A stretch of DNA of 32,000 bases from Sinorhizobium meliloti. GTDB lineage: Bacteria; Pseudomonadota; Alphaproteobacteria; Rhizobiales; Rhizobiaceae. A model generated the notes under the pieces. It had not been told where the DNA came from and made no database searches. It saw nothing but the letters and a program-made list of their open reading frames with translations. The stretch spans positions 810,001-842,000 of the forward strand of contig NZ_JAGIOS010000003.1 in NCBI RefSeq assembly GCF_017876815.1, read 5' to 3'. Shown here one piece after another: positions 1-32,000 of this stretch (its first letter is position 1; each line of letters begins with the position of its first letter). Made by a program: the position numbers and the translations under genes.

Positions 1-585
1 GTCGACGAACCTGGACCGGACCGCGCCGTCGTCTTCCAGAACCACTCGCTGCTGCCGTGGCTCACGGTCTACGAAAACGTCCGGCTGGCCGTCGACAAGG
101 TGTTTTCGAGAACCCGCAACAAGCAGGAACGCCATGAATGGACGATGCGCAACCTCGAGCTAGTGCAGATGGCGCATGCCGCCGAGAAGCACCCCTCAGA
201 GGTCTCCGGCGGCATGAAGCAGCGCGTCGGCATCGCCCGGGCGCTTGCCATGGAACCGAAGGTGCTGCTTCTCGACGAGCCCTTCGGGGCGCTCGACGCC
301 CTGACCCGCGCGCATCTGCAGGACCAGGTCATGCAGATTCACGCGACGCTCGGCAATACGGTGCTGATGATCACGCATGACGTCGACGAAGCGGTCCTGC
401 TTTCGGACCGCATCGTCATGATGACCAATGGACCCTCTGCACGAGTCGGTGAAATCCTCCACGTGCCGCTCGCGCGTCCGCGTCGTCGCATTGAGCTCGC
501 CTCCGAGCGAACTTACCTGACATGTCGCGAGTCGGTGCTGAAGTTCCTCTACGAACGCCACCGCTTCGTCGAAGCTGCAGAGTGA
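1..585 (+). CDS. ABC transporter ATP-binding protein, NitT/TauT (nitrate/sulfonate/taurine) type; 5' end outside window
   Basis: Frame 1 is open from base 1 (VDEPGPDRAVVFQNHSLLPWLTVYENV...). It contains the ABC signature SGGMKQR, Walker [12 protein letters not shown] and H-loop ITHD. Stop is TGA 583-585. Walker A must lie upstream of the window. Confidence 0.85.
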   Translation, partial: VDEPGPDRAVVFQNHSLLPWLTVYENVRLAVDKVFSRTRNKQERHEWTMRNLELVQMAHAAEKHPSEVSGGMKQRVGIARALAMEPKVLLLDEPFGALDALTRAHLQDQVMQIHATLGNTVLMITHDVDEAVLLSDRIVMMTNGPSARVGEILHVPLARPRRRIELASERTYLTCRESVLKFLYERHRFVEAAE

Positions 586-1021
586 TTATTCCGAACGGAA
601 CTCGATCTCGGTAAAGGCTCTCACCAGCGGCCATCTTCTACAGCTTGCGGTATCTTAGTTGTGTCGTCCCCTGCCCTGCAACGATCAACAGCGCGCGGCG
701 GTTTGGGTCAGTTTTGGGTGGCGAAGGCTTCCTTCCGGGCCCGATCGGACTGTTCCAGCCGCACCGCGTGCTTCGATGGAGCCATCAAAGGTGCGCTTGT
801 CGGCGCAACCAAACCTGAGCCGCGCAGCCGCCAGACGTCGGCTCTTCCAGCTCGCCGACGGCTTCGTTCGCGGTTAGGGCCGAGCTTATCCCTCGCCTTG
901 ACCGGGTCCGAACCATGGGCCACTTACATCTTCCGCACCAGCGCCGGTGGAGGTACCTTTGGTCCTGCGAACAAGCACGCGATTAGCGAGAATCTGGTTC
1001 GTTCTGCGCTGGCAATTCTGT

Positions 1022-3481
1022 CTAACGACAAAGTCGGTCGAGTGTTTCGCGAAGGGCGGTCACGGCCACCTCGCGCTCACCGGTCGACATGAGTTCCGGC
1101 TCCGCCTCGATCCTCAGATGGGGCAGCTCGGTTCGAATGGAACTGCAGCCCGTGGTCAGATTCGCCTTGAAGTCGACGACGCGATAAGTCGCGACTGGAT
1201 AGGCTATTCCCCTGATGCGGACACGGCCGGTCTCCTCGCAATGGATCAGGTCCTTCACCTGCGCGAAGGTCTCGTAGGAGATGAGCACTGAGCCGGGCGC
1301 GGCCTCCTCTTCAAGTCGGGCGGCGAGGTTCACGGCGCCGCCGATGATCGTATAGTCCATCCGGTCCTCGCTGCCGAAATTGCCGACCGTGCAGTAGTCA
1401 GTATGAATGCCGATCCGGCAGCGCAGTGGCATCTCTATACCGACGCTGCGCCAGGTTTCGCCGAGTTCACCCATCCGCTCCTGCATGGCGAGTGCCATCG
1501 AGACACAGGCGATCGCGTCCTCCCTAATGCCGCGTGTTTCGGGGTCGCCGAAGAACATTAATATGGCGTCGCCTACGTACTTATCGATCGTAGCCCCGAA
1601 GGACAGAGCAATCTTCGACATTTCCGTCAGATACTGATTGAGGAGCTGGGTCAGTTCCTCGGACTCCATCTTGTCGGTTGTTTCCGTGAATGCCGCAATG
1701 TCGGAGAAACAGATCGTCAGCTTCTTCCTCCGGCTTTCGATCCTAACGTCCTGTTTGCCGCTGAAGATCGAGTTATACACCTGCGGCGCGAGGTATTTGG
1801 CAAGCTTGGCGGAGAGCGCCTCGAGCGCAACTGATTTTTCGGAGAGGTCCTGCTCACGGCGCTTGAGCTCCGTGATGTCGGAATAGACCGCGACGGTGCC
1901 GCCGCCCGAAATCCGGCGTTCGCTGATCTGGATCCAGCGATCTGGACCGCGCTGCTGAAGGAGTGTTCCGGTCGGATTGCGATGTGCTTCGAGGCGCTCG
2001 GCGAGCCATTCTTGCTCCCGCCCGATCGCATCCTCTATCAAGCCACGCTCCGCTGCCGCGCGGATGATCGCCTCGAAATGGGTTCCGGAAACGACTGCGT
2101 CATCCATCCCCGGGTAAAGAATGTCGCGATATCGACTGTTGCAGACGAGAAGCCGATCTTCGCTGTCATAAAAGGCGAAGCCCTCCGATATGCTTTCAAT
2201 CGCGTCGATAAGGCGCTGGCGGGCTTCAGCCACAGTGCGCAGGTTCTTCTCCTCGACCTCGATCGCCGTATCGCGGAATACGCGAAGAGCCTTGGCCATA
2301 CGGCCGATCTCGTCGCCACGGGTCTGCGGTAACGGCACCCGAAGGTCGCCAGCGGCGATGGCAAGCATGCTATGGCTTAGGCCAGTAAGGCGTGCAAGAA
2401 GATTGCGGTCGACATAGAGCCAGACGATCAGGACCGAACTCAAGAGGCTCAGAAGGGCGGAGCCAAGCACGACCCCAGTACCATAGCGCCGAACCGTTGC
2501 GGCTTCCGAGCCCGCCTCGGCGATGTCGCCTTTGGCCGCCGCCACCAGGCGGTCCACGGCCAGAGTGAGCTTCCGCGACAGCTTATCGTTCTCCACCACT
2601 AACTTCTCGCCCTCTGCCACAACCGCGAGCTCTTCGTTACGCGCGTTCGGGATGCTTCTCTGGCCGTCGATCAGCGCCTCGAACTGGTCTACGAGCTGCT
2701 GAAAACGCTTGCGCAATTGCTCATCGAATTCGGGGGTCACCGACTCGAGCGTCTCGATCGAGCGCCGCAGGGGGAATGAAATCAGCGACAGGTCGCCTGG
2801 CGTCGGCGCGACAGCGGCCTGCAGAAGCGTGTCGTTGATTGCCGCGATCTCCCGCTGCGCGGTCTGCTGTGGGATGTAGGCGGCGATCGCTCGCGCCAGG
2901 TCTCTTGTGGCCGCGGCCTCTGCCTCTGGCGTCGTCACTGCATCGGCTGTGGCTGCCCGCCATCGCGGCACTTTGGAATTCATAACGAGAATACCGGGCG
3001 CGACGAGGCGCTGGCTAGCATTTGTCGTTGCCGACAGGCGACGCAGAAGTTCCTCCTTGCGTGCGACGGCAGCAAGGCGGACGGTGACGAGGTCGTCGAG
3101 AGCATGCAAGTTGCGCCTGAGCCCGACCACCGCGTCTTCGATCTCGCTGACCACCCCCGAGCTCAGTGTCGCTCCCTTTAGAGCCGCTAGTAGCTCTTCG
3201 AGTCGCGCCATCTCGCTGCCTATCGCGGCCGAGACCTCGCTGTGCCGGGCCCTACTGGTCGAAGCTAGGAAAGCCGGCGCGGTGGCGGCGACACGTTCAG
3301 CATGGCGGGAGAGTTCGAGGGACGCGAGCGCGGACGGGGCCCGGCGCTCCGTTACTCGTTCGAGCACCTGACTGAGCTCAAGAAAGGCATACAAGGCGCC
3401 TACGGTCGCAAGCACCGCAAAGGCGCTGATGCCGAAGAAAGCGAACAACAATCTGCCACGAACGCCGAGACGGTCAAACAT
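1022..3481 (-). CDS. Membrane-bound class III adenylate/guanylate cyclase with large periplasmic helical sensor, HAMP and PAS domains
   Basis: The ORF runs to TTG 3529. I prefer ATG 3481 (MFDRLG...), which has GGGGG 7 nt upstream. Domains: TM1 [23 protein letters not shown], about 300 aa of predicted periplasmic region, TM2 [25 protein letters not shown] ([25 protein letters not shown]), PAS ([21 protein letters not shown]). Cyclase core: [57 protein letters not shown]. Confidence 0.9.
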
Positions 3482-3671
3482 CGCGGCACCCCCTAGCTTC
3501 CGGCTGAAGGCGGCCAACATGGTCCGCAAGGAACTCTTCTCATAAGGCGAGCTGCTGCGATCAGCGCCTACAGCGCCGTCGTGTCTTCGGACGCACCGAT
3601 CTCGCCGTAGCTTCTTCAGTTGCTACATGTTTTTTACCCTTTGATCGGCTCCAATTAGGCAAACCTGCGGG

Positions 3672-4763
3672 TTACTCAACAGGCACGTACTCGCCACTTT
3701 TCCAAACATACCATACCCAGCTTTGGACTGTGAGATCGCCCTTCTTATCAAAGTCGATCCGGCCCAGCACCGTATCGAATTGGTCTTCGCGCAGCGCCGC
3801 TATCACCGCCTGAAGGTCAAGCGAGTTCGCCTTCGTGACCGCTTGAGCCCAGATCTCGGCAGCGCCGTAGCTGTGGAGCGTCCAGGAATCCGGCTCGAAG
3901 TTTTCAGCCCTAAAGCGCTCGACGACCTCCGCGGCCTCAGCATTTCGACGCGGGTCGGCGACAAAGGTGAAGAGCGTCCCCTCGGCGGCAGGGCCGGCAA
4001 TAAGGCCAAATGCCTCGGTCGCGGTGTCGTCGCCCGAGATAAGCTGGACCGGGTAGGCGCGGTCGCGCGCGGCGCGGACCATAAGGGCTGCCTCCGTATG
4101 ATAACCCCCAAGATAAAGCACCGCGATATGTGCCGTCTGCAACGCGGCGACCTCAACCGAGTAATCGTCCTTTCCGGGCGTGTAGCTTTGATAAACCGCT
4201 TCGGTCACGCCCCGCTTGTTGAGTTGCTTCTTCGTCTCGTCGGCAAGTCCCTTCCCATAGGTCGTGTTGTCGTGAAGGATCGCAATCTTGCTGTCGCCCC
4301 AGTGGTCCGCCAGATAGTTGCCGGCCTTGTGGCCCTGGGCATCGTCGCGACTGCAGACGCGGAAGACATTGGCGTGCCCTTGCTCAGTCAACATCGGATT
4401 GGTCGAGGACGGCGAAATCTGCAGAACGCCAGCGGCCGCATAGATCTTCGATGCAGGGATGGAGGCTCCGGAGCAGTAATGCCCGATGACGAAGACTGCA
4501 CCGTCTGCGACCAGCTTCTCGGCGGCCGCAAGCGCCTGCCGAGGATCGCAGAAGTCGTCGGCCACGATCAGCCGAACCTGCTGGCCGAGCACACCGCCTG
4601 CGGCATTGATATTGGCAACGGCCATCTCCGCACCGCGCCTAAGCTGGGTGCCGGTCCAGGCGAGCTTACCGCTCATCGGGCCAGCGACGCCGATCAGGAC
4701 TTCCGCCTCACTCTGGGATGCAAGCGCGAATGCAAGTGCAGCAGCGGCGAAAAGATGGCGCAT
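3672..4763 (-). CDS. Periplasmic branched-chain amino acid/amide-type (LivJ/LivK, PBP type 1) substrate-binding protein; orphan
   Basis: Sec signal MRHLFAAAALAFALASQSEA, then a LivJ-like pattern (IGVAGPMSGK, GGVLGQQV, VIGHYCSGASIPAS). A G-rich SD precedes ATG 4763. No liv-type permease or ATPase genes are adjacent. Confidence 0.85.
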   Translation of the reverse strand: MRHLFAAAALAFALASQSEAEVLIGVAGPMSGKLAWTGTQLRRGAEMAVANINAAGGVLGQQVRLIVADDFCDPRQALAAAEKLVADGAVFVIGHYCSGASIPASKIYAAAGVLQISPSSTNPMLTEQGHANVFRVCSRDDAQGHKAGNYLADHWGDSKIAILHDNTTYGKGLADETKKQLNKRGVTEAVYQSYTPGKDDYSVEVAALQTAHIAVLYLGGYHTEAALMVRAARDRAYPVQLISGDDTATEAFGLIAGPAAEGTLFTFVADPRRNAEAAEVVERFRAENFEPDSWTLHSYGAAEIWAQAVTKANSLDLQAVIAALREDQFDTVLGRIDFDKKGDLTVQSWVWYVWKSGEYVPVE

Positions 4764-5018
4764 GGAGGCCCCTCCCCGTTTGCATTTTACTCTTTACGGA
4801 TGGGGACCGCCACCGTGCATGACGGCAGTGGTCAAGCGAAGTGGGTCGCAGGATCCGGCTCTTGGCCGATAAGCGTGCTCCAACGGCTTAAGGGCGGCGG
4901 CTCGGGTATGTGCGTTGTCGGCGCTTTCGGCACCGGCGCCGACAACGCGCCGGAGCTCCACGAGCAAACCGCTGTTCCAGGCGATACATTATGCGATCCT
5001 TCTGTAACGGGCGGTACA

Positions 5019-6120
5019 TTCTATTTCCAAGTGCGACATGCCAATAAAAACAAAGGCTTCGCCTTGGAGATTTTTGGATGTCGCTTTGCTATTCGCAACT
5101 CACCCTTTCCGATCGACGACGTTTGCATCAGCTCGTGGAACGCAAAGTTCCTGTCGGTGAGATCGCCCGCCAACTCGGTCGGCATCGATCGACGATCTAT
5201 CGTGAACTGAAGCGCAATACCTTTCATGATGCCGAGTTTCCGGAATACAGCGGCTATTACAGCGGTATCGCCAACGACATCTCGAAGGAGCGTCGGCGAC
5301 GGCTGCGCAAGCTCAGCCGCCACCCGCAATTGCGCGAACTGGTCATCGAGCAGCTGAAGGCACTTTGGTCGCCGGAGCAGATCGCCGGCCGTCTGCTTGC
5401 CGATGGTGTGAGCGCCGTCCGCGTCTGCACCGAGACGATCTATCGCTTCATCTATAGCAAGGAAGATTATGCGCTGGAGCTCTATCAGCATCTGCCGGAA
5501 GGCCGTCGTAAGCGCCGCCCACGCCGCTCCCGCAAACCCCGTGACGGCTCGATCCCGTTGGACTGCAGGATCAGCCAACGCCCTGATTTCATTGCCGATC
5601 GCTCTCAGTTCGGCCACTGGGAGGGTGATCTCCTGATCTTCCGGCGCGACCTTGGTGAAGCCAATGTCACCTCGCTGGTCGAGCGCAAGAGCCGCTACAC
5701 GGTGATGATCAAGAATGGCAGCCGTCACTCTCGTCCGCTCATCGACAAGATCATCGATGCCTTCTCACCGCTACCCGCCTTTGCCCGGCAGAGCTTCACC
5801 TTCGACCGTGGTACCGAGTTTCGCGGTTTCAAGGCTTTGGAAGATGGACTCGGCGCCAGGAGCTGGTTTTGCGATCCGAATTCACCGTGGCAGAAAGGCG
5901 CGGTCGAGAACACCAACAAGCGCATCCGTCGCTTTGTGCCGAGCGATACGGACCTGTCCGCCGTCAACCAGCCGCAACTGGTCGCCCTCGCCCACCATCT
6001 CAATTCACTGCCCAGGAAATGCCTTGGTTACCGCACGCCCGCCGAGGTCTTCATGGCCCATTTGCGCGATTGCGGGTAATCCCCTACCCTCCACCCGTCA
6101 TTGTTGCACTTGGATTAGAT
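5019..6120 (+). mobile_element. IS30-family insertion sequence (about 1.1 kb), apparently intact
   Basis: Imperfect terminal inverted repeats. Left 5019-5040 is TTCTATTTCCAAGTGCGACATG; the reverse complement of right 6099-6120 is ATCTAATCCAAGTGCAACAATG. They share the core TCCAAGTGC. The element encloses one transposase ORF. Ends are uncertain by a few bp and no target duplication could be called. Confidence 0.75.
5078..6079 (+). CDS. IS30-family DDE transposase
   Basis: 333 aa. N-terminal HTH (VPVGEIARQLGRHRSTIYRELKRN). IS30-type catalytic region (HWEGDL, FDRGTEF, PWQKGAVENTNKRIRRF, LNSLPRKCLGYRTPAEVF). Confidence 0.92.
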   Translation: MSLCYSQLTLSDRRRLHQLVERKVPVGEIARQLGRHRSTIYRELKRNTFHDAEFPEYSGYYSGIANDISKERRRRLRKLSRHPQLRELVIEQLKALWSPEQIAGRLLADGVSAVRVCTETIYRFIYSKEDYALELYQHLPEGRRKRRPRRSRKPRDGSIPLDCRISQRPDFIADRSQFGHWEGDLLIFRRDLGEANVTSLVERKSRYTVMIKNGSRHSRPLIDKIIDAFSPLPAFARQSFTFDRGTEFRGFKALEDGLGARSWFCDPNSPWQKGAVENTNKRIRRFVPSDTDLSAVNQPQLVALAHHLNSLPRKCLGYRTPAEVFMAHLRDCG

Positions 6121-6483
6121 TCTCCAGGCGTTGCGTCAATCCGAAGTGCGGCCCCACCGCGCGGGATGAGCGGAAGCGCTCCGGCGCATCGACGGCCGCC
6201 ACAAACGTCAGCGCCACCAGGACGCCAACGCTGGGCGTCGTCATCAGCCGCTGTGCGTTCTCATCCTGGCGGGCGATGGCGCGCAGCTTGCGCTCAAAGC
6301 CTGCAAATTCATTCACAAGCGCGTGGCGCACCTTCAATAGTGCCGTCCCGATCGCCTCCAGGGTCGAATGGCCGGCAATCAGTTCGCGGATGCGCCCCGC
6401 GTAAGTGCGTCGCGTCGTCGCCCTGCCTTCAGGCCGAAGCCGCGCAGGATGCCCCGGAGGCTCATCTCGATATCGTGAAGCTT
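6121..6483 (-). pseudogene. IS110-family transposase remnant (internal fragment, frameshifted, abutted by the IS30 element)
   Basis: Two minus-strand pieces lie in different frames: KLHDIEMSLRGILRGFGLKAG (6382-6483) and LKVRHALVNEFAGFERKLRAIARQDENAQRLMTTPSVGVLVALTFVAAVDAPERFRSSRAVGPHFGLT (6134-6337). These match central and C-terminal motifs of rhizobial IS110-family transposases as I remember them. There is no N-terminal catalytic part. The frame runs directly into the IS30 right end. Weak similarity may extend to about 6560. Confidence 0.65.
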
Positions 6484-6937
6484 AGTATTCCAGTGATACG
6501 TCGATGCCGGCATAACTGCTTCATGGTCGTCTCTCCGTGCTGCTATGGAGCAGGCCACTCCTAACTCCGCGACAACCATCATTGTGAGGGACGACCACCG
6601 CGCCTTCAAACCTGGCGGGCCGGGTTCCGCCCGTTACACCATCTTTTCAGCGAGAAGCGTGACAATCCTCGCAACAATTCCTGCACACGCCTCGTGAAGA
6701 ACTGAAGAACGGCTGCCTTCGACCCAAGGAGATCTCGCCGCCAGCATCTGCAATTTCCGGTGAATGGCGCAAGCCGGACATGTCACGTGACCAAATTTCC
6801 CGCGGCCAGTCTCCATTCGCCCCCGCTTTTGACTTCCCTGCATACCTCTGTGAGGCTTGCGGGCTCACGTGTATGAGCAACGGACACGCGCATGGAATCG
6901 ACCATGGTCGCGTCAGCCCATTAGAGGGTGCCGGAAA

Positions 6938-7939
6938 GTGAGCAAACCGAGTTATCGCGACATCGCCCGCCATGCGGGCGTAGGGACCGCAACGGTCGAG
7001 CGTGTCCTGAACGGGCGCGGAGGTGTTCGCCCGGAACTGGTCGAGAAGGTGGTCGTTGCCGCGCGCGCACTGAACTACCCGCGCACGCTTCCCGACGCCC
7101 ATCGAGGATTGCTGCGCATCGAAGTGCTGCTGGTCCGCCCCGAGACGACCTTCTATCGGCGGCTTTCCAAGGCGTTCGAAAGAATTGCCGACACCCTCGA
7201 TCCTTTGGTGGTCGTACACCGCAGCTTCGCCGAAGAGATGAAGCCGGAAGAGATCGCAAGGCGGATCCTGTCCGCGGAGCTCACGCGCGCCGGTCTGATC
7301 CTTGCCGTACCCAGCAGTCCGGTGATCAGCGCGGCCGTGGAGGCGGTCGTCGAGAGAGGCCTGCCAGTCGTCCATGTCGTGACCCGAGCCTCCGTAGACA
7401 AGGGGGAGTTCGTCGGCATCGACAACTACGCGGCCGGGCGGACTGCGGCTCACTTCATCGCCCGCATGGCGCGGGCAGAGGGGCCGGCCGTTGGCCTATG
7501 CCATCCTATCTATCAGGTACACCGCGATCGCATCCGGGGGTTCTCCGACTACTTTCGCGACAACCCCGGTCCCATTGCCTTCAAATGGCTCGGCTTCACT
7601 CGCGACGAAGAACACTACAGCGCCGAAACCCTGTCCACTGCACTTGAAATCTATCCGAACCTGGTCGGTCTCTATAATGCGGGCGGCGCGAACTCCGCTC
7701 TGATCGATGTACTTCGGCGTCATCGGCGCGGCCGGGATGTACTGTTCGTCGGGCACGAAATGACCGAATATACGCGCGCCGCCCTGCGCGAGGGCATTAT
7801 GGATGTCGTCTTGGATCAAGCGCCCGAGGCCCAGGCCCAGCGTGCGCTCGATCTGATCCTGCGTCGCATCGGCTTGACGGCGATCGAACCGGATTACGCC
7901 CCCATTCGCTTCATCACCATCACGCCCGAAGGCCTTTGA
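6938..7939 (+). CDS. LacI/GalR-family transcriptional regulator
   Basis: GTG 6938 gives VSKPSYRDIARHAGVGTATVERVLNGRGGVRPELVEKVVVAARALNY (LacI HTH), followed by a PBP-type-1 effector domain. The ORF-track start at 6857 would add 27 non-conserved residues. Confidence 0.88.
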   Translation: MSKPSYRDIARHAGVGTATVERVLNGRGGVRPELVEKVVVAARALNYPRTLPDAHRGLLRIEVLLVRPETTFYRRLSKAFERIADTLDPLVVVHRSFAEEMKPEEIARRILSAELTRAGLILAVPSSPVISAAVEAVVERGLPVVHVVTRASVDKGEFVGIDNYAAGRTAAHFIARMARAEGPAVGLCHPIYQVHRDRIRGFSDYFRDNPGPIAFKWLGFTRDEEHYSAETLSTALEIYPNLVGLYNAGGANSALIDVLRRHRRGRDVLFVGHEMTEYTRAALREGIMDVVLDQAPEAQAQRALDLILRRIGLTAIEPDYAPIRFITITPEGL

Positions 7940-7955
7940 TCTAATTAGATCAAAG
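7934..7955. promoter_or_regulatory. Perfect 22-bp palindrome CTTTGATCTAATTAGATCAAAG; candidate operator for the adjacent LacI-type regulator
   Basis: Read directly: the sequence equals its own reverse complement. It overlaps the lacI-family stop codon (7937-7939) and lies 164 bp upstream of the oxygenase gene start. It is AT-rich in a GC-rich context. Confidence 0.45.
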
Positions 7956-8118
7956 AAGGTCTCGAAGCTTGGAAGGCCTCCTGCTAACTTCGCGGCAAGG
8001 AGGAGAGCCTGAGCTGCAAGAGCAGCGCACCGGATCACGGCGCGACTGCATCGCTCCTTCCACCGTAAAAATTCGAACGGGCGCGGGACCTTCAATCCAC
8101 CGCCCGAAGGAGAGCGCT

Positions 8119-9153
8119 ATGGACGATCTCAAATATGGAACGCGCAACAAGCGCGGTGACTGGGCGCCGAACCAGCCGGTCGAAACCGCCCCCCTATTCG
8201 CCTTTCCGCCGCGCCTCAAGGCAGTCCTAAAGTGGCTGCCGCACTACTTCTTTCCCTGGAACATGATCTTTGCGGCCTCGGCAGTGGCCTACTGGGCCTG
8301 GGTGATCCCGCCGGTGGAAAGGCTGCAGACACTCGGCATCGAGTGGATCGCGTGGCTTTACGTGGTGAACGCGATCTCGGTGTTTCTATTCTACGGCGCT
8401 TTCGAGCTGCATCTCTATGTCTTGAAACGGCAGGAAAACCGCTTCAAGTACAACGGCAGGTTCCCGGCCGATCAGAAAAGCAAGGCATTCTGGTTCGAAA
8501 GCCAGAACTTCGACAACATCCTGCGTACATTCCTCTCGGGCGTGACCATCTGGACCGCAGTCGAGGTCGCCATGCTGTGGGCCTATGCCAAGGGTTATGC
8601 GCCCTGGCTCGACTTTGCGGAAAATCCCTGGACGCTCGCGTTGGTCGCGCTGGTGGTTCCGATCATCCACGAGTTCCATTTCTTCTGCATTCACCGGTTC
8701 ATCCACACCCCTTTGCTCTACAAGTGGGTGCATTCGGTCCATCACAATTCAGTCAACCCTTCGCCCTGGTCCTCGCTATCGATGCATCCGGTCGAGCATC
8801 TGCTCTATTTCGGAACGGCCTTCTATCACCTGATCCTGCCCTCCAATCCGGTGCTGATGCTCTATCAGCTTCATTACGCGGGCTTCGGGGCCATTCCCGG
8901 CCATGTCGGCTTCGACAAGGTGGAGATCGGCGAGGATAAACTGGTCGATAGCCACGCCTATGCTCACTACCTGCACCACAAGTATTTTGAGGTGAACTAC
9001 GGCGATACCTTGATCCCGCTCGATAAGTGGTTCGGCACCTGGCACGACGGCTCCGCGGAGGGCGAGGCGCGGATGCAGGAACGCTACCGCAGGAGGAAGG
9101 AAAAACTCGCGGTCCGCAAGGCGCGCGTCGGAATCGGGGAGGCTGCCGAATGA
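8119..9153 (+). CDS. Integral-membrane di-iron oxygenase of the fatty acid hydroxylase/sterol desaturase superfamily (MocD-like)
   Basis: ATG 8119 is preceded by AAGGAGAG. Several hydrophobic helices. His boxes HEFHFFCIH, HSVHH, HPVEH and HYLHH. Its stop overlaps the next start (ATGA at 9150-9153). Confidence 0.8.
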   Translation: MDDLKYGTRNKRGDWAPNQPVETAPLFAFPPRLKAVLKWLPHYFFPWNMIFAASAVAYWAWVIPPVERLQTLGIEWIAWLYVVNAISVFLFYGAFELHLYVLKRQENRFKYNGRFPADQKSKAFWFESQNFDNILRTFLSGVTIWTAVEVAMLWAYAKGYAPWLDFAENPWTLALVALVVPIIHEFHFFCIHRFIHTPLLYKWVHSVHHNSVNPSPWSSLSMHPVEHLLYFGTAFYHLILPSNPVLMLYQLHYAGFGAIPGHVGFDKVEIGEDKLVDSHAYAHYLHHKYFEVNYGDTLIPLDKWFGTWHDGSAEGEARMQERYRRRKEKLAVRKARVGIGEAAE

Positions 9154-9461
9154 CCTGGGTTTCAGCCTGCAAGCTTGACGATATCGAACAGGAAGGGGCC
9201 ATCCGCTTCGACCACGGCGGACGCACCTACGCGATCTATCGCGGGCCGGACGACAGCGTTTACTGCACCGCAGGGCTCTGCACGCACGAGGCGATCCATC
9301 TCGCGGACGGACTGGTCATGGATTTCGAGGTGGAATGTCCCAAGCATTCCGGCGCCTTCGATTATCGCACGGGCGAGGCCATCCGGCTTCCCGCCTGTGA
9401 GAACCTGAAAACCTATCCGGCGGAAGTGGTCGACGGAGAGGTGCGCGTGGCTCTGGCCTAG
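9150..9461 (+). CDS. Small Rieske [2Fe-2S] ferredoxin (MocE-like)
   Basis: 103 aa. Rieske ligands C-x-H (GLCTHEAIH) and C-x-x-H (VECPKHSGAFDYRTGE). Translationally coupled to the upstream oxygenase gene. Confidence 0.85.
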   Translation: MTWVSACKLDDIEQEGAIRFDHGGRTYAIYRGPDDSVYCTAGLCTHEAIHLADGLVMDFEVECPKHSGAFDYRTGEAIRLPACENLKTYPAEVVDGEVRVALA

Positions 9462-9535
9462 GCCACCAACATCAAGCTGGCCAGGTGGGCCTCCGGGATC
9501 GAAGTGGGTGGCCCGGCACCCGATGGGAGGATGAG

Positions 9536-10483
9536 ATGAAAACGAGTTTTGTGGCGGCTGTCCTGGCCACCGCCCTGATGGCGGGTACCGCATCGGCCGA
9601 GACGATCGGCGTGTCGATGCAGAGCTTCGATAACAACTTTCAAACGCTGCTGCGCGAGGGGCTCGATGCAAGAGCTTCCAAGGTGAGCGGGGTCAACCTT
9701 CAGATCGAGGATGCTCAGACAGACATTTCCAAACAGCGCAGCCAGGTGGACAACTTCATCGCCTCGGGGGTGGACGCAATTATCATGACCTTGGCGGATA
9801 CGTCAGCCGCCGCGGGCATAAGCGAGGATGCGAGCAAAGCAGGGATTCCACTCGTCTACCTCAATCTCGAGCCGGAAAATCTCGATCGGCTGCCTGAGAA
9901 GCAGGTCTATGTCGGTTCGAAGGAGACCGACTCGGGAAGGCTCGGTGCCGAGGCCGCCTGTGAGCTGTTGAAGAAAATTGGCAAGGTGAGCGATGCGCAG
10001 GCCTACATCTTGATGGGCGATTTGGCTCACCAGGCGTCGCGCGATCGCACCTCGTCGGTCAAGGAAACGCTGGTGCAAGGCGATTGCAAGGGCGTGACCA
10101 TCGCCGACGAGCAGTCCGCCGCCTGGACGCGCACCAATGCGATGGACCTGACCACGAACTGGGTCACCGCCGGTCGCCCGATCGACGTGATCTTCGCCAA
10201 CAATGACGAGATGGCGATCGGCGCGATCCAGGCGCTCAAGGCCGCAGGGATGTCGATGGACGATGTGATCGTCGTCGGCATCGATGCGACCCAGGATGCG
10301 CTTGCGGCAATGGCGGCGGGCGATCTGGACGTGACGGTATTCCAGAACGCCAAAGGACAGTCGGCAAGTGCCGTGGATGCTGCCGTCGCGCTCGCTCGGG
10401 GGAAAAGCGTCGACAGGGAGGTTTGGGTGCCCTTCGAACTCGTGACGCCCGAGAACATGGACCAGTACAGCCAGAAGAACTGA
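9536..10483 (+). CDS. Periplasmic sugar/cyclitol-type (PBP type 1, RbsB/MglB-like; MocB-like) substrate-binding protein; orphan
   Basis: ATG 9536 is preceded by GGGAGGATGAG. Signal peptide MKTSFVAAVLATALMAGTASA. Ribose/galactose-binding-protein-like body (IGVSMQSFDNNF, ANNDEMAIGAIQALKAAG, VVGIDAT). No cognate permease or ATPase lies nearby. Confidence 0.85.
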   Translation: MKTSFVAAVLATALMAGTASAETIGVSMQSFDNNFQTLLREGLDARASKVSGVNLQIEDAQTDISKQRSQVDNFIASGVDAIIMTLADTSAAAGISEDASKAGIPLVYLNLEPENLDRLPEKQVYVGSKETDSGRLGAEAACELLKKIGKVSDAQAYILMGDLAHQASRDRTSSVKETLVQGDCKGVTIADEQSAAWTRTNAMDLTTNWVTAGRPIDVIFANNDEMAIGAIQALKAAGMSMDDVIVVGIDATQDALAAMAAGDLDVTVFQNAKGQSASAVDAAVALARGKSVDREVWVPFELVTPENMDQYSQKN

Positions 10484-10491
10484 TCCCCCTG

Positions 10492-10520
10492 ACCGGCGCA
10501 CCTGCCCTGTATGCGCCGGT
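10492..10520 (+). terminator. Stem-loop (9-bp stem, 11-nt loop) just after the binding-protein gene; intrinsic terminator or attenuator candidate
   Basis: ACCGGCGCA-cctgccctgta-TGCGCCGGT, followed by TCATCTTCACTT. It begins 9 nt after the stop at 10483 and ends 23 nt before the reductase start. Confidence 0.45.
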
Positions 10521-10542
10521 TCATCTTCACTTGGAGAATGCG

Positions 10543-11820
10543 ATGGACGGTATCTTCATCATTGGTGCCGGGGAATGCGGCACCCGAGCAGCATTCGCGC
10601 TGCGCGAAGCAGGCTATTCCGGATCGGTCACGCTGATCGGAGCCGAGCCCCATCTGCCCTATGAACGGCCGCCGCTTTCGAAGCCCATGAGCGGTGCGGT
10701 GCAGATGAAATTGATCTGCGCGAAGGAATCGCTGGAGGCGGCCGGCATCGACTATCTTCAGGGTGTGTCGGCCTCGAAGCTGGATGCCGGCGCCGGAATC
10801 CTTACCTTAAGCGACGGGCGGGTGTCGAGGTACGAGAAGCTGCTCCTCGCCACGGGCGCACGTCCGAGACGGCTCGCATGCCCAGGCGCGGAACTCGCGC
10901 TCGACTTCCGCACCCATGCCGACGCCGAGGCGATTTTCGCCAATATTGCGCCAGGGCGGAGCGTTGCGATCATCGGCGGCGGTTTGATCGGAATGGAGCT
11001 TGCGGCGGTGCTTCGCGGAAAAGAGGTCCCGGTCAGCGTGATCGAAGCCGCGCCGAAACCTCTGGGACGAGCCGTCCCTCCGCGCTTTGCCGAAAAGCTG
11101 CACGCCAGGCATGCGGCCGAAGGCGTGCGGTTCCATCTGGGCCGGGGTGTCATGGCACTCAGCGACGATGGGGTTGCTCTGACCGATGGGAGCATGGTGC
11201 CCGCCGATCTCGTCGTTAGCGCCATCGGCGTTTTGCCTGAAACCGCGCTGGCGGACACCGCAGGACTGGCCACGGGTAACGGAATCCTAACCGACGGGCG
11301 TCTCCGCACCAGTGCACCAAACGTTTTCGCCGCAGGTGATTGTGCGGCGGTGGCGCAACCAGGTGGCGGACACACTCGATTTGAAAGCTGGCGGAATGCG
11401 AGGACGCAGGCCGAGACCGTCGCCCGGAACATGGCCGGTGCCACCGAGACTTTTACCGCCATCCCGTGGTTCTGGTCCGATCAGTACGACCTTGGACTCC
11501 AAGTCGCAGGGCTCCCGCAGCCTGCGCAAAAGTGCGTCGTCCGTTCAGTCGCGACCGGCGAGCTTCAGTTCTACCTGGACGATGGGCGCCTTGTGGCTGC
11601 GGCGGGGCTTGGCATCGGCAATGGCTTGGCCAAGGACATCAAGCTGGCCGAGATGTTGATTGCCTCTGGAACGAAGCCGGAGCCCGCAGCATTGGCCGAC
11701 CCAGGCTTGAACCTCAAGGCGCTGTTGAAGAGCGCACGGGCGGCAAAAGCTGCTGATTTTCCAGTCGCTCTGGGCCATGGAACGCCGGCACACGGACGGA
11801 CACGAACGCAGTCTCGATGA
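10543..11820 (+). CDS. FAD/NAD(P)H-dependent ferredoxin reductase (pyridine nucleotide-disulfide oxidoreductase family; MocF-like)
   Basis: ATG 10543. IFIIGAGECGTRAAFALREAG (FAD GxGxxG), VAIIGGGLIGMELAAVL (NAD GxGxxG), FAAGDCA, WFWSDQYD. The last roughly 25 aa look non-native; see the junction finding. Confidence 0.85.
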   Translation: MDGIFIIGAGECGTRAAFALREAGYSGSVTLIGAEPHLPYERPPLSKPMSGAVQMKLICAKESLEAAGIDYLQGVSASKLDAGAGILTLSDGRVSRYEKLLLATGARPRRLACPGAELALDFRTHADAEAIFANIAPGRSVAIIGGGLIGMELAAVLRGKEVPVSVIEAAPKPLGRAVPPRFAEKLHARHAAEGVRFHLGRGVMALSDDGVALTDGSMVPADLVVSAIGVLPETALADTAGLATGNGILTDGRLRTSAPNVFAAGDCAAVAQPGGGHTRFESWRNARTQAETVARNMAGATETFTAIPWFWSDQYDLGLQVAGLPQPAQKCVVRSVATGELQFYLDDGRLVAAAGLGIGNGLAKDIKLAEMLIASGTKPEPAALADPGLNLKALLKSARAAKAADFPVALGHGTPAHGRTRTQSR

Positions 11821-12445
11821 AAACATCGCAGCGATTTCGGGGGCTGGGTTCGATGGGATCAGCGCTCATTATACCAATCGACACGATGTCGTGCGCCTCA
11901 ACGAGGCCATCCGCGGCAGCGGCCTGAAGATCGAAGGCGTCTGCTTCCCGCATTCCGTCGAGGATCTGCGCCTACCGCTGGAGCTTGCCGCGGAATTCCC
12001 GGTAAGCCACATCAATCTTCAACCCGGCATCCGCTTCCGCCTGGTCGAGGACTGCCTGCCGCTGCTCGACGGGTGGATGCGGCTCGCCGAAGATGCGGGC
12101 ATTCCGGTGTTCATCGAAACGCATCGCGACAGGATGACCACGGACCTGTTCTTCACGCTGGATCTGCTGGACCACAGGCCCGATCTGCCGCTTCTGGCCG
12201 ATCTCTCGCATTTCCTGGTCGGCCGCGAATTTGCCGTGCCGGTCGATGCGGAAAATCACGCAATGATCCGGCGCATCCTGCGGAATGCTCAGGCTTTCCA
12301 TGGTCGCGTCGCCTCGCGCGAGCAGGTGCAGATCGAGATCTCCTTTCCGCATCACCGTCCCTGGGTCGATCTCTTCTTGGAGTGGTGGAGCCACGGTTTT
12401 CGCAACTGGCGGTCCCGTGCGGCCGATGACGCCGAGCTCGTCTTC
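11777..12445 (+). pseudogene. Xylose-isomerase-like TIM-barrel (sugar phosphate isomerase/epimerase) gene, truncated at the 3' end and probably lacking its native start
   Basis: GAGFDGISAHY, GIPVFIETHRDRMTTD and LLADLSHFLV are typical of the AP-endonuclease-2/xylose isomerase-like TIM-barrel family. An in-frame KLLIFQSLWA stretch precedes the first ATG, with no ATG, GTG or TTG start codon between it and the upstream in-frame stop. From about 12446 the same ORF continues into IS630 transposase sequence. Confidence 0.6.
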
Positions 12446-12665
12446 ATCATCGGCATGATCGAGGCGTCGAAGGACATCACGCTGAACGAGATGGTTTTGC
12501 GTCTGGAAGAGGACCGATCCGTCTCTATCGGCCGCAGCACCCTCGACGTCTGGCTGCGCAAGCGCGGCTTCATATTCAAAAAAAGACCGCACATGCATTG
12601 GAGCAGGAGCGGCCAGACCTCCTGAAGCGGCGTCAGGACCGGTTCGATGCACAGCTTGATCTCGC
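12446..12665 (+). mobile_element. Internal fragment of an IS630/Tc1-type transposase gene (no ends, no DDE domain)
   Basis: IIGMIEASKDITLNEMVLRLEEDRSVSIGRSTLDVWLRKRGFIFKK, then after a frame change at the A7 run 12578-12584, KKTAHALEQERPDLLKRRQDRFDAQLDL. This matches the HTH-to-linker part of rhizobial IS630-family transposases as I remember them. Confidence 0.6.
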
Positions 12666-12758
12666 GGATGGAGCGCCGACATCATCAATCGCATCGCCGA
12701 AAATCCCGCAAATGGGATCGACGAACTCCTTCCTTGGAACTGGTCCACCCAATCATAG
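12666..12758 (+). mobile_element. 3'-terminal fragment of an IS66-family transposase (TnpC) gene
   Basis: Frame 0 reads GWSADIINRIAENPANGIDELLPWNWSTQS-stop. The ...RIAE.P...IDELLPWNW ending is the conserved extreme C-terminus of IS66-family transposases. The fragment is joined directly to the IS630 fragment. Confidence 0.55.
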
Positions 12759-12787
12759 TGTCCACTTAAATCCACAGTGGACACTAT
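12755..12787. repeat. Perfect 12-bp inverted repeat with 9-nt spacer (ATAGTGTCCACT-taaatccac-AGTGGACACTAT)
   Basis: Read directly from the sequence. It overlaps the stop codon of the IS66 remnant. It may be part of an IS terminal region. Confidence 0.6.
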
Positions 12788-12926
12788 CCGGCTCCAGACC
12801 GAATGCTTCCCGCAGTCGATACTTTATGCGATCTTCGTGGCCGTCGAGGAGGCGCCTTGCAGCTCCACGCCACCAACGGGCCCGCTGCCGTGACCTCCGT
12901 TTGTCACCGTCGAGCAATCGACCAGC

Positions 12927-14720
12927 GTGCTGTCGGGAATGTCGGCCGCACTGCGCCCGTTTGGCCCAGGTGGCGTTGGGCGGGACGAAGTCATCGGTCT
13001 CGTGTCGCTGGTACTCTGGACGCTGACCGCCATCGTGACCATCAAATATGTGCTCGTTCTGCTTCGGGCCGACAACGAGGGTGAGGGTGGCACTTTGTCC
13101 CTGCTCGCCCTGTTGCTGAAGAAGGGCACCAAATATCCGGTCCTCATGTTTTTTGCCGGCGTTCTAGGCGCCGCCCTGTTCATCGGTGACGCGATGATCA
13201 CCCCGGCGCTGTCGGTACTGTCGGCCGTTGAGGGTTTGAAGCTCGTCGCGCCGGCGCTTCACGACTACGTTCTGCCGATCTCCGTCGTGATAATCCTGCT
13301 GCTTTTTGCCGTCCAGTCACGCGGGACCGGTGCCGTTTCCGTCTTCTTCGGCCCGATCACGCTCGTTTGGTTTCTCGTGATGGCAGCTGCCGGCGTTGCG
13401 CATATAGGCGACGATCTGGCGATCCTTTCGGCTTTTAACCCGCTCAATGCGATCGGTTTTTTATGGAATGCCGGCCTCATCGGCTTTATCGTACTCGGCG
13501 CCATCTTCCTCACCGTGACCGGAGCTGAAGCGCTTTATGCCGATCTGGGCCATTTCGGTCGCCATTCCATCCAGGCAGCCTGGTTTGCGGTCGTCTTTCC
13601 CGCCCTCGCGTTGAACTATCTCGGGCAGGGCGCGCTGGTTTTGTCCCATCCCGATGCCATCTCCAATCCGTTTTTCCTGATGTTTCCAAGCTGGGCCTTG
13701 TTGCCGATGGTGATCCTTGCCACGGCCGCAACGATCATCGCCAGCCAGTCGGTGATCACCGGAGCCTTTTCGCTTATACGGCAAGCGATCCATCTCGGCT
13801 TCCTGCCCCGCTTCGAAATCTGCTACACCTCGGAAACGCAAACGGGTCAGATTTACCTGCCCTTGGTCAACACCATCCTTTTGACCGGTGTTCTCGCCCT
13901 CATGCTGATGTTCGGTAGCTCCGAAGCCCTTGCCCCCGCATACGGCGTATCCATTACGGGCGCGATGGTGATCGATACCATTCTCGCCTTCGAATTCGTT
14001 CGGCGCCAATGGGGCTGGCCCGCTTTGACAGCCATAGCTGTCCTGCTTCCCCTGTTCAGTCTCGAACTGGTCTTCCTCGGCGCCAATCTGTTGAAGGTTC
14101 ACCACGGGGGCTACGTGCCCATCCTCATCGCCGGCACCTTGATCACGATGATGTGGACCTGGCGGAAGGGTGTCAGCGTGCTGCGCGAGAAGACCGCCCG
14201 TCAGGACATCCCGCTGAGCCAGTTCATGGCCATAGTCGAACGAAAGTCCGAGCATGCTCCTGTCCAAGTCCCCGGAACAGCGATCTTCCTGACCGCCACG
14301 CCCGACACGACGCCGGCAGTTCTGTTGCACAACATCAAGCACAATCACGTCCTTCATCAGCACAACGTCATCATGACCATCAAGACCGCCCGGGTCCCTT
14401 ACGTGCCCGAGAAGGACCGCTACACAATTACAAAGCTGTCTGATCGGTTCAGCCTGCTGGAGCTGAGGTTCGGCTTCATGGACGATCAGAATGTCTCACG
14501 GGCGCTGGCGCGCTGTCGAAAGGAGGGTTTCAAGTTCGAGATCATGTCGACGTCCTTTTATCTCGGCCGGCGCAAGCTGATAGCCGACCCCCAGTCAGGG
14601 CTGCCCCAATGGCAAGACAAGCTCTTCATCGCCATGGCGGACTCGGCGATTGATCCAACCGAGTACTTTCATCTGCCAGCTAATCGAGTCGTCGAGCTGG
14701 GAGAGCAAGTCATTATCTAA
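12927..14720 (+). CDS. kup: KUP/HAK/KT-family potassium uptake protein, lacking the conserved N-terminus (possibly a pseudogene)
   Basis: 597-aa ORF from GTG 12927. Kup-family motifs throughout ([49 protein letters not shown]), plus a C-terminal cytoplasmic domain. The family-typical N-terminal GVVYGDIGTSPLY segment is not encoded in any frame upstream. There is an in-frame TGA at 12891-12893. Confidence 0.8.
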
Positions 14721-14791
14721 GTGCGCACTCCGCGCTAGCAGCGGCATCACCGGGCATCAGCCGCGCGTAGCTAGATCTGGACCCAGTTTAA

Positions 14792-14816
14792 GGAACATTT
14801 CAACAAGCAAGCGGTT
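14792..14816 (+). promoter_or_regulatory. Weak EcfG/RpoE2-type promoter-like motif (GGAAC-N16-GGTT)
   Basis: GGAAC at 14792-14796 and GGTT at 14813-14816. This is one mismatch to the GGAAC-N16/17-CGTT general-stress consensus. It lies about 190 nt upstream of the small ORF at 15004. Confidence 0.2.
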
Positions 14817-14893
14817 AAAAGAGAGTTCCTATTCAGACGGAAGTTCTCCGCTGAAACGTTGGCTTAGCGGACAATCGCACAAGTCGACCAACT

Positions 14894-14924
14894 GCAGCGC
14901 TCCTTTTCAATCCGGGAGCGCTGC
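14894..14924. terminator. GC-rich stem-loop (10-bp stem GCAGCGCTCC / GGAGCGCTGC, 11-nt loop)
   Basis: Read directly. It sits between kup and the small-ORF region. No clear U-tract on either strand. Confidence 0.3.
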
Positions 14925-15003
14925 CCTTCTTGGCGCCTCTTAGCTTTCGACAGATTCATGCGGAACATACCGTCGCCTGCGCGATAGACGGAGGGAAACC
15001 CGA

Positions 15004-15102
15004 ATGGACCCGGTCAACGTCGCTGGCATCATGATTCTCCTTGGTATCGTTGCGATATTTGCCATGACCTGGCTCGCGGCCTTAGGAGTAAATCGGGACT
15101 GA
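15004..15102 (+). CDS. Hypothetical 32-aa single-TM peptide
   Basis: MDPVNVAGIMILLGIVAIFAMTWLAALGVNRD. GGAGGG lies 8 nt upstream of the ATG. No homolog recognised, and it is too short for the ORF track. Confidence 0.3.
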   Translation: MDPVNVAGIMILLGIVAIFAMTWLAALGVNRD

Positions 15103-15656
15103 GATGCAGTTAGATCAGCTGTTGAAATCCCAAGAAAGCCGTAGATCGCGATCACGAGCAGGACGAGGACCAGCAGTAGAATGATTATCCTCGATCCTCT
15201 CTTGGCCATTCCGAGGTGCAATAAGAGTCTACAACTAGGTTTGAATAGGACTGAAGTCTAACGCCAAAGAGCTTCTGCAATCTCGGCCGGTCTGACAACC
15301 TCCCTCGTCCACCCCTTTTAATTATCCGACAGTTTCGCGCCGCGGAGCCCGGCTGGGACTGGCGGCCGCCGCTGCCGGTCCAGCGTGGGTTGATCAACAT
15401 TCCGCCCCTATCGATCCCTAACATTTCAGCGAATCACGTGAACCGCTTGCTTGCCTTATAGAGACGGCTCTCGGCCGTTACGAAGATGGAGCCGCTGCTC
15501 TTATGCTGTTTCGTAGGATGCACGGTGAGGCGGGTTAGCACTGTGCGACCCGCAGGCTTTAGCGGCTCGCCGTCCTTCTGCTCTGTTTAGAACTCGAAAT
15601 CATACCTGGACGCCCTAACTTCCATTCTCGTCTTCAATGTTGAACATCATCGAGAG

Positions 15657-17102
15657 GTGAACGTGGCAGAGCGCAAGAAGCAGACAGTGGTGAGCTCTGG
15701 TATCTCTGGGCTAGACGAAATCCTCCGCGGCGGCTTGCCAGCATCAAATCTCTACATCGTCCAGGGCGCACCGGGGTCGGGCAAGACGACCGCGGCGCTG
15801 CAATTCCTCCGCGCTGGTGTCGCGCTGGGCGAGCCCTGCATTTATGTCAGCCTGTCTCAGACCAGAGCCGAGTTGGAGGCGATCGCGCGGTCGCACGGCT
15901 GGACCCTCGATGGAATCCGCGTGGAGGAACTTTCCGCTTCAGATTCGATAAACCGGGCCGCCGACCAGACCATCTTCCAGACGACTGAACTCCGTCTGGA
16001 CGAGACGAGAAAAGCGATCGAAAGCGCAATCGAAGAGCATAAGCCGAGCCGATTGGTTTATGATTCCCTGTTGGAAATCCGGCTGATTACCGCCGATTCA
16101 CCCCGATTCCGACGCGAGCTGATCGCCTTCAAAGCGTTCCTCGCCCAGCGCAACATCGTGGCACTGTTGCTCGACACGCAAACCTCCGAGACGGATCGAA
16201 CGGGCGAAGAGGTCGACGGCATCGCCCACGGGGTCATTCGCCTGGACAAATCACTCGAAGAATATGGGGGCGTTCGCCGCCGCATTGAGGTGAGTAAGAT
16301 GCGTGGCGTTCCCGTCGCCGATGGCTATCACGACATGGCGATCCGCGAGGGCGAAGGCGTCGTCGTGTTCCCGCGAATCGTACCGGGTGCGGCGGCGAGA
16401 ACCGTCAAGCCGCAGCTGATCAAGTCGGGTGTCGATACTCTGGACGAAATGTTCGGCGGCGGGCAGGAATCGGGAACGACAACGCTCGTCATAGGCCAGG
16501 CGGGCACCGGTAAATCGACGATGGCGTCGCTCTATGCGACTGCAGCCCTCAAGCGCGGTGAAAGTGTTGGGCTCTTCCTGTTCGAGGAACGAATCGAGAC
16601 ATTCTTCCGGCGCTCCGAGGGGCTGGGAATGGCTCTGCGTCAGTTCCATGAGGATGGCCAGCTGATCCTCCGCGACTTCAATCCCAACGAGATCTCGCCG
16701 GGAGAGTTCGGCCAGATCGTCCAGCAATCGGTGAACAGTGAAAAGGTGAAGGTCGTCGTAATCGACAGCTTCACTGGATATTTGAATTCGCTGCCACATC
16801 GTGAGAAAGCGGTTCGCGACATACAGTCGCTCCTCAAATATCTCGCCCGGGCCGGCGTCCTCACGATTCTCATCGTCGCGCAACACGGTCTGCTCGGCCA
16901 GGGCGTAGGCATTGACGTCGATGTGAGCTTTCTGGGTGACACCGTGCTTCTGCTGCGAATTGCGGAACACGAGGGCAGGCTCCGGCGCAGCATCACGGTC
17001 GTGAAGAAGCGGCATGGCCCGCACGATCTCGATGTACGCGAATTGTTCATTCAAAGCTCGGGCGTCTCGGTGATCGCGTATAACCCGCTCCCGGAGGTGT
17101 GA
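15657..17102 (+). CDS. kaiC: KaiC-family double RecA-like-domain ATPase
   Basis: Two KaiC-type domains. Walker A GAPGSGKT and GQAGTGKS; Walker B RLVYDS and VVVIDS; KMRG and KKRHG motifs. GTG 15657 or, better spaced from GAGAGG, GTG 15663. Confidence 0.88.
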   Translation: MNVAERKKQTVVSSGISGLDEILRGGLPASNLYIVQGAPGSGKTTAALQFLRAGVALGEPCIYVSLSQTRAELEAIARSHGWTLDGIRVEELSASDSINRAADQTIFQTTELRLDETRKAIESAIEEHKPSRLVYDSLLEIRLITADSPRFRRELIAFKAFLAQRNIVALLLDTQTSETDRTGEEVDGIAHGVIRLDKSLEEYGGVRRRIEVSKMRGVPVADGYHDMAIREGEGVVVFPRIVPGAAARTVKPQLIKSGVDTLDEMFGGGQESGTTTLVIGQAGTGKSTMASLYATAALKRGESVGLFLFEERIETFFRRSEGLGMALRQFHEDGQLILRDFNPNEISPGEFGQIVQQSVNSEKVKVVVIDSFTGYLNSLPHREKAVRDIQSLLKYLARAGVLTILIVAQHGLLGQGVGIDVDVSFLGDTVLLLRIAEHEGRLRRSITVVKKRHGPHDLDVRELFIQSSGVSVIAYNPLPEV

Positions 17103-17108
17103 TCGCTC

Positions 17109-18152
17109 GTGGACGCGACCGACAGCCCTCTCGACTGGGTGTTGACGATGGCTCCTTATCGGCGCGACGCCGAGCATTTGGAAGCGCTCTTGGCCCAAAA
17201 TGGCTTGCCCGTCCGGCGCGCGGAGGGCGTGGAAGAGCTGACGGCGCTGTTGGAACAGGGTCCAGGAGTTCTTGTCGCGACCCACGAGGCGCTTAATCCG
17301 GAGGTCCTGGAGGTGATCCGCCGGTATTTGATCGACCAGCCTGAGTGGTCTGAGATGCCCCTCGTCATCCTGCTGGATCGCGCAGTGCCTCAGGCCCGCG
17401 TCCGCGCCGAGCTGTCGGCAGCCTGGCCCCGCTCACGCCAGCTCTATTACCAGCGTCCTGTCACCACGCTGGAATTGCTAAGCGGTATCCAGTCGATTCT
17501 GCTGGCGCGTCTGCGTCAACGCGACATACGCGATCGCATCGAGCGCGAGATCGAACTGCGACGCGAGCTCAACCATCGAGTAAAGAACATCTTGGCCAGC
17601 ATTTCCTCCATCTTCCAGATGACCCGGCGACGCGCTGTTTCACTCGATGAGTTCGCCGAAGATTTCGCGGGCCGGCTCGCGGCGCTTGCCAACGTACATT
17701 CGGCGGTCTTTCAGGCGGACGGTGAAGCGGTCGAATTCTCCAGCGTTGTTGAACTGACCTTCAGTCCATACCGAGTAAGAGGCACGGATCGCCTCGTCTT
17801 CACAGGTCCAACGGTCCTGCTGCGTCCGGATGCAGCGACCACGCTTGCGCTTTGCCTCCACGAGCTGGCGACCAACGCGCTCAAGTATGGTGCGCTCTCG
17901 ACACCAGAAGGCCGGGTCAGCTTGCAATGGTCCGTTTCGCAAGAGGCCGATCTGCTGAGCCTTGAATGGGTCGAGAGTGGAGGTCCGTCAGTGTCGGAGC
18001 CGTCGAGGAGTGGATATGGAACGCGGTACATCCGCTCGGCGTTGTCTAGTCAGTTTGGCACGCCGCCGGTCATCCTGTTTCATCCGCAGGGATTGCGTTG
18101 CATCGTATCGGGCCCGCTTTCGCGCGTATCACCGAGGCAGCCGGAGGTATAG
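17109..18152 (+). CDS. HWE-family sensor histidine kinase with N-terminal pseudo-receiver domain
   Basis: GTG 17109 with GGAGGTG 9 nt upstream. H-box LNHRVKNILASISSIF, N-box HELATNALKYGAL, W-x-E LEWVESGGP, G-box SGYGTRYI. The N-terminal roughly 125 aa have receiver-like alternation (VLTMAPYRRD, VLVATHEAL, PLVILLD) but no acidic pocket or phospho-Asp. No TM segments. Confidence 0.88.
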   Translation: MDATDSPLDWVLTMAPYRRDAEHLEALLAQNGLPVRRAEGVEELTALLEQGPGVLVATHEALNPEVLEVIRRYLIDQPEWSEMPLVILLDRAVPQARVRAELSAAWPRSRQLYYQRPVTTLELLSGIQSILLARLRQRDIRDRIEREIELRRELNHRVKNILASISSIFQMTRRRAVSLDEFAEDFAGRLAALANVHSAVFQADGEAVEFSSVVELTFSPYRVRGTDRLVFTGPTVLLRPDAATTLALCLHELATNALKYGALSTPEGRVSLQWSVSQEADLLSLEWVESGGPSVSEPSRSGYGTRYIRSALSSQFGTPPVILFHPQGLRCIVSGPLSRVSPRQPEV

Positions 18153-18163
18153 GAGATTAAGGT

Positions 18164-18553
18164 ATGGCTCCTTCCGTGTCGCCGTTGCGGATATTCTATC
18201 TCGAAGACAACCCGCTGATCGTCTTTCACATTGAGGCGATGATCGAGGATCTGGGGTATGTCTTTACAGGCTCCGCCAGCAGCTTCGCCGACCTGGTTGG
18301 CAGGATAGAGACGATCGAGGTCGACGGGGTGCTGGTAGATATCGATCTGGCCGATGGGCGCACCGGCCCGGCTGCCGCAAAGTGGCTTCGCCAGCGCGGC
18401 ATTCCAAGCATCTTTGTCACCGGACAGGAAGCGATCGCCGCTGAGTATCCGGAGACAGCGCTCGCAACGATAGGCAAACCGGTGTCGGAAAGCGAACTCG
18501 CCGAGAAACTAGAACTGTTTCGGCTCACCAGCTCCACCAGCAAGACGATCTAA
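18164..18553 (+). CDS. Single-domain response regulator (receiver only)
   Basis: 129 aa, with AGGAGA SD. YLEDNPLI (acidic pair), VLVDIDLADG (phospho-Asp), IFVTG, IGKPV (Lys). No output domain. Confidence 0.88.
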   Translation: MAPSVSPLRIFYLEDNPLIVFHIEAMIEDLGYVFTGSASSFADLVGRIETIEVDGVLVDIDLADGRTGPAAAKWLRQRGIPSIFVTGQEAIAAEYPETALATIGKPVSESELAEKLELFRLTSSTSKTI

Positions 18554-18575
18554 CAATTCATTGCCCTTTGGCTTG

Positions 18576-18607
18576 GGCGCCGCATCTCGCGATCAGTCGG
18601 CGGCGCC
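18576..18607. terminator. GC-rich stem-loop (GGCGCCGC ... GCGGCGCC, 16-nt loop) between the convergent response-regulator and cysA genes
   Basis: Read directly. No U-tract, so function is uncertain. Confidence 0.25.
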
Positions 18608-18923
18608 GCGGCATTCTGCTTCAGCCACTGCACCAAAATGGCCATCCGCAATCTGCTTGGGTCTGCACAGAAATTCCAACCGATCATCCCGGTCTTGCTT
18701 AAACTCCCTGGATGATCACCAGGAGGTACGACTCGAGGCGGGAAACTAGGCGCGACCTGGACGGTCTTCGACGTCTTTAGCGGGTTGTCGGCCATCCACC
18801 CCCACGATGAAAGGATGCTGGGAACTATCCGCATCGGAGGCGCACGAGCTGCTAGATCTGCTAAATTTGCAGACTGCCTTAAGTCCACGGCTTGAAATCG
18901 ACGTCATGAACGCTCCTCCCAGG

Positions 18924-19967
18924 CTACTCGCCACAAAACAGCTTCCACTTCGTGGGGCGGAGCGCGATACAGGTGCGGTCGGCCGAGGACGCCAGCTCGG
19001 GCGGCAACTCAACCTCGATCGACGACTGTGTCTTGCCGAGATCCAATTCGAGGTGGCGCGTGCCCGCTACACGCCGACTCGCCGTGACACGCCCGGCGAG
19101 ACAGCCACTGCCACCCTCAATGAGCTCGACGTCGTGCGGGCGGAAGAAGAGGGTTGCCTGCCCGTCCTGCTCGTTCGCGGCGCGAAGGCCGATTGGGCGA
19201 CCCTCGAACCAGATCTCACCATTGGCAAGCGTGACGTTGAGACAATTGGACTGACCGATGAAGCCGTAGACGAAAGGCGAGACGGGGTGATCGTAGATCT
19301 CGTCGGGGGTGCCGACTTGCTCGATCGCGCCCTTGCTCATCACTACGACGCGGTCGGCAAGCTCGAGTGCCTCTTCCTGGTCATGGGTGACGAAGAGGGT
19401 CGTGTACCCGGTGCGGTCGTGGATTTCGCGGAGCCACCGGCGAAGTTCCTTGCGAACCTGCGCGTCGAGCGCGCCGAAGGGCTCGTCGAGCAGCAGCACG
19501 CTCGGTTCGACCGCCATAGCGCGGGCGAGCGCCACCCGCTGCCGCTGGCCCCCAGAAAGCTGGGCCGGATAGCGTTTTTCGAGCCCAGAGAGCTGCACCA
19601 AGTCGATGAGGTCGAGCGCACGACGGCGGATCTCTGCGGCGGGCGGCCGCCGGTTGGCGGGCCGTACCTTGAGCCCGAATGTGACATTGTCGAGCACCGT
19701 CATGTGGCGGAACAGGGCGTAGTGCTGGAAGACGAAGCCGATATTGCGCTCCTGGACGGTCCTCTTCGATGCGTCCTCGTCGCCGAAGAAGATCATGCCC
19801 TCGGTCGGGCTTTCGAGGCCAGCAATTAGCCTGAGCAGCGTCGTCTTTCCTGAACCCGACGGGCCGAGGAGCGCAATCAGCTCGCCGGAGAGGATGTCGA
19901 GTGTGACGTCGACGAGCGCCGGGAAGCGGCCGAATTCTTTGCGGAGGCTCTCGACCCGGACTTCCAT
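18924..19967 (-). CDS. cysA: Sulfate/thiosulfate ABC transporter ATP-binding protein
   Basis: ATG 19967 ([15 protein letters not shown]); the ORF-track start at 20003 is TTG. Walker [10 protein letters not shown], signature [14 protein letters not shown], Walker [12 protein letters not shown]. CysA-type C-terminal regulatory/TOBE-like domain. Confidence 0.88.
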
Positions 19968-20048
19968 CTCTGTGCGCCTTTCAATGTCTTCGACCAGCCG
20001 CAAATCGTCACTGTCGCAAAGGCCAAATACGGCGCCGCCGAGCGCTGA

Positions 20049-21074
20049 CTATCGTCCGGGACTATAGATACGATCGAAGATACCGCCAGCGCCGAAGAAC
20101 TTCGGCTGAGCTTCCTTCCATCCGCCGAACTCGTCAATGGTGACCAGTGTGAGATCGGCGAAGCGGTCGATGTCCTTCTGATCCGCTGCCTCGGGCTTGA
20201 ACGGCCGATAGTAGTGTTTGGCGACGATCTTCTGCCCCACATCACTGTAGAGATAATTGAGGTAGGCTTCCGCCATCTTGCGCGTGCCCTTACGGTCGAC
20301 ATTGCCGTCGACAAGCGCCACCGGCGGCTCGGCTCTGATCGAAATCGAGGGCGTAACGATATCGAAGTTGTCGGGGCCGAGTTCTTCGAGCGCGAGGTAG
20401 GCTTCGTTTTCCCAGGCGAGCAGCACGTCGCCGAGACCGCGCTGGACGAAGGTGGTCATCGCTCCCCACGCGCCAGTGTCGAGAGCGAGAACATGCTTGA
20501 AGAGTTGCGCCACATATTCCTCCGCCTTGGCATCGTCGCCGTTGTTCGTCGCCCGCGCCCACGCCCAGGCCGCCAGGAAATTCCAGCGGGCGCCGCCCGA
20601 GGTCTTCGGGTTAGGCGTGATCACCTGGATGCCTTCCTTGGTCAGATCGCTCCAATCCCTGATGCCTTTCGGGTTACCCTTGCGGACGAGAAAGACGACC
20701 GTCGAGGTGTAGGGAGCGCTGTCGTTCTCAAGACGGGTTTTCCAATCAACAGGGATCTTGCCGGTGGCCTGCGCAATCGCGACGATGTCCGCTTCAAGCG
20801 CGAGCGTCACCACATCGGCGTTCAGGCCGTCGATCACCAAGCGCGCCTGCTTTCCGGAGCCGCCATGCGATGTCTGGATCGTCACCGTCTCGCCCGTATC
20901 CGCCTGCCATTTTTCGGCAAAGGCGGCGTTGAATTCCTTGTAGAGTTTCCGTGTCGAGTCATAGGACACGTTCAGGATCGTCGTGTCCGCCTGAGCGAGA
21001 CCGATATAACCGAGCTGCAGCATTCCGACCAGAAGAGCTCGTTTCACGACTTCGGCAAGTCTATCGGTTCGCAT
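20049..21074 (-). CDS. sbp: Periplasmic sulfate/thiosulfate-binding protein (Sbp/CysP)
   Basis: ATG 21074 is preceded by AAGGAGG. Signal peptide ...LLVGMLQLGYIGLAQA. Sulfate-binding-protein motifs (NVSYDSTRKLY, TSHGGSGKQARLVIDGLNADVVTLALEADI, NPKTSGGARWN). Confidence 0.88.
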   Translation of the reverse strand: MRTDRLAEVVKRALLVGMLQLGYIGLAQADTTILNVSYDSTRKLYKEFNAAFAEKWQADTGETVTIQTSHGGSGKQARLVIDGLNADVVTLALEADIVAIAQATGKIPVDWKTRLENDSAPYTSTVVFLVRKGNPKGIRDWSDLTKEGIQVITPNPKTSGGARWNFLAAWAWARATNNGDDAKAEEYVAQLFKHVLALDTGAWGAMTTFVQRGLGDVLLAWENEAYLALEELGPDNFDIVTPSISIRAEPPVALVDGNVDRKGTRKMAEAYLNYLYSDVGQKIVAKHYYRPFKPEAADQKDIDRFADLTLVTIDEFGGWKEAQPKFFGAGGIFDRIYSPGR

Positions 21075-21633
21075 ATCAACCTCCTTGCTTAGCTGGATGA
21101 AACTACCCCCCGAACGCCAGACGGGAAAGCCGAGATGGAGGCGATTGTGCGGCGCCCGTGCGCAATGTGCCATACGTGATCGGCGCGCTCAAACTCGCTT
21201 TTCCTGCGCATGGAATTTGGCAAGCCGATTGAGCGACGAAGCGACCGATCCGGAAGGTGGAACCACCGGCATCCATCGTGCGATTATCGGATGGTGGCGC
21301 CTAGAGAACATGGTGCTGGAGCCGCTCTTCAAGCCGACTGATTGATTGAAAGGGTGCGATTGTCTTATCTGCAGCGACGCCTCAGGCCCATGGGGTAAGC
21401 CCCCGGGGTCTGTATCGAACTTGATTGCAGGGATAATCGGTTGAGGCGCGGCTATGTCCGGATGGTCGGAGAGCTTCACGATCGTCGGCTGGCTTGAGGC
21501 CATGATGGCGCGCCGTCTCTGCACGTCAGCTCCGGCCAGAAAGATTGCCGGAGCGGCCGGGGACCCTCATTCTTCACCCGAAGCGGCCCGGCAGGCGCGG
21601 GAACAGGTTGCCACCAACCGCAGCTTCACTGCT

Positions 21634-21825
21634 TTAAGTCTTGTCGACAGCGCCTTTAACTGCGTCCTTTAACTTTCCCTTGGCTTGCTGGGCACCGCCC
21701 TTTGCCTCTTGCGCTGCGCCTTTGGCGCGGAGCGAGTTGTTGTCGGTTGCATCGCCCGCGGCCTTCTTGGCCTTACCAGCGAGCTCATTGGCCTTGCCGG
21801 CCACTTTGTCCTTTGCACTGCCCAT
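21634..21825 (-). CDS. csbD: CsbD-family general stress protein
   Basis: 63 aa from ATG 21825: MGSAKDKVAGKANELAGKAKKAAGDATDNNSLRAKGAAQEAKGGAQQAKGKLKDAVKGAVDKT. The sequence is typical of CsbD-like proteins. Confidence 0.8.
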   Translation of the reverse strand: MGSAKDKVAGKANELAGKAKKAAGDATDNNSLRAKGAAQEAKGGAQQAKGKLKDAVKGAVDKT

Positions 21826-21874
21826 GGGGGTCTCCCGGTTTGGAGGACGCGACTTGCGCCGCCACAGACGCTCG

Positions 21875-21900
21875 AACGAGCGGCTCGGCGCTTTTGTTCC
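21875..21900 (-). promoter_or_regulatory. EcfG/RpoE2-type general-stress promoter (GGAAC-N17-CGTT) upstream of csbD
   Basis: The minus strand reads GGAAC aaaagcgccgagccgct CGTT. On the plus strand this is GTTCC at 21896-21900 and AACG at 21875-21878. The -10 element ends 49 nt upstream of the csbD ATG. Confidence 0.55.
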
Positions 21901-21927
21901 CACTTGATCTGGATCAGCCAGCACGCA

Positions 21928-22263
21928 TCAGCACAGGCTGCGGTCCTCCAACCGTTTGCCGAGATCCTCGCACTTGGAATCCGAAGTGGTCAGCTCCACG
22001 ATCCAACTTTCGCCTCCGGCACGGGAAGCTTAGCCCAACCGGCAATGATTGGAGAGGATCAGGAATTCCGCTCGCGTGGTGGCCAAAGACCCAACGGCGG
22101 CGTCGGTTGCCGCGCCATTGTGAGGCTTGGTATTACCGCTATTACCGCATGCGACTCGCTCCCGGTTGCCGTTGCACTCGATACATATGCGATCTTCGAA
22201 GCACGAAATTGGAACGTTGGGCGAATGAAGGACGTATGCGCCACTGGCGATTGTGTTGTTCAC
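21928..22263 (-). pseudogene. Cys-rich hypothetical ORF interrupted by one in-frame TAA
   Basis: The 77-aa ORF (..SCFEDRICIECNGNRERVACGNSGN..) continues in the same frame after TAA 22030-22032 for 33 more codons (ASRAGGESWIVELTTSDSKCEDLGKRLEDRSLC). GC content is lower than the surroundings. No family recognised. Confidence 0.15.
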
Positions 22264-22540
22264 AGCCCTGACCCCTGCCAGACCGCTATGCTTGGGACGT
22301 TTCGAGACGGTTAGGCAGCGAAAGCCAGATGGCGCTTGTGCCTCTGGGAGGAGGCGCGGCAGATGGCCTTCGCCCGTACGTGCTCAACCAACACGAAGCT
22401 ATCCGCCTGAACGTCGCGGACCTCTCCGTCTCTTTTTCGAGGACGGGGTTTCACTATCTCGAACATCACGAAGCATTAGCGTTCACCATGGGAGAGCGTG
22501 CGGCCCCCTGTCTTGAGAGGGTGATGCTTGCGGGGCCCCC

Positions 22541-23764
22541 TCAAAACACCTTCCCTTCCCTCAGATGCGTGGTCGTGCCGTTCAGCAGATAGTCGCCCAG
22601 CACACGCGATTTGTGCAGCAACGGGTTGTGGTTGAGTATCGTGCGGATATTGCGCCAGTGCCGATCGAAGTTGTTGTTGCGGGAGGTCGCCGACCCGCCT
22701 CCGAGCTCGAACATGCGCCCGGCGCTTCGCAATCCGAGCTGACCAAGAACGAGTTGCGTTCGCGCCGTCGAAAGCGCACTGGCGATCAAGGCATCCTCGA
22801 TCTCGACATCCGTTCCCACTCCGAGTGCGGCAGCCGAGCGGTCCAGCGCCTCCGCAGCTGTTGCGACCGCCGCATCGATAGCAAAGGAATTCGCAGCGAT
22901 TTCGCCGATAACCTGCTGGACGAAAGAATCTTCACTTGCCGTTTCGGCGCTGCTGTGGGCGGCGGAGCGCGCCTGTTTCCGGACATAGGCGAGCCCGTCC
23001 GACAGAACGTTGCGCACGGCGCCGGCGGCGCTCGCCGCCAGATGCAACTGGCGCAGTGTCGAACAATGCCGGCCAACGAGACTGTCGAGGGTGCGGCGGG
23101 ACAACTCGTGCGGAAATACCTCGACATTGTCGAGGATCACACTGCCGCTTGCCGTTAGTCGCTGCCCCATGCCATCCCAATCGTCGAGAATTGTGATGCC
23201 TTGCCTGTCGACTGGCAGCAGAACACCGACTGCCTGCCCTTCCTCATCCAGCGCACTGAACGAAGCAAAATCGGCGAAGGCCGTTCCGGTGGCGTACCAT
23301 TTTCGGCCGTTGAGCCTATAGGTTTCACCCTGCCTGACAATCTTCGTCGTCACCTGTCCAGGACGGGCCGTGCCCTGCTCGGTGTGGGCACCGCCGAAGA
23401 GCTTTCCAGCGAGGATCAATTCAATCGCACCGCCGTCGCGCTCGCGAGGTTCGCTCAAGATGACGTTTTCAACATAGTTGAAATGCGCTCTCAGCGCATG
23501 TGCGACGTTCGAATCGGCAGCGCCAATCGCGGCTATCATCTCGATATAGTCGGCAACCGAACCGCCCGGCCCCCCGAGTGAAACCGGGACACGGAGGGTC
23601 CCAAGTTCCAGTTCACGGAAAAGCTCAAAGGCTTCGAAGGGGAGCTTACGCGAAAGATCTCGCTCGGCCGCACCCTTTGCGACTTCGGACACGAAGGCAG
23701 GAATGCGCGCAAGAAGTTCCGCGCGTGTTGGGCGGGACTCGGTCAGCGCCTTGGTTATCGTCAC
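22541..23764 (-). CDS. sfnB: SfnB/DszC-like flavin-dependent sulfur-acquisition oxidoreductase (acyl-CoA dehydrogenase fold)
   Basis: 407 aa; GTG 23764 with GGAG upstream. ACAD-like fold. The C-terminal ..GGGSATSRNNNFDRHWRNIRTILNHNPLLHKSRVLGDYLLNG..GKVF is what I recall as characteristic of the SfnB family. Confidence 0.75.
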   Translation of the reverse strand: MTITKALTESRPTRAELLARIPAFVSEVAKGAAERDLSRKLPFEAFELFRELELGTLRVPVSLGGPGGSVADYIEMIAAIGAADSNVAHALRAHFNYVENVILSEPRERDGGAIELILAGKLFGGAHTEQGTARPGQVTTKIVRQGETYRLNGRKWYATGTAFADFASFSALDEEGQAVGVLLPVDRQGITILDDWDGMGQRLTASGSVILDNVEVFPHELSRRTLDSLVGRHCSTLRQLHLAASAAGAVRNVLSDGLAYVRKQARSAAHSSAETASEDSFVQQVIGEIAANSFAIDAAVATAAEALDRSAAALGVGTDVEIEDALIASALSTARTQLVLGQLGLRSAGRMFELGGGSATSRNNNFDRHWRNIRTILNHNPLLHKSRVLGDYLLNGTTTHLREGKVF

Positions 23765-23775
23765 ACGTCAACTCC

Positions 23776-23823
23776 GAAAATGAAGAAAAGGAGAGTGCAG
23801 TCGGTCGACCCGCCGGCTGCACT
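23776..23823 (-). terminator. Stem-loop plus T-rich tract between the family-5 binding-protein gene and sfnB (terminator/attenuator candidate)
   Basis: The minus strand reads AGTGCAG-c-CGG-cgggtcga-CCG-a-CTGCACT, followed by CTCCTTTTCTTCATTTTCGG. Confidence 0.5.
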
Positions 23824-23851
23824 GGCGCCTCCGACGATTACGCCGGGATCA

Positions 23852-25483
23852 TTACGATTGCCCGTCGAGATAAATGTCCGCCCCGTTGCTCCAGAGATGC
23901 TCGACACCCAGTTTCAGGTTCTTCACCCGCTTGTCGTAGACGGTGATCACCGCCGGCGTGACGATATCGAGCGTCGGTAAGTCCTCGACCACCAGCTTCT
24001 GGAACTCGTTGAAGAGTTCCAACCGCTTCTTCGGGTCGATCTCGACGGCGGCCGTTTCGAGCAGCCGGTCGACTTCCGGATTCGAATATTTGGAACCGTT
24101 GGTGAAGGGGACGCCCGGTTTGAAGTTTTTCGACCAGTAGAGGCGCTGGACGCCGACGGTCGGGTCGTAGAGATTGCTCATGCCCTCGATGGCGATGTCG
24201 AAGTCTCGATCAGTGAAGACGCGCTTGACGAAAGTCGCGAAGTCCTGCGTTCGCAGTTCCACCTTGATGCCAACCTTGGCAAGCGCCTGTGCGATGTATT
24301 CCGCGGTCTGCTTGGGAGGACCGGACGGCTGGGTCGGATCGATGAACAGCTTGAAGCGAAAACCATCGGCGCCGCGCGCGTAACCTGCCTCATCCAAAAG
24401 CTTCTCGGACTTCGCCGGGTCGAACTCGTACTTGGGAAGGTCCGGCGAGTAGAACTGCGCAAGGTCCGGGCTAACCGGTCCGTCGAGGCGGGTGGCGTAG
24501 CCGAGGTAGACGGTGTTGACGATGAAATCCTTGTCGACCGCATGCGCGATCGCATGTCGCACCTTGATGTCGGCCAGATACTTGTTCTCAAGGTTGAACT
24601 CCGCGCGGGCAATGCTCGGTGAATACGGCGCCGGGTCGGTATCGACGACGAGGTTCGGTTTGGCCTTCAGCCGGTCGATATCGGTCAGCGGCAGGTTGGC
24701 CGTCGAGACCTGCACCTCGCCGGTCTCGATCGCGGCCACAGCTGCGGCGGGGTCGACGATGAACCGGAAGATGATCTGGTCGAGGTACGGCTTTGGCGAC
24801 CCCCAATAGTCTTCGTTGCGCACGAAAAGCGCGTGACTTCCGCGAACCCATTCGACGAACTTGTAAGGGCCGGTGCCAACCGGCGCGACGTTGTGCGGGT
24901 TTTCAGCAATCTTCGTTCCCTCGTAGAGATGTTTGGGAACGATCGGCGCTTCGAAGCTGGCGAAGGCGGTCAGCAGGTACGGAGCCGGTTTCGCAAGGGT
25001 CAGTTCCACCTCATGCGAATTGAGGACATTCGCCTCTTTCACATGCGCGAAGGTCGCCCGGCCGCGCGGATGGTTCTCCTTCAGCGCCAGGATTGAAAAA
25101 GCGACGTCTTCAGCAGTGAAATCCCTGCCGTCGTGCCAGCGCACGTCCTGACGCAGCTTGAACCAGTAGCGCAGGCCATCTTCGCTCACCGTCCACTCCG
25201 TGGCGAGCAGAGGTTGAGGATTGAAATCCTTGTCGTAGCTCAGCAGGCTCTCGGTCGCCTTGCCGCTGATGTAATAGGCAGCGCCGGCACTGTGGGCAAT
25301 GAGCACGAGAACCGGCGGCTCCGTGCCGATGTTGATCGAGACGCTGCCGCCGCGCGTCGGCTCCTCGGCAGCGAACGAGGGCACCGGCAGCACTGGCATG
25401 GCAGTCGCGGTTGCAAGTGCAACGGAGGAAAGGAGGAACGCGCGTCGCGTAAGCTTCAAAATCGCAGTCTTTCTTGATGTCAT
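23852..25483 (-). CDS. ABC transporter substrate-binding protein, family 5 (peptide/nickel/glutathione type), Tat-type signal peptide
   Basis: 543 aa. The N-terminus LKLTRRAFLLSSVALATATAMP resembles a twin-arginine signal. The body is DppA/OppA/GsiB-like (RGGSVSINIGTEPP, VRWHDGRDFTAEDV, GTGPYKFVEW). Confidence 0.88.
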   Translation of the reverse strand: MTSRKTAILKLTRRAFLLSSVALATATAMPVLPVPSFAAEEPTRGGSVSINIGTEPPVLVLIAHSAGAAYYISGKATESLLSYDKDFNPQPLLATEWTVSEDGLRYWFKLRQDVRWHDGRDFTAEDVAFSILALKENHPRGRATFAHVKEANVLNSHEVELTLAKPAPYLLTAFASFEAPIVPKHLYEGTKIAENPHNVAPVGTGPYKFVEWVRGSHALFVRNEDYWGSPKPYLDQIIFRFIVDPAAAVAAIETGEVQVSTANLPLTDIDRLKAKPNLVVDTDPAPYSPSIARAEFNLENKYLADIKVRHAIAHAVDKDFIVNTVYLGYATRLDGPVSPDLAQFYSPDLPKYEFDPAKSEKLLDEAGYARGADGFRFKLFIDPTQPSGPPKQTAEYIAQALAKVGIKVELRTQDFATFVKRVFTDRDFDIAIEGMSNLYDPTVGVQRLYWSKNFKPGVPFTNGSKYSNPEVDRLLETAAVEIDPKKRLELFNEFQKLVVEDLPTLDIVTPAVITVYDKRVKNLKLGVEHLWSNGADIYLDGQS

Positions 25484-25699
25484 CTTAGTATCCCTAAGGG
25501 CGCGCCCACGGCAGCGCCGATTTCTCCCGCACCCTCAAGGGCGATAGTCAGACCATATAAAATACACTAAAATATCGAGATAGAAGATTCCCAAGATCTC
25601 TCGCATTTCTGAAAAAACCTACTCAGTCCACGGCGTTTGCCGCATCCCTCTCGATGGGTGCCGTGTGGGCAGTGGGGAAAAGTTCGGCGTCGCATTCCT

Positions 25700-26146
25700 G
25701 TCGGTCATCCAGTCGCCCATTTCGCGACGAACTGCCGGACCTGCACCTGGTCTTTGCGACCCTCGGTCTTGGCGCACTCGTTCACGCGGCGCGGCGGCGT
25801 ATACGGCCGCGCCGAGCGGGCGATAGGACGGCGGCCCGACGTCTACTTCGATACGATGGGGCATGATCCGGACATCATTCGCACGCTCACGGACTGTTTC
25901 GGCCCAGAACGCGTGCTCACCGGCACTGATTGGCCAATCCTTGCAGCTCTCAACCGGGACGAATTTCGAGGTAGTCTGTTACGAGCCGGGCTGAATGAGC
26001 AGGAGGCACGCCTCGTTACCGGCAGCAATGTCCGGCGCCTTCTCGGCTTGCAGCATGAGCGGCGGCGGCTGAGTAAAGGCCGACAAAACATAGAGCCCCG
26101 GATCAGTGATCCGGGGCTCTTTGCAACTCGGCTGCCATTGGACTGA
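25700..26146 (+). pseudogene. Amidohydrolase-2 (ACMSD-like metal-dependent hydrolase) remnant: 5'-truncated and frameshifted
   Basis: PDLHLVFATLG is in one frame and RRPDVYFDTMGHDPDIIRTLTDCFGPERVLTGTDWPI...VRRLLGL is in another. Together these correspond to the C-terminal third of amidohydrolase_2 proteins. The ORF reads on through the terminator hairpin. Confidence 0.55.
26093..26122. terminator. Strong bidirectional intrinsic terminator (12-bp perfect stem, 3-nt loop)
   Basis: GAGCCCCGGATC-agt-GATCCGGGGCTC. It is followed by TTTG on the plus strand and by TATGTTTTG on the minus strand. It lies about 50 nt downstream of the aldo-keto reductase stop. Confidence 0.75.
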
Positions 26147-26168
26147 CGGCGCCTGGCCGCAAAACCCG

Positions 26169-27230
26169 TCAGGCGACGCGCTGCGAACGGGCAAGCGGAA
26201 TGATCTCGGCTTCCGTCGCGCCGGACCTCGGCTCGCGTCCCTCGAGAGGATGACCCGGATCGGTGAAGCCCGGGGTCGAAGGATGGCCGGGCGCGACCAG
26301 GCGATCGACCAGGGCCTCGTCTTCCGCATCAAGCTTGACGTCGAGTGCGCGAATGTAGCCATCCCAGTGCTCTTCGGTGCGCGGGCCCGCAATGGTCGAT
26401 GTGATCAGCCGGTTATTGAGCACCCAGGCGAGCGCAAAATCGGCGGCTGCGATGCCCTTGGCTTGTGCGTGGACGGCAATCTGCTTGGCGATCGAGATCG
26501 ATTCTTCGCGGAACTCCACGTCGTGCATCCGCTTGTCGCCGCGCCCGGCGCGGGTATCGGCGGCCGGCGCTTCGCCGGGATTGTATTTGCCCGTCAGGAC
26601 GCCACGCGCCAGCGGGCTATAGGACACGGCACCCAGTCCATAAGCGGCAGCCGCCGGCAATTGCTCGGCCTCTGCCGTGCGGTTGACAATGTTATAGAGC
26701 GGCTGGCTGGCGATCGGCCGGTCGATGCCGAGCTGGTCGGCGAGATGGGCGACTTCTGCAATGCGCCACCCCCTGAAATTCGAAACCCCGAAATAGCGCA
26801 GCTTGCCGGCCTTGATCAGGTCGGCGATCGCCCGCACCGGCTCTTCGAGCGGCGCATCGAAGACGGCGCGGTGGAAATAGAGGATGTCAATATAGTCCGT
26901 GCCGAGATTGCGCAGCGAGCTCTCGACGGTCTGGTAGACCCACTTGCGCGAATAGCCGCCGAGGTTCGGCCCCTTCTGGCGCGAATTAACGAACTTCGTC
27001 GCCACCACCCAGTGATCGCGATGCGCCTTGATGCCGCGCCCGACCACCTCTTCCGACTTGCCGTCGTGGTAGACGTCCGCCGTGTCGATGAAGTTGATGC
27101 CCTGTTCGCGCGCCTTGTCGATGATGCGGAAGGCGACGTCATCAGGCGTCTGGTTGCCGAACATCATGGATCCGAGTGTCAGCGGCGACACTTTGAGGGC
27201 GCTGCGCCCAAGATAGCGATACTCAACCAT
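26169..27230 (-). CDS. Aldo/keto reductase (Tas/YajO-like)
   Basis: 353 aa. MVEYRYLGRSALKVSPLTLGSMMFG, GINFIDTADVY, HRDHWVVATKF and YIDILYFH. GGAGA SD. It starts 14 nt after the upstream ATPase stop. Confidence 0.9.
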   Translation of the reverse strand: MVEYRYLGRSALKVSPLTLGSMMFGNQTPDDVAFRIIDKAREQGINFIDTADVYHDGKSEEVVGRGIKAHRDHWVVATKFVNSRQKGPNLGGYSRKWVYQTVESSLRNLGTDYIDILYFHRAVFDAPLEEPVRAIADLIKAGKLRYFGVSNFRGWRIAEVAHLADQLGIDRPIASQPLYNIVNRTAEAEQLPAAAAYGLGAVSYSPLARGVLTGKYNPGEAPAADTRAGRGDKRMHDVEFREESISIAKQIAVHAQAKGIAAADFALAWVLNNRLITSTIAGPRTEEHWDGYIRALDVKLDAEDEALVDRLVAPGHPSTPGFTDPGHPLEGREPRSGATEAEIIPLARSQRVA

Positions 27231-27244
27231 TCAAGTTCTCCATT

Positions 27245-28189
27245 TCAGTTGATGTGGTCCGCAACATGGCAGGCCACGTGATGGCCGGGCTTGATGGCGC
27301 GGAATTCAGGTTCGGCAACACGGCAAAGCTCGGTCGCCAACGGGCATCGGGTGTGGAACCGACAGCCAGGGGGAATGTTGTTCGGGCTCGGCAACTCGCC
27401 GCCAAGCGGAGCCGCCTGTCTCGGCCGCGAGGGATCGGGAACGGCGGCCATCAGCGCTCGCGTATATGGATGGCGCGGGTCCGACCAAAGCGTCTCGTTG
27501 TCGGCGCTTTCCACGATCCGACCGAGATACATGACCAGAACCCGATCGCAGAAATAGCGCACCACCGACAGGTCATGGCTGATGAAGAGGTAGGAGAGAC
27601 CAAACTCCTTCTTCATCTCCACCAGGAGGTTCAGGATCTGTGCCTGGATCGACAGGTCTAGCGCCGAAACGGGCTCGTCGCAGACGATCAGTTCAGGATT
27701 GAGCAGTAGCGCGCGGGCAATGCCGATCCTTTGCCGCTGGCCCCCTGAGAATTCGTGCGGGTAGCGGTTGATGGCGTCGGCAGGCAGCCCGACCTTGGCG
27801 ACGATGCTGGCGACAGTGCGACGGCGTTCTGGCGGGCTGCCGGCCTTGTGCACGATCAGCGGCGCTTCCAGGATTTCACCGATCGTGTGTCGCGGATTGA
27901 GCGATGCGAATGGGTCCTGAAAGATCATCTGGATCGACTTGCGGACGTTTCTCAGCCGCCCCTGGTCGAGTGCCGTGATGTCCTGGCCCTTGAACTCGAT
28001 CCGCCCCGCGGTCGGATCGACAAGGCGCAGAAGTGTCTTGCCAAGCGTCGACTTGCCGCAACCACTTTCACCGACAAGCCCGACGGTCTCGCCACGCTCG
28101 ACCACGAGATCGACGCCATCGACCGAGCGCAACAGTCCGTCGCGGGTCTTGTAATGGGTCTTGAGATTAGAGGCTGAGATGAGCGGCAT
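27245..28189 (-). CDS. Oligopeptide/dipeptide-type ABC transporter ATP-binding protein (DppF/OppF-like)
   Basis: ATG 28189 ([13 protein letters not shown]). Walker [10 protein letters not shown], signature [15 protein letters not shown], Walker [14 protein letters not shown]-terminal oligopeptide-type extension with a Cys cluster (GCRFHTRCP). Confidence 0.88.
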
Positions 28190-29165
28190 CGGGGACGGCC
28201 TTGAGGGACGAGGTGAACGGGCAGGCGACGAGTCGGTCCGGCGTTTGAGCAATCAAAGGCGGCACCTGATGGGCGCAGCTTGCGCGCGCTTGGCGACAGC
28301 GCGGTCTGAAGGGACAACCCGCCTCGCCTGCCGCAGAAACGATCGTTCCGGGGATCTCGGTGAGCGGACCGTTCAGATAGTGAAAGTCGTTCTTCAAGCG
28401 CGGCGAAGCCGAAAGCAGCCCGCGCGTATAGGGATGCAGAGGATCGTTGAAGAGATCGCCGGGCAGTGCCTGCTCGACCTTGCGGCCGGCATACATCACG
28501 ACGACCTTATCGGCCCATTGCGCGACGACGCCGAGGTCGTGGGTGATCAAAACGACAGCCATCTGCAGCTCGCGCCTGAGGGTGTCGAGGAGATCCAGAA
28601 CCTGCGCCTGGATCGTCACATCGAGCGCCGTCGTCGGCTCGTCGGCAATCAGCAGTTTCGGCCGGCAGGCGACCGCCATGGCGATCATGACCCGCTGGCG
28701 CATGCCGCCCGAGAGTTGGTGCGGATAGTCGTCGATCCGCTTTTCGGCGGCAGGGATGCGCACGAGCTTCAGAAGCTCGATCGCGCGTTCTCGCGCCGCC
28801 CTGGCCGAGACGTTTTCATGCACCTTCAGCACTTCGCCGATCTGCCGGCCGATCGACATGACAGGATTGAGGCTCGTCATCGGCTCCTGAAAGATCATGG
28901 CGATCTCGCGCCCGCGCAGGCGTCGCATTTCTCGCGCATCCAGATCCAGGAGGTCGCGGTCGTCAAAGATGATGCGGCCGCTGGTCACTTGTGCTGCGCG
29001 CGGCAGCAATTGCATCAGGGCGAGCGCCGTCAGCGATTTGCCCGAACCGGATTCTCCGACGATCGCCAGTGTCTCGCCCGCCCCAACCTCAAACGACAGG
29101 TTGCGGACCGGTTCCGCGCGCGGAAAGCCGATGGTGAGGTTTTCGACCTGAAGCAGCGGCGCCAT
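28167..29165 (-). CDS. Oligopeptide/dipeptide-type ABC transporter ATP-binding protein (DppD/OppD-like)
   Basis: ATG 29165 ([14 protein letters not shown]). Walker A GESGSGKS, signature [14 protein letters not shown], Walker [14 protein letters not shown]-terminal GCPFRPRC. Confidence 0.88.
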
Positions 29166-29167
29166 CG

Positions 29168-30166
29168 TCAACGATCCTGCGTGAAGCGCGGATTGAGAGC
29201 GTCGTTCAGTCCGTCACCGATGAGGTTGAGCGCAAGCACCGTAAAGACGATCGCGAGGCCCGGAAGCGCTGTCAGGTACCAGGCGGTTCGGACCAGTTCG
29301 CGGCCGGTGCCGATCATCGAGCCCCAGCTCACCACATTCGGATCGCCGAGACCCATGAAGGAGAGCGCCGACTCCATCAGGATCGCGGTTGCGACCATGA
29401 CCGAAGAAGTGACGATGATCGGCGGCAGTGCATTCGGTAAGATCTCGCAAAAGATGATCCGACCATCGCCAAAGCCGAGACTGCGGGCGGCCATGACAAA
29501 ATCCTTTTCACGGATTGCACGGAATTCGGCCCTGGTCAGCCGCGCGACCGTCGGCCAGGAGATGACGGCAATCGCAAGGGTGACGGTGGTTGCCGAAGGT
29601 TGGACAATCGCGACCAGAACGACGAGGAGCACGAAGCTCGGCAGAGTCTGGAAGATCTCGATGAGCCTGACGAGTAGGTCGTCGATCCAGCCACCGAAGT
29701 AACCGGCAATCGCACCGACGAAAACACCGAAGGTGAGACCGAGCGCCGTCGCCATAAGCCCCACGAACAAGGAGATCCGCGACCCGTGCAGAATGCCTGC
29801 CAGGACGTCACGACCAAGCGAATCCGTGCCGAGCGGAAAACCTGGATGCTGGCCTGGCCAGAGGAACGGTTTTCCAACCATGGACAGGGGGTCGCCGGGA
29901 TAGAGCACCGGCGCCAGCAGTGCGACGGCGATCACGAGCGCGAGGAATGCAGTGCCGAACAGCGCATTGGGGTTGGCGAGAAAGACCTTCAGTGCCCTCC
30001 GCCCGTTGGTAATGGCGACCGCTGCGGTCTGCTGAGAGCGCGCGTCGGGAGCCTTCATATTGCTCCAGGCCGGACGTTCCGGCGCGGTTGCCTGCTCGTT
30101 CGTGGCCGGAGCAGCATAGGCGCCGCCCGTGACAGCTGGAAAGGCCCCGAAGTCGGTGGTGGACAT
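29168..30166 (-). CDS. ABC transporter permease (DppC/OppC-like)
   Basis: 332 aa with multiple TM helices and a BPD-type permease core (GTDSLGRDVLAGILHGSRISL, EFRAIREKDFVMAARSLG). Its ATG overlaps the upstream stop by 1 nt (TGATG). An alternative start is ATG 30058. Confidence 0.85.
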   Translation of the reverse strand: MSTTDFGAFPAVTGGAYAAPATNEQATAPERPAWSNMKAPDARSQQTAAVAITNGRRALKVFLANPNALFGTAFLALVIAVALLAPVLYPGDPLSMVGKPFLWPGQHPGFPLGTDSLGRDVLAGILHGSRISLFVGLMATALGLTFGVFVGAIAGYFGGWIDDLLVRLIEIFQTLPSFVLLVVLVAIVQPSATTVTLAIAVISWPTVARLTRAEFRAIREKDFVMAARSLGFGDGRIIFCEILPNALPPIIVTSSVMVATAILMESALSFMGLGDPNVVSWGSMIGTGRELVRTAWYLTALPGLAIVFTVLALNLIGDGLNDALNPRFTQDR

Positions 30167-31152
30167 CAGCGAGCTCCTATTCGGGGATCGAGCCAGGCGT
30201 GGACGAGGTCCACTGCCGCGTTGGCGATGATGACGAGAAGAGAGGACAGGAGCAGGATGCCGAGCAGCACGGTGAAATCCCGGCCCATGACCGCCTCGAA
30301 GGCGAGGCGACCTAGACCCGGCCAGCTATAGACGGTTTCCACCACCACCGCGCCGCCGAGCATGCCGCCGATGTGCATTCCAGCCATGGTCGTGATCGGG
30401 ATCAGCGCGTTTCGCAGAATGTGCCTCGCTGTCACGCCAAACGGCGTCAGACCCTTGGCATAGGCGGTGCGCACGAAATCATGGTTCTTGACTTCGAGCA
30501 TGGCAGCGCGTGTCAGCCGCGCATAGATCGCGACGTAGAAGAGCGCGAGCGAGGTCGCTGGCAGCACCATGTAGCGCGCCTTATCGAGCAGTGCCGGGAA
30601 CCCTTTCAACTGCGAGCCGATCGTCGCCGCGCCGCCGCTCGGCAGCCAACCGAGTTTGACCGAGAAGAGCACGATCAGCATCAGGCCGATCCAGAAGCTC
30701 GGGATCGAGTAAAAGAGCAGCGAGAAGATTGACAGCAGGCGGTCCGGGATCCGTCCTGCAAAGCTTGCCATTAGCGATCCCAACACGACCCCGAGAAGGA
30801 TGGCAATGAAGAGCGCAACCGCCATCAGCGTCAGTGTTCCCGGCAGGCGCTGGACAATCAGGTCGGCAACCGGCATGCCGTAGCGCGGTGAAAATCCAAG
30901 ACTGAACTGAGCGAGGTTGCCGAGGTAGGTCGCCAATTGCTCGAGCACCGGACTATCCAGCCCGAAGCGGGCTCTCAGCGCCGCAACACTCTCTTCCGTC
31001 GCCGAACCCGCCTCGCCGGCCAGAACATCCGCCGCGTCACCAGGTGCCAACTGCAAAAGGAAGAAGTTCAGGATCACGATTCCGAGGATCGTCGGAACCG
31101 CCTGCAGAAGTGTTCGTCGAAGCGTTCGCGCAATTCTGATCAGCACCGGCAT
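30166..31152 (-). CDS. ABC transporter permease (DppB/OppB-like)
   Basis: ATG 31152 (MPVLIRIARTLRRTLLQAVPTILGIVILNFFLLQLAPGD), preceded by GGAGAGG. DppB-type core (RTAYAKGL, GPR-type C-terminus LDPRI). The upstream part of the 364-aa ORF looks non-coding. Confidence 0.88.
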   Translation of the reverse strand: MPVLIRIARTLRRTLLQAVPTILGIVILNFFLLQLAPGDAADVLAGEAGSATEESVAALRARFGLDSPVLEQLATYLGNLAQFSLGFSPRYGMPVADLIVQRLPGTLTLMAVALFIAILLGVVLGSLMASFAGRIPDRLLSIFSLLFYSIPSFWIGLMLIVLFSVKLGWLPSGGAATIGSQLKGFPALLDKARYMVLPATSLALFYVAIYARLTRAAMLEVKNHDFVRTAYAKGLTPFGVTARHILRNALIPITTMAGMHIGGMLGGAVVVETVYSWPGLGRLAFEAVMGRDFTVLLGILLLSSLLVIIANAAVDLVHAWLDPRIGAR

Positions 31153-31449
31153 CGATGTCGCCTCTCCATTTGGCTGTCCGCCAACGGCGAACCTGCACCT
31201 CGGCCTGATCTTTCGCCGCCGAATGATTTTATAGTTGACTAAATACATAGGCTTTGTCAAATGTGTTTTAGCAATTTCACCCTGCGGCTGGCTGATTACC
31301 GGAACACCATTCCAGTGTTTACGGCCAACCCCGAGATTTGAAGAATTTCAATCCTGCATGAGCACAGTTCTCGCAATGGCCGACTAGGAAGACGCGCTCG
31401 AACGAAAAACGCTTCCCGGCACAGCCCATCAGAGACAGCGGAGGATCCC

Positions 31450-32000
31450 GTGACACGCAAGAATGCCATCTCACACATCTGGTACACGCGCTGCCCCGTG
31501 CCGACACCTATGGGGCTTGCCACCCAGCTTGGCCTCCTCGACACGGCATTTGCCGCCGAGGGCATCAAGCTGAACTCGATCATCGACAGCAAGGATCGCT
31601 CCATCCGGTCTAGCCATTTCGATCACCATCTCGACTATTCGTTTCGCCATGGCGGCAATGTCCCGCCGATTCGCGCCCGCTCGGAAGGCAATCCGACGCG
31701 GCTGGTCGGCATCACCTGGACAGACGAGTTCCAGGCGATCATCACGCTGTCCGAAACCGGGATCAAAACGACACGCGACCTCGTCGGCCGGCGCTTCGGC
31801 ATTGCGCGTCGCCCACCTGGGATCGTCGACTTCATGGCCGCTACCGCTCTGAAGGGCCTCGTTTCCGCTCTCTCGCTCGACGGGCTCGCACCCTCCGACG
31901 TCGAGATCGTCGACATCCCGCTTTCCGAAAGCGTGCTCGACGGCAGAGAGGGGCCGCAGCTCTACGGCCTCAGAAACCGTCAGGCCTATGGCCCCGAAAT
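31450..32000 (+). CDS. Cytoplasmic SBP-fold (NMT1/SsuA-like) protein with DszB-desulfinase-like catalytic pattern; 3' end outside window
   Basis: GTG 31450 with GGAGGA 5 nt upstream. The frame is open to the window end (183 codons): VTRKNAISHIWYTRCPVPTPMGLATQLGLLDTAFAAEGIKL...SHFDHHLDYSFRHGGNVPPI...TRLVGITWTDEFQAIITLSETGIKTTRDLVGRRFGIA. No signal peptide. Not in the ORF track because it runs off the end. Confidence 0.6.
   Translation, partial: MTRKNAISHIWYTRCPVPTPMGLATQLGLLDTAFAAEGIKLNSIIDSKDRSIRSSHFDHHLDYSFRHGGNVPPIRARSEGNPTRLVGITWTDEFQAIITLSETGIKTTRDLVGRRFGIARRPPGIVDFMAATALKGLVSALSLDGLAPSDVEIVDIPLSESVLDGREGPQLYGLRNRQAYGPE

Follow-up and report, generated by a model that had tools for sequence, protein, structure and literature searches.

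A megaplasmid (pSymA-type) of Sinorhizobium meliloti bears three co-oriented genes encoding a KaiC-like ATPase (gene 1), an HWE histidine kinase (gene 2) and a receiver (gene 3). We examined a window of 32 kb (the whole stretch of DNA analysed) together with orthologous loci from other species. The reading that we favour, at slightly better than even, is of a self-contained cassette in which the hexameric KaiC-like ATPase is the input and state-holder and the HWE kinase is its direct read-out. An earlier note on this DNA had proposed a KaiA/KaiB-independent KaiC phospho-switch read by the kinase, and this is still the best reading, supported by anatomy, residues and conserved synteny.

Operon layout and conservation

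Genes 1 and 2 are separated by 6 nt (17103–17108) and genes 2 and 3 by 11 nt (18153–18163), and each gene has its own Shine–Dalgarno sequence (Table 1); the spacing and these sites bear out the single operon suggested in the earlier note. All three reading frames and both gaps stand as first described, except that gene 1 is likely to start at GTG 15663 rather than GTG 15657, as indicated by PGAP and by 479-residue homologues. Residue numbers for gene 1 follow the 481-residue frame (S424 is S422 when counted from 15663). Since each gene is conserved in many species, none is a chance reading frame. No KaiB-like sequence was found by tblastn with a KaiB query in the window, from which kaiB had been reported missing, or in 80 related loci.

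In all 80 alpha-proteobacterial species that encode the pseudo-receiver kinase, a KaiC-like gene with the S-Q and S-F residues described below lies immediately 5′ of it and in the same orientation, so that the co-occurrence and synteny test named in the earlier note gave 80/80 loci. The receiver gene directly follows the kinase in 56 of the 80 species, with its five catalytic residues invariant; it is missing from about 24 of the 80 loci and is thus not essential to the core. The distance from the gene 1 stop to the gene 2 start has a median of about 8 nt in the orthologous loci; in some species, such as A. fabrum C58 with 4 nt, their reading frames overlap. Median identities are 83% for KaiC and about 60% for the kinase and the receiver; KaiC is therefore far more constrained, which is consistent with a hexameric hub. 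In wider relatives (Acidobacteriota, Sphingomonas, Caballeronia and strain NT-25) the KaiC-like gene also adjoins a kinase.

Table 1. Features of the cassette and its surroundings, in window positions
Feature	Positions	Strand	Basis or remark
Degenerate ECF-type promoter-like element, AGAAC-N17-CGCC	15589-15614	+	upstream alignment by eye
Shine–Dalgarno, gene 1 (GAGAGG)	15652-15657		
Gene 1 ORF	15657-17102	+	ORF calling; 481 aa from GTG 15657
Gene 1, preferred start	15663-17102	+	479 aa from GTG 15663
CI Walker A, GSGKT	15774-15788	+	codons verified
CI S67-Q68 replacing E77-E78	15855-15860	+	alignment to KaiC structures; codons verified
CII Walker A, GTGKS	16503-16517	+	codons verified
CII E310-E311	16584-16589	+	alignment to KaiC structures; codons verified
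I419 (T426 equivalent)	16911-16913	+	alignment to KaiC structures; codons verified
S424-F425 (S431-T432 equivalents)	16926-16931	+	alignment to KaiC structures; codons verified
Shine–Dalgarno, gene 2 (GGAGG)	17093-17097		
Gene 2 ORF	17109-18152	+	
Gene 2 pseudo-receiver domain, residues 1-119	17109-17465	+	AF2, Foldseek, PDB profile search
Gene 2 T58 at phospho-Asp place	17280-17282	+	
Gene 2 HWE kinase core	17466-18152	+	Pfam, AF2
Gene 2 H156 phospho-His, DHp helix 1	17574-17576	+	
Shine–Dalgarno, gene 3 (AGGAG)	18151-18155		
Gene 3 ORF	18164-18553	+	129 aa
Gene 3 D59	18338-18340	+	
Gene 3 FATGUY-like motif, PSIFVTGQ	18404-18427	+	
csbD	21634-21825	-	
Strict GGAAC-N16-CGTT motif near csbD	21900-21875	-	

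The KaiC-like ATPase

The profile searches suggested beforehand matched as expected: KaiC twice in gene 1, HWE_HK in gene 2 and Response_reg in gene 3. The two KaiC matches of the gene 1 product are to PF06745 (Pfam; E 2.9e-74; 249.8 bits); the protein aligns over its full length, with both domains, to solved KaiC structures (E 1e-46), including those of R. sphaeroides KaiC (PDB 8dba/8fwi; E about 1e-33). This alignment weighs against gene 1 being a RecA/RadA/GvpD-type ATPase of DNA repair, gas vesicles or phage defence that neighbours a two-component system by chance. Weak P-loop matches to RecA, RadA, DnaB and GvpD, a weak PADLOC mad8 match confined to the P-loop and the gene name 'gvpD' in some annotations would favour such an origin, but the kinase is adjacent in 80/80 species, with reading frames overlapping or nearly so, and no gas-vesicle, repair or defence genes lie nearby. 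This identity is disfavoured on synteny, and we consider it scarcely credible.

The Walker A and B motifs of the CI-like domain of the gene 1 product are intact. In this domain yvSLSQt aligns with fvTFEEs of KaiC, so that S67 and Q68 stand for E77 and E78, and in the CII-like domain the Glu pair is retained (lflfEEr, lfafEEs in KaiC). The phosphosite stretch idvdvSFlgdt, aligned with tdshiSTitdt of KaiC, retains S431 and has Phe for T432 and Ile for T426. The alignment ends at residue 471 (KaiC 478) and the protein terminates at 481, so that both the A-loop and the tail are missing. At the level of residues, this comparison with solved structures agrees with the earlier note on the S-Q and E-E pairs, on the Ser followed by Phe and on the lack of a KaiA-binding tail. 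The S-Q, E-E and S-F residues are invariant in 80/80 orthologues, as are both Walker motifs, and the constancy of the phosphosite Ser, the CII Glu pair and the Walker motifs argues that CII chemistry matters. S-Q is not a defining trait of the architecture: of the 119 cluster representatives (50% identity) nearest to the protein, the CI pair is E-E in only two, S-E in 38 and S-Q in 26, and the phosphosite is S-Y in 71, S-F in 16 and T-Y in six. Loss of the CI glutamates together with an S-Y or S-F phosphosite is common to a large KaiC-like clade.

In S. elongatus KaiC the E77Q/E78Q substitution abolishes the CI ATPase, and the protein cut at residue 487 is hyperphosphorylated independently of KaiA. 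Judged from its residues, the CI-like domain of the gene 1 product is probably inactive; it would bind ATP and hydrolyse it poorly owing to the S-Q in place of the catalytic Glu pair, and would be a structural or docking ring rather than the slow KaiB-gating ATPase of cyanobacteria. The CII-like ring, with its E-E pair, would autophosphorylate and dephosphorylate a single Ser, S424, and would not need KaiA, since the protein lacks the inhibitory A-loop and tail.

The gene 1 product shares with S. elongatus KaiC the double RecA-like ring and the CII chemistry (E318/E319 and S431 equivalents), but it is without the CI Glu pair, T432, T426, A-loop and tail as well as the partners KaiA and KaiB, and the cassette gives no sign of oscillation. 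A circadian oscillator that sustains itself or depends on KaiB, whose gene would lie elsewhere in the genome along with those of other partners, would accord with membership of the KaiC family and with a view of the genome limited to 32 kb. It is strongly disfavoured and, in our estimate, very improbable: the missing CI glutamates are needed for KaiB engagement, the protein scores far under the NCBIfam KaiC equivalog cut-offs, the tblastn search for KaiB was negative in the window and the orthologous loci, and 1255 Pseudomonas genomes with related modules yielded no KaiB (bioRxiv 10.1101/2022.01.26.477890). The KaiBC hourglass systems of Rhodopseudomonas palustris and Rhodobacter sphaeroides are also alpha-proteobacterial and have KaiA-independent KaiC autophosphorylation in common with the proposed switch; they differ in that KaiB is present and that their KaiC retains the CI glutamates and extends at the C terminus into a long coiled coil, none of which is seen for the gene 1 product.

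The pseudo-receiver kinase and the receiver

A Pfam search with the N-terminal domain of gene 2 gave no match. A PDB profile search gave weak receiver matches that place T58 over the phospho-Asp, the AlphaFold2 model has (βα)5 topology (pLDDT 75; 81.5 for the full-length protein) and the top Foldseek matches are nearly all receiver domains (TM 0.58–0.67). A15-P16 is found at the acidic pair, L89 at the Thr/Ser and R116-P117 at the Lys-Pro. With a receiver fold and A-P/T/L/R instead of DD/D/T/K, the domain is a pseudo-receiver, as the earlier description of a receiver-like domain without acidic pocket or phospho-Asp had it. A15, P16, T58, E60, R116 and P117 are invariant in 79/79, and the invariant residues of the domain gather in the β1–α1, β3–α3, β4–α4 and β5–α5 loops, which form the former active-site face. 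The remainder is an HWE kinase core (HWE_HK, E 3.5e-25, 89 bits versus a cut-off of 22.8) that matches the Brucella LOV-HK structures 5epv/6ph4 at E about 3e-27. In the full-length model residues 179–202 form DHp helix 2, and the signature H251 / W287-x-E289 lies in the CA domain; H156, H251, W287 and E289 are invariant in orthologues. Residues 120–173 are modelled as a single long helix in which α5 of the pseudo-receiver runs on into DHp helix 1, and this continuity with the H156 helix suggests that KaiC binding may tip the kinase/phosphatase balance.

The former phospho-acceptor pocket is lined by invariant Y17, R18, D20, T58, H59, E60, D90, R91 and R116 and could itself bind a ligand. The pseudo-receiver might then sense a small molecule or phospho-ligand. 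KaiC would have no part as a phospho-switch and would serve only to assemble or sequester the kinase, as a scaffold or a chaperone-like ATPase. Examples of pseudo-receivers that bind ligands are known (PMC12632262), and possible analogues are those of ShkA (c-di-GMP) and of CikA and KaiA (quinone). We think this improbable, given the invariant CII residues noted above and the failure of M. extorquens KaiC2 S426A to complement (PMC8069551).

Gene 3 matches Response_reg (Pfam; E 2.8e-10; 40.8 bits versus a cut-off of 30.2) and has a complete catalytic set (E14-D15, D59, T86 and K105), which upholds its earlier assignment as a receiver-only regulator. It also matches NCBIfam PRK13435 and PhyR-family models, and its nearest solved relatives are PhyR REC domains, SdrG and Sma0114.

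For the read-out by the kinase, we infer the following course in S. meliloti. The hexamer would change its phosphorylation or its nucleotide state with growth phase, energy charge or temperature; the pseudo-receiver, as the KaiC contact surface, would sense this state; phosphate would pass between the kinase and the single-domain receiver of FATGUY type, in loci that have one; and the receiver would modulate a stress phosphorelay, for which the PhyR/NepR/EcfG (RpoE2) general stress response is the most plausible candidate.

Genomics sets the partnership only, not its direction, and the wiring might be reversed, with the kinase and receiver as sensors and the KaiC-like ATPase as effector or output; the kinase might, for example, control KaiC assembly, phosphorylation or ATPase activity, which would then act on a LabA-like factor or on transcription. 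For M. extorquens, a review places LabA downstream of KaiC2 (PMC8069551), and Pseudomonas KaiC contacts the response regulator as well (bioRxiv 10.1101/2022.01.26.477890). This direction appears unlikely, since the pseudo-receiver is the only domain of the kinase that could be recognised as a sensor, KaiC-like proteins are devoid of an output domain, and of the three components KaiC is the best conserved and always precedes the kinase. In cyanobacteria the kinases SasA and CikA receive their information from KaiC. Reading of KaiC by a kinase through a non-catalytic N-terminal adaptor would be common to the S. meliloti cassette and to SasA/CikA, and CikA and KaiA have pseudo-receivers, as gene 2 does; the difference is that the gene 2 pseudo-receiver, on an HWE kinase, would contact KaiC directly, whereas the cyanobacterial contact goes through KaiB.

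Known relatives and a possible link to stress responses

The general design of KaiC-like protein, histidine kinase and single-domain response regulator, less novel than the earlier note had supposed, is already published for Pseudomonas, where such modules lack KaiA/KaiB (Terrettaz et al., bioRxiv 10.1101/2022.01.26.477890). There the KaiC-like proteins bind the neighbouring kinase by two-hybrid and co-IP, in P. putida through its N-terminal domain; KaiC phosphorylation is growth-phase-dependent (stationary phase), and osmotic, oxidative and sulfur-starvation responses are affected. Outside Pseudomonas, the same authors place the closest relatives of groups I and III in the Rhizobiales. Likened by description rather than by sequence identity, and with the CI residues undiscussed for Pseudomonas, groups I/III share with the S. 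meliloti locus a two-domain KaiC without KaiA/KaiB, a predicted operon with a kinase, often a single-domain regulator without DNA-binding domain, and, as proposed for S. meliloti, KaiC contact through the N-terminal domain of the kinase and a stress-linked role. The phosphosite pairs are also alike, Ser/Thr plus aromatic: S-Y or T-Y in group I and S-F in gene 1. The Pseudomonas modules differ in a PAS or hybrid kinase that contacts KaiC by PAS rather than a short soluble HWE kinase with a pseudo-receiver, and in an EPS-sortase or CsrA neighbour, of which the S. meliloti locus has none.

The design is probably also known from Methylobacterium (Methylorubrum) extorquens AM1, whose kaiC2-kaiR2 is probably an orthologue of the cassette. 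Both are alpha-proteobacterial and have no adjacent kaiB, and S426, the Ser phosphorylated in KaiC2, corresponds to S424. The review (PMC8069551), summarising Iguchi et al. 2018, describes temperature-dependent phosphorylation of KaiC2 at this one Ser and its control over UV/heat resistance and the colonisation of leaves; the text available mentions no pseudo-receiver, dead CI ring or receiver partner. Orthologues of the cassette occur in four Methylobacterium species (L023, L055, L059 and L064) with KaiC about 83% identical and the phosphosite Ser at 421–429, depending on the start codon used. New in S. meliloti and its relatives are the pseudo-receiver as adaptor and the strictness with which it is coupled to KaiC, together with ECF-type promoters in some lineages.

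With the PhyR stress phosphorelay the cassette shares the HWE core (H / W-x-E), a receiver like PhyR-REC/SdrG/Sma0114 and these promoters, but its input is a KaiC-like ATPase and a pseudo-receiver instead of PAS, LOV or transmembrane domains, and the link to PhyR is putative. The open-access literature holds no KaiC–PhyR/EcfG link, and two GSR regulon supplements list no KaiC gene. The csbD gene with an EcfG-type promoter cited in the earlier note exists, gene and motif alike; as a stress link it is circumstantial, since none of the flanking genes, csbD included, is syntenic in other species. The window contains no strict EcfG motif 5′ of gene 1. The degenerate element there is homologous in position to strict GGAAC-N16/17-CGTT motifs upstream of Rhizobium orthologous operons, which hints weakly that it may function in S. 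meliloti. Upstream of orthologous operons the strict motif GGAAC-N15-18-CGTT occurs at 7/79 loci and the variant GG[AC]AC-N15-17-CGTT at 13/79 (versus a background of 0.7% per 150 nt), the motifs in these 13 species lying 56–101 nt 5′ of the KaiC start.

Organization and conservation of the cassette

The cassette comprises three co-oriented ORFs (see table) that encode, in order, a KaiC-like ATPase (gene 1), an HWE histidine kinase with an N-terminal pseudo-receiver (gene 2) and a stand-alone receiver (gene 3). The intergenic gaps are 6 and 11 nt and every gene is preceded by a Shine-Dalgarno-like sequence, as described in the earlier note. The start of gene 1 in PGAP and in many 479-residue homologues is not the one in the six-frame list and gives better spacing from the GAGAGG element; residue numbers follow the 481-residue version. 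The window matches the pSymA-type megaplasmid of Sinorhizobium meliloti, with 99.9% identity to SM11 pSmeSM11c (1293248-1296548) and 99.2% identity to strain 2011 pSymA at about 1.16 Mb. Two S. meliloti plasmid records, CP130046.1 and CP130052.1, match only a short segment of the window, and these megaplasmids retain no more of the cassette than the 3' end of gene 3, together with the spacer that follows it. A few S. meliloti strains have apparently lost the cassette by deletion, which suggests that it is accessory within the species. Literature searches on the cassette in S. meliloti (KaiC with HWE, and KaiC with the species name) returned nothing specific.

Features of the cassette and its surroundings in the window
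Feature	Coordinates	Strand	Remark
Kup-type potassium transporter ORF	12927-14720	+	597 aa, GTG start
AGAAC-N17-CGCC, degenerate EcfG-type motif	15589-15614		Upstream of gene 1
GAGAGG element	15652-15657		Near gene 1 start
Gene 1 ORF (KaiC-like ATPase)	15657-17102	+	Six-frame ORF list, GTG 15657; PGAP start GTG 15663
Gene 2 ORF (HWE kinase)	17109-18152	+	Six-frame ORF list
GGAAC-N17-CGTT	18018-18043	+	Inside gene 2
Gene 3 ORF (receiver)	18164-18553	+	Six-frame ORF list
Match to CP130046.1 and CP130052.1	18343-18700		
cysA-like sulfate/molybdate ABC transporter ATPase and sulfate-binding protein genes	18924-21173	-	
csbD	21634-21825	-	63 aa, CsbD family; ATG start matches PGAP
Alternative csbD ORF	21634-21924		Six-frame ORF list; 96 aa, GTG start
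Strict EcfG/RpoE2-type motif GGAACAAAAGCGCCGAGCCGCTCGTT	21875-21900	-	

Conservation of the KaiC-like protein is exceptionally high: none of its best 120 clusters, which span Rhizobium, Agrobacterium, Labrys, Bosea, Microvirga and Tsuneonella, falls below 81% identity. For the kinase, identity over the whole length, N-domain included, is 58-91% in its best 120 clusters. A profile of the pseudo-receiver was used to scan one genome per species (GTDB) and returned 80 loci, all alpha-proteobacterial, from Rhizobiaceae, Phyllobacteriaceae, Devosia, Bosea, Methylobacterium, Labrys, Chelatococcus, Lichenihabitans, Sphingomonadales and Caulobacterales. The co-occurrence for which the earlier note had proposed such a survey is complete: in 80/80 species an S-Q-type KaiC-like gene (73-96% identity) lies directly upstream of the kinase on the same strand. 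The gap between the stop of gene 1 and the start of gene 2 has a median of about 8 nt, with overlap in some species. A receiver resembling gene 3 directly follows the kinase at 56 of the 80 loci, and the remainder have a different receiver (for example loci L020, L065 and L077) or none. On the Agrobacterium fabrum C58 plasmid pAt (locus L086; NC_003064.2 88566-91057), ATU_RS24370 (KaiC-like) and ATU_RS24375 (kinase) overlap by 4 nt. The kinase gene is followed not by an annotated receiver but by an unannotated gap of 1.1 kb, and the same plasmid carries a second KaiC-like match.

None of the neighbouring genes (for Kup, CysA, the sulfate-binding protein, CsbD and an acyl-CoA dehydrogenase) keeps its place beside the cassette in any other species, and the cassette is therefore a mobile unit of two to three genes that is often plasmid-borne. 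On the same grounds we rejected a functional link between the cassette and csbD, kup or the sulfate transporter. The Kup-type ORF lies ~0.9 kb upstream of the cassette and is followed by a 430-nt intergenic region. The sulfate genes converge on the cassette; their position looks coincidental despite the effect of a kaiC mutation on sulfur uptake in P. protegens.

Sequence and predicted structure of the three proteins

Gene 1 matches PF06745 in two tandem stretches (249.8 bits against a cut-off of 26.6, E 2.9e-74; Pfam), each with a Walker A and a Walker B motif, and residues 12-471 align to full-length KaiC structures with E down to 1e-46 (phmmer against the PDB). The lysine of each Walker A motif and the aspartate of each Walker B motif are in place, and GSGKT, GTGKS, D136 and D370 are found in all 80 orthologues. 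An unrelated ATPase of the RecA, GvpD or defence type is hardly credible beside this two-domain KaiC architecture; a PADLOC search was negative, and a defence-system reading of the cassette was rejected on that result. The key positions were assigned by residue-by-residue alignment to solved KaiC, with the codon coordinates checked against the sequence. The catalytic Glu pair of the N-terminal (CI) ring, E77/E78 in Synechococcus elongatus KaiC, is replaced by S67-Q68, and the pair of the C-terminal (CII) ring is kept as E310/E311. At the phosphosite S431 is kept as S424 and T432 is F425, while the T426 equivalent is I419; the S-Q, E-E and S-F pairs each occur in 80/80 loci. The alignment stops at residue 471 (KaiC 478) and the protein ends at 481, some ten residues past the core, and it thus lacks an A-loop and a KaiA-binding tail. 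The S-Q, E-E and S-F pairs and the missing KaiA-binding tail had been read from the DNA in the earlier note and hold on proper alignment.

A true circadian oscillator is very improbable. Gene 1 is related to full-length KaiC, but it scores far under the cut-offs of both circadian KaiC equivalogs of NCBIfam (PRK09302, 231.5 bits against 408; TIGR02655, 141.8 bits against 546.25), and the dual phosphosite S431/T432 plus T426 of circadian KaiC is not present. An approximate KaiB query found no KaiB-like sequence in the window or in the 80 orthologous loci. By score, CI Glu pair, dual phosphosite, A-loop and tail, and the lack of a KaiB-like match at these loci, gene 1 is not a circadian KaiC.

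Gene 2 contains an HWE_HK domain (PF07536) at residues 153-234 (89 bits against a cut-off of 22.8; Pfam), residues 148-338 align to the catalytic core of Brucella LOV-HK (E about 3e-27), and the phosphoacceptor H156 and the HWE signature (H251 and W287-x-E289) are invariant; the assignment as an HWE histidine kinase is secure. Residues 1-138 have no Pfam match, either with the sequence itself or with 19 homologues, and PF00072 matches none of the 20 N-domains, in both cases even at E<=10. A 20-sequence profile of the N-domain gave only weak matches in the PDB (E 0.009-1), nearly all of them to receiver domains. In these alignments A15-P16 takes the place of the acidic pair, T58 that of the phospho-Asp, L89 that of the Thr/Ser and R116-P117 that of the Lys-Pro, and the receiver catalytic quintet (DD, D, T/S, K) is missing. 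The AlphaFold2 model of the N-domain, calculated from the 20-sequence alignment, is a (beta-alpha)5 CheY-like fold of moderate confidence (pLDDT 75.4), and Foldseek searches of the PDB with this model returned almost exclusively receivers (PhoP, PhoB, CheY, RpaA-REC and others; E from 3e-4, TM 0.58-0.67). Since the domain has the receiver fold and lacks both the quintet and a Pfam match, we assign it as a pseudo-receiver without a phospho-Asp, as first supposed. A 2025 review of pseudo-receivers takes in PF00072-detectable domains only, so this family would be missed.

The invariant pseudo-receiver residues (Y17, R18, D20, T58, H59, E60, D90, R91 and R116) line the former active-site (phospho-acceptor) face; across the survey A15, P16, T58, E60, R116, P117 and H156 are conserved in 79/79 kinases. 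In the model of full-length gene 2 (pLDDT 81.5), alpha5 runs unbroken into DHp helix 1 (residues 120-173), which bears H156. The modelled continuity would allow direct mechanical coupling from the pseudo-receiver to the DHp domain. Wiring in the reverse sense, with the kinase acting upstream of the KaiC-like protein, seems rather unlikely to us.

Gene 3 matches Response_reg (PF00072; 40.8 bits against a cut-off of 30.2; Pfam) and has the complete catalytic quintet (E14, D15, D59, T86 and K105), which is invariant in 56/56 receivers; it is a receiver-only regulator, as the earlier reading had it. Its nearest solved relatives are PhyR REC domains, SdrG and S. meliloti Sma0114 (E 1e-9 to 1e-6), and its NCBIfam matches are PRK13435-type and PhyR-family. 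The FATGUY motif, PFxFATGY(G), is matched partially by PSIFVTGQ in gene 3.

Relation to other KaiC-like proteins

Cluster representatives at 50% identity were searched exhaustively with HMMER, which found 811 clusters at E<1e-30. A profile search aimed at the group I proteins of Pseudomonas brought up mostly Acidobacteriota. Among the 119 nearest full-length cluster representatives (31-59% identity), the CI pair is S-E in 38, S-Q in 26, A-E in 12 and E-E in only two, and the phosphosite pair is S-Y in 71, S-F in 16 and T-Y in six; their C-terminal tails have a median of ~30 residues compared with 10 in the gene 1 protein. Loss of the CI Glu pair and a single Ser/Thr-aromatic site are thus marks of a large KaiC-like clade and not of this operon. 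As a rule, a kinase gene comes after the KaiC-like gene in members of this clade: a co-oriented hybrid kinase adjoins the KaiC-like gene in distant Acidobacteriota members, and a PAS or hybrid kinase adjoins the ~42%-identity paralogues on plasmids of Sphingomonas, NT-25 and Caballeronia. Identity is 81% or higher for orthologues and 45% or lower for paralogues, the range between being almost empty, and the pairing with a pseudo-receiver-HWE kinase is a discrete alpha-proteobacterial variant. At a paralogous locus on plasmid 3 of the arsenite-oxidising bacterium NT-25 (L087; LR723679.1 62073-69564), the gene for a large PAS-domain protein precedes the KaiC gene, which an IS21 insertion (transposase and helper ATPase) apparently splits from a downstream sensor histidine kinase gene.

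Modules of this kind have been described in Pseudomonas (Terrettaz et al., bioRxiv 10.1101/2022.01.26.477890). No KaiB was found in 1255 genomes; the KaiC-like proteins form three groups, with T-Y or S-Y at the phosphosite of group I; and the genes 'virtually always' adjoin a histidine kinase, with a single-domain response regulator beside them in some cases. Outside Pseudomonas, groups I and III have their nearest relatives in Rhizobiales. KaiC-KaiC and KaiC-kinase interaction was demonstrated by two-hybrid assay and co-immunoprecipitation, and the interaction with KaiC needs no more of the P. putida kinase than its N-terminal PAS domain. KaiC is phosphorylated in stationary phase, and its deletion gives osmotic, oxidative and sulfur-related phenotypes. 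CI catalytic residues are not discussed, and what non-cyanobacterial KaiC homologues sense and how they signal is stated as an open question (all bioRxiv 10.1101/2022.01.26.477890). The S. meliloti cassette is similar in its co-oriented, adjoining kinase gene, in its lack of a KaiB-like match and in its single-domain receiver; its phosphosite reads S-F, where group I has S-Y or T-Y and group III S-S.

Methylobacterium extorquens AM1 has two clusters, kaiC1-kaiB2-kaiB1-kaiR1 and kaiC2-kaiR2 (reviewed in PMC8069551). KaiC2 has a single phospho-Ser, S426, and is less phosphorylated as the temperature rises; deletion of kaiC2 increases resistance to UV and heat and impairs leaf colonisation, and the S426A allele fails to complement (PMC8069551). 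Four Methylobacterium species in our survey have the cassette, with the phospho-Ser numbered 421-429 depending on the start codon, and M. extorquens KaiC2 is therefore a probable orthologue of gene 1.

With KaiB-less modules of a KaiC-like protein and a kinase (with or without a regulator) already published for Pseudomonas, together with their KaiC-kinase interaction, the novelty claimed in the earlier note was overstated. The anatomy that it described stands, and its proposal of a KaiA/KaiB-independent switch read by the kinase is supported in part, in its logic. What is new is an unannotated family of pseudo-receivers in strict association with a KaiC-like ATPase, together with the invariance of the CI ring (dead by its sequence) and of the single-Ser site, and predicted ECF-type promoter motifs in several lineages.

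Proposed signalling and stress-related promoter motifs

We lean slightly towards a mechanism in which the state of the KaiC-like protein controls the kinase by direct contact; the details that follow are less certain than this core claim. The CI ring, to judge from its S-Q pair, would bind ATP, be hydrolysis-deficient and serve as a structural or docking ring. The E77Q/E78Q variant of S. elongatus KaiC is an established precedent for a hydrolysis-deficient CI. The CII ring would autophosphorylate S424 without KaiA, as suggested by the absence of the A-loop and the phenotype of the KaiC487 truncation and supported by the Pseudomonas homologues and by M. extorquens KaiC2, which is phosphorylated on one Ser. 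The pseudo-receiver may then read the state of the hexamer, consistent with the invariant residues on its former active-site face and with the helix that joins it to H156. The kinase would set the phosphorylation of the FATGUY-like receiver (at loci without gene 3, of a different receiver), and the receiver would tune a stress phosphorelay. That the pseudo-receiver instead senses a ligand, with the KaiC-like protein as a scaffold, is unlikely.

A more far-reaching version of the direct-contact mechanism is tentative and, taken as a whole, unlikely. In the 80-locus survey the pseudo-receiver was found only fused to HWE kinases and always beside an S-Q/S-F KaiC-like gene. Here the pseudo-receivers would be an unrecognised KaiC-docking family whose pocket reads the phospho- or nucleotide state of the KaiC-like protein, or even takes a phosphoryl group on T58, linking a Ser/Thr autokinase ring to His-Asp signalling; the cassette would be a KaiC-based timer of stress duration or of energy or temperature that feeds the general stress response.

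Many bacteria other than cyanobacteria have KaiC homologues, and the cassette offers a clean and tractable system for how they signal, with a minimal soluble kinase whose sole input domain is the pseudo-receiver, a single-Ser phosphosite and a CI ring predicted to be naturally dead. Plant-associated bacteria that are amenable to genetics (S. meliloti, A. fabrum C58, Methylobacterium and Sphingomonas) strictly keep the two partners together. A route from KaiC state to kinase, if shown, would clarify how the output wiring of the cyanobacterial clock evolved from simpler switches, and stress signalling in alpha-proteobacteria could gain a new input branch.

Promoter motifs bear on this output. 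Upstream of gene 1 the window has no strict EcfG (RpoE2) motif, GGAAC-N16-17-CGTT, and contains a degenerate homologue (see table). Among the relatives, a strict GGAAC-N15-18-CGTT lies upstream of the KaiC-like gene in 7/79 species. With GGCAC (loci L006, L010, L014, L015, L017 and L018) allowed beside GGAAC (loci L004, L005, L008, L009, L011, L012 and L016), GG[AC]AC-N15-17-CGTT is found in 13/79 species, as 11 distinct sequences lying 56-101 nt before the start of the gene, where the background rate is 0.7% per 150 nt; the genera are Rhizobium, Neorhizobium, Labrys, Sphingomonas, Sphingopyxis and Shinella. GGCAC, the sphingomonad variant, differs from the textbook EcfG -35 element. These motifs, together with the SdrG/PhyR-like receiver, make a stress-response output plausible. 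The open-access literature contained no paper linking KaiC with PhyR/EcfG, and the supplements of two general-stress-response regulon papers have no entry for KaiC or 'circadian'.

Two further motifs lie in or near the cassette. The EcfG-type promoter that the earlier note assigned to csbD is present as a strict GGAAC-N16-CGTT ending 50 nt upstream of the csbD ATG (the alternative GTG-started ORF would swallow it), but csbD does not accompany the cassette elsewhere. The motif inside gene 2, 120 nt upstream of gene 3, was rejected as an internal promoter and most likely reflects coding constraint, because it encodes the conserved GTRYIRSAL HWE motif and recurs at the same codons in 12/56 other species.

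Follow-up and report, generated by a model that had tools for sequence, protein, structure and literature searches.

DszB, the 2′-hydroxybiphenyl-2-sulfinate desulfinase (EC 3.13.1.3) of Rhodococcus erythropolis whose structures are available as PDB 2DE2 and 2DE3, is the rate-limiting enzyme of biodesulfurization. To our knowledge, hardly any instances of it have been described outside the dsz cassettes of actinobacteria, which act on petroleum thiophenes. Its residue C27 is essential, as a C27S change abolishes activity; an H60Q change lowers activity about 17-fold, and R70 belongs to a conserved RXGG motif (PMC6100217). The favoured mechanism is an electrophilic aromatic substitution in which the Cys27 proton is delivered to the aryl ipso carbon and SO2 is lost; the lid formed by residues 187–204 turns helical upon substrate binding (PMC6100217).

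A related arrangement is the bdsABC operon of Gordonia terrae C-6, a benzothiophene desulfurization operon used for sulfur acquisition; Sinorhizobium sp. KT55 has also been reported as a benzothiophene-specific desulfurizer (PMC3868597). In the dimethylsulfone pathway of Pseudomonas (SfnG-MsuC-MsuD), which likewise belongs to a sulfur-starvation context and employs ACAD-fold and LLM flavin monooxygenases, a sulfinate intermediate is converted into a sulfonate that is then cleaved by an LLM enzyme, and no DszB-like protein takes part. Finally, the SsuA/TauA proteins (TIGR01728) share the NMT1/PBP2 fold with DszB-like proteins and a sulfur-starvation context, which is probable for the locus described here, but they are exported, non-catalytic, devoid of the Cys/His/Arg constellation and partnered by SsuBC/TauBC.

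The gene considered here begins near the right end of a 32,000-nucleotide stretch of Sinorhizobium meliloti DNA (the window). It is sma2087 of the megaplasmid pSymA, where it starts at 1,178,362 in strain 1021, and positions 30000–32000 of the window are 100% identical to pSymA of strain SM11. We consider it probable, with a likelihood of roughly 60%, that its product, SMa2087, belongs to the DszB (sulfinate desulfinase) superfamily as an enzyme of the cytoplasm that works without a cofactor, and that it is not a transport binding protein. The 5′ end of the gene is organised as follows.

31440..31445, plus strand: Shine–Dalgarno sequence GGAGGA, 4 nt 5′ of the GTG at 31450, where the start codons of the orthologues align
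31450..32000, plus strand: sma2087 ('B1'), 5′ part (183 of 346 codons), predicted cytoplasmic DszB-like protein with C15, H56 and R66-x-G68-G69

An earlier note, made from the window alone, had quoted the translation of 31450–32000, pointed to a good Shine–Dalgarno sequence and described a hydrophilic N-terminus with no export signal. The translation agrees with ours exactly, the ribosome-binding site lies at the stated short spacing, and the absence of a leader can be put more strongly: an in-frame stop occurs at 31339 and no ATG, GTG or TTG lies between it and 31450, so that a longer N-terminus or a hidden leader is impossible. The N-terminal hydropathy of SMa2087 peaks at 1.16, whereas the window's two true periplasmic binding proteins reach 1.94 and 1.83, and the first β-strand of the fold starts at about residue 9. 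SMa2087 is, on this evidence, a leaderless cytoplasmic protein. The complete protein has 346 aa both in S. medicae and in strain R28 of S. meliloti; the whole gene is present at L001:10001-11041 and L082:15451-16491, and full-length sequences were taken from such genome loci and from a search of representative proteins.

The kinship with DszB emerges from sequence, fold and tree. In a phmmer search of the PDB (177,635 sequences), residues 10–120 of the SMa2087 fragment aligned to residues 22–126 of DszB (2DE2) as the best match (E 1.1e-7), and with the full-length protein DszB was the only significant match by sequence (E 3.8e-16), in two stretches spanning both lobes; no structure of SsuA, TauA, ThiY or Thi5 appeared at E ≤ 0.5. 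When DszB 22–126 served as a tblastn query, the SMa2087 family came directly behind the true DszBs. Compared with DszB from an authentic mycobacterial dszABC locus, B1 is 26% identical (E 4e-22) and its paralogue B2, described below, 29% (E 1e-26). Among the domain models, the Pfam NMT1 match is generic, and the SsuA-family model TIGR01728 gives 72.3 bits, under its cutoff of 163.5.

For the fold, an AlphaFold2 model of a clade member 62% identical to B1 (P0027) was built from a 76-sequence alignment and reached a mean pLDDT of 93.8 and a pTM of 0.92. Foldseek against the PDB ranked DszB first (E 2e-19, TM 0.74–0.77), SsuA and TauA second (E about 1e-15, TM 0.61–0.64) and Thi5 structures below these (TM 0.51–0.54). 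The only low-confidence stretch of the model, 161–180, aligns with residues ~185–209 of R. erythropolis DszB, which include its mobile lid. A neighbour-joining tree rooted on SsuA and TauA places DszB as the basal sister of a large clade holding B1 and B2, themselves sister paralogues; built without bootstrap and with two outgroup sequences, the tree gives a topology and not strong support. Thus, the full-length protein, which the earlier note had proposed to align and place in a phylogeny, groups with DszB and not with SsuA/TauA, and SMa2087, having passed every sequence-level test, is classified here as a member of the DszB-type superfamily.

The DszB sequence quoted in the earlier note is accurate, as the phmmer alignment to PDB DszB demonstrates. 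In this alignment C15, H56, R66 and G69 of SMa2087 correspond to Cys27, His60, Arg70 and Gly73 of DszB, the motif reads R66-H-G68-G69, and the spacing from His to Arg is 10 residues in both proteins. The score of SMa2087 drops against the C27S mutant chain of DszB, which means that the Cys itself adds to the match. The distance from Cys to His, 41 residues versus 33 in DszB, had also been remarked upon; it proves to be due to two 4-residue insertions.

Whether these residues are under selection can be judged at several depths of the family. The equivalents of Cys27, His60, Arg70 and Gly73 are invariant in 80/80 B1 orthologues and kept in 23/24 B2 paralogues (the exception being an extra Devosia paralogue with Ser and Tyr), so the conservation that the earlier note had asked about is borne out. 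Against 1.84 billion representative proteins, phmmer returned a small total of 463 matches with an E-value of 1e-3 or lower, 294 of them at E ≤ 1e-10; among the best 150 of the 463, most are 340–370 aa long and aligned from the first ~20 residues, and none is an SsuA-type protein. In column-based counts, C-H-R-G-G is present in 79 of 92 unselected near-full-length family representatives: conservation is 99% for R66, G68 and G69, 92% for H56 and 89% for C15, and each of these columns ranks in the top 20 of 346. At the equivalent columns of the alignment, SsuA and TauA of E. coli show no Cys, His or Arg. About 7 of the 92 representatives (~8%) carry Ser at the Cys position, hence not every family member need be catalytic.

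The likeness to DszB therefore comprises a leaderless type-II periplasmic-binding-protein (Venus flytrap) fold, with DszB as the top match in sequence and structure, and the complete catalytic constellation. However, there are also clear differences, several of them in the substrate-gating regions. Besides the eight extra residues between Cys and His, SMa2087 is shorter in the regions of DszB ~128–155 and of the 187–204 lid and has an 11-residue insertion, GFHPDPKIRIN; the rhizobial operon contains two paralogues, and its host is a rhizobial megaplasmid instead of a mobile actinobacterial dsz cassette. With 26% identity, a position in a sister clade and altered lid loops, SMa2087 is best described as a non-orthologous relative of DszB, and its substrate almost certainly differs from that of DszB. 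An assignment as DszB proper (EC 3.13.1.3) was rejected, as the protein falls outside the DszB clade and carries indels in the 55–62, 128–155 and 187–204 regions. An assignment as a THI5/NMT1 HMP-P synthase finds no support in sequence or fold, given the generic NMT1 match, the lack of a Thi5 match in PDB by sequence and the rank of Thi5 below DszB, SsuA and TauA in the fold comparison.

Beyond the window, sma2087 is followed by seven further genes, and sma2087–sma2101 form an eight-gene operon (diCenzo et al. 2018, PMC5940162).

Operon gene 1: sma2087 ('B1'), DszB-like
After sma2087: sma2089/sma2091, ACAD-fold protein; a frameshift splits the gene in strain 1021 only
After the ACAD-fold gene: sma2093 ('B2'), second DszB-like paralogue, 51% identical to B1
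After sma2093: sma2095, NmrA-family protein, NAD(P)H-binding
After sma2095: sma2097, group-A FAD monooxygenase
After sma2097: sma2099, NAD(P)-binding protein
Operon end: sma2101, LLM monooxygenase of the NtaA/DmoA family, which includes DszA (TIGR03860, 380 bits versus a cutoff of 279.7)
Convergent with the operon end: SMa2103, molybdopterin oxidoreductase, putative sulfite oxidase

The earlier note had suggested looking downstream for FMN reductase or LLM monooxygenase genes, and LLM, ACAD-fold and FAD monooxygenases together with NAD(P)H-dependent reductases are indeed present. The operon is thus shared with both a DszC-like (ACAD-fold) and a DszA-like (NtaA/DmoA LLM) gene, the linkage that is characteristic of DszB-type genes. 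DszA from the authentic mycobacterial dszABC locus is 33% identical to the sma2101 LLM protein (E 4e-60), which is closest to EDTA monooxygenase and YtnJ, not to DszA. The structures closest to the ACAD-fold protein are 5Z8T/5GJ7; a literature search did not find the paper describing them. With bdsABC, the operon shares its gene order (desulfinase, then ACAD-type monooxygenase, then LLM), and it differs in being accompanied by an importer for polar solutes, which would be superfluous for a hydrophobic thiophene. SMa2103 has been listed among the putative sulfite-oxidising enzymes of S. meliloti (Bastiat et al.).

The importer lies within the window, on the other side of the divergent promoter region.

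30166..31152, minus strand: sma2085, Opp/Dpp-type ABC permease (Pfam BPD_transp_1), first gene of the divergent operon
29168..30166, minus strand: sma2083, Opp/Dpp-type ABC permease (OppC-like)
28167..29165, minus strand: sma2081, ABC ATPase with oligo_HPY C-terminal domain
27245..28189, minus strand: sma2079, ABC ATPase with oligo_HPY C-terminal domain
26169..27230, minus strand: sma2077, aldo-keto reductase, whose gene closes the divergent operon and is syntenic with B1 in almost every locus
23852..25483, minus strand: sma2075, family-5 periplasmic binding protein (SBP_bac_5) with a Tat/Sec-like leader, the importer's own
22541..23764, minus strand: sma2073, SfnB-family ACAD-fold flavin monooxygenase (relatives DszC, TdsC and MsuC)

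The genes sma2085–sma2077 constitute a five-gene operon (diCenzo et al. 2018, PMC5940162). The divergent ABC importer that the earlier note had recognised is real and, by its Pfam domains, of the Opp/Dpp type; the matches of sma2075 are generic peptide, glutathione, nickel and opine binders and give no decisive lead to the substrate. That the importer owns a family-5 binding protein argues against B1 being a transport component. The SfnB-family gene of the earlier note exists as well, with TIGR04022 as its best match at 274 bits, under the cutoff of 430.9. Its PDB matches include TdsC (8e-32), MsuC (2.5e-30), an enzyme of the dimethylsulfone pathway, and DszC (1e-24); DszC of the authentic mycobacterial dszABC locus is 26% identical to it (E 4e-28). 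Here, too, the locus differs from the dsz cassettes, since its DszB-like genes are coupled to genes for an Opp-type importer, an SfnB-family protein and an aldo-keto reductase.

The arrangement is conserved in other genera. A scan with one genome per species yielded 80 B1 loci, in Sinorhizobium/Ensifer, Neorhizobium, Devosia, Rhizobium, Agrobacterium, Mesorhizobium, Chelatococcus, Phyllobacterium and Sphingobium, and their synteny was assessed by comparing the S. meliloti proteins with every ORF in these loci by BLASTP. On one side, the conserved core holds the SfnB-family gene (syntenic in most loci), the aldo-keto reductase gene and the genes for two ATPases and two permeases of the Opp type; on the divergent side it holds the family-5 binding protein (in some arrangements), B1 and the ACAD-fold gene. 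In Rhizobium and Agrobacterium the family-5 gene immediately precedes B1 and has the same orientation. Loci of the Sinorhizobium/Neorhizobium/Devosia/Chelatococcus group carry, in addition, B2 and the genes for the reductases, the FAD monooxygenase and the LLM enzyme. Eight distant family members were also sampled, six of them on informative contigs, and in 4/6 contexts LLM and/or ACAD-fold monooxygenase genes adjoin the DszB-like gene: an operon of flavin reductase, DszB-like, ACAD, ACAD and LLM beside an Rrf2 regulator; ACAD, LLM, DszB-like; LLM, SsuBC and DszB-like, accompanied by two ordinary binding proteins; and a Ser variant that is preceded by LLM and NMT1-like genes and followed by TonB receptors. 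In the other two contexts the neighbour is a TRAP transporter or a LysR gene.

How the locus would work can be proposed by homology: fold, residues, cytoplasmic location, gene linkage and strong co-induction are observations, and the reaction, the sequence of steps, the inducing signal and what becomes of the sulfite are proposals built on them. After strong de-repression, for which sulfur limitation is the probable cause, a polar organosulfur compound would be imported by the divergent Opp-type ABC system sma2075–2085. Flavin-dependent monooxygenases would then oxidise the sulfur and cut one C–S bond to give a sulfinate, the candidates being the SfnB-family sma2073, the ACAD-fold sma2089/91, the NtaA/DmoA-family sma2101 and the FAD enzyme sma2097, with reducing power possibly supplied by the NAD(P)H-binding sma2095 and sma2099. 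The sulfinate would be bound by SMa2087 and its paralogue SMa2093 via the H56/R66-x-G-G site, and C15, acting as Cys27 does in DszB, would cleave the remaining C–S bond and release sulfite. The sulfite might be assimilated via CysI, and any excess might be oxidised by the neighbouring sulfite-oxidase-like SMa2103.

As for the substrate, the Opp-type importer and the loops that differ from those of DszB make 2′-hydroxybiphenyl-2-sulfinate (HBPS) unlikely, and together they suggest another compound. A point against the desulfinase reading is that the favoured DszB mechanism needs an aryl sulfinate, whereas an importer of the Opp type would lead one to expect a substrate that is polar and possibly aliphatic. 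In the operon of the Sinorhizobium type, an aromatic or phenolic product is hinted at by the NmrA-like reductases and the aromatic-type FAD monooxygenase; the benzothiophene desulfurizer Sinorhizobium sp. KT55 and the matching gene order of bdsABC are further leads. A literature search found no functional, biochemical or genetic study of this gene, no direct sulfur-starvation experiment and no characterised non-DBT DszB-like enzyme. A Chelatococcus DBT proteomics paper was considered as a precedent and set aside, as its peptides matched classical DszB and not the SMa2087 family.

The same fold and residues might serve a different chemistry, with a sulfonate, thiosulfonate, sulfoxide, sulfone or thioether intermediate taking the place of the sulfinate. 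The indels in the lid and the His loop relative to DszB, combined with the sister-clade position, would permit a changed reaction, and the FAD monooxygenase and the pair of NmrA/NAD(P)-binding proteins are unusual additions to the operon, whose LLM enzyme has its nearest relatives away from DszA. However, the residues that hold the sulfinate (His60, Arg70, Gly73) and the catalytic Cys are the most conserved positions, and a co-induced putative sulfite oxidase next door fits the release of sulfite, so that we regard this alternative as unlikely. Less likely still is that SMa2087 is a non-catalytic cytoplasmic binder that passes the compound to the monooxygenases, or a sensor. The fold is that of a ligand-binding protein, some relatives with Ser in place of Cys adjoin transporters, and a role in binding could account for the presence of two paralogues in the operon; against this stands the near-complete retention of Cys, and likewise of His, Arg and Gly, among orthologues and paralogues, and since C27S abolishes DszB activity, the selection on Cys argues for catalysis. 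The notion of an ordinary periplasmic SsuA/TauA-type binding protein of an ABC transporter, which draws on the RefSeq/PGAP and IMG label, the NMT1 match and the sub-threshold TIGR01728 score, was rejected and is close to refuted, given that a signal peptide is impossible, DszB is the only PDB match by sequence and no SsuBC/TauBC-type permease or ATPase lies nearby, the adjoining importer being of the Opp type with its own SBP_bac_5 protein. In this respect, the statement of the earlier note that the protein is not a transport binding protein has been borne out, and its reading of the gene as encoding a desulfinase-type enzyme is supported.

The desulfinase reading is accompanied by a strong induction of the locus. 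In RNA-seq data on the loss of pSymB, sma2087 rises by a log2 fold-change of 7.30, or about 160-fold, and the whole sma2071–sma2103 block rises together with it: sma2077–sma2097 by 6.5–7.2, sma2101 by 5.5, sma2075 by 4.3, sma2073 by 3.9 and sma2103 by 3.3 (PMC5940162). Both divergent promoters (sma2085 and sma2087) are up without pSymB, specifically in the deletion dB180, which covers pSymB 635,940–869,642 (PMC5940162). In the same strains the chromosomal asfA/asfB operon is up by log2 3.4–4.0 and is co-de-repressed in dB180, cysI and the siroheme synthase gene are up by about 1.1–1.25, and cysA1/cysP1 change by ~0.5; sulfur is nowhere mentioned in that study (diCenzo et al. 2018, PMC5940162).

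According to tblastn, the dB180 interval carries a sulfate ABC transporter, with the binding protein at 771,894–772,949 and CysA at 769,116–770,156; the 1.7-kb gap between the two genes could hold cysTW. The pSymA copy of the sulfate transporter, at 18924–21074 of the window, has no permease genes between its two genes. From the sulfate transporter in the deleted interval and the rise of asfAB and cysI, we infer that the locus responds to sulfur limitation. The data would be explained equally well by the loss of a pSymB-encoded repressor that acts on a locus-specific operator, and a suitable element does exist.

31234..31262, no strand assigned: GTTGACTAAATACATAGGCTTTGTCAAAT, conserved operator-like element of 29 bp with the inverted repeat TTGAC-N16-GTCAA, in the divergent promoter region

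This palindrome is unique in the window and is the sole conserved block in an intergenic alignment across six genera; it is present once in 78/81 loci, always beside the permease gene, with 0 matches in 50 shuffles. It occurs neither near sma0089/sma0091, which are induced equally, nor within the dB180 interval, so that the element defines no wider regulon in the DNA examined. A scan of the intergenic region for sigma-70 promoters and terminators found none.

The resemblance of sma2087 to DszB is not new, as it is already on record in the annotation of S. meliloti: both sma2087 and sma2093 are named 'Desulfurization enzyme' in the annotation used by diCenzo et al. 2018 (PMC5940162). RefSeq/PGAP and IMG label the product of sma2087 as 'ABC transporter substrate-binding protein', and across the wider family a few database entries are named 'desulfinase' and most are named transporter binding proteins. 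The advance is therefore incremental unless the substrate proves unusual. What the analysis adds is the flagging of a systematic annotation error, in which the family is mostly called 'ABC transporter substrate-binding protein', and a set of new DszB-like scaffolds that may aid enzyme engineering.

SMa2087 emerges as a new, uncharacterised relative of DszB that keeps the catalytic motif, is strongly inducible, is conserved across Rhizobiales and is tied to an importer, flavin monooxygenases and a putative sulfite oxidase. As a tentative proposal, and one we hold to be rather doubtful in its full extent, SMa2087 and SMa2093 might represent a large, mostly mis-annotated DszB-like clade (about 300 clusters at 50% identity) that carries out the last step of a natural 4S-type pathway, letting rhizosphere bacteria obtain sulfur from an organosulfur compound that they import and that is polar, peptide-like or derived from plants or microbes. 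S. meliloti, for which the SmFL1109 reporter fusions sma2085::lacZ and sma2087::gusA already exist, offers a tractable model for the natural role and substrates of Dsz-like chemistry. If such a pathway were real, it would be possibly the first case of a DszB-type desulfinase acting on a non-biaryl, perhaps aliphatic, sulfinate, and the 'xenobiotic' dibenzothiophene pathway would have its physiological ancestor revealed in it.

In the divergent promoter region between sma2087, the DszB-like gene, and the permease gene sma2085, a single 29-bp element forms the sole conserved block.

Window 31234-31262: 29-bp element GTTGACTAAATACATAGGCTTTGTCAAAT, an inverted repeat of the form TTGAC-N16-GTCAA.

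The element is present in a single copy in 78 of the 81 related loci, which represent at least six genera, and is probably the operator of a regulator; no regulator gene lies adjacent to it. Elsewhere on pSymA, sma0089 and sma0091, both labelled "hypothetical protein", match sma2087 in strength of induction in the strain that lacks pSymB (log2 fold-change 7.4 and 7.0, respectively; PMC5940162, supplementary file 11), and a search of pSymA 30-80 kb, the region of these two genes, revealed no copy of the operator motif.

The window also carries a remnant of a sulfate transporter consisting of two genes:

18924-19967, minus strand: cysA1, ATPase.
20049-21074, minus strand: cysP1, binding protein.

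In the remnant (18924-21074), cysA1 directly adjoins cysP1, without the cysT and cysW permease genes between them, whereas in the pSymB copy of the transporter, which is 83-86% identical to the remnant, the two genes are separated by a 1.7-kb gap. The cysA1/cysP1 pair is uninduced (log2 about 0.5), whereas the remaining cluster is up about 100-fold.

A KaiC-like double-ATPase gene (15657-17102) is directly followed by a gene for an HWE-family histidine kinase (17109-18152), and the neighbours of this pair (15657-18152), sma2061 and sma2063, are induced by log2 2.1 and 1.6 in the same dataset. Farther to the left, an insertion sequence, marked by a transposase-like ORF (5078-6079; HTH_38 and rve integrase core), separates a periplasmic binding-protein gene from a gene of the fatty-acid-hydroxylase family, and a large HAMP-PAS adenylate/guanylate cyclase gene (1022-3529, minus strand) adjoins a Peripla_BP_6 binding-protein gene (3672-4763).

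In a minority of the wider DszB-like family, the catalytic Cys is replaced by Ser, and the His is sometimes replaced by Tyr, Asn, or Leu. Such variants include the following:

L019 (a related locus), 1849-2895, minus strand: Ser-variant DszB-like gene.
P0040, P0037, P0076, P0096, and P0147: Ser-variant representative proteins.

The P0037 cluster has 292 members, most of them from Pseudomonas, and its gene has an LLM gene on one side and TonB-dependent receptor genes on the other. The Ser variants may be non-catalytic or of different chemistry.

The gene directly downstream of sma2087 encodes an ACAD-fold protein, whose closest solved structures (for the strain R28 protein, L082:16505-17737) are 5Z8T and 5GJ7 (E 3e-62), entitled "Acyl-CoA dehydrogenase type 2 domain protein"; it is much nearer to these than to DszC, TdsC, or MsuC. 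In the reference strain 1021 (L083:19417-20645, just past the window end), this gene is frameshifted at codon 114/115 and thereby split into sma2089 and sma2091, while it is unbroken in R28 and in S. medicae (L001). Strain 1021, the laboratory standard, may therefore have a defective pathway, or the frameshift may be a sequencing error.
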